Shown here: in pieces, positions 1-64,000 of the stretch | Position numbering within the stretch: the first letter of the stretch is position 1 | Layout of the letters: each line of letters opens with the position of its first letter | Source: Chiloscyllium plagiosum | Lineage: Eukaryota | Reading direction: 5' to 3' | Assembly: GCF_004010195.1 (NCBI RefSeq) | Contig: NC_057749.1 | Span: 14,663,429-14,727,428 of the forward strand | Length of the DNA stretch: 64,000 bases | The notes under the pieces: generated by a model | Told to the model about the DNA's origin: nothing | Database searches by the model: none | What the model saw: the letters and a program-made list of their open reading frames with translations, nothing else | Program-made: the position numbers and the translations under genes

Positions 1-130
1 CGCAGACACACACATGCACTCTTTCTCTCACACACAGACACACTCTCCCAATATCTCTCTCTCACTCACGCACACACACACCCACACACGCGCACACCTG
101 CACACGCACACGCACAGGCACATACACAGG
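1..130. repeat. Degenerate (CA)n/(CT)n microsatellite
   Basis: Interrupted cacaca/ctctct runs. Confidence 0.9.
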
Positions 131-148
131 TACAAATCTGTAGATCAA

Positions 149-1267
149 GGTCGCCTGGTGATATTATTGCCAGACTATTAATCCAAAAACTCAGGTCATG
201 TTCTAGGGACCTGGGTTTGAATCCTACCACTGCTGATGGTGGAATTTGAATTCAATTAAAACAAATCTGGAATTAAGAATCTGCTGATGACCATGAAACC
301 ATCGTCAATTGTTGGAAAAACCCATCTCGTTCACGAATGCCCTTCAGCAAAGGAAATCTGCTATTCTTACCTGGTCTGACCTACATATGACTCCAGACAC
401 ACAGCAATGTGGTTGACTCTCAATCACCCTCTACAATGGTCTAGCAAGCCACTCAGTTGTACCAATCACTACAAAGTCTCAAAGAAATGAAATTGGATCG
501 ATCATCTGACATCTACCTAGGCACTGGAAAAGACAACGGCAGAAACAGCCCTGTCACCCCTGCAAAATTCTCCTTATGAATATCTGGGGGCTAGTGCTAA
601 AATTGGGAGAGCTGTCTCACAGATCAATCAAGCAACAGCCTGACATAGTCATACCTTACAGACGACTCACCACATTAAACACAGCGGCTACAAGATCAGG
701 TCAGAGGCTGCAGTAAGTAACTCACCTCCTGACACCCCAAGGACTGTCCACCATTCACAAAGCACAAGCCAAGGATATGATGGAATTCTGCCCATTTGCC
801 TGAATGCAGGCCCAACAACACTCAAGAAGCTGACACCATCCAGGACAAAGCTTCCTGCTTGATTGGCATTGCATCCACAAGCATCCACTCCCTCCATCAC
901 CGATGCTCAGTAGCAGCAGTGTATACCATCTACAAGATGCACTGCAGAAATTCACCAAAGATCCTCAGCGAGCACCTTTCAACTCCACGACCACAAGGAC
1001 AAGGGCAGCAGATACATGGGAACACCACCATCTTCAAGTTCCCCTCCAAGCCGCTCGCCGTCCTGACTACCCGTTCCTTCACTGTCACTGGGTCAAAATC
1101 CTGGAATTCCGTCCCTAAGGGCATTGTGGGTCAACCAACAGCAGGTAGACCATAGTGGTTCAAGGAGACAGCTCACCCCCACCTTCTCAAGGGGCAACTA
1201 GGGGACTGGCATTAAATATTGGCCCAACCAGTGATGCCACATCCGACAAATGAGTAAACAAAAAAAA
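149..1267 (+). mobile_element. tRNA-headed CR1-group LINE, internally deleted copy (head, APE N-terminus, ORF2 C-terminus, tail)
   Basis: B-box-like GGTTTGAATCC at 214-224; APE start (NIWGLVLKLGELSHRSIKQQPDIVI) at ~579-653 jumps at ~665 to C-terminal ORF2 (DTIQDKASCLIG..HSLHHRCSVAAVYTIYKMHC); A-rich tail; colinear with the reverse copy at 43442-46477. Confidence 0.85.
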
Positions 1268-1928
1268 TGCACACATACATGTGCAAGCACTCATAATTTT
1301 GCAAATGCAAACACACAACCGTGCATAAAGAATCACTTTACACGCGCCTACTAAGCATGCTTACATACACTATTAATCATAACCACACACAATCATGCAC
1401 AAACACACACATACATGTACACATATAAATACACTATGATACACTTGCAGCTGGATGTTTATACAATCAGTGAACCATTGAGTCTCTTTGCCTGTGACAT
1501 TGGTCCCACAACCCGCTCTTTCCCCATAGCCCTGAAATTATTCTCTTTGAAAGTATGTATTCAATTCCCATTTGAAATTGAACCTTGCCCCTCCAGGTTA
1601 ACCATCTGATTTATTTTACCTTAACAAGATCATCGAGAGGCTCCTCACGTTCCTCTCCCTCACACAAATATGTTTATTAGAAGCTGTGCCTTTCTCAGTC
1701 CATCCCATTGGACCAAAACAAAATCTCTCCAAATGTTGAATCTGTTTATTATTAATAATAATACAGGCCAGAAGATTACAAGTTCTAACCCCAGCCTGTG
1801 CTGAATTAATTGATTTTTATTCTGGTTTGAGACAGGAATCACTCCTGCTGTGCTGGGCAGGGAATTCATATTAGCTACATTTATTAACTTTTTCAATAAA
1901 ATGTAAACACTGCAAATGCTGGAGTTTT

Positions 1929-2527
1929 GGGTGACACGGTGGCTCAGTGGTTAGCACTGCTGCCTCACAGCACAGGGATCCAGGTTCAATTCCACGCTCA
2001 GGCGACTGTGTGAAATTTGCACATTCTCCCCGTGTCTGCGTGGGTTCCCTTCAGGTGCTCCAGTTTCCTCCCACAATCCAAACATGAGCAGATTAGATTA
2101 GATTAGATTCCCTACAGTGTGAAAACAGGCCCTTCGGCCCAACAAGTCCACACCGATCCTCCGAAGAGTAACCCACCCCCCTCTGGTTAATGCACCTAAC
2201 ACTTTGGGCAATTTAGCATGGCCAATTCACCTGCCCTGCACATCTTTGGACTGTGGGAGGAAACCGGAGAAAACCCACGCAGACACAGGGAGAATGTGCA
2301 AACTCCACACAGACAGTTGCCCGAGGCTGGAATTGAACCTGGGACCCTGGTACTGTGAGGCAGCAGTGCTAACCACTGAGCTACCGTGAGCAGGTTAGGA
2401 TTAATTGGACATGGGAAATGCAGGGTTACAGGGATAAATGAAGGGGGTAGGTCTGGGTATGATGCTCTTTGCTGGGTCGGTGTGGACTCGATGGGCCAGA
2501 TGGTCTGCTTCCCCACTGTAAGGATTT
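1929..2527 (+). mobile_element. HE1 (V-SINE) interrupted by an antisense HE1
   Basis: tRNA head GGTGGCTCAGTGGTTAGCACTGCTGCCTCACAG, V-domain TTGCACATTCTCCCCGTGTCTGCGTGGG, CR1-like tail resumes at ~2388. Confidence 0.92.
2092..2387 (-). mobile_element. HE1 SINE nested in HE1
   Basis: (TTAGA)n tail on the left, reverse-complement head on the right; TSD-like TGAGCAG(A/G)TTAG at 2085-2096 and 2387-2398. Confidence 0.92.
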
Positions 2528-2611
2528 GAGTGATCATGATCCAAGGATGGAATCAAATTCCTCCAGGAACAGGGTTGGTGCTCAGGCCCCTGCTGACAAA
2601 CCTGAACCAAA

Positions 2612-3088
2612 GTCTTTTCAAAGTTATGAAGAAAGGCTGGATGGGCTGGGACTTTTTTCACTGGAGTGCAGGAGGTTGAGAGGTTTATAAAATCATGAGA
2701 TTGTATAGACAGGGTTAATGGTAGTTGTCTTTTCTCTAGGATGGAGGATTTCAAGACTAGGGGCACATTTTTAAGATTAGAGAGAAATTTAAAAAAGACA
2801 TGAGGGGCAATTGTTTTTTCACAGAGAGTGGTTTGAGTGTAGAATGAACTTCCTGAGGAAGTGGTGGATGTGGGTATAGTTCGAACGTTTAAAAGACACT
2901 TGGATAAGTACATGAATAGCTGAAAATGTGTTGCTGGAAAAGCGCAGCAGGTCAGGCAGCATCCAATAGGAAAGGTTTGGAGGGATATGGACCAGGAGCA
3001 GGCAGGTGGGACTAGTTTAGTGTGGGATTAAGGTCGGCATGGACTGGTTTGACCGAAGGGTCTGTTTCCATGCTGTATGACTCTATGA
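2612..3088 (+). mobile_element. HER1-type CR1 LINE 3' fragment
   Basis: SYEERLDGLGLFSLECRRLRG; tail GACCGAAGGGTCTGTTTCCATGCTGTATGACTCTATGAC. Confidence 0.9.
2920..2964. mobile_element. Penelope-derived family-1 arm remnant inserted in CR1
   Basis: CTGAAAATGTGTTGCTGGAAAAGCGCAGCAGGTCAGGCAGCATCC identical to the arms at 15835, 52106 and 55650; flanked by AATAG on both sides. Confidence 0.85.
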
Positions 3089-4119
3089 CCATCCTGGCTC
3101 CCATTATCAGGTCACAGGTTCTTTATCTCTTATCTGTTTTCTCTCTCTTTGTGGTTTTTACAAACTGTAGTGGTAAGCCTACATCTTTTTAATTGAAACA
3201 AAACCCAACTTCACGTCCCAATTGCTCCAGAGATGTGTAATAGTATTGCTGAACAAGCTGATCAGAAACTATGTAAGGTACATCTGTGTCACTGGGTATG
3301 GGATGAGAGGGTTAAGGCTAGGGAAGTCAAAAAACTCTTCACAGAAGAAAATATTGATTTCAATTTCTTTACTTGGCTTGAAACCAAAGGCAAATATGAA
3401 AGGAATGTTCAGTTGATGAGGCCGGTGCTAATGGAATGCGAATTATATTGTGCGATAACACATTGTTCAGTTAAGTAGTTAGAGCAGTTACAAGGACAGA
3501 CTGCTGGGAAGCTGAGGTTTTGGGAATTAGGAAGCAGACACAAGATGTGAACAAGCCCATTATGAAAAGAATAATCGTGTCTCCGTTCATATCGGTTTGT
3601 AATGGGTTGAAGGGATTCAGGGAACTTTACCTGAGCAGGACTTGCATGAAGAAAGAAAAAGGTTGGATATGAAATCTGTACAAAGCTATCCACCAAGTGT
3701 TATCCATCCTGTTTCTTGGGCTGTTCCAAATGCGTTCATGTTCTTTTTAATTATAGATGGCAAGAAATTAGTGGTGGTTTCTCTCCCTCCCATTTCCATC
3801 AGCTTTGTCAAATTAAAATATTCCTGTTCACGCTTTCTCATTGATGTTAATATCTGGCTGAATTCCAGTGATTCCATCAACAGCTTGTATTGCACAGTTA
3901 ATGATCTTCATGGTCCATGCAAAGTGCTCTCATTGTTTGGTTTTCTGTAATTGTGTCCTTGTTCCTTGTCTGTCACTTTAACCTACCAGGAAATTAGCAC
4001 AAAGGCACCTTATTTAGTTATCTGGTGGTGAATTTTCACTCACTTGTTTCTCGATCTAAAAATTCATAGATGCTCCACACCCTCGCCATTGTTTAAATCA
4101 AGATCCATCACCCCATGTT

Positions 4120-4446
4120 CCTCTGATAGTACTATTATTGCTGCACTGTTAATCCAGAGACCCAGATAATGTTCTGGGTTCGAATCCTGCCATGGCAGAT
4201 GGTGGAATTTGAAATCAATAAAATATCTGGAATTAAGAGTCTAATGATGACCATGGACCTAGTGTTGAATATTGACAAAACTGGTTCACTAATGTTTTTC
4301 AGGGAAGAAAACTGCCATCCTTACCTGGTCTGTCCTACAGATACCTCCAGACCCACATGTGGTTGCCTCTTAACTGCCCTCTGGGCAATTAGGGATGGGT
4401 AATAAATATTGGCCTGATCAGAGATGCCCTCAGTGAATGAATGAAC
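4120..4446 (+). mobile_element. Short SINE derivative of the tRNA-headed LINE (head joined to tail)
   Basis: GGTTCGAATCC B box, shared body, junction GCCCTCTG|GGCAATTAGGGATGGG, GAATGAATGAA end. Confidence 0.85.
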
Positions 4447-4448
4447 AA

Positions 4449-4722
4449 GTACAGTGGCTCAGTGGTTAGCACTACTGCCTCACAGCACCAGGGTCCCAGG
4501 TTCGATTCCAGCCTCAGGTGACTGTCTGGGTGGAGCTTGCACATTCACCCCGTGTCTGCGTGGGTTTCCTTTGGATGCTCCGGTTTCCTCCCTCAGTCCA
4601 AAGATGTGCAGGTCAGGTGAATTGGCCATGCTAAATTGTCCATTGTGCTAGAGGGGTTACTCTTCAGAGGGTAGGTGAGGACTTGTTGGGCCGAAGGGCC
4701 TGTTTCCACGCTGTAGAGAATC
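4449..4722 (+). mobile_element. HE1 SINE
   Basis: Head, V-domain and GGGCCGAAGGGCCTGTTTCCAC tail. Confidence 0.92.
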
Positions 4723-4814
4723 CAAAAAACAGTAATTAAGTGGTTCTCAAACTTCGGTGATTCATAGACCATATTTCATCTTTAAAGGTTGCTTCATTCC
4801 TGTCGAAGTGTCTG

Positions 4815-5010
4815 ACTTGGCCACCCTTTATAGTCCATCCCTAATTTGCTTGAGAAATTACTTCAGTTCCTGGGGTTAGAGACAGGCACAGTGCTGTTTG
4901 GGAGGGAGTTTCAGGATTCTGACCCAAAGACACTGAAGGCATGGTAATGTATTTCCAAGTCAGGACAGTGAGTGGCTTGGAGCTGGTGGTAACTCCTTGA
5001 ATCTTCCCAT
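4815..5010 (-). mobile_element. 3' fragment of the tRNA-headed LINE family
   Basis: Similar to 43480-43700 (TATTTCCAAGTCAGGAC, GGGAGGGAGTTTCAGGATT). Confidence 0.7.
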
Positions 5011-5091
5011 CCCAGTCCCATCATTAACCTCCACGTTTAGCAAATTGGTCGTTTAGCATTATTGCTAGAAGGATATTCTGTCAATGCATTG

Positions 5092-5443
5092 CCATGCTGC
5101 CTCACAGTGCCAGGGACCCGGGTTTGATTCCCACCTCGGGCAACTGTCTGTGTGAAGTTTGCACAGTCTCCCCGTGTCTGCGTGGGTTTACTCTGGGTGC
5201 TCCGGTTTCTTCCCACAATCCCAAAGGGAGGTGGGTTGGCCATGCTGAATTGCCATAGTGTTCAGAAATGTGTAGGTTAGATGCATTAGTCTGATGTAAA
5301 TATAGGGTAGGGGAATGGGTCTGGGTGGATTACTCTTCAGAGGATTTGCTGGGCCGCGGGGATTCTATTCCATGATTACTCTTCAGAGGATCAGTGTGGA
5401 TGTTTTGGGCCGAAGGGCTCGTTTCCACACTGCAGGAATTCTA
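5092..5443 (+). mobile_element. HE1 SINE with a small internal tail duplication
   Basis: V-domain; GATTACTCTTCAGAGGAT occurs twice (~5328 and ~5374). Confidence 0.88.
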
Positions 5444-5964
5444 TCCCATGATTATTTTAAAATACCTTTGTCTGGAACACTCATCTAAAGGAACCAGGTG
5501 TTTATAAAAACGGTGGTTACAGTCTTTGTAAACACGAGTGGTTTGGCTAAGTTTGGCTAAGTTTGAGAGGAGCACATTGATCCATGCTGGTATTTTGCAC
5601 ATTTCTCCACCCTCCCGCCCTAGGAGCAACATTTTCAGAGCTATGTAGGTTGTTCAAGAGCCAACATAGGTCTGATGGACTGAATGGCCTACTTCTGCAC
5701 TGCGAGGTGTGATGATCGTGTTACTCCCTTTTATCTGAACCGCCTAGACTTCTCCTGCAAATTCTAGCTACGATGCAGAGATGTGTGCAAGGCCTGCAAG
5801 CTGTTTGGTGCCTGTCAGTCCCACCATACTGAGCTCTGAGTCCAAAGGTTCAGGCCTCCATCAGAGCACTGGCTGACATTCCCAGTGTATTATTACACCT
5901 GTGCTCAAGTAATTAGAAATGCCGTCTTTTGGATGAAATGTCAAACATTTTAAAAGGGAAGTTG

Positions 5965-6296
5965 TGGGACGATGGTTCAGTGGTTAGCACTGCTGCATCA
6001 CAGCACTGGGGACCCGGGTTCGATTCCAGCCTCAGGTGACTGTCTGTGGAGTTTGCACATTCTCCCTGTGTCTGTGTGGGTTTTCTCCCACAGCCTAGTG
6101 ATGTCTGGGTTAGGTGGATTGGTCATAGGAAATTACCTATGTCCAGGGATGTGTAGGCTAAGTGGATTGGCTATAGGAAGTGCAGAGTTACAGGGATAAG
6201 GGAGGGGGGGGTGGGTTTGGCTGTGATGCTGTTTGGAGGGTCAGTGTGGACTTGATGGGCTGAATGGTCTGCTTCCCCTCTGTAGGGACTCAATGA
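5965..6296 (+). mobile_element. HE1 SINE
   Basis: Head GGTTCAGTGGTTAGCACTGCTG, B box GGTTCGATTCC, V-domain, tail. Confidence 0.9.
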
Positions 6297-6427
6297 CCTT
6301 TGGAAGAAGAGTCAAAACATTAACTCTATTTCTCTTTCTGTCAGACTGGTTATGTTTTTATTTCCAATATCCGTTATCTGCAGTATTTTACTTTCATGCC
6401 AGAGATTATGAAGGAACATTATGGTGA

Positions 6428-6556
6428 TGTGAAGAAGGGTCTGGTCTCAAAACGCTAACTCTGTTTCTCTCTCCACAGATGCTGCCAGATTTGCTGGGTT
6501 TCTCCAGCACTCTCTTGTTTTTGGTTTTCTCGCATTTGCAGTTCTTTGTTTTATTT
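6428..6556 (+). mobile_element. Penelope-derived family-2 end fragment
   Basis: TGAAGAAGGGTC..AAACGCTAACTCTGTTTCTCTCTCCACAGATGCTGCCAG; degenerate hammerhead-like core; same family as 26120, 48470 and 61130. Confidence 0.7.
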
Positions 6557-6569
6557 TAGCATTTATGAA

Positions 6570-6930
6570 AGAGTTTGCATTTATTTAGCACCTTTCACAA
6601 CCTCAGGACATCCCAGTGCCTGTTTCAGCCAATGAAGCACTTTCTGAAATGTGGTTACAGAGCGGGGAGCATTGCAGCCAAGTTGCACACAGGAAGCTCC
6701 TAAAGAAAACAATGTGGTCACGTATTCGTAACTGGATGTGGGTTGAGGGATAGGAATTGGCTAGGACTCCATGAAAAGCTGCCGGGGTCTTCTTCACAAT
6801 ATTGATTGTGGAGGTCTTTTATACCCACTGGAGACGGCTGGAGTGATCTCGTAATGACTTATTTGAATGACACCTCCGATAGCGCTGGACTCACTCATCA
6901 AAGCGGTGCTGGAATTATCAGCCTGGACTG
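6570..6930 (-). mobile_element. DeuSINE-like element (SacSINE/AmnSINE-related)
   Basis: Reverse of the Deu-domain/tail (TTGCATTTATTTAGCACCTTTCACAACCTCAGGACATCCC...GCAGCCAAGTTGCACAC). Confidence 0.75.
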
Positions 6931-7071
6931 CAACTGTTTGTTGGCATATTCCCATGTGTAGAAAGAGTCATTCCTACCATGTGGACAAGACTCACAGCTT
7001 GATCAGACCGGACACTTCCCAGTCACATTGGTCAGCCAGTTGAGTTTTTGGAACAATCATTATCCGTTATA

Positions 7072-7256
7072 AGAGTCATATAGCTTGGAAACAGACCTTT
7101 TGGTCCAACTGTCCATGCCATCCTGGTTTCCCAAGCTAAACTCGTCCTACTTGTCTGCATTTGGCCCCTATCCCTCTAAACCTTTCCTATTTATGTCTTT
7201 TAAATGTTGTAACTATACTTGCATCTACCACTTCCTCTGGCAGTTCATTCCACATA
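7072..7256 (-). mobile_element. HER1-type CR1 3' fragment
   Basis: WNELPEEVVDA on the minus strand; GAAACAGACC tail. Confidence 0.85.
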
Positions 7257-7636
7257 CAAAACAAATGGCAGCAATTTATCAAGGCTCCTTCAACAGTACC
7301 TTCAAACCCATGATCTCTATCACTCAGGAGAACGAGGGTATCAATGTTTGGGATCACCATCACCTTCATGTCTGTCTCCATGTCACTCACTACCCACCCT
7401 TCCTTTGCATTAATCTCGTGATTTACTGAATTCACTTTTGTCACCTGCCTGTCATTTAGTGAGAATCCAAAAGGTACACACTAGACCACAACGCTACCCC
7501 TTATCAGGTGTGAGGCTGCTCATGGTGCGAGTCTCTCGGGACTCCCCACAGAGTCTCGGGACTCCCTTACTTAAGTCTTCATTTGGCTTGTAAAAGTCAA
7601 GAGTTTTTTTTATCGACGTAGTCCTCTTATAAGGGG

Positions 7637-7763
7637 GAGAAAGTGAGGACTGCAGATGCTGGAGATCAGTCAGAAAGTGTGGCACTGGAAAAGCACAGCC
7701 GGTCAGGCAGCATCCGAGGAACAGGAGGGTCATCGTTGTGAGCATAAGCTCATCATTCCTGAT
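7637..7763 (-). mobile_element. Penelope-derived family-1 end fragment
   Basis: GAGAAAGTGAGGACTGCAGATGCTGGAGATC is the reverse complement of the 34-nt tail, followed by the arm. Confidence 0.8.
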
Positions 7764-9339
7764 CCAAACCATTAGTCAGATATCACAATATCTCATTGTG
7801 GCCCGGTGAGGAAGTTTTATTTTGATAATACTCCTTTAGCGCTGTTAAAGAAGCTATCTAAATGCAAGTCATTGTTGCTTCTGTAATGCTTGAGTGTGGA
7901 GTTGTCCAGTGCTCATCTCAGTAACAGAGAAGCAAGTCTTGGATCACTAGGAGGTTGGTTCTGCACAGCAGGGTACAACCTTACCCCATAGACCAAAATG
8001 CTGGATGAAAATTCAAAGTTTGGCACAGGCCAAGGGGTAGATTTATCCTTGAGATTCTGAGGGTCTGTAGGATCCACCATTAACCTTCAATAAAGGGCAA
8101 GTGTGCAGCTGGCAGTGTGCAGTGGGAAAACATACCAAGCCTGAAGCAGCAATGCTTGATTTAAAGTTCATATCACAATGGTGTGATCTATTAAGCATTT
8201 TATCATTGGAATTCTTCACAAGTGTCACATATCTGTATTAGCACAAGGGAGACAGAGCTGGCGATGAGCTATATCTGACAGTCACTTGATGATGTGAGCA
8301 GTAATGACAGATTATGAGCTCAATTGTACCCTGCCGCAAAAACAGATCATGGCAAAGTGATTAAATATAAAACTTGTCATTTGTTCAATTAACTGAAGCC
8401 TGCTGTGAGATAAATATTGAGGACAGGGAATTTGCTTGGGTCTTGTTGTCAGAGGGAGATATTTAATGCTGAGACAATTGCACCAATTTTGTGTGATGAA
8501 AAATACTAAGGGTGTGGGAGGTTTCTAATGAGGGCAGATGGTTTTAATCATTCCCTCGGTTGTCTGATTAACTAAGAAGCTAAAAAGGAAAGCTGCTAAT
8601 GGCCTGGCATATCTGGTGAATGGCAGTGAAGCTGAAATTGACAGCGACTTCTGGACACTGCACATGTGCAGCACATTTCGGAAATCCAAAAGGTGTTGCT
8701 GGTCACTCTCTGTTTTCCCACAAGGTGCGTTGTTGAGACAGCCCATACTGCAGTCACTGACCTGAATAAAACTTCCACTCTATAGTTGTTTGTCTCCCTG
8801 TAAGAGCGTTGGTTGAGCAGCGTACAACAGAAAGCTAAGTCATAATTACCCCTAAACAACCTCTCTGTTCCCGAAAACAAAATAGTTTCGTAGTTGCAAC
8901 ACGTCAGCATTTTCTAATACAGGTGAAAATACACATTCATTGAAAATAGGAGTTAAATATTAGTTTCCATTTTAATACCAACTTGACCATTTACTCCACT
9001 ATCTGAAAATTCAAAATAAAGACATTTACTGCCTTTAATTTCCTGGTTTGCTGTTGGTGCGAATACTTTACTGTGATTGGCTGCTTAACAGTGTGGCGAG
9101 ATAATGGCTGCAGTACATCTGTTTGACTTAAATTGACATTGGAACCTGTTGTTCAATGCTTTGTTGTGTTAGAGCTTCATAGAGCTTGTTTTGTTAGAGC
9201 TGTTACTGTTAAAATGTAACAGTCATTTTATAATCACTGTTACAAAACAATGGGTCCAGTGTTAGAGCTCAGGACAATTGCTCAATCAGCTTCATGATGC
9301 AAGGCAATCATTTGGTGTTTTATGATTTAAATGTCCTTC

Positions 9340-9620
9340 ATTAGTGGAGTGGGTGGCATTCTTGTCCCTGAGTCAGAATGTTCGAAGTTCTCAGATGCCC
9401 CTCCAGAGATACCAGGCAAAAGTCCTCAGCCGGTGCAGTGCTGAGGGAGTGCTACACAGTTGGAGTACCATCTTTATTTAAATGAAAGCCCTGTCCTCTC
9501 TCTCAGACAGAGGTTAACAATCAACGGGGGCGGTGTGGTGGGGGCGGGAGTCCCTGGTGTCCTGGCAATATTTATCCTTCACCCAATGATCATTATCTCT
9601 GCTGTTTGTGGGATCTGGTC
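9340..9620 (+). mobile_element. DeuSINE-like element, partial
   Basis: GTGCAGTGCTGAGGGAGTGCTACAC...GGTGTCCTGGCAATATTTATCC. Confidence 0.75.
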
Positions 9621-9717
9621 AATTATCCACTGGATTTCCCCATGTTACAGCAATGATTGTCCATCAGAAAGCCCTTCAGTGAGCTTATGGAAAGGGCGGT
9701 GTCTGCCCTGATTGCCA

Positions 9718-9736
9718 GTGCTGCCACCTTGTGGCA
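9718..9736 (-). promoter_or_regulatory. CTCF-like motif
   Basis: Minus strand TGCCACAAGGTGGCAGCAC, close to the CCASYAGRKGGCRS core. Confidence 0.55.
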
Positions 9737-9835
9737 TGTACCACCTCTACCAGTGTGTGGTACAGAATCCCTACAGTGTGGAAGCAAGCCATTCAGCCCA
9801 TTGAGTTCACAACAACCCTCCAAAGAGCGACTCCC

Positions 9836-9922
9836 CTGACAAAGGAGGAGAGCTTTGGAATCTTGTGATTTCAAATAAACCTGTTGGACCTGGTTTTGCT
9901 GCTGTTGTGTGACTTCTGACGA
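9836..9922 (+). mobile_element. Penelope-derived family-3 end fragment
   Basis: AAATAAACCTGTTGGAC...GTTGTGTGACTTCTGAC shared with 47980 and 52320. Confidence 0.7.
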
Positions 9923-9940
9923 GGTACAAGAGTAGAGTTT

Positions 9941-10455
9941 GGGTAGCATGGTGGCTCAGTGGTTAGCACTGCTGCCTCACAGCATCAGGGACCTGGGTTC
10001 AATTCCAGCCTCAGGTGACTGTCTGTGTGGAGTTTGCACATTCTCCCCATGTTTTTGTGGGTTTCCTCCTACAATCCAAAGAAAAAGAGACCTAAGGGGC
10101 AACTTTTTCACACAGAGGGTGGTGCGTGTGTGGAATGAGCTGCCAGAGGAAGTGGTGGAGGCTGGTACAATTACAACATTTAAAAGGCATCTAGACGGGT
10201 GTATGAATAGGAAGGCTGGATGAGTTGTACCAAAGGTTCTGTTTCCATGCTGTACATCTCTATGACTCTATGTGCAGGTTAAGTGAATTGGCCATGCTAG
10301 CGTAGTGTTCAGGGATGTGGAGGTTAGGTGCACTAGTCAGGGGAAATGTAGAATAATAGTGTAGGGGAACGATTCTGGGTGGGTTACTCTTAGGAGGGTC
10401 AGTGTGGACTTGTTGAGCTGAAGGGCCTGTTTCCACACTGTAGGGATTCTATGAT
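9941..10455 (+). mobile_element. HE1 SINE interrupted by a HER1 CR1 3' end (10081-10271)
   Basis: HE1 breaks at CCAAAGA|TGTGCAGG; the insert encodes RDLRGNFFTQRVVRVWNELPEEVVEA and ends CTCTATGACTCTA. Confidence 0.9.
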
Positions 10456-10469
10456 GCAGCAAAACATGT

Positions 10470-10780
10470 ACTCAGATAGAAAGTTTTGCTTTAGCTCTTA
10501 TTTTCCTAACTTATACAATGTATATCTGTAATGTAGTGTAACTCTTTTTTATTTTGTCTACTTTTTTGAGCTTAAGATTTATACATCATACTTTGTACCT
10601 AACATAACACTGTGTGTTGGCGACATTGTGGACTTTTTACTGTGCTCCTGTACTTTTGTAACTTGAGTACACGTGACAATAAAGTTCAATCTAACAGCGT
10701 TGCCACACACGGCACCATCTTAGGTACAAAGTCCCGAGGTATAAGGCCTAAGGGTAAATCAGAAGAAGTCGCATGTTTTC
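10470..10780. mobile_element. Two tail-to-tail fragments of a Rex1/Babar-tailed non-autonomous element
   Basis: Tail TTTTACTGTG..GTACACGTGACAATAAA; CTTTGTACCTAA (10592) is inverted as TTAGGTACAAAG (10720). Confidence 0.55.
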
Positions 10781-10782
10781 TT

Positions 10783-11100
10783 TTAGATTAGATTAGATTA
10801 CTTACAGTGTGGAAACAGGCCCTTCGGCCCAACAAGTCCACACTGACTCACCGAAGCGCAACCCACCTATACCCCTACATTTATCCCTTACCTAACACTA
10901 CGGGCAATTTAGTATGGCCAATTCACCTGACCCGCACATCTTTGTGACTGTGGGAGGAAACCGGAGCACCCGGAGGAAACCCACGCAGACACGGGGAGAA
11001 CATACAAACTCCACACAGTCAGTCGCCTGAGGCGGGAATTGAACCCGGGTCTCTGGCGCTGTGAGGCAGCAGTGCTAACCACTGTGCTACCATGCCGCCC
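10783..11100 (-). mobile_element. Full-length, well-preserved HE1 SINE
   Basis: (TTAGA)n tail, intact V-domain, CpG-retaining head ending CCATGCCGCCC. Confidence 0.95.
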
Positions 11101-11499
11101 GCAGCATGCATGGTTGCATTTCCCACAATGCAGCTGCCAGTCCCCACAATCTCAGCACAGTGCGATCAGTGTGATTGGATACAGTTCTGAGACACCAGCC
11201 TGCAGCGGGGTGGCACCTGGTTCATTCTTGGGTTTTAGGACAACGAGCAGGTCCTTTAAGCCCCTGCCTCGGAGCCAGGAAGTTCAAGGCCCACTTGCTC
11301 CTGAGGTGTGTGTGATAAACATCTCTCAGCAGATTGATTAGAAAATATACCAAGCTACAACCCCGAGCTCACTGTGATGGGCAGAGAATAGGTTAACATT
11401 CCCAGTATTAGAGACTGTCCATTTAGAACTAAGATGAAGCGAAATTTTCTCATTTGGAGCACTGAACATTTTTAAGTTTCCCTAATCTCCTAAAAGCTC

Positions 11500-11672
11500 C
11501 TGATCTTTCTGTCTCTCAGTCCTCCTTTAAGATTGGCCTCCTTGACCAGGCACCAGCTGCCCAGATGTTATACAACCTGCCGTGAAATTCGTTTATTTCA
11601 CTTATGCTCCAGTGAAGCACTTTGGGACATTTTGTTCTGATAAAAGACTCTGCCTAAATGGAAATTGTTGCT
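11500..11672 (+). mobile_element. L2 LINE 3' remnant
   Basis: CTCCTTTAAGA..TGCTCCAGTGAAGCACTTTGGGACATTTT..GTTGCTG. Confidence 0.6.
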
Positions 11673-12009
11673 GCACTGGATCCCGGTTCCTCTCCCCTTC
11701 CCTGGTGGAGAGGATGTTGGGGGGCTTGCAGATGGGAAACGTAGATCCTGGGGGGGGGGGACTTTGATATGTACCCCCTCACCATCTCCCCCCCCACCCC
11801 ATCCCATACTCTCTTGTCTTCTTCTGCTGTATCTTTGCGCAGGAGTCACATTTGGGACTTTAAATTGGAGTGGGATGCTCCAGTTAAAATGTTCACATAT
11901 GTAAGGATTTCCTTCATTTAGTGAATATTATGGGAAGAGCTTTCTCTTTCTCTTCAGAAGAATTGTTACAGTGCATTAATAGACCATTCAGCCCATCTTG
12001 TCTCACGTA

Positions 12010-12440
12010 GTGGCGTTCTCTCTGTCACCCTGCACCTTCTTCCTTTGTGAATAGCCATCTAGCTCCATCTTTAATGCCTCAGTTGAAGCAACCTCTCCCA
12101 TGCTGTCAGGCAGTAAATTCCAGACCCTAACCATTCACCATGGAAAACATTTTTACTCTGTTTTCTTTTCCTCGTTTTTAAATTTGTAATTATGCCAATC
12201 AATTTCAATGAGTTTCTCTCCATCTCCTGAGCATCTCGATTAAATCTCCTCCTAGCCTACTCTGAGGAAATCAATCCCAACTTTTCCAATTTTTCTTTGT
12301 CACTGAAGTTCTTCGTCCCTGGAATCATTCTTTACTGCTTCCCGTCTAATGCCATCAGACCCCTCCCCTGCTGTGCCCGGAAATCCAGCCGAAGGCCAAA
12401 CTGTGTGTTTATAAAATGGTTTTAAAAATCACCCAGGAAT
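12010..12440 (-). mobile_element. Old CR1 3' fragment
   Basis: TCAGGCAGTAAATTCCAGACCCTAACCATTC, CCCTGGAATCATTCT (antisense CR1 ORF2 end). Confidence 0.6.
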
Positions 12441-12654
12441 TCCCCTCCAATGTTTCATGACTTGTGGTTGCCAGGTGAAAATCACTGCGACACCCTGAGA
12501 TACTTCATGCTCCAATTTGAAGCTTACTAACAACCTCCTGACCTCTGACTTGTTTATGCAGCCGCGAGGCGCTGAAGGTGCTATACAAATGCAAGTTCCT
12601 CGTTTGCAGGACCGTGCATGAAGGTGTGGAAATGATACATCAATGCTAGAGAGC

Positions 12655-12690
12655 CGCTGCCACCTCGTGGAGGGAAGGGATAATTACAGC
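12655..12690 (-). promoter_or_regulatory. CTCF-like motif with a possible upstream (U) module
   Basis: Minus strand GCTGTAATTATCCCTTCCCTCCACGAGGTGGCAGCG. Confidence 0.6.
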
Positions 12691-13027
12691 TGGGTAACAT
12701 GACTCAGAACCTACAGCCTACCCTCGTCTAGTTCTGTTCATTCATTCATCCTTGCACTCAAACCGCCTCTTTCCAGAGATACTCCTGTAGCACAGAGTAC
12801 CTTGCCTCAACACAACTGTTTTTACTATTCCACAGATCTGTGAATTCTGCAATATCACCAATCTCTTTGTGTGAAGAAATTCCTCCGAAATTCTGCCTGT
12901 GACCATTCTATTCTGGCCACTTGTTCCACAGTAGAATTCATTTCTACTCATGTATCTAATTGAATCTGTCCATCAGATCTGCCTGTATCTCCTTTTCCCA
13001 GAGGGCAGAGCTCCAGCCTACAACATA

Positions 13028-13294
13028 AAATCCCTACAGTGTGGAAACAGGCCATTCGATCCATCGATTCCACGCCAACCCTTCAGCCAGATCCGCCCCC
13101 ACTCTAAACCCTTAACCCTGCATTTCCCATGACCAATCCACCTAACCTGGACTATGGGAGGAAACTGGAGCACCCAGAGGAGACCCACACAGACACGGGG
13201 AGAATGTGCAAACTCCACACAGACAGTCACTCAAGAGTGCTAATGAGCCCAGGTGCTGTGAGGCAGCTGTGCTAACCACTGAGCCACTGTGCCA
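13028..13294 (-). mobile_element. HE1 SINE
   Basis: Reverse V-domain GACACGGGGAGAATGTGCAAACTCCACAC and head. Confidence 0.9.
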
Positions 13295-13586
13295 ACCATC
13301 TTTCCTGATGGTGGCATCCCCATAATTCTAGTGCAACCTATAAATCTGTCTCCACTGTCGTGATGTTCTTTTTGCAACAGGAAACATACTTCAAAGCTGG
13401 TCTAGCCAAGGTTCAAGACAAATTTAACCATCTCACTGATTTTGAATTCTCTTCCTCTCACAATCTACTGCCAGACCCTTCCTTGTTGGTTCTGTGGCTG
13501 TATTAGCTTCTGTAGCTACTTTTGCTGATTTATAATTTTGTACTTACCATTTTCCCAGATGTATTTTAGAACAACTTTCCTTGTGC

Positions 13587-14130
13587 ATAGAGTCATAGAG
13601 ACGTACAGTACCAAAACAAACTCTTCGATCCAACTCATCCATGCTGACCAGATATCCTAAATAAATTTAGTCCCATTTGCCAAGATTTGGCCCATATTCC
13701 TAAACCCTTCCTATTCATAAACCCATCCAGATGCCTTTTAAGTGTTGTCATTGTACCAGCCTCCACCACTTCCTCTGGCAGCTCATTCCATATAAGCACC
13801 ACCCTCTGCGTGAAAAAGTTGCCCCTTAAGTCCCTTTAAAATTTTTCCCCTCTCACTTTAAACCTAAGCCGTCTAGTTTTGGATTTCCCCACCCTGGGGA
13901 AAAGACCTTGTCTATTCACCCTATCCGTGCCCCTGATGATTTTATAATTCTCCATAAGGTCACCCCTCTGCCTCCGACACTCCAGAGCAAGCAGCTCCAG
14001 CCTATTCAACCCCCTCTCCCTACAGCACAAATCTTCCAACTCTGGCAACATCGTTGTGAATCTTTTCTGAACCCTTTCAAGTTTCACAAGATCCGTCCGA
14101 TAGCAGGGAGACCAGAATTGAACACAATGG
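13587..14130 (-). mobile_element. HER1-type CR1 3' fragment
   Basis: KLERVQKRFTTMLPELEDL ORF; ATAGAGTCATAGAG tail. Confidence 0.92.
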
Positions 14131-14159
14131 TTCTGTGAGACAGCTCCAGTTCTTTCTTA

Positions 14160-14520
14160 CAGGTGACAAACTGCAAGGCCAAAGCAACCCCACTTGATTG
14201 GCACCACATGCACATTGACTCCCTTCACCACTGACCACAGTGTGTACCATCTACAAGATGCACTGCACTCGGACAGCATCTTCCAAACCCATGACCACTT
14301 CCATCTAGAAGGACGAGGGCAGCAGATCCATTGGGATACCATTAGCAGTGAGTTCCCCTCCATGCCACTCACCGTCCTGATTCGGAAAAATATCACCATT
14401 CCTTCACTGTCGCTGGGTCAAAATCCTGGAACTTGCTGCCTATCGGCGTTAACCCACAGCAGGTGGACTGGAGCGATTGAAGAAGGCAGCTCACCACCAC
14501 CTTCTCAAGGGGCAACTATT
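14160..14520 (+). mobile_element. 3' fragment of the tRNA-headed LINE family
   Basis: GTGTACCATCTACAAGATGCACTGC...CACCACCTTCTCAAGGGGCAACTA. Confidence 0.85.
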
Positions 14521-14521
14521 C

Positions 14522-14960
14522 AATTTGATTTGATTTATTTATTGTTGCATGTATCTTGTTGCAAAACGCAGTGAAATGTTGTATAGTCTCACCGCTCTCC
14601 AGCGCCATCTTAAAGCAGAGAAAAATAAACCAAAACATAAAGAATTAAATAAAAAGTGTTCCATTTTACAGCCCTTCTTGTTAAGTGCTCTGCTATAGGT
14701 CTGGTTGCCAGGCACGTGTCTCTGTTATCGTGCCACCACTGCAATGGATGTTGCCACACATCGGTGCCATCTCGCATCTACCAATGCCCTTGTCACAATG
14801 AGTCCTCGATGGACCTTGCCAATGCCGATGCCACTGGGTAATGAACTGGCCCAAACCTGACTCCGCTGCTGTTGCCATGAGACCGCTTCAGGCGATACTG
14901 ATCCTGCCGCATCTTGTACTGAGCCCAAACATCTCTCCGCCACCCTGAATCCACCCTGGA
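14522..14960 (-). mobile_element. Rex1/Babar-tailed non-autonomous element
   Basis: TTTGATTTGATTTATTTATTGTTGCATG tail, CGCCATCTT motif, GC-rich non-coding body; resembles 42781-43290. Confidence 0.55.
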
Positions 14961-15169
14961 CCCACTTGGAGGGACGGGCAGTAATGCTGGTCCAGCCAGC
15001 ATCACCCACAATTTTTAAAAAGCTTTTGGTTTGATAAGCAGAGGAAACTTTTTTAGTGAGATGCCGGGAAGGTGTGCTTTTCAAATTCTTTCAATTTGAC
15101 ATGTAATCAGGAGATGAGGGCAGTCTGAGACTCATCGCAATTCATCCATCTGGAAGGATCAGTGAGAGC

Positions 15170-15510
15170 ATTGCTCTCACCTCTGAGTTTGAGGCTTCGT
15201 ACGTTCAAGCCCTACTTCAGAGGCCAGATCACAAAGGTATGGGTTAATCCACCACCCAGTGAGGTTCTGATCAGGGGGCTGCAAGGTGGGAGTTAGAGGT
15301 GAGAGGTGACACCAATGCCTCAGCCTCTTATAAAGAAGCAGCAGATTCCATGGCCACTATTTTAATGAAGGACCAGGAAGTCCCGCCCATATCCAGAGTT
15401 ACAATTATCCCCAAACATCCCTGAAACAGAATACCTGGTCATTATCACATTGTTATTAATGGGAGCTTGCTGTAAGCCAATTGGTTGCTGTGTTTCCTAC
15501 ATTATGATTG
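15170..15510 (+). mobile_element. DeuSINE-like element
   Basis: CCATGGCCACTATTT, CTGGTCATTATCACATTG, GGGAGCTTGCTG, GTGTTTCCTACATT. Confidence 0.7.
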
Positions 15511-15534
15511 GGTCTTCACTAAACTTTTTTTTCA

Positions 15535-16103
15535 CCTTTATTCAGTCACAGGATGAGGGATTCACTGAGCAGGCAGCATTTATTCCCCATCTCTAATTGA
15601 CCAGAGGGCAGTTGAGTAAACCACATCGCTGTGGGTCTGGAGTCACATGTAGGCCAGACCAGGTCGTGAAGGACATTAGTGAACCAGATGGATTTTCCCA
15701 ACAATCAACAACGGATTTATGGTCATCATTAGACTCCTAATTCCAGATTTTTTATTGAATTCAAATTCCACCATATGCTGTGGGGGATTCGAACCCAGGT
15801 CCCCAGAACATTACCTGGATCTCTGGGTTGACAGAGCTGAAAATGTGTTGCTGGAAAAGCGCAGCAGGTCAGGCAGCATCCAAGGAACAGGAGAATCGAT
15901 GTTTCGGGCATAAGCCCTTCTTCAGGATTCCTGAAGAAGGGCTTATGCCTGAAACATCGATTCTCCTGTTCCTTGGATGCTGCCTGACCTGCTGTGCTTT
16001 TCCAGCAACACATTTTCAGCTCTGGTCTCCAGCATCAGCAGCCCTCACTTCCTCCTCTCTGGGTTGACAGTCCAATGATAATAGCACTAAGCCACCGCCT
16101 CCC
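15535..16103 (-). mobile_element. SINE derivative of the tRNA-headed LINE, interrupted by a Penelope palindrome
   Basis: Minus strand starts GGGAGGCGGTGGCTTAGTGC (A box) and has GGTTCGAATCC (B box); head-tail junction near 15600. Confidence 0.85.
15835..16055. mobile_element. Penelope-derived family-1 fold-back element with a 15-bp TSD
   Basis: ~93-bp inverted arms centred near 15928, 34-nt tail at 16022-16055; TSD TCTCTGGGTTGACAG at 15820-15834 and 16056-16070. Confidence 0.9.
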
Positions 16104-16313
16104 CAAGTTGTAAAAGGTGCTGGCTTTTCATTTATCTTCGAACCTCAGTCCACACATATAGACCTTCCTAATGGAAGGTACCAGAGAACTGACAGAATGC
16201 AGGAATCTCAGACTGATTACCTTTCATTGGAGAGAGAGAGAGATACTTTAAAATACAACTCGCCTGTTGATTTACCGACACAGCTGTACAGTTGTACCCT
16301 CTGTGTGTTACTG

Positions 16314-16332
16314 TGGCCACTTGGTGGCAGCA
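16314..16332 (+). promoter_or_regulatory. CTCF-like motif
   Basis: TGGCCACTTGGTGGCAGCA. Confidence 0.55.
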
Positions 16333-16449
16333 TTTAGCTACAGTGCCTCTGTCTCCCCTCCAGCTGTGAATAGGAGGAGGCCATTCAGCCTCTTGAGTCT
16401 GTTTCACACTCTCACATCCCAATGCACCTGGCTAAACCTCATGTACCTG

Positions 16450-16558
16450 CCTTGGCCGCTAATCCTCACTGAATAAATCCAGCAATCTCAATCTGCGGGT
16501 GCTAAAGCAGACAGGATTGAGATTGCTGGATTTACTCAGTGAGGATTAGTGGCCAAGG
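16450..16558. repeat. 44-bp inverted repeat with a 21-nt spacer
   Basis: 16450-16493 versus 16515-16558, 42/44 complementary. Confidence 0.95.
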
Positions 16559-16833
16559 GAATGTTCGAGGGATTGGTTGCCTGGTTACATGGTTGCATGC
16601 GGCCATTCCAGAAAGGCACTGATGGCTGCTGTAAAGCTACGGCCAGACATGGCTGCTTACCGGAGCAGTGAGCATCCTGTGTGAATTTGAATGCTCTGTA
16701 CTGTATAGAACCGGTCTCCCCAGTAATTCACCTATCAACACAGGATTGCAATTTAACTTGCAATCAGAGTATCATTCAAACAGGAACAGCTACAGAATTC
16801 CAAGATGCAGAGGGAGTTAGATGTCCTTTGGGT

Positions 16834-17290
16834 TTTTTATTTGATTTATTATTGTCACATGTCCCTAGGTACAGTGAAAAGCTTTGTTTTGCGTGCAGTA
16901 CAGACCGATGATAACATGCAGCGATCATAGGGTGATAGTACAGAACGAGGAATACCAAGTTGCTCCTACTAAGGAGATGCACAAAAAGAAAGACTTGAAA
17001 TTTGAGAGGTCCATTCAGAAGTCTGATAACAGCAGGAAAGAAACAGTTCTTGAACCTGTTTAAGCTTTTGTATCTTCTGCCTGACGGAAAGAGGTTGGAA
17101 GAGATTATAATCGGGGTGGGAGGAGTCTTTAATGATGTTGGCTGCCTTTCTGAGGAGATAGATGGAGTCAGCCAATGGGAGGCTGGTTTGTGTGATGGTC
17201 TGGGCTGTGTTCACAACTTTCTGTAGTTTCTCATAGTCCTGGGCAGAGCAGTTGCCGTACCAATCAGTGATGCATCCAGATAGAATGTTA
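16834..17290 (-). mobile_element. Rex1/Babar LINE 3' fragment
   Basis: ILSGCITDWYGNCSAQDYEKLQKVVNTAQTIT; tail TTTGATTTATTATTGTCACATG. Confidence 0.88.
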
Positions 17291-17294
17291 GAGC

Positions 17295-17575
17295 ATGAGT
17301 TGTAAAACATTAGCATGCAGGTACAGCAAATAATTAGGAAGGTAAATGGAATGTTATCCTTTATTAGTAGATTAATTTAATTTACGAGGGGATGAATTGA
17401 ACATGAAAATACATGTTATGCTTCAATTGTACAGGACATTGGTGAGGCCACATCTCGAATACTATGCACAATTTTGGACTCCTTATTTAAGTAAGGGTGT
17501 AAATATATTGGTGGTAGTTCACAGGAGAGTTATTGGATTGTTGATTTGAATGAGTGGGTTGTTGTCTAAGGAAAC
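17295..17575 (+). mobile_element. Old CR1 ORF2 fragment
   Basis: GCAGGTACAGCAAATAATTAGGAAGG..TTGGTGAGGCCACATCTCGAATAC (LVRPHLEY). Confidence 0.8.
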
Positions 17576-17579
17576 ATAG

Positions 17580-17970
17580 TGTTATGGACCAGGCCAGACC
17601 CCCCCAAAATATTTTAAGAAGGTAGCCTAGACCCTAACTTTTTATTGTTTTAAAGGCAGATGGAAAGTGATGTTCCTGGTGTGATGTAGCTGGTCCAACC
17701 ACTCAGCTTTAAGCAAAACAATTTATTTAAACGCTACAGTTGAAACATGAACAAAAAAGAAAGCAGAATTTAGAATAAATTAATTATTGGGAAACGTAAC
17801 CGGCCAGATACGTTACTAATTAACTGTTCCAATACAATAATATCCCATAAACATACCCCTTGGTAAAAAGATCAATTCAAATACAGCTTCTGACAGACAG
17901 GAGGGAGCAACGTTCAGAGAAAGATTTCAGAGTAAGTCAGAAGAATCCTTTACTGGTTTGCAATTCCCCT
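17580..17970. mobile_element. Truncated LTR-like element, same family as 30748-31856
   Basis: Starts TGTTATG; shares GTAGCCTAGACCCTAACTTTT and AACTGTTCCA with the 30748 copy. Confidence 0.6.
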
Positions 17971-17974
17971 GGAC

Positions 17975-18320
17975 ACCAGTGAACCTGATGGGCATTTCCC
18001 CCAACAAGCGACAACAGATTTATGATCATCATACGACTATTCATTCCAGATTTGATTGAATTCCAGGTGAGGCAGGATTTAAACCCTGGTCCATGAGAAC
18101 ATTCCCCAGCTCTCTAGGGTTAATGTTAATGTCACAAGGTCATCACCTCCCCTTGGAGATGGTTAATAATTGAAACGATGAAAAATGAAATGTATAACAG
18201 ACACACAGCGATGTGGTTGACTCCTAACTGCTCTCTGAAATGGCCTGACAAGGGCCACTGAGGGGTAATTAGGGATGGACAATAAATGCTGGCTTTGCCA
18301 GTGGAGACCACATGAGAGAA
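17975..18320. mobile_element. Two opposed fragments of the tRNA-headed SINE family
   Basis: Minus-strand head part at 17975-18150; plus-strand tail part CACAGCGATGTGGTTGACTC..AATTAGGGATGGACAATAAATGCTGG at 18200-18320. Confidence 0.7.
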
Positions 18321-18720
18321 TTTAATCAAACAGATATTTTCTAATCAAAATATGTTATTATAATCCCCTATGCAGTACTCAATCCAATACACTTGCCGGT
18401 CCATCAACCCAGAGACACTTTGATACACACAGCGCTCCAGTTAAAACAGAATCCTGGGTTCTCATGGATTGGTGCCACTTCACTGGAGTTATAAATCCCC
18501 TGCTGACTTCACCCAGGGAGCTCTCCCCCCAGAGCCTGACTCACTCCTGGCAGAGCTGCCTGGCAGTTCCCAGGCACCACATCTGCCCACACACAACCCC
18601 TTCCTGCATAGATGGTTCATATTAAATTGTGAAGGAGAGGGGTGCACTTGGAAAAGTCGACTTCTCCCCCTCCTGATGCTGCTTGGCTTGCTGTGTTCGT
18701 CCAGCTTCCTGCCTGTCTAT

Positions 18721-19042
18721 CAGTGGTTAGCACTGCTGCCTCACAGCGCCAGGGACCTGGGTTCCATTCCAGCCTCAGGTGACTGTCTGTGTGGAGTTTC
18801 TCCCCATGTCTGTGTGGGTTTCCTCTGGGTGCTCTGGTTTCCTCTCACAGTCTAAAACTGTGCAGCTGAGAGTGGATTGGCCCATAGTGTTAACTTGCCC
18901 CATAGTGTGCAGGGATGTACAGGCTGAGTGGGTTAACCATGGGAAACATAGGGTTAACAGGGATTGGGTGGGATGCTCTTCGGAGGGTCGGTCTGGACTC
19001 GATGGGCCAAATGGCCTCAGTTACCCTGTAGGGATTCTATGA
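18721..19042 (+). mobile_element. HE1 SINE
   Basis: CAGTGGTTAGCACTGCTGCCTCACAGCGCC..GTAGGGATTCTATGA. Confidence 0.9.
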
Positions 19043-19419
19043 GGAGGCTGAAATCGCAAGTAGGGAAGTAATCCTGAAGGTGTGGGTATGGGGGAATTGT
19101 CAGAAAAATGATCTGAGATACAAACAAGGGAAGTAGCAGCTGCTGAGACATGAGAGCACACTGTAATTAAAATGGATTACGTCCCACGGACCCCATTCCC
19201 AGCCGCTTCTTGCTTCAATAGCTGTGCCTGGCTGTATCGCGCCTCAGCTCCTGCAGCCTTCACCTATTGGTCTGCCTGCAGAGCTCGTTATCTGCACAAC
19301 GTTTTTCCAGGGTATAATTGTCTGCCCTCGGCACCACCAGGCAGGGGTTTTCTCTTTCAAAATTCAGTCTCAGGATGTGAGCTTTGCTGCTAAAGCCAGT
19401 GTTGTTTCCACCCTAAAAT

Positions 19420-19704
19420 GGGGTGGCACAGTGGCTCAGTGGTTAGCACTGTTGCCTCGCACCAGGGTCCCAGGTTCGATTCCAGCCTCGGGTGACTGCC
19501 TGTGTGGAGTTTGCACATTCTCCCTGGGTCTCCTCCCAAATCACAAAGATGTGCAGGTCAGGTGAATTGGCCATGCTAAATTGCCCGTAGTGTTAGATGC
19601 ATTAGTCAGAGGGAAATGGGTCTGGATGGGTTACTCTTCAGAGGGTTAGTGTGGACTTGTTGGGCTGAACGGCCTGTTTCCACACTGCAGGCAACCTAAT
19701 CTAA
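19420..19704 (+). mobile_element. HE1 SINE
   Basis: GGGGTGGCACAGTGGCTCAGTGG head, CTAATCTAA tail. Confidence 0.9.
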
Positions 19705-20529
19705 GTTGCTCTTGAAAAAACAATGGTGAGCAGGAAGAGTCATTAAACCACTGTACTGTCCAGCCTAGTATCTGCTCATAATGGAATCAAGGTGACATTT
19801 AAACCAGGGTCAATGCTGCTTTAAAAATTAAAACTATAAAAGAAATGCAGCTCTTGTACTGGGATTTTTCTTAGCTCCTGGATGAATTTAATATCCCAGT
19901 GTGGTCAAAATCCTGTGAGGAAGGATTTCGACCCAGCGACAATGATGGCGTGGTGATGTATTTCCAAGCCAGGATGATGTGTGTGGCTGAGAGGGGAATC
20001 TGCACTCTTGAAGAGGCCCCCTCCCATCGCTCAGTTTGCATCGAGGGGCAATTTCCAAACCTTGAAGTGGGGTCACAATTGGAAAGAGTTTGGGAAGCCC
20101 CTGTTCCAGGGGCTGGAGGTGGTGGGATTGGAAGGTGGTGAGTTGGTGAAGGTTGGAGATGGTACAGCTGTGTGGGTGATGGGAGACCGTGCAGTGTCCC
20201 CCACATTACGTTGGGGGGGAGAATGTGCCAATTACTCCTGTCTGCCGAGCTTGGCTGAAGGCTCAGCTCAGCTGTGATGCCTACCCAAGTTGAGCAGTGC
20301 TTCACAGTTGAGAGGCTTAAAAATGAACAACCATCAATACAATACAGGAAGTCACTTCCTTCAGGGAAACGATGATCTCTGTAATGCCTCACCTACAACA
20401 TTCCCATCATTTAATCACATCTCACCACATCACCCACAGTCTGTTAAACAATCTTTCAGGGGAAGGCGACATGTTTTTATGAGGAATATAAACTCGGAAA
20501 GTAAAACTCTGGACACTGCTGCGTTGCAG

Positions 20530-20770
20530 ACATAGGGGTGTATGAATTGGAGGAAGTGAAAGCGATAGGGAAGGGTGTGGGGATTGGAGGAGGTGACAGA
20601 GATAGGGAGGGATGTAAGAATTGGAGGAGATTGTAGAGACAGGGAGGGATGTAGGAGCTGGAGGAGCTTGCAGAGATAGGGTTGTATGGATTGGAGGAAT
20701 CGACAGAGATAGGGTAGGGTGTGGAGCTAGAGGAGGTTACAGAGATCGGGAGGATTTGTAGGGGCTGAAG
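20530..20770. repeat. Degenerate ~38-39-bp purine-rich tandem repeat
   Basis: Recurrent GGAGGAGGTTACAGAGATAGGGAGGG-like units (~6). Confidence 0.75.
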
Positions 20771-21925
20771 GGTGATGTTTGGGCAGTGAACGTGGCCCCA
20801 AGTGCAGTAACTGCGAGATGTTGGATGGCAACAGGAAGAGGCCGTTCGGCCCTTTGAGCCTGTTCAATGACAAAATGGCTCCTCAGCTCGGATCACCAGT
20901 CTTTATCTCGTGTACCTCATGTACCCCAATCCAAAAGTAAATGTTTCCATCTCCAACACTGCGCAGTGGCCACAGGACTCTCTGCGGGGTGAGGGCTGCA
21001 GATTCTGAGCAGCAGTGGGAAACTGAAGCTCCTTTGTTCAGTTCCTACTTCACTGGGCTAGCTCTCCTTCTGGTGTTTCCTTAATCAACCTGTTCCAGAG
21101 CAGGTTGGACTTGAACCTTAGTCTCTTGCTTTCGAGGCAGGGACACTGCCACTGCTCCACAAATGCCTTCCAGCTTGCCTTAAGATTCCTTCTCCTCCTC
21201 CCCAAACACAGGAGACAGTTCTTTTGTGAAAATCCAATTGAATCCTTTTAATATTTTAAACAGCTCAAGTAAATCGCCCCTCAATCTGCCAATCCTGTGG
21301 GAATACAAGATGAAGCTCTGCAGGCTGTTCTCTTGGTTTAACCCTTTGTGTCCCAGGTTTGTTCTGGTGAATGAATTAATACCTTATCTGTGTTTACTTG
21401 AGAAACCTGCCCATTGGGAATGTGTTATTCTTATGAAGAGTTCTTGTTCTGCTAATGTATGCACGAGAACAATGAATGTTTTCATGTCGGAATGTCTGTT
21501 GTTGGAATATAAGTTGCAACTGGTGTTAATCTGCTAGCTTATTTTTTTTTGCCCACGTATCCTGAAACACCCAGTTTCCTACAGCTCTACCCCGTGTCCC
21601 AGTAAGTGTGCCCCTATTATCACCCAGTCCCTGCCATGTCACAATTTGGGGTGGCAGTTCATTCTGCAAATGCTGAGTCTCTCGCCGTGAGCATTTGACT
21701 GTGTAAAACACAGACTCTTTGTGGCTATTGTCCTGCTATCCATATTAACCATGTGCTGGGTAATCGGCCCCTTAGGAGATCTCCAGGTTTAAATATTCCA
21801 CCACTGGTGCTCCGTGCCTAGCTCCTAAACTCTGGAATTCCCTCCTTGAACCCCTCCACCTTTTCAAAGGTGCTGCTTAAGAATGAGTCATTCAGGTATG
21901 GAGAGGGACTTTCCGTGATTCTGGA

Positions 21926-22288
21926 ATCATAGAGTCATAGAGATGTACAACACGGAAACAGACCCTTCGGTCCAACGCGTCCATGCCGACCAGATATCCT
22001 AAACTGATCGAGTCCCATTTGCCAGCACTTTGCCCATATCTGTCTAAACCCTTCCTATTCATATCCCCATTGAGAAGCCTTTTAAATGTTGTAATTGTAC
22101 CATGCTCCACCACTTCCTCTGGCAGCTCATTCCACACTCACACCACCCTCTGCGTGAAAAAGCTGCACCTCAGGTCCCTTTTATATCTTTCCTCTCTCAC
22201 CTTAAACCTATATCCTCTAGTTTTGGACTCCCCCACCTTGGGGAATGGACCTTGGCTATTCACCCTATCCATGCCCCTCATGATTTTG
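21926..22288 (-). mobile_element. HER1-type CR1 3' fragment
   Basis: TCATAGAGTCATAGAGATGTAC tail; WNELPEEVVE. Confidence 0.92.
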
Positions 22289-22429
22289 ATGTTTGTTTAT
22301 TTTTGTTTGACCTAACTCTGATGTCCCGAGATACTGGAAATTGACACAGATTCTGCTCCAGTGGCAATCTCTCTCTGAGCTCTTCATTTCATCCAGGTGT
22401 GTCCATCCCCATAACCTTCTCAAAATGTT

Positions 22430-22720
22430 CTCTCCAAAAGCCTCCCCATGAACCTTCCTCATAATGCTCCCTAATAGCCTCCCTCATGACCCTCCCTCCC
22501 TCATAACCCTCTCTAATAGTCTCCCTCATGACCCTCCCTCCCTCAAAACCCTCTCTAATAGCCTCCCTCATGACCCTCCCTCCCTCATAATCCTCTCCAA
22601 TAATCACCCTCATAACCCTCTCTAATAGCCTCCCTCATGACCTTCCCTCATAACCCTCACTGATCACCTCTCCTTGTACCATTGCTACTCATAACCCTCC
22701 ATGATAACCCTCTCTCCCAC
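22430..22720. repeat. 42-bp C/T-rich minisatellite (3 good plus degenerate units)
   Basis: CCCTCATGACCCTCCCTCCCTCATAACCCTCTCTAATAG at 22481, 22523 and 22565. Confidence 0.85.
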
Positions 22721-22809
22721 CCTCCCCCATTGCCCTCAATGCATATGCCCCCATGAAGGGAGCAGATAAATCCTCCCATGTTGGTGTACCACCTCCATTG
22801 ACGATTCAA

Positions 22810-23070
22810 ACAACAACAATTTGCATTTGTAAAGTGCCTTTAACTTAGTAATGCTTCCCAAGGCTGTCCAGGTGAGCATTACCAAACAGGATTTTACAAC
22901 GAGGCACGAGTAGAGATATCAGGCCACCTTTGGACAAAAAGGTGGGTTTTTAAGGAGCGTCTGTGAGGAGGCAGAAAGGTTTGGGATGGCATTCCGGCGC
23001 TTGATGCCCAGGCATGGCCACCAATGGCAGAAGAGTAAAAATTCAGAATAAGCAAGGGGCCAGAAGACTT
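22810..23070 (-). mobile_element. L2 LINE 3' remnant
   Basis: CAACAACAATTTGCATTT..AAGGTGGGTTTTTAAGGAGCGTC. Confidence 0.65.
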
Positions 23071-23569
23071 TCAGAGGGCCCGCAACCAATAGGGTGACAG
23101 CAGACACAGCCCTGAGGAGCCTCTATGCCTGGGTCAGAAAGACAGCACTGCTGACAGTGCAGCACTCAGTCCACTGGAGATGTAGCCTGGGATCTGTGCC
23201 CATGTCTCTGGAGTGGGCTTCCAACTAGCAACCATCTCAACTGGGTTAATAGACTGAGGAGTGGCAGATGGAGTTCAGTTTGGATAAATATTACGTATTC
23301 CTTGAAACTGTGTAAAAACCCCTTGAAGTGCAAGTTTTACATGAGATTAATATTGTACATAAAATCTGTAATTGTAACTGCAGTGTGATATCTCAGAGTG
23401 TCATGTGCTGTTGGGAGAGAAGCTTGACTGTTTAACACAAGTTTAGTGCCAAGTCTGAACTGTTGTGTAATGTACCTTACAGATTTTATGAACAAAGTAT
23501 ATTTTTAGATTTAAAAAATCCAGGATTCATATTCACCCTTAATGCACCAGCTACAGCACCTGTCAAACT

Positions 23570-24290
23570 AGCTGAGCCAAAAGACCATGGGTTCAAGCCC
23601 CCCTGTTCGACACTTAGAGTCATAGAGATGTACAGCATGGAAACAGACCCTTCGGTCCAACCCGTCCATGCCGACCAGATATCCCAACCCAATCTAGTCC
23701 CACCTGCCAACACCCGGCCCATATCCCTCCAAACCCTTCCTATTCATATAACTGACACTTGACACAGGCTGACTGCAATACTGAGGGAGTGCTACATTGT
23801 TAAGGGAGGGTGAGTCTCTGTGATGAGACATTAAGCTGATCTGTTGGCTACTGGTTCAGTTGGCTGGACAGCTAGCCTCATAATGCAGAGGGAGGTCAAT
23901 AGTTACAGCTTCAAGTCCTGAGGTTCACATAAAGTCCTACCTCCTCAACCTTTCTCCTTGTCTGAGGTGTGGTGACCCTCAGGCTAAACCAGTTGTCTCC
24001 CTCTTATGATAGCGTGGTCCTCCAAGTGATGTTACCTTTTACAGAGATGGTGAAGATCCCACAGGACTATTCCAAGATGAGTATTGAGTTCTGCTAGCCC
24101 ATAACGATCTCCCCGTCAATCACCAGAAAGATATTCATTAATCACTCAACACATTCTGTGGGATATTGCTTTGTACGAATGAACTGTGGCTTTGGCCTCC
24201 CTTATAAGGTCAAAGTTTAGCAATTGTTTGTGAGGTGTTTTGTGACATCGTGGAGGATGTGGAAGGTGCCATGTAAATGGAAGTTTTCTC
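23570..24290 (+). mobile_element. DeuSINE-like element carrying nested HER1 (23615-23750, -) and another tRNA-SINE (~23840-24040)
   Basis: GCAATACTGAGGGAGTGCTACATTG, GATCCCACAGGACTATT, AAGGTGCCATGTAAATG; the HER1 tail is antisense. Confidence 0.7.
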
Positions 24291-24787
24291 TTCAGATTAG
24301 AGCCTGTTGGCTTTTGTTTAATTATCTTCTATTTGTTGCAGTTTGATCTGATCGCTGTGGTGACAGACCAAACTGACTTTACGCGTAGGTCCTGGACACA
24401 CGACATTGATACAAACCTGGAACTAAGCCTCTGTGTCTCATTATTTATGTCTTTAATCAATGGAGAGCTGGAGTCTGAAAATCAATCGAACTCCACTCAC
24501 TGTTTAATTTAAATCATTCCCTATCATTTTTCATTCTGAAGTTTTCTAGCCTAATTGGGAATGTAAACACACTAGTGCGCCAGGGTCTTCTCAGACAACA
24601 CAATTCAATTTCTTCCAAAGTAACTGAGACCACACTTTGTTTTGAAGTTTAGCTGAACCTTTCTGTAAACCGCCGCACATTGAGAAGTTTAGCAAGGGCT
24701 AAGAGGCCTTGTTTGTTGCTAAATTCTAAGTTGAGATACTGAGGTCTGTTAGTACTTGCAACTCTGTGAGAACCTTCTGGCACCCCT

Positions 24788-25003
24788 TGAGATAACTCCA
24801 CTAAGGTCGGTATTCCACCCTTTATTTACACATGGACAGTACATCACACTGATCAAGCTCCTTCAGAGTCAGCTCCTGGAGTGAACAGAACCTCTGACAC
24901 TCCTGTTTATCTCTGTCAGCCAGAGCTCCCTGATTGGACAAGGTTAACAGCCCCAGTCAGGGAACTCATATTCTGAGAGGTCTGCCTGGCTATTCTCATT
25001 ACA
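24788..25003 (-). mobile_element. Short Gypsy-type LTR-like element
   Basis: Minus strand TGTAATG...TATCTCA ends, CCAATCAG box, AATAAA; no TSD seen. Confidence 0.55.
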
Positions 25004-25564
25004 GCCGCTACGCCCCCACATTCCATGGTCACACGTCTAGAGGGTTCCTACCTACAGATCATTATTCCTCTCAATATGACAATTTCCTGTCTAAACTTGT
25101 CACGGAACACATTAACCACATTGCTGTGGGTCTGGAGTCATATGTAGGCCAGACCAAGTAAGAGCAACAGATCTCCTTTCCTGAAAGGAGTGAACCTGAT
25201 GGGATTTTACAACAATCTGGTTGTCATGGTCACCATCACTGAGCCAAGCATCCAATTCCAATGGGATTAAAACAGATGGATGTTTGATTGCTGACATGGA
25301 GATAATGGGCTGAAGGGCCACTTTCCATGCTGTGAAAGCTTAATGACATTGTTAATTGAATATGAATGCTTGTAGCTGCCTTGGTGCATTTGAACCTGAG
25401 CCCCTGGAGTAATCAGCCTGTGACTTCTAGCTTGGAGTAGGACATTACCACTGTACCACTGTCCTCAAACAAGGAAGTAGGAGATCATGCAATGGTTTAG
25501 GTTTGTGAAGTAAGAATTGTCAACTTCAGAGACCAAGATATGACCTGTATTTCTCAAAGATTTG

Positions 25565-26092
25565 CAGAGCTGTGTACGGTTCTGGCTGCCCTGCAATGGG
25601 AAGGATGTTATTAAATTGGAGAGGGTGCAGGGAAGATTTGCAAACTGTTACTGGGACTGGAGGGTTTGAGTTATAAGGAGAATCTACATAGGATGGGTCT
25701 TCTTCCCCTGGAGTGTCGGAGGTTGGGGTGGGGGGAATGACCTTGCCGAAGTTTGTAAAATCATGAGGGGCATAGATAACATGAACAGCAAAAGTCTTTT
25801 TCCAAGGCTAGGGGAGTTCAAAACTAGAGGGCAAGGTGAGAGGGCAAAGGATTAAAAGGTGCTACCTTTTCACACAGAGTGTAGTTCGTGTATGGAATGA
25901 ATTGCCAGAGGAAGTGCTAGATGCAGTTATAGTTACAATAGTGAAAAAGACATTTGGGCAGTTACATGAATAGGAAAAGTTCAGAGGGATATTGGTCAAA
26001 CACAAGCAAATGGGTCTAGTTTAGTTTGGGAAACCTGGTCATCATGAAAACATAGATAGAGGGGTCTGTTTCCGTGCTGTATGACTCTGAGA
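25565..26092 (+). mobile_element. HER1-type CR1 3' fragment
   Basis: GGAAGGATGTTATTAAATTGGAGAGGGTGCAG..GGTCTGTTTCCGTGCTGTATGACTC. Confidence 0.88.
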
Positions 26093-26119
26093 TTAGTTTA
26101 GAGAATGTTTACCAGATTA

Positions 26120-26352
26120 ATATAGAAGCAGATGCTGGAGATCTGCAATAAAAACAGGAAGTGCTGGAGAAACTCAGCAGGTCTGGCAGCACCTGTGGAG
26201 AGAGAAACAGAGTTAATGTTACAAGTCTGGTATGATCTTTTTGAACAGTACCAAATAAGAGCCATATTGGACTCAAAATGTTAACCCTGTTACTTTCTGT
26301 ACAGATGCTGCCAGACCTGCTGAGTTTCTCCACCACTTTCTGTTTTTTATTT
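26120..26352. mobile_element. Penelope-derived family-2 fold-back element
   Basis: AGAAACTCAGCAGGTCTGGCAGC inverted against GCTGCCAGACCTGCTGAGTTTCT. Confidence 0.8.
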
Positions 26353-26896
26353 CCAAACTGATACCAGGAATGGGATGGTTTTTTTAATGAGGAAAGGCCG
26401 GGCAGGCTAAGATGTACTTAGAAAAGTATGAGGAGGCTCAGTTGAGACATAGAAGATCCAGAAGGTTTTTGATATGTAGATATTGGAGAGGATGTTCCCT
26501 CGTCTGGGATAAACATGATCTAGTCATCACTTTAAAACTAAAGGGGTCCCACTGTTTAAAGCATAAAGCAAATTAAATGTAGCTTATTTCCCACAGAGAG
26601 CTATGAATCTTTGGAATTCTCCACCTCAAAAGACACTGGATGAAAACTGTTTGCCATGAGCTTATTGAAACGACGGAGCAGGTTTGAGGGGCTGAACGGT
26701 TTCGGCCTGCTCCTTGTTTGTATGTGCTTAAACTGGGATGGGGTGCAGAGGGATGAGGAACCAGGAGATAAAACCCTTTCCTGGAGCCGGAAGATTTGTC
26801 GGAGCAAAATTAGGCTATTCAGCCCATCAAGTCTGCTCTGCAAATTGACCAATCCCAACAATTCAAATGTCCAGCACAGAAATAAATTATTAGTCT

Positions 26897-27085
26897 TAGA
26901 GTCATAGAGATGTACAGCATGGAAACAGACCCTTCGGCCCAACCCATCCATGCCGACCAGATATCCTAACCTAATCCAGTTCCGTTTGCCAGCATTTGGT
27001 CCATATCCTTTTAAACCCTTCCTATCCATGTACACAACCAGATGCTTTTTAAGTTTTATAATTATACCAGCCTCCACCACTTCCT
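26897..27085 (-). mobile_element. HER1-type CR1 3' end
   Basis: TAGAGTCATAGAGATGTACAGCATGGAAACAGACCC. Confidence 0.9.
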
Positions 27086-27728
27086 GCGGGTGCAAAACAG
27101 TAAGTTGGCAAATTAGTGAGGTTGTGTTGGGGTGTGTGTCTATATCAGCGATAAAGAAAATCTGACACAAAGCAGAAGGAATACAGATTAAATGCCAACG
27201 CTGCTCCACATGTCAGCCCATCCCTGTATTACAACAGCACCAATTCATTTCTGTTACAGTAACCTAGTTTCATGAAATAAGGTTAGCCCAGCCTGCACCT
27301 TGTTGGATTGCTCCAGAATTTGATCCCTGTCTATTTCAATGCCATTATTTTCAGTGGCCCCAGGGCTATTCTGTTGATGTGCAGGCATACGGAGGAAAAT
27401 GAGGTAAAGGGTCATAGGGCCAGGCAGGATGTCAACTGTTACCATTCCACCTGACTGCCCCAAAGCTGACGGAGATTAATCAGAAGCTGAGCTCCAGTGT
27501 GCTCTGATCAGTGGCAGTGATTAACAAGGGGTCAGTGACCGGGGACAGTTGCTGTAGCAACTGTCAGAAGGAATGTAATTATCAAATTTGTTGTTCTTCT
27601 TCAAGGCTGTGGTGACCAGCTATCCCCAATTCTGTTGCAGTAATGTCCCCATCTGCCTTGCACGAGAGTCTCAGACCAGTGTCTTCAGCTATTAGGGTGG
27701 TGTCACGCAGCACTCATTCACAGAGTCA

Positions 27729-28067
27729 GAATCCCTACAGTGTAGGAAGAGGCCATTCAGCCCATCAGGTCTGCACTGATCCTCTCAGGAGCATTGTCCC
27801 TCCCTGCACTCACCCAATCCCTGCATGGAGTTTTTTTAACAATGGATAACCCAACTGGCCTGCACATTCCTGGACACTATATGAGCAAATTAGCACCTAA
27901 GCTGCACATCTGCAGACTGTGGGAGGAAACCGGAGCACCCAGAGGAAATCCACGCAGACACGGGGAGAATGTGCAAACTCCACATAGACAGTCACCTGAG
28001 GCTGGAATCAAACTCCGGTCCCCAGCGCTGGGAGCCAGCAATGCTAACCACTGGGACACCATGCCTC
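27729..28067 (-). mobile_element. HE1 SINE
   Basis: Reverse V-domain and head. Confidence 0.9.
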
Positions 28068-28077
28068 CCTATATCCC

Positions 28078-28372
28078 TTTTTATTCAGCCACAGGGTGAG
28101 GGCTAGGCTAGCATTTATCGCCCATTCCTAATTGCAGAGGGTAGGTAAGAGCCAACCACATTGCTGTGGGTCTGGGGTCACATATCAACCAGACCAGATT
28201 TCCTTCCATAAAGGGAATCCCCAGGGTTGTCATAGTCATCAATAAGCCGGCTCTTTATTCCAGAGTTTTTGACTGAGTTCAAATTTCAAAGATTGCTGTG
28301 GTGGGATTCAAACCCATGTCCCAGCAATATCACGCTGGTTTTCTGCATCTCGACCAAGTGACATTGCTACAA
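28078..28372 (-). mobile_element. SINE derivative of the tRNA-headed LINE
   Basis: CCACATTGCTGTGGGTCTGG, GGGATTCAAACCC (reverse B box). Confidence 0.75.
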
Positions 28373-28621
28373 TGCTTCCCCTTCATGACACTGCAGTCCC
28401 CCTCCTCATAGTCAGCTCCTGACCACTTGCTGCAGGTCCCTGGCTTTGCTCATGTCTTGTTTATTCCAACTAAAAGTGGGTTACTCTATCACTGGCATCT
28501 GCAGGTTGGAGTCCAATGTCAGAGAATTGGACATGGAATCTAGACTGAGAGCCTGGCTGTGCCGAGGAGGTACTACACTGTGGGGAGGTTTTTGATTTGA
28601 TTTGACTTATTATTGTCACAG

Positions 28622-29060
28622 CAGTCTAATAACGGCCATGAACTCATTGTCAATTGTTTGAAAAACCCATCTTGTTCACTAATGTCCTTTAGGGAAGGAA
28701 ACTGCCATCCCTAGACAAGCAGGAGGCTGGAAGAACACAGCAAGCCAAGCAACCTCAGGAGGTGAAGACGTCAGTGTTTCAGGTATAATCCATCTTTACT
28801 CCTGCAGAAGGGTTACACCCGAAACGTTGACTTCTCCACCTCCTAATGCTGCCTGGCTTGCTGTGTTCTTCCAGCCTCCTGATTGCCTACCTTGGTTTCC
28901 AGCATTTTTTTGTCTCTAACCAAGATTCTTACCTGGTCTGGCCTACACATGACTAGACCCACAGCCATGTGGTCAACCATTAACAGCCCTCTGGGCAATT
29001 AGGGATGGGCAATAAATGCTGGCCTAGCCAGCGATGCCCTCATCCTGTGAATGAATTTTT
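28622..29060 (+). mobile_element. SINE derivative of the tRNA-headed LINE interrupted by a Penelope family-4 palindrome (28712-28920)
   Basis: Junction GCCCTCTG|GGCAATTAGGGATGGG; insert arms CAGGAGGCTGGAAGAACACAGCAAGCCA and TGGCTTGCTGTGTTCTTCCAGCCTCCTG, with core CTGCAGAAGGGTTACACCCGAAACG. Confidence 0.8.
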
Positions 29061-29061
29061 T

Positions 29062-29425
29062 ACAAAATGTCCCTAGGTATGGTCAAAAATGTTGTTTTGC
29101 TGTGCAATACATTCAAATCATACCATACAAAGTGTGACAGGGTAATCGAACTGAGCAAGGAATACAATGTTGTGGCTGCAGACAAAAGGTGTACAAACAG
29201 CGTGGTCAACAATAAATTTGAAATTTGAGAGGTCCATTCAGAAGTCTGATAACAGCAGGGAAGAGGCTGCTCTTGAATCTGTTGGTGCATGTGTTTAAGA
29301 TTTTGTATCTTCTGCCCGATGGAACAGTTGTAAGAGATTATAACCGGGGTGAGAGGGGTCTTTGATAACGTTGGCTGTCTTTCCGATGCATCAAGAAGTA
29401 TAGATGGAGTCAATGGATGGAAGAT
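29062..29425 (-). mobile_element. Rex1/Babar LINE 3' fragment
   Basis: GAGAGGTCCATTCAGAAGTCTGATAACAGC shared with 17003 and 36313. Confidence 0.85.
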
Positions 29426-30199
29426 TTGACTATTAGATTGAGAGATAGGTGCTGTGCCTGCACTTCAGGCAAACGTGAACAATCTCATAATTATTATATT
29501 GAAGAAGAGCAGGTGGGGAGTTAGTTCCACTGGTCTAACTGATCTTTAGCCCTCCAGCAGCCGCATGGAAATATCTGGTCATTTGCTGTGTGTAAATTGA
29601 CTGTAGCATTTTTCTGAGATGACTACTCTTAGAAATATTTAATTAGGTTGTAAAACACTTTGGGTTGGTTTGCAAATGCCATCAATTTTGATTCAAAACG
29701 AGGGCAAACCAACTGAGAATCTTCACATGATTAAAAGTTCACCTTAATTTTCGTGATATTTAAATCAATCAAAGGGTACAGGCCAATTAGTGTTGAATTG
29801 AATTTATGTTTGATTGGATGAGCTGGTGATCATTTTAGCTTTCATCCTGTCATTGAATCCTGATGAGTCACTTCCTTTCCTGAGCTCTTCCATGGCCACA
29901 AAGGCACTTCCATGCACATTGTGGAAATTGCAGTTGGTAGTTTCATTGCCCCTAATAAAGCTGAAACTCAGGTAGTGTCAGGAACTCCAGAGTCTCCCTG
30001 GGCCAAACACACTTCAGTTCCTTCATTGAAACAACAGAGAATATTACTGCAATAAATCTGCTAAAAGCTCAGAGGAATGGTTTTTATTGTAGCATTATCC
30101 CTGAAAACATTTTCTTAAAAATTAAATATTGAATAAATACCTTCATGTGTCAGTGAATATTTGCACTGTGCCACTACACTATGCAATTTCTTATATTAG

Positions 30200-30580
30200 G
30201 AAGATGAACACACCTCTCTCTCCGTTGTATCTCCATCTATCCCTCTGTTTCATTTTCTTGCAATCTCCATTTCTGTCTCTCTTTCTGTTGTTTTTCCCCA
30301 ATCTCCCCATCTTAGTTTCATTATTGTTTATCCTTGTCTCTCTTGTGTGTCTCTCTGTCTGACTTGCCCTTCTTCGCTTTGTCTTAGTCTCTCTCTCTCT
30401 CTTTCTGTGCCACTTCCTTGCTGTTTGTCTGCCATTTCTCACACAATGTCTCCTTTTTTCAATTTATCCTGGTGTCTGTCTGACACTCCCTCCTTCTCTC
30501 TGCTTTTCTTCTCTCACCATCGTCCTCTCTCCCCTTTTTCTGTCATTTTCTTGAGTCTCTGTCTTACTCTCTGTCTTGTG
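30200..30580. repeat. CT-rich low-complexity tract
   Basis: Pyrimidine-rich, degenerate (CT)n/(CTGT)n. Confidence 0.8.
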
Positions 30581-30747
30581 GCAGGAGAGACCATTTGGGA
30601 CACAAACCTCCAAAGAGACTGGAATGAGGAAAATCACTCTTTTTCTGCCTCTCTTTTTCATTTGAAAAGCAACAGCACTCAAAGATTTTTCAAAAAGAAA
30701 GAAGACAACCAGTTCAAGTGAAGACCAAGGTCCAAATGACTGGCTAC

Positions 30748-31856
30748 TGTTATGAACCAGACTAGACTCCAAATTAAATTATTGATGTAGCCTAGACCCT
30801 AACTTTTATATTTTTTTAAAGGGAAGCGTAAGGTGCTGTGTTCCAGATGTGATTCAATTGGTCCACCACTAAGCTGTAATCAAAACACACTTTCTTTTTA
30901 CATTACAATTAAAATACAAAAGAAAATTGGTATATCTTTATTCTAATTACATACTTAACAAGATAACGTATTATTTAAACACTAATCACAAACTGTTCCA
31001 TTACAGGCAGCATCCCCGAGCCCAGGTGTCCCTGGTGAAGGAGCATGGGGTATCTTTCAACTCCCTCGAGCTGTTCAGGGGGAGGTGGGCACCGCAGGGA
31101 GTGGAGTGCCTTAATTCCCCCTCCAACTCTATTTTGATTTAATCCTACCCTTCCCTTCACTTTTTTGATCACGCAGCATTGCCTTTTGATGAGAAAGCAT
31201 TGTCACTGGCCACCCTGGTGTATCCTTTCTTCCTAGTGGTGGAAATTGAATAAAGATTTGTACACTTGTTATCTTTCACTGTGTCTCACACCTGCACACA
31301 CACAACATGGGTGCTGGGGAAAATATAAACACTACCACAGTCAGGCAGGAGTGTGAGGGTAAAGAAAAAATAAGAAAAAAAGAAAAAATAAACAAAAAGA
31401 AAAATATATAGGCAGCATCCCATAAGCATACCCGAAGACAAAAATGCATGTCAGCAAAACAGTTCTGATTATCACGAACTGTCTCCCTCTCTCTCCAGTC
31501 CAGAAGAAAGATACACTGAAAGATACAATCTGCCCCTTTGCACTTTTTAAGAGGAAGCCTCTCTGTCTAACACTTTGCTCTAGCAGCAGAGATGTCAAGC
31601 TTTCAGCTTCAACCACCAATAGGAACATTCTCATTAACTGAACGCCAAACTAGAAGTCTTCCCATGTCTGTGTGAGCCCTGACCCCACCCATTCGTGATT
31701 CTTTATCTTAATTTTCAAAAAAGAACACCCAGGGAGAACTTAAAACCTGTTCACCAACTGCCTGCCTAAAGGAGACGTTTCAGTACCACTGTGACAAAAC
31801 CCCTCTGCAGGAGAAACAGGGCAAAACACACCTCTTAAAGGAACAGTACCATCACA
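30748..31856. mobile_element. Solo-LTR-like element (~700 bp without its insert)
   Basis: TGTTATG...CATCACA inverted termini; flanks CTAC/TTAC (4-bp TSD, one mismatch); partial second copy at 17580. Confidence 0.65.
31017..31409 (+). mobile_element. Tx1/L1-clade LINE 3' end inserted in the LTR
   Basis: ORF2 C-terminus RAQVSLVKEHGVSFNSLELFRGRWAPQGVECL..ILI*, A-rich tail, 12-bp TSD AGGCAGCATCCC (31005-31016 and 31410-31421). Confidence 0.85.
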
Positions 31857-32154
31857 TTACAGAATTTAGGATGACAGCATGATATTATTGCCAAAAAACA
31901 AAGAGAAACAATTTGAGAGGAAGTCACCACATTTCCTCTTATAATTTGAAGATGTTTGCAATGTCTTTGTGCCTTTTTGCCTATAATTTCCACCAAGGGT
32001 ATTCTTGAGACGATTGTTAGTCTTGTCCTCCTGACCATCCTATATGTAAATAAATATGTGTGCATTTAGATTTAAAGGGATATAGGTTAACTTCTTATAT
32101 TACAAATTAATATTATGTTTTACCACTTGTCAGAGGATAATTAATTGAAAGCAA

Positions 32155-33130
32155 TCATTTATTGTTACATGTATTCAACCTAAAATACAGTGAAAAGTGT
32201 GGACCATCGCCATGCATAGCCATTTACTTAAACTTAAAATCAAATAAATAAGAAATAAAGATAACTTAAAGAGAGTTCAACTTTTCCTTCTCTGCTACTT
32301 CAGTCCTGCTCTGCGCTACACCAGCCTACACCATGTCCCTGCCAGAGTCTGGCTCTGCGCTACACCAGCCCACACCATGTCCCTGCCAGAGTCTGGCTCT
32401 GCGCTACATCAGCCTACACCATGTCCCTGCCAGAGTCTGACTCTGGGCTACACCAGCCCACACCATGTCCCTGCCAGAGTCTGGCTCTGCGCTACACCAG
32501 CCCACACCATGTCCCTGCCAGAGTCTGGCTCTGCGCTACACCAGCCTACACCATGTCCCTGCCAGAGTCTGGCTCTGCGCTACACCAGCCTACACCATGT
32601 CCCTGCCAGAGTCTGGCTCTGCGCTACACCAGCCTACACCATGTCTCTGCCAGAGTCTGGCTGTTTTTACCTCTGCGCTACACCAGCCTACACCATGTCC
32701 CTGCCAGAGTCTGGCTCTGCGCTACACCAGCCTACACCATGAGTTTGAGTCTGGCTCTGGGCTACACCAGCCTACACCATGTCCCTGCCAGAGTCTGGCT
32801 CTGCGCTACACCAGCCTACACCATGTCCCTGCCAGAGTCTGGCTCTGCGCTACACCAGCCTACACCATGTCCCTGCCAGAGTCTGGCTCTGCGCTACACC
32901 AGCCCACACCATGTCCCTGCCAGAGTCTGGCTCTGTGCTACATCAGCCTACACCATGTCCCTGCCAGAGTCTGGCTCTGCACTACACCAGCCTACACCAT
33001 GTCCCTGCCAGAGTCTGGCTCTGTGCTACATCAGCCTACACCATGCTGCCACCAGAGTCCCAGACTCCTCACTGTAGGTTTCACAGGCTGACCGATCTGT
33101 AGCCACGCTGCCTCTAAAGACACCGCCGTC
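32155..33130 (-). mobile_element. Probable Rex1/Babar-tailed non-autonomous element hosting a minisatellite
   Basis: TTTATTGTTACATG..ATACAGTGAAAAG tail similar to 14530 and 16850. Confidence 0.45.
32309..33060. repeat. 44-bp minisatellite, ~17 units
   Basis: Unit CTCTGCGCTACACCAGCCTACACCATGTCCCTGCCAGAGTCTGG, head to tail with no spacers. Confidence 0.97.
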
Positions 33131-33428
33131 ACTCCCAAACCTATCGAAAGCACCTTCCTACCGAACAGTTCTCTTTATCAGGTAACCTTGAGCTAAATAA
33201 TTTGTTACAATAAATAAGGTTTTGTTTCTTGCTCATTGATGATACCTGGTCTGAGTTTCTTTTATTTTTGACAATGGGTCACAGTCAGATATTAACCATC
33301 CTAGTGATTAAGTTGGTCATTTTCCTGTTGCTGTTGATTTATGGAATAATGGCATTTAGTTTCTAGAACATCATTCCCAGTAGGAATGTGACACCTTCTT
33401 AACATTGTGGGAAAGGTCAAATTTAACT

Positions 33429-35672
33429 TAGAGTCAGAGAGTTAGAGAGATGCACATCACAGAAACAGATCCTTCGGTCCAACCCGTCCATGCCGACCAG
33501 ATATCCCAACCCAATCTAGTCCCACCTGCCAGCACCCGGCTCATATCCCTCTAAACCCCTCCTATTCATATACCCATCCTGATGCCTTTTAAATGTTGCA
33601 ATTGTACCAGCCTCCACCACTTCCTCTGGCAGCTCATTCCATGTGTGAAAAAGTTGCCCCGTAGGTCTTTTTTATATAATTCCCCTCTCACTATAAACCC
33701 ATGCCCTCTAGTTCTGGACTCCCCCACCCCAGGGAAAAGACTTTGTCTATTTATCCTATCCATGCCCCTCATGATTTTATAAACCCCTCTAAGGTCATCC
33801 CTCAGCCTCCGACATGCCAGGGAAAACAGCCCCAGCCTGTTCAGCCTCTCCCTGTAGCTCAAATCCTCCAATCCTGGCAACATCCTTATAAATCTTTTCT
33901 GAACCCTTTCAAGTTTCACAACATCTTTCCCATAGGAAGGAAACCAGAATTGCATGGAATATTCCAAAAATTACCAAATCAATGTCCTGTACAGCTGCAA
34001 CATGAGCTCCTAACTCCTGTACTCAATACCCTTACCAATAAAGGAAAGCATACCAAACGCCTTCCTCACTATCTTGTCTACCCACGACTCCACTTTCAAG
34101 GAGCTATGAATCTGCACTCCAAGGTCTCTTTGTTCAGCAAATCTCCCTAGGACCTTACCGTTAGGTGTACAACTCCTGCTAGGATTTGCTTTCCCAAATG
34201 CAGCACCTCGTATTTATCTAAATTAAACTCCATCTGCCACTTCTCAGCCCATTGGCCCATCTGATCAAGATCCTGTTGTAATCTGAGGTAACCCTCTTCG
34301 CTGTCCACCTCCAATTTTGGTGTCATCTCCAAACTTACTAACTGTACCTATTATACTCGCAACCAAATCATTTATGTAAATGACAAAAAGTAGTGGACCC
34401 AGCACCGATCCTTGTGGCAGTCCTTGCCTTTCCAAATACATGTACATCCTGTCCGTCAGGACTCCCTCCAAAAACTTACCCACCACTGACATCAGGCTCA
34501 TCGGTCTATAGTTCCCTGGCTTGTCCTTACCCCCTTTCTTAAATAGTAGCATCACATTAGCCAATCTCCAGACTTCTGGCACCTCATCTGTGACTATTGA
34601 TGATACAAATATCTCAGTAAGAGGCCCAGCAATCACTTCCCTAGCTTCCCACAGAGTTCTCGGGTACACCTGGTCAGTTCCTGAGGATTAATCAAATTTT
34701 ATGCATTTCAAGACATCTAGAACTTCCTTCTCTGTAATATGGACATTTTTAAAGATGTTACCATCTATTTCCCTACATTCTATATCTTCCATGTCCTTCT
34801 CCACAGTAAGCACTGATGCAAAATACTCATTTAGTATCTCCCCCATCTCCTGCAGCTCCACACAAAGGCCGCTTGCTGATCTTTGAGGGGCCTTATTCAC
34901 TTCCTAGTTATCTTTTTGTCCTTAATGTATTTGTAAAAACCCTTTGGATTCTCCATAACTCTATTTGCCAAATCTATCATTTCCCCTTTTTGCCCTCCTG
35001 ATTTCCCTCTTAAGTGTACTCCTACTTCCTTTATACTCTTCTACCTGACATACGCTTTCTTCTTTTTCTTAAGCAAACCCTCAATTTCTTTAGTCATCCA
35101 ACATTCCCTATACCTACCAGCCTTCCCTTCCACTCTAACTGGAATATACTGTCTCTGGACTCTCGTTATCTCATTTCTGAAGGCTTCCCATTTTCCAGCC
35201 TGCGAACATCTGTCCCCAGTTAGCTTTTGAAAGTTCATGCCCAATACTGTCAAAATTAGCTTTGCTCCAATTTAGAATGCCAACTTTTAGATCCGGTCTA
35301 CCCTTTTCCACCACTACTTTAAAACTAATAAAACTATGATTGCTGGCCCGAAAATGCTCCCCCACTGACACCTCAGTCACCTGCCCTGCCTTATTTCCCA
35401 AGAGTAGGTCAAGTTTTGCATCTTCTCTTGTAGGTACATCCATATAATGAATCAGAAAATTTTCTTGTACACACTTAACAAATTCCTCTCCATCTAAACC
35501 CTTAACACTATGGCAATCCCAGTTTATGTTTGGAAAGTTAAAATCCCCTACCATAACCATCCTATTATTCTTACAGGTAACTGAGATCTCCTTACAAATT
35601 TATTTTTTAATTTCCCTCTGACTATTAGGGGGTCTATAATCCAATCCCAATAGGGTGAGCATCCCTTTCTTA
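33429..35672 (-). mobile_element. HER1-type CR1 LINE, ~2.2 kb with APE and RT remnants and internal deletions
   Basis: VMVGDFNFPNINW..LDLLLGN (APE); WRLANV..FKKG..GNYRP; PQGSVLGPLLFVIYIND..FGDD (RT); KLERVQKRF; tail. Confidence 0.95.
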
Positions 35673-35675
35673 TTT

Positions 35676-36072
35676 TTGCCAGCATTTGGCCCACATCCCT
35701 CAACCCTTCCTATTCATAAACCCATCCAGATGCCTTTTAAATGTGGTAATTGTACCACATCCTCTGGCAGCTCATTCCATACAAACACCACCCTCTGTGT
35801 GAAGAGGTTGCCCTTTAGCTCCCTTTTAAATTTCCCCCCTCTCATCTTAAACTATGCCTTCTAGTTATGGACTCTCCCACCCCAGGGAAACGACCTTTTC
35901 TATTTACCCTATCCATGCCCCTCGTGATTTTACAAACCTCTATAAGGTCACCCCTCAGCCTCCAATGCTCCAGGGAAAGCAGCTCCAGCCTATTCAGCCT
36001 CTCCCTATAGCTCAAATCCTCCAACCCTGGCAACATCCTTGTAAATCCTTTCTGAACCCTTTCAAGTTTCGC
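35676..36072 (-). mobile_element. Second HER1-type CR1 fragment
   Basis: KLERVQKGFTRMLPGLEDLSYRERLNRL. Confidence 0.9.
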
Positions 36073-36133
36073 AACTCTCATGACTGGAGCTCACGCCCAG
36101 TAAGGAAGCAGAATCGGCAATAGTTTGGAGGAG

Positions 36134-36815
36134 TTTGAGTTTAAGTTTGATTTATTGTTGTCACGTACTGAGATATAGTGAAAAGTGTTGTTTTGTGTGC
36201 TCTACAGGCAGACCGTACCATACAAAGTGCATCAGGGTAGCAGAACAGAGTGCAGAACACAGTGTACAAGATACAGAGAAGGTGCAGAGAGGGAGATCAG
36301 AATCAACACTGGAGAGGTCCATTCAAAAGTCTGATAACAGCGGGGAAGGAGCTGTACTTGAATCTGTTTGTACGTGTATTCACTTTTATATCTTTCACCT
36401 AACAGAAGGGGGTGGAAGAAAGTATAACTGGAACGGGAGGGGTCTTTGATGATGTTGGTTTGTTTTCTGAGGCAGCGGGAAATGTAGACGGAGTCAATGG
36501 ATGGAAGGCTGGTTTGTGGGAGCTGTGTTCACAACTCTCTGTAATTTCTTGTGATTTTGGGAACAGCAATTGCCAATCCATGCTGTGATGCATCCAGATA
36601 GGATGCTTTCTATGGTGCATCGGTAAAAATCGGTAAGTCTTTGTGGATGTGCCGAATTTCCTTTGCCTTCTGAGCAAATAGAAGCATTGCTGTGTTTTCT
36701 TGGCTGTCACATTGACATGGGTGGTCCAGAACAGATTGTTGGTGATTGTCACTCCCAGGAACCTGACGCTCTCGACCATCTCCACCTCAGCACCATTGAT
36801 GCAGACAGGGGCATG
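36134..36815 (-). mobile_element. Rex1/Babar LINE 3' fragment
   Basis: EMVESVRFLGVTITNNLFWTTHV; tail TTTGATTTATTGTTGTCACG. Confidence 0.9.
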
Positions 36816-37359
36816 CAGCGATAACGGCAGTTTAGATCAGATCGAGAGAGACTATTTGGGAAACTGGAGGTGAGAGAGATCAGGTCTACAAAATGGTAAA
36901 CTATTTTAGTTGTACATTGTCCAACAGAGAGTTTGGAAATCATTCCCTAGATATGAGAAAGCTTTATAAAAGATTTAAAAGCGCACTTGCACTGTTATTA
37001 GGATTCCTTGTCCAATAAACTCTATAACAAGGATGTTCCCCTTTCCCACTATCATATTTTTAAATCCTTATAGGTTGCTTGAGAGTTCAGGATTTTGTAC
37101 ATTCATTTAAAATGCCATAAAATTCAAGTATATTTGAGGTCAATTGTTCCTCAGGGGCTTGTTTTAGTGAGAAGTGATGATAAAACTCCAATCATTTCGG
37201 AATCAGTGAGGAGGTGAAAACACTCAAGGGAGGCTTGCGGGAAAGTGGGGCAGGGACTGTTAATCGAGTCAAAGAGAAGCTTCCATTCTGGTATCTCAGT
37301 GTTGTGCATTCTCATTCTGTATGGCTGTGCAGAGTTTCAATGGAATCTTCTTTCCTGGA

Positions 37360-37505
37360 GTCAGCCATCCTTACCCAGTCTGGCCTACATGTGACTCCAG
37401 ACCCACAGCAATGTGGTTGACTCTCAACTGCCCTCTGGGCAATTAGGGATGGGCAATAAATGCTGGCCTAGTCAGGGATGACCTCACACCATAAATGAAT
37501 TAAAA
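37360..37505 (+). mobile_element. 3' half of the tRNA-headed SINE derivative
   Basis: GACTCCAGACCCACAGCAATGTGG..CCCTCTG|GGCAATTAGGGATGGGCAATAAATG. Confidence 0.85.
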
Positions 37506-37541
37506 GAAGGAATGATGCAAGTTAGAGTGTGGGAAGCAGTT

Positions 37542-37949
37542 TTCCCTGGAGCGTCGAAGGCTGAGGAGTGACCTGTAGAGGTTATAAAATCTTGAGGGGC
37601 ATGGATAGGGTAAATAGACAATGTCTTTTCCTTGGGGTGGGGGAATCCAGAACTAGAGAGCATAGGTTCAGGCTGAGAGGGGAAAAATTTAAAAGGGACC
37701 TAAGGGGCAACTTTTTCACACAAGGGGCGGTGCAAGTATAGAATGAGCTGCCAAAGGAAGTGGTGGAGGCTGGTACAATTACCACATTTAAAAGGCAACT
37801 GGATGGGTATATGAATGGGAAGAGTTTTGAGGGATATGGGCCAAATGCTGGCAAATAGGACTAGATTAGGGTTTGAATATCTGGTCAGCATGGACGAGTT
37901 GGACCGAAGAGTCTGTTTCTGTGCTGTACATCTCTATGACTCTATGACA
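37542..37949 (+). mobile_element. HER1-type CR1 3' fragment
   Basis: GACCTAAGGGGCAACTTTTTCACAC..CTCTATGACTCTATGAC. Confidence 0.92.
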
Positions 37950-38196
37950 GTGTTCCGGCTTGTGGAGTTGGGCAAAATGTTGGAAAGCGACCTGAAACAC
38001 ATGGGGAAAGGTCAGTCTGGGGGACACAAACGACAGTTTCAGCAGCCTGTCCTGATGTTATCCATTCCCCTGCACTTTCCAGCAGTGGCCATCAGGGAGC
38101 GAGCAGGAGCAAGCGGGGAGGGGGTGGGGGGTGGGAGCCTTGGTTAATTTTTAGTTTGACTCCCTAAACCAAGGAGCCAAATTCAAGGAGCAAACT

Positions 38197-38210
38197 GCTG
38201 CCATGGCAAC
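38197..38210. promoter_or_regulatory. RFX X-box-like motif
   Basis: GCTGCCATGGCAAC, 13/14 to the palindrome GTTGCCATGGCAAC, in non-repeat DNA. Confidence 0.45.
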
Positions 38211-39085
38211 CATCAGCACAGCTCCCTTAAAGAGAGAACATTACAAAGTGGCTGTTTATAACTCAATGAATATGTTTCCCTTGTACAATTTAAGGAGCAA
38301 GTTGAAGGCACCAGCATTATTGTAAAATGTCACTTTCACACACTTTAACTATAAAAAGGTAACAGATCTCAGAGCTAAACTGATGGGAGGCAGCAGTCAT
38401 AATTGGATATTCAAGAGGATATTTGCATAGGTTATTGTTTAATGCTCTGGAAAATGGCAGGTAGGACTAATGAACGGTAATGGAGGGAATCTTGACTAAA
38501 TAGAATTTTTATGACTGTGAAAATCACTGGAAAGGAAAGGCTGACATTAAAAAATGCAAAATTAGTCAGCTATGATTGGCTGTCCCAGGCAGCAGCTGAC
38601 CCACAGTACACTCAAAACTGGCCCTTGAGGAAATTAAAACCAGTATTCCAGAGAAAACGGGAAAACAAAGCATTAAAACTATAAGACAACCGAGAATTGG
38701 TAATTGTTTGGGAGGTAATCTCACTTGTCTTCTCAGCTACTGTCAGCGAGGACTGGGAAATCGCTGATAGATGTGCTTTCAGAGAGTTGATGTTATGTGA
38801 TAAAGTTTAGTTTACTATCTAGCGCTGAAGGCTATTAGATCGAATTTCATCGAGCTGACAGAACACAGTCAAGTAATTTGACTCAACTGGTCTAAGCTGT
38901 TCTTTATGTTCCACGCAATCTCTCTCCCTTCACCCCTCCCCCATCCCACCTTAATCAATGTCATTCCATCAACATTTCTTCATTCTTTCTCTCTGTGTTC
39001 ATCCAGCTTCCCTTAAGTACACCGACTCTACCCTACTCATCTCCACCACACCCTCAGGACCAGGGAGTGTTGGCCAAGTCATAAG

Positions 39086-39210
39086 AGGGAGTGAGGACTG
39101 CAGATGCTGGAGATCAGAATCTGGAATGTGGTGCTGGAAAAGCACAGCAGGTCAGGCAGCATCCCAGGAGCCGGAGAATCAATTTTTCAGGCATAAGCCC
39201 TTCATTAATT
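39086..39210 (-). mobile_element. Penelope-derived family-1 end fragment
   Basis: GTGAGGACTGCAGATGCTGGAGATC..GCATAAGCCCTTC. Confidence 0.8.
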
Positions 39211-39312
39211 TCCTGACGCTCCAGGGAAAAGAGCCCCAACCTCTCCCTTTAGCTCAAACCCTCCAACCTTGGCAACATCCTGTAAATCTTTTCTGAACCC
39301 TTTCAAGTGTCC

Positions 39313-40045
39313 CTAGACTATTAATCCAGAGGCCAAGGGGACCCAAACTTGAATCCCAATGTGGCAGATAATGAACTTTAAATTCAATTTAAAAAATCTG
39401 GGATGAAGTGTCTCATGACGACCATGAACCTATTGTCAGTTGTTGCAAAAACCCATCTGGTTCACCAATGTCCTTGAGGAAAGGTAACTACTGTCTTTAA
39501 CTGGCTTAGCTAACATATGACTTCAGATCCACAGGATTGTGACTGACTCCTGCAGAGAGTTGTGACTGCAGCCCAGTCCATCACACAAACCAGCCTTCCA
39601 TCTACAGTATTGGCTCTGTCTACACTTCCCGCTGCATCGAGAAAGTAACCAACATAATCAAAGACCCCTCCCACCCCAGTTATACTCTCTTCCACCCTTT
39701 CCTATCAGGTGAAAGATATAAAAATTTGTGTACAGGTACGAACAGATTAAAGAACAGCTCCCTCCCTGCTGTTATCAGACTTTTAAATGAACCTCTTCAA
39801 TGTTAATGTTGATCTCTCTCTGCACCTTCTCTGTGGTTGTAACACTGTAGCCTGCACTCTGTTCTGTTACCCTGATGCACTTGTATATAAAGCACCTAAG
39901 ACAATACTTTTCACTGTACCTCGATTCACATCAGTAATGAATCAAAACAAATCAAATCAAATCACTCTCTGAAATGGCCACGTGTGTCACTCGGTTCAAG
40001 GGTAAGTTTGGATGGGTTGGTCTTGACACCCACATTCTGTGAAGA
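39313..40045 (+). mobile_element. tRNA-headed SINE derivative interrupted by a Rex1/Babar 3' end (39550-39963, +)
   Basis: SINE body stops at GACTGACTC and resumes ACTCTCTGAAATGG; the insert has the LQRVVTAAQSIT frame and an (AATCA)n tail. Confidence 0.8.
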
Positions 40046-40089
40046 AATAAATCCTTATAAACTACAAATGTCTGGGTAGAGGCATGAAT

Positions 40090-40406
40090 CATAGATTTCC
40101 AACAGTTCAGATAGAGGCCATTTGACCCATCAAGGGTGCACCAAACCTCTGTCAAGTATCCCACCCCACGAACCTATCCCTACAATGCTGCATTTCCCAT
40201 GGCTAATCCAGCCAGCAAATCCCTATGGGCAATTTCCCATCACTAATTAGTCTAGCTTGCATGTCCTTGAACTGTGCAGGGAAACTGGAGCACCCGCAGG
40301 AAACCCATGCAGACACAGGGAGAATGTGCAAACCCCGTACAGATGGAGTTGGAATCAAACCTGGGTTTCTGGTGCTGTGAGGCAGCAGTGCTAACCTGTG
40401 AGCCAC
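40090..40406 (-). mobile_element. HE1 SINE
   Basis: GCAGACACAGGGAGAATGTGCAAAC..GGCAGCAGTGCTAACC. Confidence 0.88.
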
Positions 40407-41308
40407 TCAAATTGTGACATGAGTCAACATTCCTTCTCCCACCTTGTCATGCAGAATATTAAATAGTGCAACAGTGTCAATGCCTCAACACTGGCTCTAA
40501 GGTGCTGATGGTTGTGACAGAGTGGGATGAGGATTGGGTTTTGTACATTGTCTCAGTGTGGTGGATGGGAATCAGGAGCTGCTGAGTCAGCAACCTGGCT
40601 CATGTCACTTCTGATTTTTAGCTCTGCCGGGATTAACAGGAACAGATGTAAAATTGGTTGTCAGCTCACTCTCAGTATTGAGCAGAGTCAAAATTACCCC
40701 CATAATCTAGGTTGACACTCGTGGAGCACTGTGTGTGTGTGTCTGAATAACAATCAGGAACAGAAGACTTGGCTGGTTTCTCTATCCCTCTCCTTCCTGA
40801 CTTGGGCGCTGAATCCTATTACAGCTCCCTGAAGTTTGAAAAACTCAGCAAGAATCTGGGGTCAAACTAAACATCCCCCTGGTTTCACATGTATCTGGCA
40901 GAATGATCTCTTAACCAAACAGCTGATTGGAGAGCTCACTCCCAAACTCAAGCCAAAAATCTTCAAAATGGGCAAAGACCATGGTAATTTTTGTTAAAGC
41001 TAAGCACTGACTTATAAAGTGTCACACTTAGAGTGTTAACTCTTTGAAGGCATTGGAGACAAGGTGATTCAAAGCTTGATGAATCCTGCAGCCCCTTATC
41101 GACTTATCACTCACCGCATTCCTACATGTGCAATCTGTCCAAGCAACTAAACAATAATAACCAGGGAAGCTTGTCTCTGTCAATGGCCCTACAGTCTTTC
41201 TGGTTTATGTGATATAGAAACAGCTTTATTGTTCCCAGGGGGAGAATTTCTGTCTCTGCTGTTTGTACTGGAGGTGTGACTGCGCTCAGGAAAAATGACC
41301 ATGCTCAC

Positions 41309-41370
41309 CAGTATAACTGTGCGCAGATGAGAGAGTTTACAATCTCAACTCGGAGAGTGAGATGTGCAAG
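41309..41370 (-). other. Candidate 62-nt spliced exon (gene unknown)
   Basis: Acceptor aatttcttccctttcag|CTT and donor CTG|gtgagc; one open frame LAHLTLRVEIVNSLICAQLY. Confidence 0.25.
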
Positions 41371-41877
41371 CTGAAAGGGAAGAAATTGTAGCAAAGTTTT
41401 AACATCAAAACATGCAAGAAATCCCACCTCCCTTCCAGTACTCCCCCTGCCAGTGAGAAAGCATGTGTTGTGGCTGTAGCAGATTGAAGATGGCCCTTTT
41501 CAGTTGGAGACAAAGAGAAAGCACGAGTGAGTATAATTTGAACTAAAAGATGAAAGGCACAGAACTGATGTGCTAAATGGCCACCTTTTATGTTGTCATG
41601 AGTCTACGGGCTAGATTTGGTTTGGGGTGATCAATGATTTAAAAACCGAAGACACTGGAGCACAGTCTGTGGGGTTTACCGATGTTATGGAGCAGGTGGG
41701 ACTTATAACTGAGCCTCCCAACTCAGAGGTAGGGACACTACCACTGCATCATGAGAGCCCCATATAACTCCTTCTGTTTTTTACTCCCTTTTTTCTTTTA
41801 ATCACTGGAGGTGCTATCAAATCACCGGCTCACCTGTGGCAATCTCCACTATTAACCACCACCAGTAAATTGCCCGT

Positions 41878-42231
41878 GAACAAAGAACAAAGAACAAAGA
41901 AACTTTACAGCCCAGGAACAGGCCCTTCGGCCCTCCAAGTCTGAGCATCACCTCACATTTGCCTGAATTGAACTCCATCTGCCACTTCTCTGCCCAACTC
42001 TCCAGTCTATCTATATTCTCCTACAGTCCCCTATGCTTTCTGCTATTCCACCAATCTTAATGTCATCTGCAAACTTGCTGATCATACCAACAGTGCTCTC
42101 TTCCATATCATTTATGTATAAAACAAATAATAGTGGCCGCAGCACTGATCTTTGTGGAACACCACTGATCACCTTTCTCCATTTTGAGAAACTCCTTTCA
42201 ACTACTACTCTCTGTCTCCTGTTGCTCAACC
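41878..42231 (-). mobile_element. CR1 fragment (RT core joined to a (GAACAAA)n tail)
   Basis: RRQRVVVERSFSKWRKVISGVPQRSVLRPLLFVLYIND..FADD. Confidence 0.9.
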
Positions 42232-42232
42232 G

Positions 42233-42551
42233 ATACAGCATGGTGGTTCAGTGCTTAGCAGGTTTGATTCCAGCCTTGGGCAACTGTCTGTGTGGTGTTT
42301 GCACATCCTCCCCGTGTCTGCATGGATTTTCTCTGAGTGCTCCAGTTTCCTCTCACAATCCAAAGATGTGTAGGTTAGGGTGGATTGGTCATGCTAAATT
42401 GTCTATAGTATCTAGAGATGTGCAAGCTAGGTGGGTTAACCATGGGAAATGCAGGGTCACAGGGATGGGGTGGGTCTAGGTAGGATGCTTTTCGGAGGGT
42501 CAGTGTAGACTCGATGGGCTGATTGGTTTGCTTCCACACTGGAGGGAATCT
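42233..42551 (+). mobile_element. HE1 SINE
   Basis: V-domain and GGGTCAGTGTAGACTCGATGGGC tail. Confidence 0.88.
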
Positions 42552-42627
42552 GTCAAACTGGAGTTAGAAGGGGTGATAAGGCACTCTATTCCCTCTGCTG
42601 CTCACTTTTCCCTAATATGGCTCTTTC

Positions 42628-42745
42628 TGGATATTTTCTATATCCAATCTATTCAGCAATATTATTACACACCTTTGGTGCAGGTGGGACATGAACTCTG
42701 GCCTCCTGGCTCAGAGGTAAGGACACTATCACTGTGCTACAAGAA
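42628..42745 (-). mobile_element. Short (~120-bp) tRNA-derived SINE-like repeat
   Basis: Related copies at ~11240-11345 (+), 21085-21165, 41680-41760, 56410-56480 and 60920-61025 (+; TGGTGCAGTGG A box, GGTTCAATTTC B-box-like). Confidence 0.65.
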
Positions 42746-42780
42746 CCCAGATCACTCTGCGCTATCGGGCTCAATCGTTT

Positions 42781-43290
42781 CCAAGATGGCAGCGGCAAAT
42801 AGGACGTGTTGGGGGCTCCTGGCCTGTCTGCTTCTGATCACCAGGCCTGTCACATCCTTCTGTTTCTTTTTAACATCATCCAACATCAAAAATCATCTCA
42901 CCTGGTTTTGGTGGCTTTGGGGGGGGGGGCGGAAGGAGGTTTCGGGAGGCAGTTGCCGTGCAGATTGCGGTGTGGATTTGGCCGTTCCTTGTGGCTATTG
43001 AGGCCATATCCTGGTGGGTCTGACAATGTAGCTTTGGCGGTGGCTTCAGGGTGAGGTGGGTCCGGCCTGGGATTCCCACTGCCCAGAATTCCTTTCAACA
43101 GCTTCAACAGCCTCAACCTCAGCAGCTCTGGAACGGTTAATTGAACTAAGATGGACATGGTCTTAATTTTTTAATACATATATTATTTCTGTTATTAAAA
43201 TGCCCGCCGGAGTATGGTTACTTAAACACGTTTTGCTGTATTCTTGTTGTAAAAATACAAGTGGCAATAAATTAATATTCTATTCTATTC
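42781..43290 (+). mobile_element. Rex1/Babar-tailed non-autonomous element
   Basis: Starts CCAAGATGGC; ends GTGGCAATAAA..(TATTC)n; no ORF similarity inside. Confidence 0.55.
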
Positions 43291-43441
43291 AATACAAAGC
43301 AGATGTTCCCAACTTACTTTGATCAGGGTATTTATTGACACCACTACTTCAGGCTTCAAACAAAGCCTATTTACTCAGCAAACGGTCTATTTTTAGAGCA
43401 CCCTGCAGCAAACATGTAAAGAATCTACTGTATTTAATAGG

Positions 43442-46400
43442 TTTTTTTATTCATTTGTGGGATGTGGGAGTCACCGGCTAGGCCAGCATTTATTGCCCAT
43501 CCCTAGTTGCCCCTTGAGAAGGTGACAGTGAGCTGCCTTCTTGAACTGCTGCAATCAGTGTGCTGCAGGTAGACTCACAATGCCCTTAGGGAGGGAATTC
43601 CAGGATTTTGACCCAGCGACAGTGAAGGAACAGTGACCTATTTCCAAGTCAGGATGGTGAGTGGCTTGGGAGGGGAACTTGTAGGTGGTGGTGTTCCCGT
43701 GTACCTACTGTCTTGTTGTTCCAGATGGAAGTGGTCATGGGTTTGGAAGGTGCAGGATCTTTGGTGAATTTCTGCAGTACATCGTGTAGTTAGTTCACAC
43801 TGCTGAGACTGAGCATCGGTGGTGGAGTGATTGGATGCTTGTGGATGTGACGCCAATCAAACGGGCTGCTTTGTCCTGGATGATGTCAAGCTTCTTGAGT
43901 GTTGTTGGAGCTGCACCCATCCATGGTAAGTAGGCAGTATTCCATCACACCCCTGACTTGTGCCTTGTAGATGGTGGACAGGCTTTATGGAGTCAGGAGA
44001 TGAGTTACTCACTGCCTCTGACCTGCTCTTGTAGCTACTGTGTTTATGTGATGAGTTCAGTTGAGTTTCTGGTCAATGGTAACCCCCAGGATGTTGATAA
44101 TGGGGGATTTAGTGATGTTATTACCATTGAATATCAAGAAGCAGTGGTTAGATTGCCTCTTATTAGTGTTGGTGCATTTGAACTGGGACTGCCTCAGTAT
44201 CTGAATAGTCACAAATGGTCCTGAACAATGTGCAATTGTTGGTGAGCATTCCCACTTCTGACACTACCCTGAGGAAGTCCTGCAGAGATGTCCTGGACCT
44301 GAGATGAGTGACCTCCAATAACAATGACCATTTTCCTATGTGTCAGGTATGACTCTACCCTGCAGAGAGTTTGCCCCCTGATACTCATTGATTATTCAGT
44401 TTTGCTCGGGCTCCTTGATGCCACATTCGGTTGAATGTCAAAAGGTTGTCACTCTTACCTCCCTCTGGAATTCAGCCCTTCTGTCCATGTTTGAACCAAA
44501 GTTGTAATGAGGTCAGGAGCTGAGTGGGCGTCATTGAGCAGGTTGTTGCTGAGCAGGTGCTGCTTGATAGCGCTGCTGATGACACCTTCCATCACTTTAC
44601 TGATGTTGGAGAGGAGGCTGATGGGGCAGTAATTGTCCAAGATGTACAGGATGTGCCTGGACAAATTTACACATTGTTGGATGGATGCCGTATTGTAACA
44701 ATTCTGGAAGAGCTCGGCTAGGGGAGCAACAGGTTCTGGAGCACAAGTCTTCAGTACTAGTGCCGGAATGTTGTCAGGGCCCATAGCTTTTGCAGTATCC
44801 AGTGCCTTCAACCATTTCTTGATATCACGTGGAGTGAATCGAATTGGCTGAAGACAGGTATCTGTGATGCTGGGGACCACTGGAGGTGGCCGAGATGGCC
44901 AGCCACTCGGCACTTTAACCTGAGGATTACTGCAAAAGCTTCAGCCTTATCTTTCGCACTGATGTGCTGGGCTCTTCCATCATTGAGCTTGGGGATATTT
45001 GTGGAGCCTCCTCCTCCAGTGAGTTGTTTAATTGTCCACCATCATTCACAACTGGATGTGGCAGGACTGCAGAGTTTAAATCTGATCCATTGCTCATGGG
45101 AATCACTTAGCCCTGTCTATCACTTGCTGTTACGCTGTTTGGCATGCAGGTAGTCCTCTTTGGTGGTGTCGCCATGTTGACACCTCATTTTCAGGTATAC
45201 CTGGTGCTGCTCCTGCCATGCCCTCCCGCACTCTCCGTTGTACCTGGGTTGATCCTCTGGCTGGATAGTAATGGTTGAGGGGATATGCTGGGCCATGAGG
45301 TTACAGATTGCGCTGGAGTTCAGTTCTGCTGCTGTTGATGGTCCACAGTGCCTCATGGATGCTCAGTCTTGAATTACTAGATCTGTTCGAAGTCTGTGCC
45401 ATTTAGCGTGGTGATAATGTCACACAACACAATGGAGGTTAGTGGCAAAGTGAAGGCGGGACTTTGTCTCTACGAGAACAGTGTGGTGGACACTCTTACC
45501 AATACTGTCATGGACAGATACATCTGCAGTTGGCAGATTGATAAGGATGAGATCAAGTATGTTTTTCCCTCTTGTTGGTTCCCTCACCACCTGCCACAGT
45601 CCGAGTCTAGGAGCTATCTCCTTTAGGAACTGACCAGCTTGATCAGTAGTACTGCTGCCAAGCCAATCTTGGTGATGGACATTGAAATCCCCTGCCCTGA
45701 GTACATATTGTGCCCTTGTCATCCTCAGTGGTTCCTCCAAGTGTTGTTCAACATGGAGGAATATCGATTCATCAGACGATGGATGATGGTTGATAGTAAT
45801 CAGCACGAGACTTCATGGGGTCTGGAGCCAATGTTGAGGACTCCCAGAGCAACTCTGTCCCGACCATGTACCACTGTGCTGCCACCTCTGCTGGGCCTGT
45901 CCTGCTGTGAGACAGGACATATCCAGGGATGGTGATGGTGGTGTCTGGGATATTGTCTGTAAGGTATGATTCCATGAGTATGACTATGTCAGGCTGTTGC
46001 TTGACTCGTCCGGGAGACAGCTCTCCCAGTTTTGGCATTAGCCTCCAGATGTTGGTAAGGAGGACTTTACAGAGTCGAAGGGCTGTTTTTACCGTTGTCT
46101 TTTCCCGTGCCTAGGTCGATGCCAGATGAATCCATCCAGTTTCATTCCTTTGAGACTTTGTAGTGATTGGTACAACTGAGTGGCTTGCTAGGCCATTTCA
46201 GGGGGCGATTGAGAGTCAACCACATTTCTGTGGATCTGGAGTCACATGTAGGTTAGACTGGATGAAGATGGCAGTTTCCTTCCCTGAAGGGCATTAGTGA
46301 ACCAGATGGGGTTTTCTCACAATCAGCAAAGGTTTCATGGTCATCTGTAGATTCTTAATTCCAAGTATTTTCGGATAAATCTACCATCTGCTGTTGACCT

Positions 46401-46477
46401 GAACCCAAGTCGGCAGAACATTAGCTGAGTTTCTAGATTAATAGTTAAGTGATAATAGGTCAATAGGCCATTGCCCC
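43442..46477 (-). mobile_element. Near full-length tRNA-headed CR1-group LINE (degenerate APE+RT, no ORF1)
   Basis: Head at 46477-46380; APE (KQQPDIVILMES, AGDFNVHH, ILDLIL); KAMGPDNIP..NYCPISLLSNISKVME; SAGLPQGSV near 44270; tail GGGCAACTAGGGATGGGCAATAAATGCTGGCC..AATAAAAAAA. Confidence 0.9.
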
Positions 46478-46698
46478 TCATGGTCCTCTGTAAACTATAG
46501 CAAGCAGAAAGCTGAAAGTCAGCCCCTTTCTGTTAACAACAGAGTGATTTCCCTTGTAGAATATAGTGAGCAGAGGTATTTATTTATTTATTTAAAGTAA
46601 TTGTCCATTGCCTGTTGCCAGAGGTCTCCAGTGTGACTAATGGGGAATTAGTCAATCATCTCAAGCCATCTGGGATGGTGGTGTCCTTTTATTTAATG

Positions 46699-46870
46699 TA
46701 GAGTCATAGAGCACAGAAACAGACCCTTCAGTCCTACCCGTACATGCTGACCACATATCCTAAACTGACCTAGTCCCATTTGCCAGCACTTGGTCCATAT
46801 CCCTCCAAACCCTTCCTACTCATGTGCCCATCCAGATGCCTTTTGAATGTTGCCATTGTACCCACCTTCA
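46699..46870 (-). mobile_element. HER1-type CR1 3' end
   Basis: TAGAGTCATAGAG..GAAACAGACCCTTC. Confidence 0.88.
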
Positions 46871-47209
46871 TCATTATCCTCTCAGGAACTTCCTTCTACC
46901 TCTTTCTACTTCACCCCATTAGCATGTGCTTTGTGTGGCATCATGATCACCTCCCTATTTCTGGGTGAGGCACTCCAAGCACAATCCCACGCCAGCGTTT
47001 GTTGGCCGTGGATGAATATTCATAGTGCAGTTCTTCAGGCTCAATAACCAGCCTGAAATCCTTTCACCACCTCCTCACTATTGTCCAAAAGAGAAAATGT
47101 GTGTGTGAAGACATGTTTAAAAAAAGAATGTATCTTTCCTCTTCTTTCTACCTTATGCGCTTATCCAGCTTCCCATGAAATACATATATGTTACTCACCA
47201 ACACGAAAT

Positions 47210-48607
47210 ACAAAGTTAAAAATCACACAACACCAGGTTATAGTCCAATAGGTTTATTTGGAAGCACTAGCTTTTGGAGCACTGCTCCTTCACCAGGTGG
47301 TTGTGGGGTATCAAATATGAACTGTCAACCACTTAGCCCTTTGAGGCTGTTTCCTATTCAATAAAATTCTGTCAAGCCCCTTCAGAATTTTCTGTGTTTG
47401 AATGAGAATCTAGACCCAATTTACAATCGCATCAATGGTTACAATGAAGGACTCTCCTTCTCAATCCCACTCCTTGCCTGAGACCTGGTGACTCTCAGGT
47501 TGGAACTTGGCTATCAGGGGTTGCTGAGGAGAGCTCAGTGGGTCTGGCAGCATTTGTGAAGGAAAATCAGGGAGTTAATGTTTCGGGTCTGGTGACCCTT
47601 CCTCTGATTTTACTTCACAGATGCTGCCGGACCTGCTGAGCTTTTCCAGCGGTATCTGTTTGTGTTCCATGTTATTCCAGTCATTTGATTTGTCTCCAGT
47701 ACCACCTTATTTTAATATTTTGTAATGAACTCTCTGCCTTATTTAATCGGATTGTAGGTCATCCCTTCAGTTGTTATTCAGTTGTTGACACTTTACCCTC
47801 ACTGTCGAACACCCTTGGTCACCTGCAGAGACTTATTATCTGATACTCCACTCACACCATTTGTAAGATCTTTTGATCTCTCTGCCCTTGGTCTCTCTGC
47901 TCATAAATTCTGTGTTCTATGTGTTGCCCTCTCGCTTCACCTGACGAAGGGTCTCGCCTCCAAAAGCTTGGGATTCCAATGAAACCTGTTGGACTATAAC
48001 CTGATGTCGTGTGATTTCAGACTTTGTCCACTTCTGTCCAGCACTGGCACCTCCATATTATTGATTTTCCCATGACTGATGATTTATTTTAGCTAATTTT
48101 ATTTAGACTCTGAATCTCTGTTAATTTCATTTGGATTTCTGTCAAGTTATCCTGCTTTTCTGTTGTGAATGTTGAAGCAAAATAATCATTTAGAATATCA
48201 GTCATTTCCAATGTTCATTACCAATATCCTCACTCTCGGCCTGCAGTGGATCAGTAGTATTCTTAACCAGCTGCCTTCCATTTATATAACTATAAAATCT
48301 CTTATTCAGCTTCTCTTCTGTACTGGATGGTTATCAATAATCTCCTTGTCTGCCTACTCCTTTCATATCTCTCTTTCCCCCTGGGTTCCATTTCCACTTA
48401 TCCACTCATCTCACACCTTCCTCCCAATGCATGTATTTAATATAAATGCTATTTTCTTCCTCGCTGATATCAGTGTTGATGAAGAGTCACTGGACTTGAA
48501 ACATTAGCTCTGTTTTCTTCTCACAGATGCTGCCAGACTTACTGAGTTTCTCCATCAATTTCTGATTTTGTTTCAGATCTCCAGCATTCGCAGTTCTTTG
48601 TTTTATT
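47210..48607. mobile_element. Cluster of Penelope-derived fragments (family 3: 47210-47305 and ~47700-48055; family 2: 47520-47670 and ~48270-48607)
   Basis: ACACAACACCAGGTTATAGTCC and GGACTATAACCTG; CAGATGCTGCCAGAC; degenerate CTGANGA..GAAA cores at ~47941 and ~48477. Confidence 0.7.
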
Positions 48608-48875
48608 AGATTAGATTAGATTCCCTACAGTATGGAAACAGGCCATTTGGCCCAACAAGTCCACACCGACCCTCCAAAGAGTAACCCACCCCTCTATATT
48701 TACTCCTGACTAATGCACCTCACACTATGGGCAATTTAGTATGACCAATTCACCTGGCCTGCACATCTTTGGATTGTGGGAGGAAACCCACACAGACAGT
48801 CACCCAAGGTGGGAATCAAACCTGGGTCCCTGGCACTGTAAGGCAGCAGTGCTAACCACTGAGCCACTGTACCAC
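48606..48875 (-). mobile_element. HE1 SINE, internally deleted
   Basis: (TTAGA)n tail and reverse head. Confidence 0.88.
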
Positions 48876-49371
48876 CCTTTATTTTCACTTTCTGCATACT
48901 TTATACTTTGCAATGACATTGACAATTGCACCAAGCTCCACATTCTGCCCTTCTGATTCTCAGTTCCTCCTCTGGAATAAATGGTGACTAGATAATATCT
49001 CTGGCCCCTAGTTTTTAATTCTCTCCCACCATTATTTTTTCAGATTGTCTCGGGATTGGTAATAGACGTCAGCTTTGTCAGCAACTCCCAAGTCCCCAGC
49101 AAATTCTAAAACCAACTTGCCTTACTCTACTATCAGGGGAGCTCAGAATGTCAGTAATAATTTAATTTGAATTCCTTTCAAAAATTCAAAAGGTAAGGGC
49201 TTGAAATAGAACATTTTTAATATCATTTCAAAATGATGAAGCAAGTTCAATTATTCATTCTGTGAAGCGAGTTTCACTCAGAGATTAACTGCATTAGGCA
49301 TTTAAAAACTTTTGACAAATGACCTACCTTCACGATACCAGAGTAAGAAGACTGCAGGCTGTCTAAACGTG

Positions 49372-49556
49372 TCAAAAGCAAAATAGTGCAGATGCTGGAA
49401 ATCTAAAATAGAGACAGACATACCGGAGAAACTCAATGAGTTTGGCAGCATCTGTGGAGAGAGAAACAGTTGAATGTTTGAAACATATCAGAGTTGAAAT
49501 GTTAACTCTGTTCCTCTGTTGATAGACTGCTGAGTTTTCTCTGGCAATTTCTGTTT
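49372..49556. mobile_element. Penelope-derived family-2 fold-back element
   Basis: GCAGATGCTGGAAATC..GGCAGCATCTGTGGAGAGAGAAAC versus GTTAACTCTG..CTGCTGAGTTTTC. Confidence 0.7.
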
Positions 49557-49611
49557 AATCTCTAATCGAGTTACTAGGTTATGAGCCCAATGATGCTGGG
49601 AATTGATAGAG

Positions 49612-50430
49612 CAGAGCTGGGCTGAGAGGTGGCAAATGGAGTTTAATGCGGACAAGTGTGAGGTGATTCACTATGGTCGGAGTAACCAGAATGCAAAGTA
49701 CTCGGCTAATTCTTGGTAGTGTAGATGAGCAGAGAGATCTCGATGTCCAGGTACACAGATCTTTGAAAGTTGCCACCCAGGTTGACAAGGTTGTTAAGAA
49801 GGCATACAGTGTTTTAGCTTTTATTAATATAGAGATTGAGTTCCGGAACCATGAGATTATGCTGCAGCTGCACAAAATTCTGGTGCGGCCGCACTTGGAG
49901 TATTGTGTACAGTTCTGGTCACCGCATTATAAGAAGGATGTGGAAGCTTTGGAAAGGGTGCAGAGGAGATTTACTAGGATGTTGCCTGGTATAGAGGGAA
50001 GGTCTTACGAGGACAGGCTGAGGGGCTTGAGGCTGTTTTCATTAGAGAGAAGAAGATCGAGAGGTGACTTAATAGAGACATATAAGATAATCAGAGGGTT
50101 AGATAGGGTGGACTGGGAGAGCCTTTTTTCAAGTATGGGGACAGCGAGCACGAGGAGGCATAGCTTTAAATTGAGGGGTGATAGATATAGGACAGATGTC
50201 AGAGGTAGTTTCTTTCCTCAGAGAGTAGTAAGGGTATGGAATGCTTTGCCCGCAACGGTAGAAGATTCGCCAACTTTAAGTACATTTAAGTCATCATTGG
50301 ACAAGCATATGGACATACATGGAATAGTGTAGGTTAGATGGGCTTCAGATTGATTTGACAGGTCGGCGCAACATTGAGGGCCGAAGGGCCTGTACTGCGC
50401 TGTAATGTTCGATGTTCTATGTTCTATGTT
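49612..50430 (+). mobile_element. Young 5'-truncated CR1 LINE with a long open ORF2 C-terminus
   Basis: ORF 49673-50332: LVRPHLEYCVQFWSPHYKKDVEALERVQRRFTRMLPG..QRVVRVWNALP; (ATGTTCT)n tail. Confidence 0.95.
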
Positions 50431-50575
50431 ATGCCTCTGATACTGCTAGGCCTAACTGTTTCATTGCTTCATAAACTTAAGATCATCCCAGCCTTTGATG
50501 TCCAGTACCTAAGTTGCATCAAGTCTCATGTCCCATCCTTCTGTCCTTGCTGCCTTGATTCCTGTTCTGGTATCA

Positions 50576-50810
50576 TCTCAATCTTAAAATTCTCTCCTCA
50601 TCCCCTCCCCAACCCTCCAATTCCATAAGCCTCTGACACTCTATGCCCTTCTGATCTCTGGACCATCCCTGATATTAATTGCTTTCACTCTTTCTCAATC
50701 TTAAAGTTCTCTCCTCATCCCCTCCCCAAACCCTCCAATTCCATAAGCCTCTGACACTCTATGCCCTTCTGATCTCTGGACCATCCCTGATATTAATTGC
50801 TTTCACTCTT
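50576..50810. repeat. 117/118-bp tandem duplication within an L2-like remnant
   Basis: 50576-50692 versus 50693-50810, near identical. Confidence 0.95.
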
Positions 50811-50829
50811 GGTGGTTGCATCTTCAGCT

Positions 50830-51390
50830 TTTTTTTATTCACTCATGGCATGAGGGCATCACTGGCTGGGCCAGCATTCATTACCCATCCCTAATCGCCA
50901 GCAAATAGTTCACAGTCAACCATATTGCTGTGGGTCTGGAGTCACGTGGAGATGAGGACCACAGATTTATTTCCCTAAAGGACATTATTGAACCAGATGT
51001 GATTTTCCCTTGACAATTAACAATGGACAATGGTTTTATGGTCATCATTAGCCGGTAAAATGTAGAGCTGGAGAAAGCACAGCAGGGCATGCAGTATCAA
51101 AAGATGTTTCAGGCAGGACCCTTCATCAGGACTCATGGTCATCATTACACTCTTAACTCCAGAATTTTTTTAAGGGGATGAGGAGAGAACTTTAAGATTG
51201 AGATGATACCAGAACAGGAATGGTTTTATGGTCATCATTAGCCGGTAAAATGTGGAGCTGGAGAAAGCACAGCAGGGCAAGCAGTATCAAAAGATGTTTC
51301 AGGCAGGACCCTTCATCAGGACTCATGGTCATCATTACACTCTTAACTCCAGAATTTTTTAAATTGAATTCAAGTCACTGTCCACCATCC
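50830..51390 (-). mobile_element. tRNA-headed SINE derivative with a Penelope insert and a ~144-bp duplication
   Basis: CCAGCATTCATTACCCATCCCTAAT tail; insert flanked by ATGGTCATCATTA; 51029-51173 duplicated at 51219-51362. Confidence 0.8.
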
Positions 51391-52105
51391 TCCATCAGGA
51401 AAGACCAGTCGGGGTAACAGTGCACCAGCGTGCTGCAGTTGTTGTCTAAGGGCTTCAGGATCCTGGAACAACCTTTCATCGTTGTGTATTGCTGAGCATA
51501 AATAGCACATTGTGGGTGGAGTTGAACTAGATACTACACCAGACTAGACAACCTCCAAATGACAGAGAGAGAGAGAGAGGGAGAGAGTCTAAAGAGCACA
51601 TGGACAAGAATTAAAGGAGATGATTAATCCTTACATAATGTAACAATTAGATTAGAGCCTGATCTATCTCTGATTCCAATTCTTGGCAGTATTTAATATT
51701 CATGTATAATAGGTAGTGTTATGTTCAAGACTAAGCCAACAGTCTTCGACATCCCTGCCAGACCCTCCTGCCTTCTCCCAGACCTTTCTGTCCTGAACCT
51801 AACCTCTAGTGAGTGGCATTAGACCACACAATAAAAGGTGTACCTTCAGGAGAGAAGCGGTAGAAATGCAGGGCAAGAAAAACCTGAAAGGTGGGCAGCT
51901 TTCTCCATCACACCTTGCTGGTCTTGACTGAAGCAGGACAATTAGTTTCACTGTGAGGACATCCTGAACCATAGAGCATTCTCTGAGTTTTCAAAGTTAA
52001 AAAATCACACAACACCAGTTTATAGTCCAGCAGGTTTATTTGGAAGCACTAGCTTTTGGAGCTCAGTGAAAGCTAGTACTTCCAAATAAATCTGTTTGGA
52101 TTATA

Positions 52106-52317
52106 GCTGAAAATGTGTTGCTGGAAAAGCGCAGCAGGTCAGGCAGCATCCAAGGAGCAGGAGAATCGACGTTTCGGGCATGAGCCTTTCTTCAGGAATT
52201 CGTCTCATGCCCGAAACTTCGATTCTCCTGCTCCTTGGATGCTGCCTGACCTGCTGCGCTTTTCCAGCAACACATTTTCAGCTCTGATCTCCAACATCTG
52301 CAGTCCTCACTTTCTCC
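52106..52317. mobile_element. Penelope-derived family-1 fold-back element with a 14-bp TSD
   Basis: TSD CTGTTTGGA(T/C)TATA at 52092-52105 and 52317-52330; 34-nt tail at 52284-52317. Confidence 0.9.
52162..52200 (-). ncRNA. Minimal type-I hammerhead-ribozyme-like motif
   Basis: Minus strand UUC-CUGAAGA-AAGGCUCAUGCCC-GAAAC-GUC-GAUUC: core, short helix II, palindromic ACGU helix III. Confidence 0.6.
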
Positions 52318-52748
52318 TGTTTGGACTATAACCTGGTGATGTGTGATTTTTAACTTTGTACACCGCAGTCCAACAACTGCACCTCCAAATCTCTGAGTTT
52401 TAATTTGCTTTCAATGACCAGGACATCAATCACACAAGCAGGGGACATGATCACAGAATCAGCTCTCAATACTCTTGACAGCACAGTGTCCTGAGAGCAT
52501 GTAAGCTGAGAGTCAAAACTTCCCATATTTAGATAATAGGGGAACAACATTTTCAGAAGATCTGATTCAGTACTTAACAAATGACCCTTTAACTTCTGTT
52601 TAATGTGTGCAGGCCAGTTTATTGTAATGCACAGTCCCTTTGAAATTGATCAGAGATGCATTTGTACATCTTAAAGGGACCATTATTCATGTGTGACTCT
52701 TTGTTCCCTGCAATACAGGTCGCTGACTGCTGTGTTATTCCTCTGCAG

Positions 52749-52772
52749 CTTAGAGTGAAACCAAGTTCTCAG
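52749..52772 (+). other. Candidate 24-nt microexon (alternative 54-nt form from 52719)
   Basis: gctgac branch-like site, tgc, ttattcctctgcag|CTTAGAGTGAAACCAAGTTCTCAG|gtaagt; open only in phase 0 (LRVKPSSQ). Confidence 0.4.
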
Positions 52773-53809
52773 GTAAGTGTTGCTAGGGTGAGGGCTGACA
52801 TCCAGAACCAAGATGTAACCGATATTTGAGTGAGGCTATGTGGGACTTATACCAGGAAGCACTTCCTCACACAAAGATAAGTGGTGGCCTGGAGCTCCCT
52901 CTCCCAAAGTTCTGTGCATTTCAATCAATTAATTAATAGTGATTCAATTCTAGGGTTGATCAATTTGCATTGGGTATGTAGGGGCTTGCAATTGATGGGT
53001 AAATGGAATTGCACATCAGACATGATCTTGGTGACATTATAATCAAGGACTTCTCACAGAGAAGAATGAATACTGGGAAGCAGCTGTGTTTATATAGCAC
53101 CTTTAATCCATACGTCCACACAACCTAGACGCAGGAATGTCCTGCTCCTGTCCTTGAACTTCCTCTGCCATTTGATGAGATTGAGGCTGATCCAACTGTA
53201 GTCTCAACTCTACTTTCCTGCCCCAGTAACCTTTGGCTCCCTTGTCAACCAACAATTTCTCTAACTCAGCCTGAAAAAGATTTTGTGACTCTGTCTCCAC
53301 ATCCCAAGTCACTCCACTGTAACGTTAGCAAAAGAAGTTGGACCCTGACCTACATAAGCAGATTTTTAACACCGATGAACAAAGACTTGGTACATTTTGA
53401 GGAGTGTCTTAACAAAGTAAAAGAGGGGATGGAGGAAGGGAATTCTAAAACTTCGGGTCCAAACAGACTGAAGGCAGACTGGGAGGATATGGGCCAGAGC
53501 TGAGGAATGCATGGATTCTGATGGGTTGTAGGGCTGGAGGGCATTATAATCTAGCAGTGTCTGGCAGGAATGCCCAAGCCAAACGGAAGTGGGAACTCAT
53601 AATGGGTACGTGTTAATGAAGAGTTAATTGAATGAGAATTTGTTTGGTGCCTATACAAAGGGAAAAGTGCTTTTAGTGTTTTGTGGTGTGTGGAAAAATA
53701 TATGCCTGAACTCTGTCTGTCTAACCAATTCTTAATCTCTAACGTTCAATGGAGGACATTATAGAAGATAAACCCAGTAATATCTATAGTGGCTGATGGT
53801 GCTGTTTCT

Positions 53810-54485
53810 CATTCACCTGTGGAATGTGGGTGTCTCTGGCTGGGCCAGCATTTATTGCCCATCCTTAGTTGCTCCTTGAGAAGGTGGTGGTGAGCTGCAT
53901 TCTTGAACAACTGCAGTCCACCTGCTGTAGGTTGACCCACAATGCTCTTAGGGAGGGAATTCCAGGATTTTGACTCAGCGACACTGAAGAAATGGTAATA
54001 TATTTCAAAGTCAGGATGGTGAGTGGTTTGGAGGGGAACTTGAAGGGGTTGGTGTTCCCATGTATCTGCTGCCCTTGTCCTTCTAGATGGAAGTGGTCGT
54101 GGGTTTAGAAGATGCTATTTCTGGATTTTTTGCAAATAAATGTAGTGCATCTTGTAGATTATACACGCTGTTGCTACTGAGTGTCAATGGTGGAGGGAGT
54201 GAATGTTTGTAGATGTGGTGCCAATCAAGCGGGCTGCTTAGTCCTGGATGGTGTCAAGCTCTTGAGCGTTGTTGGAACTACACCCTTTCAGGCAAGTGGG
54301 CCATATTCCATCACACTCCTGACTTGTGCCTTGTAAATGATGCACAGGTTCTGGGGATTCAGGAGCTGAATTTTTTGTAGCAGTATTCCTAGTCTCTGAT
54401 CTGCTTTTGCAGCCATTGTGTTTATGTGGTGAGACCAGTTGAGTTTCTGGTCAATGGTAACCCCCTGGATGTTAATATTAGGCAA
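53810..54485 (-). mobile_element. 3' fragment of the tRNA-headed LINE family
   Basis: GVTIDQKLNWSHHINTMA..IYKAQVRSVMEY; tail CCAGCATTTATTGCCCATCC. Confidence 0.9.
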
Positions 54486-55422
54486 TTCAGCTAGTTTGAA
54501 CTGGGTAATCTACTCATGTGGAAGTAAAATTCCTCCTGGTGTACATGAGGTTGAGTCTGACTGCAAAAGAGTCCCATACGCCAAAGGATTTAACATATAT
54601 GTGCATCCATTCACTGAACTACAGCACGGTTAATGTCCTGCAGATAATTAGTATACTGTACAGTTGAATGTTATAAATAAGCTGTGCGATTTACATGGTA
54701 TATATAGAGATACTGGGAGTGATTACGAGGCAGTAATGTCACTGTGAGATCTTGGTGATGCTATAAATCATTGAATGATTTATAACAGTGTTCGGGACTA
54801 AGTTTAAATTACTACCTTAAAGTAATTTCAGTCTATCTGTTAACTTTTACAATATGCCACCTTTTGATTTTAGAATGATTTTGTTGCATTGCTGTCAGTT
54901 TCTGAAGCTTTGATCAGAGAACTTAATATTGTAGATGTGTTGAAGTGTCATCCCTGCTCTCTTCTGCTTAATGATTCTCCTCAGCAGCCTCCCACACTCA
55001 GAAGCTGCAGTTCATGCAAACCCTCCTCTTCAACCAAACTACTTCTCACTACCCACTCCCCATCTCTGCTGGCCTCATTCACCTCCACTAGTTTGTACCC
55101 TTCAATAGATTCAATTCAAAATCTTATCTAAAAAAATCACTTATCTACCATCGCCATCCAGTCCGCCACCAATGTCCCTGTGGCTTCACCCAGTTTACAT
55201 TTGCAAAGTCCTCCAGCCCAATGTGTTCACTGGACTCCCCCTTAACTTTGGCATTGTTTGTGTCTCAACCCCTCTACCCCTCTACCTTAACTTTGATTGT
55301 TTCCAGTCTCTAGACCCTGACACTTGAACTTTGCTCACTCTGTCCAGTCATCAAATACTTCCTGCAGTCACCTTCTCAAATTCCAGGATCTTTGTGTCTG
55401 TGCAGAAAAGCATCATCTGTAA

Positions 55423-55497
55423 TGCGTGTGTGTGTGTTTGTGTCTTATGTGTGAGACATGTGTATGTGTCTGTGTCTGTGAGTGTGAGAGAGATGTA

Positions 55498-55531
<34 letters not shown>
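55423..55531. repeat. (GT)n microsatellite
   Basis: Pure run at 55502-55531 plus a degenerate flank. Confidence 0.95.
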
Positions 55532-55532
<1 letters not shown>

Positions 55533-55544
55533 TGACTTGATTGT

Positions 55545-56300
55545 TGGTCCCTTTGTCTCACAGTCACAGTTCTAGGTTCATGTCTCACTCCAGGATTTGA
55601 AAACAATCATCAAGGCTGCTGCTCCCAGCACAATACTGAGGAAATAATAGCTGAAAATGTGTTGCTGGAAAAGCGCAGCAGGTCAGGCAGCATCCAGGGA
55701 ACAGGAGAATCGACGTTTCATGCATAAGCCCTTCTTCAGGAAGGGCTTATGCCCGAAATGTCGATTCTCCTGTTCCCTGGATGCTGCCTGACCTGCTGCG
55801 CTTTTCCAGCAACACATTTTCAGCTCTGATCTCCAGCATTTGCAGACCTCACTTTCTCCATTGAGGAAATAATACTCTGGCAGAAGTTCCATCTGTTGGA
55901 CAAAACATGAAACCAAGGCCATATCTGCTTGCTTGGGAGAATGTAAAAGATCCTTTGGCTTCTGAATAAAATGCAGGAGAATTCTTCCCCAGTGCCCTGC
56001 CCATTATTTTCTCTCTCAATCAACATCACATAAACAGATTATTTTGTAACAAAAACAGAAAGTGCTGGAGAAACTCAGCAGATCTGGCAGCATCTGTGGA
56101 AAGAAAGAGAGTTAACAGTTCAGGTCCAGTGATCCTTTTCCAGACTGCTTCATGCTCCTAATCACAGTTCTATTTCTGGGAGCTTGCTGCATGCAAATTG
56201 GCTACATTACAATAAGTACACAATGCATTTCAAAAGCATTCCATTGATTGTAAAGAGATGTCTGGTGATTTTGAAAAGTACTATAAAATGCAAATCTTTC
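55545..56300 (+). mobile_element. DeuSINE-like element with nested Penelope elements (55650-55859 and 56048-56145)
   Basis: CAATACTGAGG..AAACCAAGGCC..GTAAAAGATCC..GGGAGCTTGCTG..CTATAAAATGCAAATCTTTC. Confidence 0.75.
55650..55859. mobile_element. Penelope-derived family-1 fold-back element with a 13-15-bp TSD
   Basis: TSD TGAGGAAATAATA at 55637-55649 and 55862-55874; 34-nt tail at 55826-55859. Confidence 0.9.
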
Positions 56301-57027
56301 TTAATGATTTTTAAGCAACAGCATTACCACTGTCACTGCAAATTGATTATCATTCCACTTCTGAAATCCTCTTTGCTAAGGTCATTATTTAAATCTCTAT
56401 TAATTTTATTTTCCAGTCAATCTGTTCAGGATGTTATAACACACCTCAAGAACAGGTAGTACTTTATCTCAGGTCTCCTTAGAACTGCCCTGGTCTTACA
56501 CATGATCCATGATTACTTTTCTCCTTCTCTAAGACTGCTTCTGTCCCTGAAGCCAAAAATATGCACAGCTTCCTCGCTCCAATATTTGGGACTGATTATT
56601 TTCTGCATGGATTAGCTGACATTGCCAAAATTTAATTTAATTTAATTTAAAGTCCCCAATCTTTTTTTTAAAGAGTCAACCGTTTTCTCTTAAATTCAGT
56701 GTTTAAAGCTGTTCAGACAATTTTTAACTAATTCCAGCTATAAAAGAAACCAGTGCCCTGTTCCACCATTACTATCAACGCTGCCCCATACACAATGCAA
56801 TTAGGATTAAAGTAACATCCAAGTGTTAACTTCACACAGCATCTGACAGCATAATGGGCAATTAACTGGCCAACAAAAGGAACCACCCTAGAAACACACT
56901 GAAGAAGTCATTTCTTTTGTTTGCTCTCACCTGGATCTCAGGGATTAGGAGGAGAGATTATACATACTAAACCTGTTATCTCTAGAAGGAGCAGGAAAGT
57001 CTTGTTGCATCTTTACATGGAAATGGG

Positions 57028-57572
57028 TTAGGCCACAGATGGAATACTGTGTGCAGCCCTGGCCATCATGCTATAGAGGAATATGATTGCACTGGATAAG
57101 GTGTGGAGGAGATTCACCAGGATGTGGTCTGGGATGGAAAGTCTCCGTTCTGAGGAGAGATTGGATAGGCTGGGTCTGTTTCCCTTGGAGCACAGGAGGC
57201 TGAGGGAGGATGTGAATGAGGTATACAGAATCATGAGAGGCATAAGACCCCGTAGATTATAAGAATCTTTTCCACATGGCAGATGTGTCTAAGACCAGTT
57301 GGCATCAGTTTATGGTAAGATGTAAATGATTTAGAGAGGATCTGAGAAAATGTTTTTCACCCAGAGGGTGGTAGAAAAATGAAATGTGCTGCCTGAGAGG
57401 ATGGTGGAGGCAGGTATATTCGCAATATTTATCTGGATAAGCACTTAAAATGTCAGGGTATAGTAGGCTATGGCCCAAGTGCAGGTAAATGCGAGTAGCG
57501 TAGTTTAGTATTTGTAGGTTGGCATAGACATGGTGGGCCAAAAGGCCTGCTGTTTCTGATCCAATGACTCTA
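57028..57572 (+). mobile_element. CR1 3' fragment
   Basis: GGTTAGGCCACAGATGGAATACTGTGTGCAG..GGGCCAAAAGGCCTG. Confidence 0.85.
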
Positions 57573-57644
57573 ATTTGGAAAGTTAAGGTGAACAGGAAAG
57601 GACAAGGTAGATAAAGATAAAACTACAGTATATCCATTTGTTTA

Positions 57645-57924
57645 AGATTCTACAACCGGGGGTATAGTGTGAGAATTAGGGCCAGACCATCCAGGAGAGA
57701 TGTTAGGAAGCACTTCCACACGGAAAGGGAGAAAGAGGTTTGGAACTCTCTTCCCGAAACAGCAGTGGATGCTGATCAGTTTAAAATTTTGTAACTGAGA
57801 TGGATTAACTTTTGTTAAGGGGGTATGAGGAGTATATAGAGTTAGGCCACAGATCAGCCATGATCTCAATGAATGGCAGAACAGGCTTGAGGGGCTGAAT
57901 GGCCTCTTCCTGTTCCTATGTTCT
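57645..57924 (+). mobile_element. CR1 3' end (GGCCTCTTCCTGTTCCTATG-type tail)
   Basis: CAGATCAGCCATGATCTC..GAGGGGCTGAATGGCC. Confidence 0.8.
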
Positions 57925-58360
57925 TGAAGTGCAGATTGTAGAGATGTTTGTTATAGGGAGCCCTCTTTTTTTGGAAGTGTCTGAATAGGATGCATTAGAC
58001 GGCACTGTCGCCTTTGTAACTTTTTAGGCCAGTTAAAGAGATACACACACACAACAAAATTCCATAGTGAGAGAAGTTAAAGGAAAAAGCCCATCCAAAG
58101 AGCATCATTTTACTTGTTGACAGGATGTAGTTGCCAACTGCACCACAACAGGAAGAAATCTGTTAATCGCAGCCCAATTCTCTTTTTTGCCTTCCTGATT
58201 ATCCATCAGATTTTTATTTGGCGAAATCTGCTTTTCTCCTGGTATTGGCTCTTGTTCAGATCCTCTGAGATGGGTTTCCGTCAGTTAGTCCTCTCTGACC
58301 TTGTTTTTAGCTGCTATAATGCAGCCCCTGGGGACAAACCAGTATCACGGACTTTCTACT

Positions 58361-58806
58361 GGCAGCTGTGACTCAGTGGATAGCCATTTTGTGTTGGCGT
58401 CAGAAAGTTGGTAGGTTTAAATCCACAGTGCAGAGAACTGAGCACAAAAGTCCAGGGCAGTGCTGACAGAGGGAGTGCTGCACTGCTGAAGGTGTAGTCT
58501 TTCAGATGAGATGTTAACCCGAGGCCCATCTGCCTTCTCAGATTCTGTGAAATTTCTAAAAAAATCCCACAGCCACTATTTTGGAGCAGAACAGGTTTGT
58601 TCTCTCCAGTGACTGGCCCAGTATTAATCCTTGGACACAAATTATTTGGTCATGGTCACATTTGCAGAAACTTGCCGAGCACGATTTGGACAAAACAGCA
58701 CTTCCTACATTACATCACTGACCACACTTCAGAAAGTAATTTGTTGGCTGTAAACTGCTTGAGGAAACTATGAAAGGCTACAGAAATGCAATTATTCCTT
58801 TCTATT
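58361..58806 (+). mobile_element. DeuSINE-like element, near complete
   Basis: tRNA-like head, GAGGGAGTGCTGCACTGCTGAAGGTG..GATGAGATGTTAACCCGAGGCCC, tail GAAAGGCTACAGAAATGCAA. Confidence 0.82.
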
Positions 58807-60094
58807 GGAACTCAGGATGAATATTAAAAAGCAGTTTGCAATCTGGACCAAAATGCCTTACGTTCCAAGCAATGAGCTCCCACACTCTGTGCTTCTACAT
58901 ATGGTGATTTGTAATGCTGATCACAGCAAAAAAGACTAAGAATCAGACAGACAAAGTACCTAATTTAGGGCTATTGCTTTATCTGCACAATTTGCAATAT
59001 GAGTTTGGGAGGACACACCAGCTGGGTTGCAATTTTTCAACAATTTTCAGTAAAGGAGAAGAATTAAAGCTGCTTCATTGAAGAGGAACACAGGCATGAA
59101 TTTGCAATGCAACCTTTATTTCCCAAGTTTCAGTAATTATTCTCCATAATCCTTTATTCATAGGTTCAACCAGCCACCTGAGAATCTGCTTAAAAGTGCT
59201 ATGTTTTATTTAAAGATGCTTTCTCAATATACTGACCTGGGAATTCAGGACTGTTTGCATGAAGCAGTTCAGCTAATACAAGATAAGCTGTTATCGCTAT
59301 TTCCGCCCCTCAGCACTGCGCTGACCCCTCATCACCTATTCCTGGCACTGGGGTGCAGTTCCACACACCACAGCGAACATCTCACAGTGCAGGAGGAGTT
59401 TGTTCAACTCATCGTGTGTGCACTGGCTCTCCAACATAGTGCCATCCTCCTGCCGTTTGCCCATGAACATTGTTTTTATACAAGTACTCATCCTTTTGAA
59501 TGTTTCAACTGAAACTGCATCTCCAGGCCCTGCAGTCCAGACTTTTACCACACGTTGTGTGAAAATGTTTTTCCCTTAAGTGTTCATTTTTCAGCTGCCA
59601 TCCCAGACGGTCAGACTCCGGTATCTGCTCAAGCACTCCTCAGATTTTTAGTCTTCATGCCAATTATCCTGATTTCCATTTCAAACTTTTCCTGACACAG
59701 GAAGCTGCAGTTGGTGAGAGAAGCAAGCAAATGCGTCACACGACTCCTTAAATAAAGCCTCCATCGATTCAATAAGCAAAGCTGTTTAACTCCAGAAGCG
59801 AGTTTCTGGCCTATCTTTTCCTATTCAATCTGTTCGATAGATTCATTTTCTTTGCGCATTAAATGGCATTATGACTTGGGATAATTTAAAATAAAATTGC
59901 ATGGTCTGAGTAATGTGGGGCAGGGTTTTGGGGGGCTGGAGTTGTGTTTGATCAGTTGGACTATGAAGCCTGGAGCTCTGCCATGTAGATTTGGAGAATT
60001 TTCTGGCCCAGAAGGAGACCATTCAACCCCTGGTGTCTGTACTGGTTCCTTTAAAGAGAAAAGGTGAGAAAGGCTTCCATCCACTGGATAACTC

Positions 60095-60210
60095 AAAAGA
60101 GCTTATGCTCAAAACACCGATTCTCCTGATCCTCGGATGCTGCCTGACCTGCTGTGCTTTTCCAGCACCACACTTTTTGACTCTGATCTCCAGCATCTGC
60201 AGTCCTCACT
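60095..60210 (+). mobile_element. Penelope-derived family-1 end fragment
   Basis: GCTTATGCTCAAAACACCGATTCTCC..TGATCTCCAGCATCTGCAGTCCTCACTTT. Confidence 0.8.
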
Positions 60211-60224
60211 TTAACTCAGAAGCA

Positions 60225-60610
60225 TGTCAGGCAGATGTGTGGCTTAAATGCAGTGTTATAGATTAGGGGAGTGGGTCTGTGTGGGATGTTCTTCGAAAGA
60301 TCAATGTGGACTTGATGGGCCAAATGGCCTGCTTCCACACTGTAGGAATTCTTCATAGAAGCAGGCCATTCAGCCCATCAGGTTCACACAGGCCCCTCCA
60401 AACAGCACCCCACCCAGACCCAGTCCTGTACCTGTCCCTACATTTCCCACGGCCAATCTACCTAACCTGCACATAGTTGGACTGTGTGAGGAAACCCATG
60501 CAGACACAGGGAGAACGTGCAATCTCCACACAGACAGTCGCCCAAGGTTGGAACTGAATCTGGGTCCCTGGAACTGTGAGATAATAGTACTAAGTATTGA
60601 GCCACTCTAC
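60225..60610. mobile_element. Tail-to-tail HE1 fragments (+ 60225-60352; - 60353-60610)
   Basis: HE1 tail, then reverse V-domain and head. Confidence 0.85.
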
Positions 60611-60869
60611 CATTTAAATAGGTGTAGGCAATGAGATAATGTAGGAAGTGCAGCAGCAAACTGCTGCAATTTTCTCTTTCCCTTTCATTTCCCTGCAAAC
60701 ATTTGCTTTTCAAGTATTTACCCAGTTACATTTCAAACCTTATTATTAAATCTGCTTCTACTGCCCTCTCAACAGTGTATGCCAGTTTGCAACAACTGGC
60801 TGCTTTAAAACAAAATGCTCCTGATCTTTATCTCTTGTTTTTGTCAATTATCTCAAAATAGTTCCATCG

Positions 60870-61560
60870 CAGCAGCTGCTACAATTTAAATTCAATTCAT
60901 AAGATCTGGAATTGAAAGTCTCTTGTGGTGCAGTGGTAATGTCCCTACCTCTGAGCCAAGAGGCCTGGGTTCAATTTCCATCTGTCAGATAGGCGTGTAA
61001 TGATGTCTCTGAACCTGTTGATTAAGACAAAGTATGTACAGGAAGAAATGTGGAATTGAAAGCTAACCTCAATAATGGTGCCCTATCACTATCATCAATT
61101 TTCATGAAACACTACTGGTTGACTAAGTCAAACACAGAAACTGGTGGAAAAACTCAGCAGGTCAGGCAGCATCTGTGGTGAGAAAGCGCAGTTAATGATT
61201 TGAGTTCAGCGACTGTTCTGATGAGAAATCACTGGACTTGGAATGTTGACTCTGTTTCTCCCTCCACAGATGCTGCAGGACCTGTTGAGTATCCCCCCCC
61301 CCCCCCCCCCAATTTCTGTGTTTGTTTCAGATCTCCAGCATCTGCAATTCTTTGTTTTACTTTGGTTTCCTGACTGCCTTTAGGGAAGGAAATCTGTCAC
61401 TGTTACCCGGCCTGGCCTACATATGACTCCAGATTCACAGCAATGTCGAGCTGCATCTTGACTCCCCTCTGAAATGACCCTGGTGAGCCCCTCAGCTCGA
61501 CAGCAGTTTGAGATATGCAACAGATGCCAGCTTTACCAATACACATACATCCTGAGAAAG
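60870..61560 (+). mobile_element. tRNA-headed SINE derivative with a nested short SINE (60920-61025) and a Penelope family-2 palindrome (61130-61360)
   Basis: TGGAATTGAAAG occurs on both sides of the first insert; TTTAGGGAAGGAAATCTG..GACTCCAGATTCACAGCAATG. Confidence 0.7.
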
Positions 61561-61639
61561 AAGAAACCTCGATATTTCCTCCTGTGAGTTGACTTGTTCA
61601 ATACAGTCTCTCCCTGGTTATTACACGGCAAAAATAAAG

Positions 61640-62055
61640 TGGATCTGTGGCTTAGGTGGCACCCCTTGCCTCTGTGTTAAAATCCTACTCAAGTCAAAAA
61701 ATCAAAGATGACTATTCAGGAGAGTGCTGCACTATGAATCCTTCAGATGAGATGTTAAACCATGCTCCCATCTAGCCATTTGAATGGATTTGGAAAATCC
61801 CATTGTATTATTTTAGAGAACAGCAGGGGAGTTATCACCAGTGTCCTGGTCAATATCCATCCCTCCAGCAACATCATGGTAATAAACAGATTCTCTGGTT
61901 ATCATTACATTGCTGTTTGTGGGAGCTTGCTGTGTCCAAACTGGCTGCTGTTTATCCATCATGACAAGAGTGACGCGGGATTTCAGAAGCAGCTAATTAG
62001 CTGCAAAGCCACATTGAAATGTCTGGTGGGTGCTACATAAATGCAAGTCTTTCTC
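61640..62055 (+). mobile_element. DeuSINE-like element
   Basis: GAGTGCTGCAC..GATGAGATGTTAAACC..GTGTCCTGGTCAATAT..ATAAATGCAAGTCTTT. Confidence 0.8.
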
Positions 62056-62719
62056 CCAGCACAAGGCTTGGAAACTAATCAACATCCATTGAATTCGGAC
62101 TCGCTCAGAACCTATGTGCTTTCTCGGTGTTAAAATCTGACCCATGACTGTGAACTGTCATTAATTTTCACATCAGATAAATTGTTGGACCAACTCCAAG
62201 AAGTTCTTTCAAGGAAATAACTTGCAATGGAAGAGCTGCATTTTATCGCCCTATTTATATATTGCACCTTCATGGGGGTAAACACTAAAAAAAATGAAAT
62301 AGGAAATAAAAATATAAATTGATTTTTCTCATTGAACATTGACAAGCCGACACATGACTTAAAATGCTGACTAGCAGTTTTAAAAAGCTGATAGTTGGTA
62401 CACATGGATCTTAAAGCTTAGAGCACTGCAGTTAGCTTTAACTCCAAACTCTCTCTGTGCACCATTGGGTGGATACTAAGCTGAGGTGAATGTCAGTACA
62501 GACAACTGCAATGATCTAATTTAATTGCAGAATAGGCTTGAAGGGCTGAATGGCCTGCTCCTGTTCCTATGTTCCTGTGATATTTATCCTGGGAGTATGA
62601 ACAGAATACCCACTCCCCCATCAAATTCCACCCCTCTAAACTAAAATGCCCCAAAATGTACTCAGCATTTTGACTGTGGGGTCCACAATGCTCTGTAGGA
62701 GTTTGCAATAAATTATAAA

Positions 62720-63690
62720 TGGCTGTTTGACTCAGATGGTTATAGGTTCAAGTCCTAATCCAGTCCCACCGATGCTGCCTGTGCAAGATCCTGTGAATCC
62801 ACTGGGAAGAAAGATGCACCAACACAGGCATCCTTGACCAGGCCAATATCCCCAGCATCGAGGCACTGACCCGCCCGCCCTCACTCCTTATTTGGCTACG
62901 AGGGGCTGGGCACATCATCCCCACGACTGACATGAGGCTCCACAAGTAGGTGCTCTACTCCCAGCTCCGAGACAGCAGGTAAGCCCGAGGTAGACAAAGT
63001 GCTACAGGGATACCGTCAAAGTCTCACTAGGGAAGTGCAGCATTCCCACAGACACATAGGAATCACCGTGCCAAGACTTTCCAGGGTTGGGGAGGAGCAT
63101 CCGGGGCACCTCGAGGCTTGCCGTTGGGAAAAAGCAGAAGCCGGGCGTAAACAGTGAAAGGAACGTGCTTCCACATCAATGCCCTACCCACCCCATTCCC
63201 AAGACCACCTTCTGCCCCAAGTGTAACAGAGTCTGTGGTATCCCCATCAGTCTGTACCGCCATGACAGTGGGAGAGAGTCATCCTCGTCTGTGAGGGATC
63301 ACCGATGAATGAATGAATCCAGAAAGGTACACATGACATCTGGCCTGATCCTGCAATGCCTGTACTGAGGATCGGCTACACTGTCAAAGACGCTGCCTTT
63401 TAAATGGGACATTAATGTGAGACATCGACTCACTGTTCAGATGAATGTTTCCCTTCCAGCATTTGAAGAAAAACAGTAGAATTCTTTCAACATCCTGAAA
63501 AATACTTATCTGTCGAACAACACAATCAAAAACAGATCATCTGGCCATTTATCTCAATGCTGCTTGTTAGACATTACATTGTATAAATTTACCTACGATG
63601 GTGATTTAGAAATAAATCATTGAGAATAAAAGCACTTTGGGATGTTGCAAGGATCTTAAAGATATCAGATAAAAGCAAGTCCTGTCTTTC
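62720..63690 (+). mobile_element. DeuSINE-like host of the RTE insertion
   Basis: Head GACTCAGATGGTTATAGGTTCAAGTCC resumes with TGTACTGAGG..AAAGCACTTTGGGATG. Confidence 0.7.
62764..63315 (+). mobile_element. RTE-clade LINE 3' fragment
   Basis: CLCKIL*IHWEERCTNTGILDQANIPSIEAL..AGHI..VLYSQL; FCPKCNRVC; (GAAT)n tail; TSD AATCCAG at 62757-62763 and 63316-63322. Confidence 0.88.
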
Positions 63691-63963
63691 AGTCCACAGC
63701 CAAACATTCCTGAGAAACATCCTCATAATCATTGATAACAGCTTCACATTGATTGATGTGTTCATTGAATGGTCAATAATCACTCTCATGCGTTTCCGTT
63801 TTCCACCTTCACTAATGGGCTTTCTATCATTTTATACATTCATATAGATGGGAGACTGGGGAGATCAGTGGAAAGGGCACAGTCTGAAGTCATTTTCAAA
63901 CAGAAACTTTATAATTTGATTGCTCCTTCAGGTTAAGGTGGGGGCGGGGGAGGTTGGTGGCGA

Positions 63964-64000
63964 TGCAGCACGATGGCTCAGTGGTTAGCATGGCTGCCTG
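63964..64000 (+). mobile_element. HE1 SINE 5' end (runs off the window)
   Basis: GCAGCACGATGGCTCAGTGGTTAGCATGGCTGCC. Confidence 0.85.

What the first reader, a model, noticed from the sequence alone, without database searches (positions are those of the whole stretch)
4120..4446. Abundant SINE equals the head plus tail of that LINE, with fixed junctions
Seen: ~330-bp elements share the first ~290 bp and the last ~60 bp of the tRNA-headed LINE. The junction GCCCTCTG|GGCAATTAGGG recurs at ~4380, ~28990 and ~37435, and reversed at ~15600. A second, slightly longer junction class (..CTGAAATGGCC..CACT..AGGG) occurs at ~18240, ~39970 and ~61470. The copy at 149-1267 is an intermediate that keeps the APE start and ORF2 end. 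Inference: a LINE-to-SINE deletion series in which at least two internally deleted derivatives amplified independently. The reverse route, a SINE capturing ORF2, is also possible.
Basis: partly seen in the sequence, partly recalled or inferred. Interest (0 to 1): 0.7.

Follow-up and report, generated by a model that had tools for sequence, protein, structure and literature searches.

The report
Shark SINE cut from tRNA-headed LINE
A common short repeat in this shark-like genome is the front and back end of a 3-kb protein-coding jumping gene (shark Zenon) with the middle deleted, which matters because that jumping gene itself starts with the tRNA-like promoter normally seen only on short repeats.

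Summary
Observation confirmed. The 19-base class I junction is exact at 4376, 28986 and 37430 and has 2 mismatches at 15609(-). It also stands in more than 1,100 contigs in each of two genomic runs. The long element (43440-46481, minus) is elasmobranch Zenon. Published consensus rows from five shark and ray species begin with the same head, with A- and B-box-like motifs, which that paper never mentions (PMC13343379). Short copies share two derived head states with the local LINE lineage and lack three later ones, so LINE-to-SINE deletion is the best reading. Two first-reader claims are not shown. Independence of the two junction classes is untested: class II rests on 3 decayed copies. The copy at 149-1267 is a late offshoot, not an intermediate. 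The LINE's sense strand is poor in T-runs (observed/expected 0.43, against 0.74 or more in 39 relatives), hinting at Pol III transcription; T4 tests are not significant. Closest precedent: Persaeus, deleted from butterfly Zenon, but headless. The scan noted this family before in other genomes. New variant of a known kind; interest 0.6.

The parts
4124..4383 (+). Class I short element, 5' part: tRNA-like head and body, homologous to 46481-46199 of the LINE
4177..4187 (+). Exact B-box-type motif in the head; A-box region decayed in this copy
   Evidence: box patterns recalled
4384..4448 (+). Class I short element, 3' part: end of the LINE (begins inside the last codons of the ORF), tail stem-loop, A-rich end
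43440..46481 (-). Full-length decayed Zenon LINE: tRNA-like head, body, one endonuclease-RT ORF with stops and frameshifts, A-rich tail
46199..46481 (-). LINE 5' part shared with class I
46176..46201 (-). Hairpin with 7-base loop, kept in class II and lost in class I; a similar hairpin sits at the same distance from the ORF in loci L001 and L002 (hint only)
   Evidence: sequence test not significant
43480..46130 (-). Single ORF, AP endonuclease plus reverse transcriptase, broken; matches along most of a 962-aa relative
43445..43511 (-). LINE 3' end shared with both short classes; stem-loop
150..1262 (+). Internally deleted LINE copy (head plus endonuclease start 150-654; ORF end 665-1262); LINE-type diagnostic states
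15537..15842 (-). Class I copy, junction at 15602/15601
28085..28385 (-). Class I copy, decayed, junction ~28131
28620..29056 (+). Class I copy split by an insertion (28713-28924); exact junction at 28993/28994
37357..37503 (+). Class I copy, 5'-truncated; exact junction at 37437/37438
50830..51414 (-). Class I copy, decayed and interrupted; junction ~50905
18198..18330 (+). Class II copy, 3' half (26 extra bases at the junction)
39305..40050 (+). Class II copy split by an insertion (39552-39959); 29 extra bases
61363..61570 (+). Class II copy, 5'-truncated, most decayed; 30 extra bases
53805..54490 (-). 5'-truncated copy of the same LINE (other 3' pieces at 14176-14518 +, 4801-4980 -, 19922-19998 -, 7268-7395 +)
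25112..25411 (-). Head and body without tail, decayed; class unknown

Best explanation
The short element is a non-autonomous deletion derivative of the elasmobranch Zenon LINE. Step 1 (shown for the structure, inferred for the event): before sharks and rays split, a single-ORF Zenon gained a tRNA-like head with A- and B-box motifs at its 5' end. Step 2 (structure shown, mechanism inferred): during reverse transcription the enzyme skipped from the end of the ORF to the 5' region, leaving head+body joined to the last ~67 bases. Class II keeps a 5' hairpin; class I lacks it, either by a second skip across that hairpin or by a direct skip from the LINE. Step 3 (shown): class I spread as a family with a fixed junction. 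Step 4 (inferred from established LINE-SINE biology): its RNA is made by Pol III from the inherited head and copied in trans by the Zenon protein through the shared 3' stem-loop. Because the parent already had the head, one deletion gave a complete SINE-like element, with no separate head-capture step. The LINE kept evolving afterwards, and the 149-1267 copy is a one-off deletion from that later LINE.
For: Fixed junction in 6 window copies and in >1,100 contigs in each of two DNA runs. Clean partition: short copies hold LINE 5' and LINE 3' sequence with nothing of their own and no doubled tail, and the 3' part starts inside the ORF's last codons. Head-to-ORF linkage is a family trait: 2 window copies, 6 of 23 listed contig pieces from X1 and X9 that run from the endonuclease into the 5' region with 44-55 differences, and 7 of 7 published elasmobranch Zenon rows. 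Polarity, by eye against those rows: at two sites short copies carry the state shared by the window LINE and the whale-shark row and absent from white shark, catshark and dogfish; at three sites most class I copies keep the older state while both long copies carry the whale-shark state; at two sites class I is mixed (2 of 5, 2 of 6). Same route known for Zenon in Lepidoptera (PMC6740152). Shared tail folds as a stem-loop in LINE and class I copies.
Against: The window tree resolves nothing (0 of 9 inner branches starred); polarity rests on 7 sites read by eye in decayed copies. Head exchange between SINE and LINE by template switching could give the same pattern. Class II tails are the most diverged (0.53-0.79 identity to other tails), as expected if a SINE came first. 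5' regions of the nearest invertebrate relatives (L001, L002) do not match the shark body better than shuffles (P 0.2-0.9); the anchored test gave P 0.04 and 0.17 and two unrelated loci of 60 scored as high. No tRNA program recognises the head. No target-site duplication was clear in 6 of 6 copies checked. Pol III transcription and trans-mobilisation were not tested.
Confidence: 0.72

Rival explanations
1. SINE first. An older SINE like class II (tRNA head, body, Zenon tail) gave its 5' part to a Zenon ORF by template switch or recombination, making the headed LINE. Class I came from class II alone, and later head exchange with the LINE explains the shared states. This includes the route headless deletion derivative, then tRNA added, then head passed back to the LINE.
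For: Class II copies are the most decayed. The first 400 letters of hagfish and coelacanth Zenon rows show no such head by eye, nor do 80 related loci, so the head was gained from somewhere. Head addition by template switch is the accepted route (PMC5786205).
Against: The switch would have to fall exactly at the body/tail border, since the LINE holds all of the class II 5' part and none of its tail there. It needs repeated head exchange to explain derived states shared with the local LINE only. The hairpin kept in class II has a look-alike in the native 5' region of L001 and L002 (weak).
Confidence: 0.17
2. Recurrent deletion at a hot spot. The same junction formed many times from successive LINE masters, during or after insertion, because donor and acceptor sites are loosely alike, with little or no amplification of short masters.
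For: Class I copies are mixed at two sites in the order seen in the LINE lineage. A class I copy aligns across its junction to the LINE 3' region with partial identity upstream of the breakpoint.
Against: A direct local alignment of donor and acceptor gave only a 6-base match out of register. The junction is base-identical in 3 copies and dominant in three organisms' runs. Class I keeps older states at three head sites and the tail T where 4 of 5 LINE-type tails have C. A few separate births followed by amplification remain possible and fit the best explanation.
Confidence: 0.08
3. Chance neighbourhood: the long element is a SINE that happened to land in front of a truncated LINE, or a consensus-building artefact.
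For: SINEs of this family are dense in the window (about 2.8 kb of 64 kb).
Against: Two independent window copies share the same head-to-ORF junction; other copies bridge it in two runs; the published rows of five species have it; no SINE tail lies between head and ORF.
Confidence: 0.02

Closest known systems
Elasmobranch Zenon LINEs (CR1 group), PMC13343379 (outline, passages, section 32 and supplement rows cut at 400 letters seen)
   Same: The long element is this family: same 5' 400 letters by eye, closest to the whale-shark row; no ORF1, A-tail, about 3.3 kb.
   Different: [quoted passage not shown]
Persaeus, short internally deleted element of Zenon in Lepidoptera, PMC6740152 (parts 1-3 of 5 read)
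   Same: Same LINE clade, 5' end joined to ORF end plus 3' end, high copy number, similar size (263-386 bp), several origins.
   Different: Persaeus has no tRNA homology and no Pol III promoter and has a variable middle; here the junction is clean and both parent and derivative carry a tRNA-like head; vertebrate host.
Bipartite LINE-derived SINEs (Bov-tA from Bov-A/Bov-B, RTE and Vingi types), PMC5786205 (parts 1-4 of 5 read) and PMC4494074 (passages)
   Same: SINE body and tail come from the 5' and 3' parts of one LINE.
   Different: There the RNA head is added after the deletion and the LINE has none; only RTE and Vingi were found to contribute. Here the LINE is CR1-group and holds the head itself. 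[quoted passage not shown]
SacSINE1 (Deu-domain SINE of sharks), PMC5499810 (parts 1-4 of 6 read, supplement unavailable)
   Same: Abundant tRNA-headed shark SINE.
   Different: Has a Deu domain and an L2-type tail; the Deu motif maps elsewhere in the window (5921, 58494), not in this element.

Membership tests
Zenon LINE (long element) | One ORF with AP endonuclease and RT, no ORF1 | tested here: met
   tblastn to a 962-aa relative covers most of its length; endonuclease Pfam hit; only ~350 bases lie upstream
Zenon LINE (long element) | Poly-A tail (unique to Zenon in the CR1 group per PMC13343379) | tested here: met
   A7-A8 ends at 43440-43447 and 1259-1267
Zenon LINE (long element) | Sequence identity to named Zenon consensus | tested here: met
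   By eye on the first 400 letters of 7 elasmobranch rows; a 16-base window motif occurs in all 7. The rest of each row was cut.
Zenon LINE (long element) | RT tree placement with named Zenon references | tested here: inconclusive
   Quick tree groups it with single-ORF marine-invertebrate relatives (support 93), no named Zenon in the tree
Short internally deleted element (SIDE) | Only 5' and 3' parts of one LINE, no coding middle | tested here: met
Short internally deleted element (SIDE) | Shared junction in many copies (own amplification) | tested here: met
   Class I: 6 window copies, >1,100 contigs per DNA run. Class II: 3 copies with 26-30 extra bases, not seen among listed joints; inconclusive for that class.
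tRNA-derived SINE (definition in PMC3531059) | Head derived from a tRNA with A and B boxes | tested here: inconclusive
   B-box exact in 2 and 1 mismatch in 2 of 12 rows; A- and B-box-like motifs and an anticodon-like stem-loop visible by eye in published LINE rows; ARAGORN and Rfam negative on decayed copies
tRNA-derived SINE (definition in PMC3531059) | Under 700 bp, non-coding, LINE-derived 3' end | tested here: met
tRNA-derived SINE (definition in PMC3531059) | Transcribed by Pol III and mobilised by the partner LINE | not testable with these tools
   RNA reads in X21 mostly run on into unlike sequence (0.96), as host transcripts would
Deu-SINE / SacSINE1 | Deu domain in the body | tested here: not met
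   Published Deu motif hits 5921 and 58494 only; second Deu motif no hit
Meta-SINE and UCON3-domain SINE | Meta or UCON3 domain in the body | tested here: not met
   No hit in the window at up to 4 mismatches
CORE-SINE and V-SINE | CORE or V domain in the body | not tested
   No reference alignment of these domains was seen here

The most novel reading that the evidence does not exclude
Elasmobranch Zenon is an autonomous, protein-coding LINE whose 3-kb RNA is made by RNA polymerase III from a tRNA-derived internal promoter, kept free of T-run terminators and translated without a cap or an in-frame AUG, and it gives birth to true SINEs by a single deletion, possibly several times.
Probability: 0.35. 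Interest if true: 0.85.

Novelty: new variant of a known kind. Interest (0 to 1): 0.6.

Why it matters
SINEs are thought to be assembled from separate parts: a small-RNA head joined to a LINE tail, with a body of mostly unknown origin. Here head, body and tail are all present in one autonomous LINE that is shared by sharks and rays, so a SINE can arise by plain deletion. It also makes a long-standing assumption testable, that protein-coding LINEs rely on Pol II and SINEs cannot encode protein: the LINE has a Pol III-type head and few T-runs. For annotation, the short form would be counted as Zenon or CR1 fragments in shark genomes.

Tried and rejected
SacSINE1/Deu label: my first guess from memory, rejected. 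Whole-genome junction clustering: no genome held; replaced by one read-laying run, which lists only top rows. Tree of heads plus tails in the window: unresolved. Homology of the body to 5' regions of invertebrate relatives: not significant. tRNA detection by ARAGORN and Rfam: negative, and a relaxed ARAGORN run called 112 noise sites. T4-run depletion: not significant against dinucleotide shuffles (P 0.45) or codon permutation (P 0.46). Phe depletion: seen in the window copy (1.9%) and in pooled shark-type fragments (19 of 1,134 against 90 of 3,187), but the best-kept shark piece has 3.2%, inside the 1.9-4.3% range of 11 relatives, so not used. One search included one segment in the wrong frame and is superseded. 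Viral-contig scans found nothing; the prokaryote-genome scan gave 9 distant loci of 25-36% identity. No RNA holder was listed in the run search. Target-site duplications: none clear. Not-in-print claim rests on 10 library searches; Repbase, Dfam and SINEBase entries could not be searched, the supplement of PMC5499810 was unavailable, and supplement rows of PMC13343379 were cut at 400 letters.

Full report
Observation. The element at about 4124-4448 is the first ~283 bases and the last ~67 bases (plus A-tail) of a 3-kb element at 43440-46481 on the minus strand. The 19-base class I junction motif is exact at 4376, 28986 and 37430 and has two mismatches at 15609(-). Two further decayed class I copies lie at ~28131(-) and ~50905(-). 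Three class II copies keep 26, 29 and 30 more bases of the LINE's 5' region (18233, 39967, 61467). No genome was held, so I laid four public runs on the long copy at 80% likeness. Of the 15 joint rows shown (16,829 not shown), 4 join 43505-43512 to 46212; their contigs sum to 69 in X1, 79 in X9 and 26 in X16, with 5 reads in X21. The loose end at 46212 reads the class I junction in 1,163, 1,162 and 187 contigs. Depth is continuous along the 3 kb and falls to almost nothing past 46483, which fixes the 5' end. These are not copy numbers. No class II joint and no joint like that of the 149-1267 copy is among the rows shown.

What the long element is. It has one broken ORF with AP endonuclease and RT that matches along most of a 962-aa relative, no ORF1, and an A-tail. 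Relatives found were shark gene-model fragments (Heptranchias, Heterodontus) and single-ORF elements of about 960-1,000 aa, some from Branchiostoma. PMC13343379 (outline, passages, section 32 and cut supplement rows seen) describes elasmobranch Zenon with no ORF1 and a poly-A tail, not yet in repeat repositories. All 7 of its elasmobranch consensus rows (white shark, whale shark, catshark, dogfish three times, stingray) begin with our head and run through both breakpoints towards the ORF. By eye they show A- and B-box-like motifs and an anticodon-like stem-loop (box patterns recalled). The 3 hagfish and coelacanth rows show no such head in their first 400 letters. The paper has no occurrence of 'tRNA', 'promoter', 'polymerase', 'non-autonomous' or 'internal deletion' in its main text. 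The window's long copies are closest to the whale-shark row, so the host is probably a carpet shark (inference). The tRNA origin of the head is likely but not shown by a program: B-box exact in 2 and one mismatch in 2 of 12 rows, ARAGORN and Rfam negative.

What the short element is not. I first took it for SacSINE1 from memory. The published Deu motif hits 5921 and 58494, outside this family, and Meta and UCON3 motifs hit nowhere. SacSINE1 also has an L2-type tail (PMC5499810, parts 1-4 of 6 read). CORE and V domains were not tested.

Direction. (i) Short copies consist of LINE 5' and LINE 3' sequence with nothing of their own and no doubled tail, and their 3' part starts inside the ORF's last codons. 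(ii) The head-ORF link is shared by sharks and a ray, so it is old (shark-ray split roughly 250-300 million years, recalled). (iii) I compared seven head sites by eye with the published rows (against 95, 99). At two sites short copies, including one class II copy, carry the state shared by the window LINE and the whale-shark row and absent from white shark, catshark and dogfish. At three sites most class I copies keep the older state (2 of 3, 4 of 4, 4 of 5) while both long copies carry the whale-shark state. At two sites class I is mixed (2 of 5, 2 of 6). This places the short forms as branches off the local headed-LINE lineage, which kept changing afterwards. Head exchange by template switching could mimic it. 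(iv) Against: the window tree has 0 of 9 starred branches; class II tails are the most diverged; 5' regions of relatives L001 and L002 do not match the body better than shuffles. They share only a hairpin with a similar 7-base loop at the same distance from the ORF, present in 2 of 60 loci, with sequence P values of 0.04 and 0.17 and a motif chosen after the fact.

The 149-1267 copy shares 8 of 197 diagnostic head columns with the full LINE against the short copies (about 1-3 expected by chance, P from 3e-5 to 0.01) and the tail C. It is a late offshoot, not a step towards the SINEs. Independence of classes I and II is open. Class I equals class II minus ~29 bases that hold one hairpin, so nesting is as simple as two deletions. 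Their shared tail T does not decide it, because 1 of 5 LINE-type tails in the window also has T.

How it most likely works. Shown: structure, fixed junction, family-level spread, shared 3' stem-loop. Inferred: an RT skip made the deletion; the short RNA is made by Pol III from the inherited head and copied by the Zenon protein through the shared 3' end, as in other LINE-SINE pairs. Because the parent had the head, one deletion sufficed.

Is the LINE itself a Pol III transcript? On its sense strand, runs of three or more T are 11 against 25.6 expected from base content (ratio 0.43, Poisson P about 0.001). The ratio in 39 related ORFs from loci has median 1.04 and minimum 0.74; six pieces of other LINE families in the window give 1.2-1.65; the lowest of 122 window tiles is this element. 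In 680 in-frame codons, T3 runs are 6 against 10.7 after codon permutation (P 0.026), and codons ending TT are avoided (31/70 against 60/49 for other four-fold boxes, P 0.0005). Against: T4 runs, the real terminator, are 2 in the copy and not significantly low (P 0.45 and 0.46); A and C runs are also somewhat low in the ORF (0.73, 0.71); Phe depletion is not robust; the relatives are not all independent and come from other hosts; RNA reads mostly run on into other sequence. By eye, the conserved ATG upstream of the endonuclease motif in the stingray row is out of frame with it, which would fit unusual initiation but is unchecked. I put the Pol III reading at about 0.35.

Comparison with what is known. 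It works like Persaeus, the short internally deleted element of butterfly Zenon, which lacks tRNA homology and a Pol III promoter (PMC6740152, parts 1-3 of 5 read), and like bipartite SINEs such as Bov-tA, where the head is added afterwards and only RTE and Vingi LINEs were found to contribute (PMC5786205, parts 1-4 of 5 read; PMC4494074, passages). [quoted passage not shown] Passages only were seen for PMC3747384, PMC4824008, PMC11481361, PMC3531059 and bioRxiv 10.1101/443036; part 2 of 4 and one supplement file for PMC7245038. Ten library searches showed no description of this SINE or of the Zenon head; repeat databases could not be searched and may hold it under some name. Three earlier notes of this scan on other genomes report the same family and the Pol III idea; they are unchecked and are not counted as support.

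Verdict. Real feature; new variant of a known kind; interest 0.6.

Noticed in passing
window 17971-18138 (-) next to 18198-18330 (+): The head half of an element lies inverted 60 bases upstream of a class II 3' half, like a 5'-inverted insertion.
   Followed up: no
window ~5790-5950 and ~58494: Deu-domain motif with 3-4 mismatches: decayed copies of a separate Deu-type SINE, probably SacSINE1-like.
   Followed up: partly
window 4451-4725 (+) and many copies, e.g. 2093-2388, 10783-11100, 19421-19704, 48605-48877: A second abundant tRNA-headed SINE family; one copy abuts the 3' end of the finding. HE1-like by recall only.
   Followed up: no
window 28713-28924, 39552-39959, 51053-51319: Younger insertions and duplications split three short copies; the first reads as an imperfect palindrome.
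   Followed up: no
window 46140-46060 (-) and the published stingray row: The conserved ATG about 100 bases upstream of the endonuclease motif appears out of frame with the ORF, so the start may be non-AUG (by eye).
   Followed up: partly
window 43511-43480 (-): In the window's long copy the ORF reads on into the shared tail for about 11 codons, whereas relatives end 4-7 residues after the same motif.
   Followed up: partly
window 25112-25411 (-): A tail-less head whose middle resembles the dogfish-type Zenon head more than the whale-shark type, perhaps an older subfamily (by eye).
   Followed up: no
proteins P0003, P0016, P0023: Gene models, two of them named shark proteins, in which pieces of this LINE are translated as part of another protein; likely annotation artefacts.
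   Followed up: no
loci L081-L089: Animal-type LINE ORFs inside prokaryote genome bins, likely host contamination.
   Followed up: no
window 32299-33059; 15832-16062, 52099-52324, 55640-55859: A tandem array of ~88-base period, and a three-copy ~220-base palindromic repeat about 90% alike, MITE-like.
   Followed up: no
window 33830-35660 (-), 41898-42290 (-), 49612-50320 (+): Pieces of other, distant LINE families with normal or high T-run content.
   Followed up: partly

Follow-up and report, generated by a model that had tools for sequence, protein, structure and literature searches.

In the textbook account, a SINE originates by fusion of a small-RNA head to a tail stolen from a LINE, and LINEs carry a Pol II promoter of their own. 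On the minus strand of positions 43442-46475 of a 64,000-nt stretch of Chiloscyllium plagiosum DNA (the window, as we call the whole stretch that was analyzed), a tRNA-like head stands in front of a near full-length, decayed LINE copy. Does this head belong to the LINE, and if so, what does it imply for the transcription of the element and for the origin of the SINEs that surround it?

The locus holds a defunct copy of an ancient LINE of very high copy number, whose single ORF encodes an endonuclease and a reverse transcriptase (RT); the copy is 85-88% identical to the family majority. The endonuclease and RT motifs quoted in the original prediction were all found on the minus strand, with VKQQPDIVILMESYL in the open stretch 46110-45772, RAGDFNVHHQDW and ILDLILIN in 45812-45420, AMGPDNIPALVLK and NYCPISLLS in 44940-44455, and GLPQGSV in 44391-44209. 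Pfam assigned 45812-45420 to Exo_endo_phos_2 (E 5e-9, 36.5 bits for a cut-off of 27.4). The RT pieces of the window copy, in which two deletions have removed majority positions 2315-2367 and 2462-2533, matched no Pfam family, and RVT_1 was recognized in two other family copies (E 8.7e-13 and 1.8e-24). At 43442 the copy terminates in ...gaataaaaaaa. Being coding and 3.0-3.3 kb long, the element is not the short, non-coding unit expected of a SINE, and 5' truncation in its family is typical of a LINE, with 22 of 29 loci collected through the RT cut within the coding part and sharing a 3' end. Target-site duplications were not detected: flanking words of at least 7 nt were shared in only 4 of 14 elements, without a consistent pattern. 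A protein search returned relatives at 22-29% identity, none of them a named LINE, and a protein atlas returned nothing more specific than "reverse transcriptase". The features of the locus and the other family copies within the window are listed in the table.

Table. Features of the LINE copy and of related copies within the 64,000-nt window
Feature	Positions	Strand	Remarks
tRNA-like head, heavily decayed	46378..46479	-	sequence read; family 5' boundary from alignments
A-rich linker remnant	46364..46377	-	splits head from rest of 5'UTR; majority AATAAA plus A run
5'UTR body common to SINE	46199..46363	-	SINE copies depart after ...CCCTCTG, majority position 286
LINE-only 5'UTR	46146..46198	-	first ~25 nt retained by second SINE type
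Sole conserved ATG upstream of endonuclease	46143..46145	-	out of endonuclease-RT frame
Apurinic-type endonuclease domain	45430..46071	-	Exo_endo_phos_2, E 5e-9; frame broken by decay
RT region, decayed	43900..44790	-	motifs; RVT_1 on family copies, none on window pieces
3' tail common to LINE and SINE	43442..43514	-	ends in AATAAA plus A run
Internally deleted sister copy	153..1262	+	head, 5'UTR and endonuclease start joined to last ~630 nt
SINE copy with head, body and tail	4127..4450	+	intact B box 4177-4187
LINE 3' fragment	14176..14518	+	family match
SINE copy split by nested palindromic insert (~220 bp)	15530..16103	-	A box 16094-16085, B box 15795-15785
Second SINE type, fragment	18198..18303	+	~25 more nt of LINE 5'UTR ahead of tail
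5'-truncated SINE copy	37361..37505	+	direct view of body-to-tail junction
5'-truncated SINE copy	50830..51051	-	family match
5'-truncated LINE copy	53805..54490	-	last ~690 nt

The original prediction held that the head, followed after ~410 nt by the endonuclease motifs, is a property of the family and not a chance juxtaposition, and the other copies bear this out. A query running from the head to the endonuclease gave 11,410 first-look candidates, of which 40 were scored; the 39 matches other than the query itself each had E<=1.5e-108, and 18 of them began no more than 12 nt from the start of the query. A further 20 copies were picked solely by an intact endonuclease start. Ten of these extend to one and the same 5' end at the head, nine break off at scattered positions of the body, and one has no upstream match; neither an ORF1 nor any other common 5' region was seen among the 20. 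Seven of the 29 RT-anchored loci extend past the endonuclease, and all seven are colinear with the body. The junction between head and endonuclease is constant among the copies examined, the layout is fixed across the family, and longer copies in which the tRNA-like segment is nested downstream of an ORF1 were not seen among them. A variable junction and such a nested head had been named beforehand as refuting the prediction, and neither turned up. All of these samples were selected for their similarity to decayed copies of the window, and they are small relative to the tens of thousands of copies in the family. Chance insertion of a SINE beside a 5'-truncated LINE might be entertained for a window so dense in SINE copies, but it is refuted by the recurrence of the same colinear layout at dozens of loci that are unrelated to one another, as are their flanks, and we attach practically no probability to it.

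Two further candidates were rejected. Thirteen of the 39 matches start ~100-136 nt into the query, as a headless subfamily would, yet most of them hold a diverged or partial head in the alignment; the local alignments broke because the head of the window copy is itself decayed. None of the 20 endonuclease-anchored copies starts at ~100-136 nt, and the head is absent in 3 of the 29 aligned loci (L004, L021, and L030). Comparison of flank with flank for an alternative common upstream sequence turned up interspersed repeats of other kinds, whose distance and orientation varied.

The head also opens an abundant co-resident SINE of ~355 nt, in which it is followed by the first ~170 nt of the 5'UTR of the LINE and then by the ~70 nt with which the LINE ends. 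The SINE body thus matches the 5' region of the LINE and its ~70-nt tail the 3' end, as in the three-part structure of the Bov-tA type; a tail common to a LINE and its partner SINE is also a feature of the CR1/L2 group. All 10 full-length endonuclease-anchored copies bear the head, so that the partner LINE, unlike that of the Bov-tA type, is not headless. The tail may resemble those of mammalian L2 and MIR, and the SINE body may be faintly similar to part of the Deu domain. Sequence words from the tail or the body were not found in print in the literature searched. Two SINE break points were observed, as were four longer, head-bearing deletion forms with differing break points. A second, independent copy of the fusion had been predicted at 149-665; the same head-to-endonuclease layout is indeed present at 153-654, which corresponds to majority 8-507, but it is joined to 664-1262, corresponding to majority 2650-3281, and the copy is therefore an internally deleted derivative. 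A propagating deleted family of intermediate size was considered and rejected, since the four longer forms have different 3' break points.

Twelve diagnostic columns, located in both head and body, separate the LINE-linked from the SINE 5' regions. At least four of six LINE body states are present in 32 of 36 LINE-linked copies and at least four of six SINE states in 20 of 20 SINE copies, and at position 44, in the head, 83% of the LINE copies but 5% of the SINE copies have an A. SINE-like head states combined with LINE states in the body occur in 9 of the 36 LINE-linked copies, which makes recombination between the two lineages possible. The LINE and SINE majorities differ by a K2P distance of 0.063 over 267 sites. 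Divergence from their own majority is greater for LINE 5' regions (K2P 0.158, n=35) than for SINEs (0.103, n=20); the sampled LINE copies are thus older, and the SINE is more readily understood as an offspring of the headed LINE than as the donor of its head. Acquisition of a SINE promoter by the LINE, as originally predicted, is one possible direction, and the ages favor the opposite one.

The same data bear on another scenario, in which the master LINE was headless and RT repeatedly left a LINE RNA template for a SINE RNA inside the common 5'UTR, generating look-alike junctions. The common body would conceal the switch points, the nine mixed copies are what switching would leave, and template switching is a standard account of SINE chimeras in the accessible part of Nishihara 2016. 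This scenario is nevertheless improbable: a headless terminus is missing from all 20 endonuclease-anchored copies, LINE-specific bases extend into the head, as position 44 illustrates, and in our samples the LINE copies predate the SINE copies. These results show that the head belongs to the retrotransposed unit and is inherited within the LINE lineage. The SINE looks like an internal-deletion derivative of the headed LINE.

The family has no ORF1, nor the space for one. From the 5' end, ~340 nt lead to the first conserved ATG, and this leader region encodes merely a short frame of ~35 codons that overlaps the main one. The ATG is retained in 20 of 25 copies, at a modal distance of 149 nt from the QPDIV anchor, which a 6-nt indel changes to 155 nt in one subfamily, and it is out of the endonuclease-RT frame in 21 of 25; that frame has no in-frame ATG upstream. 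The prediction of an ORF1-less LINE therefore stands as to the absence of ORF1, but its portrayal of this absence as abnormal was overstated. An ORF1 upstream of the endonuclease-RT ORF is present in CR1 and many L2 elements, and single-ORF L2-type LINEs are known from fish, e.g., UnaL2 and ZfL2-2.

A test for one continuous endonuclease-RT ORF had also been proposed, and in a crude majority of 57 copies a single open frame of 676 codons spans the endonuclease and, in the same frame, the RT. No intact copy was found among 150 places scored, where the longest real open frames have 534 and 484 codons; an apparent frame of 1660 codons proved to be a stretch of masked N. Long headed copies could accordingly be viewed as non-autonomous passengers, in effect very long SINEs, moved in trans by an autonomous LINE with the same tail. 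The endonuclease without an in-frame ATG ahead of it, the failure to find an intact copy, and the one frameshift and one stop in the last third of the crude majority would all suit such passengers. Against them speak the survival of a 676-codon open frame in a majority of 57 decayed copies, the 6-nt subfamily indel, which preserves the frames, and the absence of a headless relative from the RT- and endonuclease-anchored samples. We judge passenger status to be very unlikely.

What, then, is the head? The common 5' end of the family reads GGGRAGGCRA and is followed by the A box, SINE copies opening identically; the start lies 10-13 nt upstream of the A box, and a leader of 5-7 nt precedes the tRNA-like part. 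In the window copy, the 5' leader is followed by remnants of the A box (46470-46460) and the B box (46405-46395). Both boxes are perfect in the family majority. The majority sequence built from 27 LINE-linked copies and the one built from 20 SINE copies contain TGGCCTAGTGG and GGTTC(G/A)AATCC, with starts 63 nt apart, and that of the LINE carries TGGCCTAGTGG and GGTTCAAATCC. This tRNA-like spacing is a property of the majorities, single copies being mostly degraded, and B boxes that fit the consensus pattern remain in 10 of 36 LINE and 11 of 20 SINE copies. At the CpG site of the B box, the 36 LINE heads show CA (16), TG (11), and CG (3), a pattern that points to ancestral GGTTCGAATCC. This same sequence occurs in the window at 4177-4187 (+) and 15785-15795 (-), two matches for 0.01 expected, and TGGCTTAGTG occurs at 16085-16094 (-), one match for 0.13 expected, which is not significant alone. 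These motifs had been cited as better-preserved boxes of sister copies; they are where they were said to be, but all three lie in SINE copies and none in a LINE copy.

A tRNA origin of the head is only weakly measurable. Among 40 real C. plagiosum tRNAs, the head aligned best to an 82-nt tRNA with a long arm (score 32, where shuffles have their 95th percentile at 27; P 0.013). Of 20 SINE heads searched with the Rfam tRNA model, two gave matches, one at 27.2 bits (E 0.025) and the other at 22.3 bits, and none reached the gathering score of 29 bits. Nothing in the window attained Rfam gathering scores, and no tRNA was found at E<=10 in 45900-46600, at E<=0.1 in 20 family loci, or at E<=10 in 10 LINE-linked heads. 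ARAGORN detected no tRNA across the window or in 29 family loci, and it accepted the majority head at a very lax setting alone, with the reverse strand scoring equally.

To our knowledge, all LINEs investigated to date have Pol II as their polymerase, and the natural products of Pol III fall far short of 3.3 kb. Internal T4 runs, which would act as Pol III terminators, number zero in the 3,281-nt majority, in which TTT occurs 5 times versus 53 for AAA, 45 for CCC, and 39 for GGG. The absence of T4 is not significant relative to dinucleotide-preserving shuffles (mean 1.7, P(0)=0.15), and at one site such a run is present in 36% of 45 copies. In pooled copies, runs of at least four T occur at 0.71/kb versus 3.94/kb in 11 other LINE-like coding stretches from elsewhere in the genome, a density 5.5 times lower. 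A T4-free majority is compatible with Pol III read-through, of which it is no proof.

The long form may instead have been made by Pol II, the LINE head being a relic or a structured 5'UTR and the Pol III promoter acting in the short derivatives alone. Such an arrangement, to which we give close to an even chance, would agree with the dependence of all the LINEs characterized to date, as we know them, on Pol II and a translatable message, with the AATAAA at which the family terminates, with a T-run avoidance that is not significant given the scarcity of TT dinucleotides, and with the 10 LINE heads devoid of a tRNA signal. It accounts less well for the identical 5' ends of LINE and SINE with their 5-7 nt leader ahead of the tRNA-like part, for ancestral boxes that are intact in the LINE lineage, and for the 5.5-fold lower density of T runs. 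In the human L1 system, according to the accessible part of Kroutter et al. 2009, retrotransposition of Pol III transcripts proceeds without the ORF1 protein, and an ORF1-less, Pol III-headed LINE is therefore mechanistically conceivable. We infer that the head served as an internal promoter; that Pol III also made the long template RNA is a possibility that we place somewhat below even odds.

Our working model for the family is as follows. The ~3.3-kb unit opens with a ~105-nt head, which is endowed with A and B boxes and would derive from a tRNA with a long variable arm (serine-like); after it come an A-rich linker, ~220 nt more of 5'UTR, an ORF reaching almost to the 3' end, and a ~70-nt tail. 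As an internal promoter, the head would have set the start site 10-13 nt upstream of the A box, and with the start site upstream of it the head would have been copied with each new insertion. The SINE would have been derived from the headed LINE via internal deletion. Short forms would be transcribed by Pol III, the protein would be supplied by a few copies transcribed as capped messages, and the LINE protein would recognize all of these RNAs through their common tail. Leaving the choice of polymerase aside, we consider the headed LINE architecture, with the SINE as its deletion derivative, to be probable. A bolder version, which we regard as rather doubtful, is that of an autonomous LINE that used a tRNA-type Pol III promoter to produce a T-run-free RNA of 3.3 kb, dispensed with ORF1, and gave birth to its SINE by successive deletions. 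If this were true, the SINE would be the offspring of the LINE rather than a tail-stealing parasite, and the lack of an in-frame start would point to cap-independent, non-AUG translation or for protein supplied in trans.

A LINE that shares a tRNA-like head and a start site with its SINE blurs the division between the two classes, and internal deletion would offer a one-step route from LINE to SINE. It also raises the question of whether an autonomous retrotransposon can obtain its template RNA from Pol III. We found no description of a head-bearing or Pol III-driven autonomous LINE in a search of the accessible, largely non-subscription literature; should the family and its head already be present in Repbase or Dfam, their value here would be that of a well-documented example.

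SINEs made of a tRNA head plus 5' and 3' parts of a LINE, e.g., Bov-tA from Bov-B and others derived from RTE and Vingi elements, are described in the accessible portion of Kojima 2018 (PMC5786205). The shark SINE has the same constitution of tRNA-like head, LINE 5'UTR piece, and LINE 3' tail, and its family additionally includes head-bearing internal-deletion forms of intermediate length. In the Bov-tA type as described there, the autonomous LINE is headless and the head is considered to have been added to an already deleted LINE, whereas the full-length shark LINE is headed. That portion of the review mentions SINE-body 5' regions from RTE and Vingi alone, and deleted two-part LINEs from RTE, Ingi, Vingi, and R2 alone. 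By its look (APE plus RT, tail ...GAATGAATAAA), the shark family seems unlike RTE and Vingi, and it would extend the idea of SINE bodies from LINE 5'UTRs past the clades of Kojima 2018 (PMC5786205).

Several pairs that share tails have been described from cartilaginous fish, namely, HE1/HER1, SacSINE1 and CmiSINE with L2-2_CM, and SINE2-1_CM/CR1-2_CM (Ohshima 2013; Luchetti 2017; Venkatesh 2007, each in its accessible part). Like them, the present pair combines a very abundant tRNA-derived SINE with a very abundant, putatively CR1/L2-type LINE that has the same 3' end. Compared by description, these pairs are characterized in those parts by tail homology alone, with no common 5' end or LINE head. 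Closer to the 5' end, Ingi-3_AC and R4-1_ADi have SINE-like stretches in the LINE 5'UTR, for which LINE-SINE recombination was proposed (Kojima 2018, PMC5786205, in the portion accessible). They have in common with the shark family a LINE 5'UTR sequence that also occurs in SINEs. In Ingi-3_AC and R4-1_ADi, as described in that portion, this sequence comprises a short piece of a conserved body domain in an internal position, whereas in the shark LINE it is a tRNA-derived head at the extreme 5' end.

In ribozyme-bearing LINEs, a structured RNA at the 5' end travels with the element and sets the start of the RNA, which would be uncapped yet must yield protein. Such self-cleaving ribozymes are located at the 5' ends of R2, RTE, and L1Tc (cited in the accessible portion of Kojima 2018, PMC5786205). 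The shark head likewise is a structured 5'-end RNA element travelling with a LINE, but the device is tRNA-like rather than a ribozyme, and its leader of 5-7 nt is retained. Since this leader is kept before the tRNA-like part, a transcription start fits the shark family better than a processing cut.

The ~105-nt tRNA-like head, with its A and B boxes, belongs to the copied unit of this LINE, whose start site is fixed and common to the LINE and to an abundant ~355-nt SINE, and which has no ORF1. When the 3.56-Gb genome, which contains the window, was searched with a query running from the head through the endonuclease start, 11,410 first-look candidates came up; 39 of the 40 that were scored are other loci, each at E≤1.5e-108, and in 18 of these 39 no more than 12 nt separate the start of the match from that of the query. 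Since this query itself spans the junction and the sample is therefore biased, a second sample was anchored on the endonuclease alone, comprising 20 copies with an intact endonuclease start, compared over ~625 nt upstream of each. Ten of them reach a single common 5' end at the head, nine end at scattered points in the 5'UTR, the pattern that 5' truncation of LINE insertions would give, and one lacks an upstream match; the unmatched flanks have no sequence in common other than dispersed repeats. Among 29 loci anchored on the RT, 22 are truncated within the coding part and the seven that extend further are all colinear with the same 5'UTR to the limit of the fetched DNA. Neither ORF1 nor a different 5' region was found in any copy of these samples. 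The original prediction was of an ORF1-less LINE that had gained a tRNA/SINE promoter. Its head-to-endonuclease layout is a family property, and a variable junction and longer copies with an upstream ORF1 were both looked for and not found in the samples; the observation is confirmed, and its interpretation is supported in part. L2-type fish LINEs can be without ORF1.

Features of the window and their correspondence to the 3,281-nt majority sequence of the family
Feature	Window position (strand)	Majority position	Remark
LINE copy	46475-43442 (-)		
Block 1 of LINE copy		1-2314	84.9% identity
Block 2 of LINE copy		2368-2461	
Block 3 of LINE copy		2534-3281	87.6% identity
Conserved ATG and short frame	46200-46035 (-)	285-445	
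Internally deleted head-bearing copy	153-1262		one of the four longer deletion forms
CA-rich microsatellite-like tract	1-140		adjoins the deleted copy on its upstream side
SINE	16103-15530		interrupted by nested insert
Palindromic (hairpin) repeat, ~220 bp	15834-16052 (minus strand reading)		nested in SINE head
SINE	4127-4450		
Start of different tRNA-like repeat (..cagtggctcagtggttagcac..)	~4455-4480 (+)		just 3' of the SINE; probably another SINE family of the C. plagiosum genome
Endonuclease-/RT-like coding stretch	33761-35659 (-)		other LINE family
Endonuclease-/RT-like coding stretch	41936-42229 (-)		other LINE family
Endonuclease-/RT-like coding stretch	49600-50311 (+)		other LINE family

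The window LINE is a near full-length family copy carrying two small deletions, since it aligns in three colinear blocks to the majority sequence of 57 other family copies. Every protein motif first quoted for it is found there; its endonuclease matches Exo_endo_phos_2 (E 5e-9, above the Pfam cut-off), its RT pieces have no Pfam match, and RVT_1 is matched by two longer open frames taken from other family copies. None of the 150 places scored is an intact copy, the longest true open frames among them being 534 and 484 codons, and the crude majority sequence holds a 676-codon open frame uniting endonuclease and RT. With the 3' part re-aligned from 23 copies, this frame can be followed as far as the 3' end, interrupted by a single frameshift and a single stop; coverage of this part is low. 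Short stretches 38-70% identical to the family RT occur in gene models of other sharks (P0004, P0005 and P0012, named storkhead-box protein 1-like, anoctamin-7-like and ROS-like kinase in their source), and such identity inside named gene models suggests repeat fragments annotated as exons and relatives of the family in other shark lineages.

The main frame opens past a stop at majority 285-287 and contains no in-frame ATG ahead of the endonuclease. The only conserved ATG, at majority 340, is retained in 20 of 25 copies. It precedes the QPDIV anchor by 149 nt (10 copies), 148 nt (6) or 147 nt (3), and by 155 nt in a subfamily marked by a 6-nt indel; these distances put it out of frame in 21 of the 25 copies. 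From this ATG runs a frame of ~35 codons, ending in a stop that overlaps the first part of the endonuclease frame; the arrangement may be left over from overlapping ORF1 and ORF2, or may point to unconventional translation. The 6-nt insertion of the subfamily (L027, L043, L044 and L045) lies at majority ~395, between the conserved ATG and the endonuclease, and leaves the arrangement intact; the window LINE has some of the neighbouring bases in common with this subfamily and lacks the insertion itself.

Full-length LINE copies and SINE copies start alike, GGGRAGGCRA leading into the A box. In the majority sequence of 27 LINE-linked heads, TGGCCTAGTGG is followed 63 nt downstream by GGTTCAAATCC. 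At the B-box CpG, 36 LINE heads show CA (16), TG (11) and CG (3), a signature of decayed CG from which the ancestral B box would have been GGTTCGAATCC. The well-preserved B boxes near 4177 and 15785 and the A box near 16090, all cited in the original prediction, are real and are located in SINE copies. The hairpin repeat nested in one SINE head has a ~14-nt direct duplication (ctgtcaacccagag) at its borders and looks like a MITE-type element; the same hairpin occurs at L021:3290-3383 and in the flanks of L022 and L073, and its Rfam matches to microRNA precursors are weak and sub-threshold (mir-680, 35 bits; threshold 104).

Evidence that the head may derive from a tRNA is real but weak. ARAGORN accepts the majority head only at halved thresholds, at which the reverse strand scores as well; neither ARAGORN nor Rfam calls a tRNA in the window LINE head, which is too decayed. 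The Rfam tRNA model matched two of 20 SINE copies (27.2 bits, E 0.025, and 22.3 bits; gathering score 29) and, at E≤10, none of ten LINE-linked heads. In the two alignments the anticodon and T arms can be seen, along with a 21-nt variable insert and an acceptor stem that pairs in part. When the SINE head was aligned locally to 40 genuine tRNAs from the C. plagiosum genome, an 82-nt tRNA with a long variable arm came out best, scoring 32 against a shuffle 95th percentile of 27 (P 0.013). By the Rfam alignment, a leader of 5-7 nt precedes the tRNA-like part in the retrotransposed unit, which is easier to reconcile with a transcription start than with a processing cut.

In SINE copies the head is followed by the 5'UTR as far as ...CCCTCTG (majority 286), where the sequence passes directly to the final ~70 nt of the LINE; a second SINE type retains ~25 nt more LINE sequence before the jump. 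Counted genome-wide with at most two mismatches, the SINE junction word occurs 16,616 times and the LINE-type continuation word, second SINE type included, 5,440 times, the reversed control being 0 for both. Four longer head-bearing forms with differing internal deletions were present among 29 head-anchored loci, and in structure the SINE and these intermediate forms are deletion derivatives. Twelve alignment columns, split evenly between the head and the body (the 5'UTR part common to both), separate LINE-linked from SINE 5' regions. At least four of the six body columns have LINE states in 32 of 36 LINE-linked copies, and at least four of six have SINE states in all 20 SINE copies; nine of the 36 LINE-linked copies are SINE-like at three or four of the head columns and could be an older LINE subfamily or recombination products. 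In these small samples, picked by likeness to the window copies, K2P divergence from the own majority is greater for LINE 5' regions (0.158, n=35) than for SINE copies (0.103, n=20), and the LINE and SINE majorities differ by 0.063. Taken together, and within the limits of these small samples, the junctions, deletion forms, diagnostic columns and K2P values favour a head inherited within the LINE lineage, the SINE having probably descended from a headed LINE, and speak against a headless LINE that repeatedly had SINE heads grafted onto it.

The head would have served as the internal promoter of the element. A check for internal Pol III terminators found no T4 run in the majority sequence, a result compatible with Pol III, and five TTT against 53 AAA, 45 CCC and 39 GGG; mononucleotide shuffles predict 4.5 T4 runs (P(0)=0.0115) and dinucleotide-preserving shuffles 1.7 (P(0)=0.15). 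On the sense strand of pooled copies (100,384 nt), T4+ runs occur at 0.71 per kb versus 4.9 per kb for A, with a single shared T4+ site, in 36% of 45 copies. The depletion is stronger than in other LINE fragments of the genome, given 3.94 T4+ per kb in 11 other LINE-like coding stretches from the same loci and the window (9,144 nt, 26% T); the whole window has 5.73. It is partly due to low T content and is not proof of Pol III transcription. Pol III may have transcribed the long RNA that served as template, with Pol II-transcribed copies providing protein that worked via the shared tail, a scheme that we propose tentatively and place somewhat below an even chance; that the long form was instead made by Pol II comes close to even. 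For human L1, Kroutter et al. (2009) report retrotransposition of Pol III transcripts in the absence of ORF1 protein and a requirement for this protein when Alu is driven by Pol II, which by analogy would fit an ORF1-less headed LINE.

The weight of the finding hinges on prior cataloguing of the family, which is possible, and on the polymerase behind the long form. Within a literature scope lying outside Repbase, Dfam and most subscription journals, no account of an autonomous LINE bearing such a head came to light, and no text matched words of the family sequence. For cartilaginous-fish LINE/SINE pairs, the parts of Venkatesh 2007, Ohshima 2013 (table), Luchetti 2017, Nishihara 2016 and Mulley 2009 considered here describe tails alone as shared. 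SINEs made of a tRNA head and of LINE 5' and 3' parts, and also two-part deleted LINEs, are described in the sections of Kojima 2018 (PMC5786205) used here, where the head-bearing three-part SINEs are confined to RTE and Vingi, the two-part deleted LINEs to RTE, Ingi, Vingi and R2, and the head is assumed to join a LINE already deleted.
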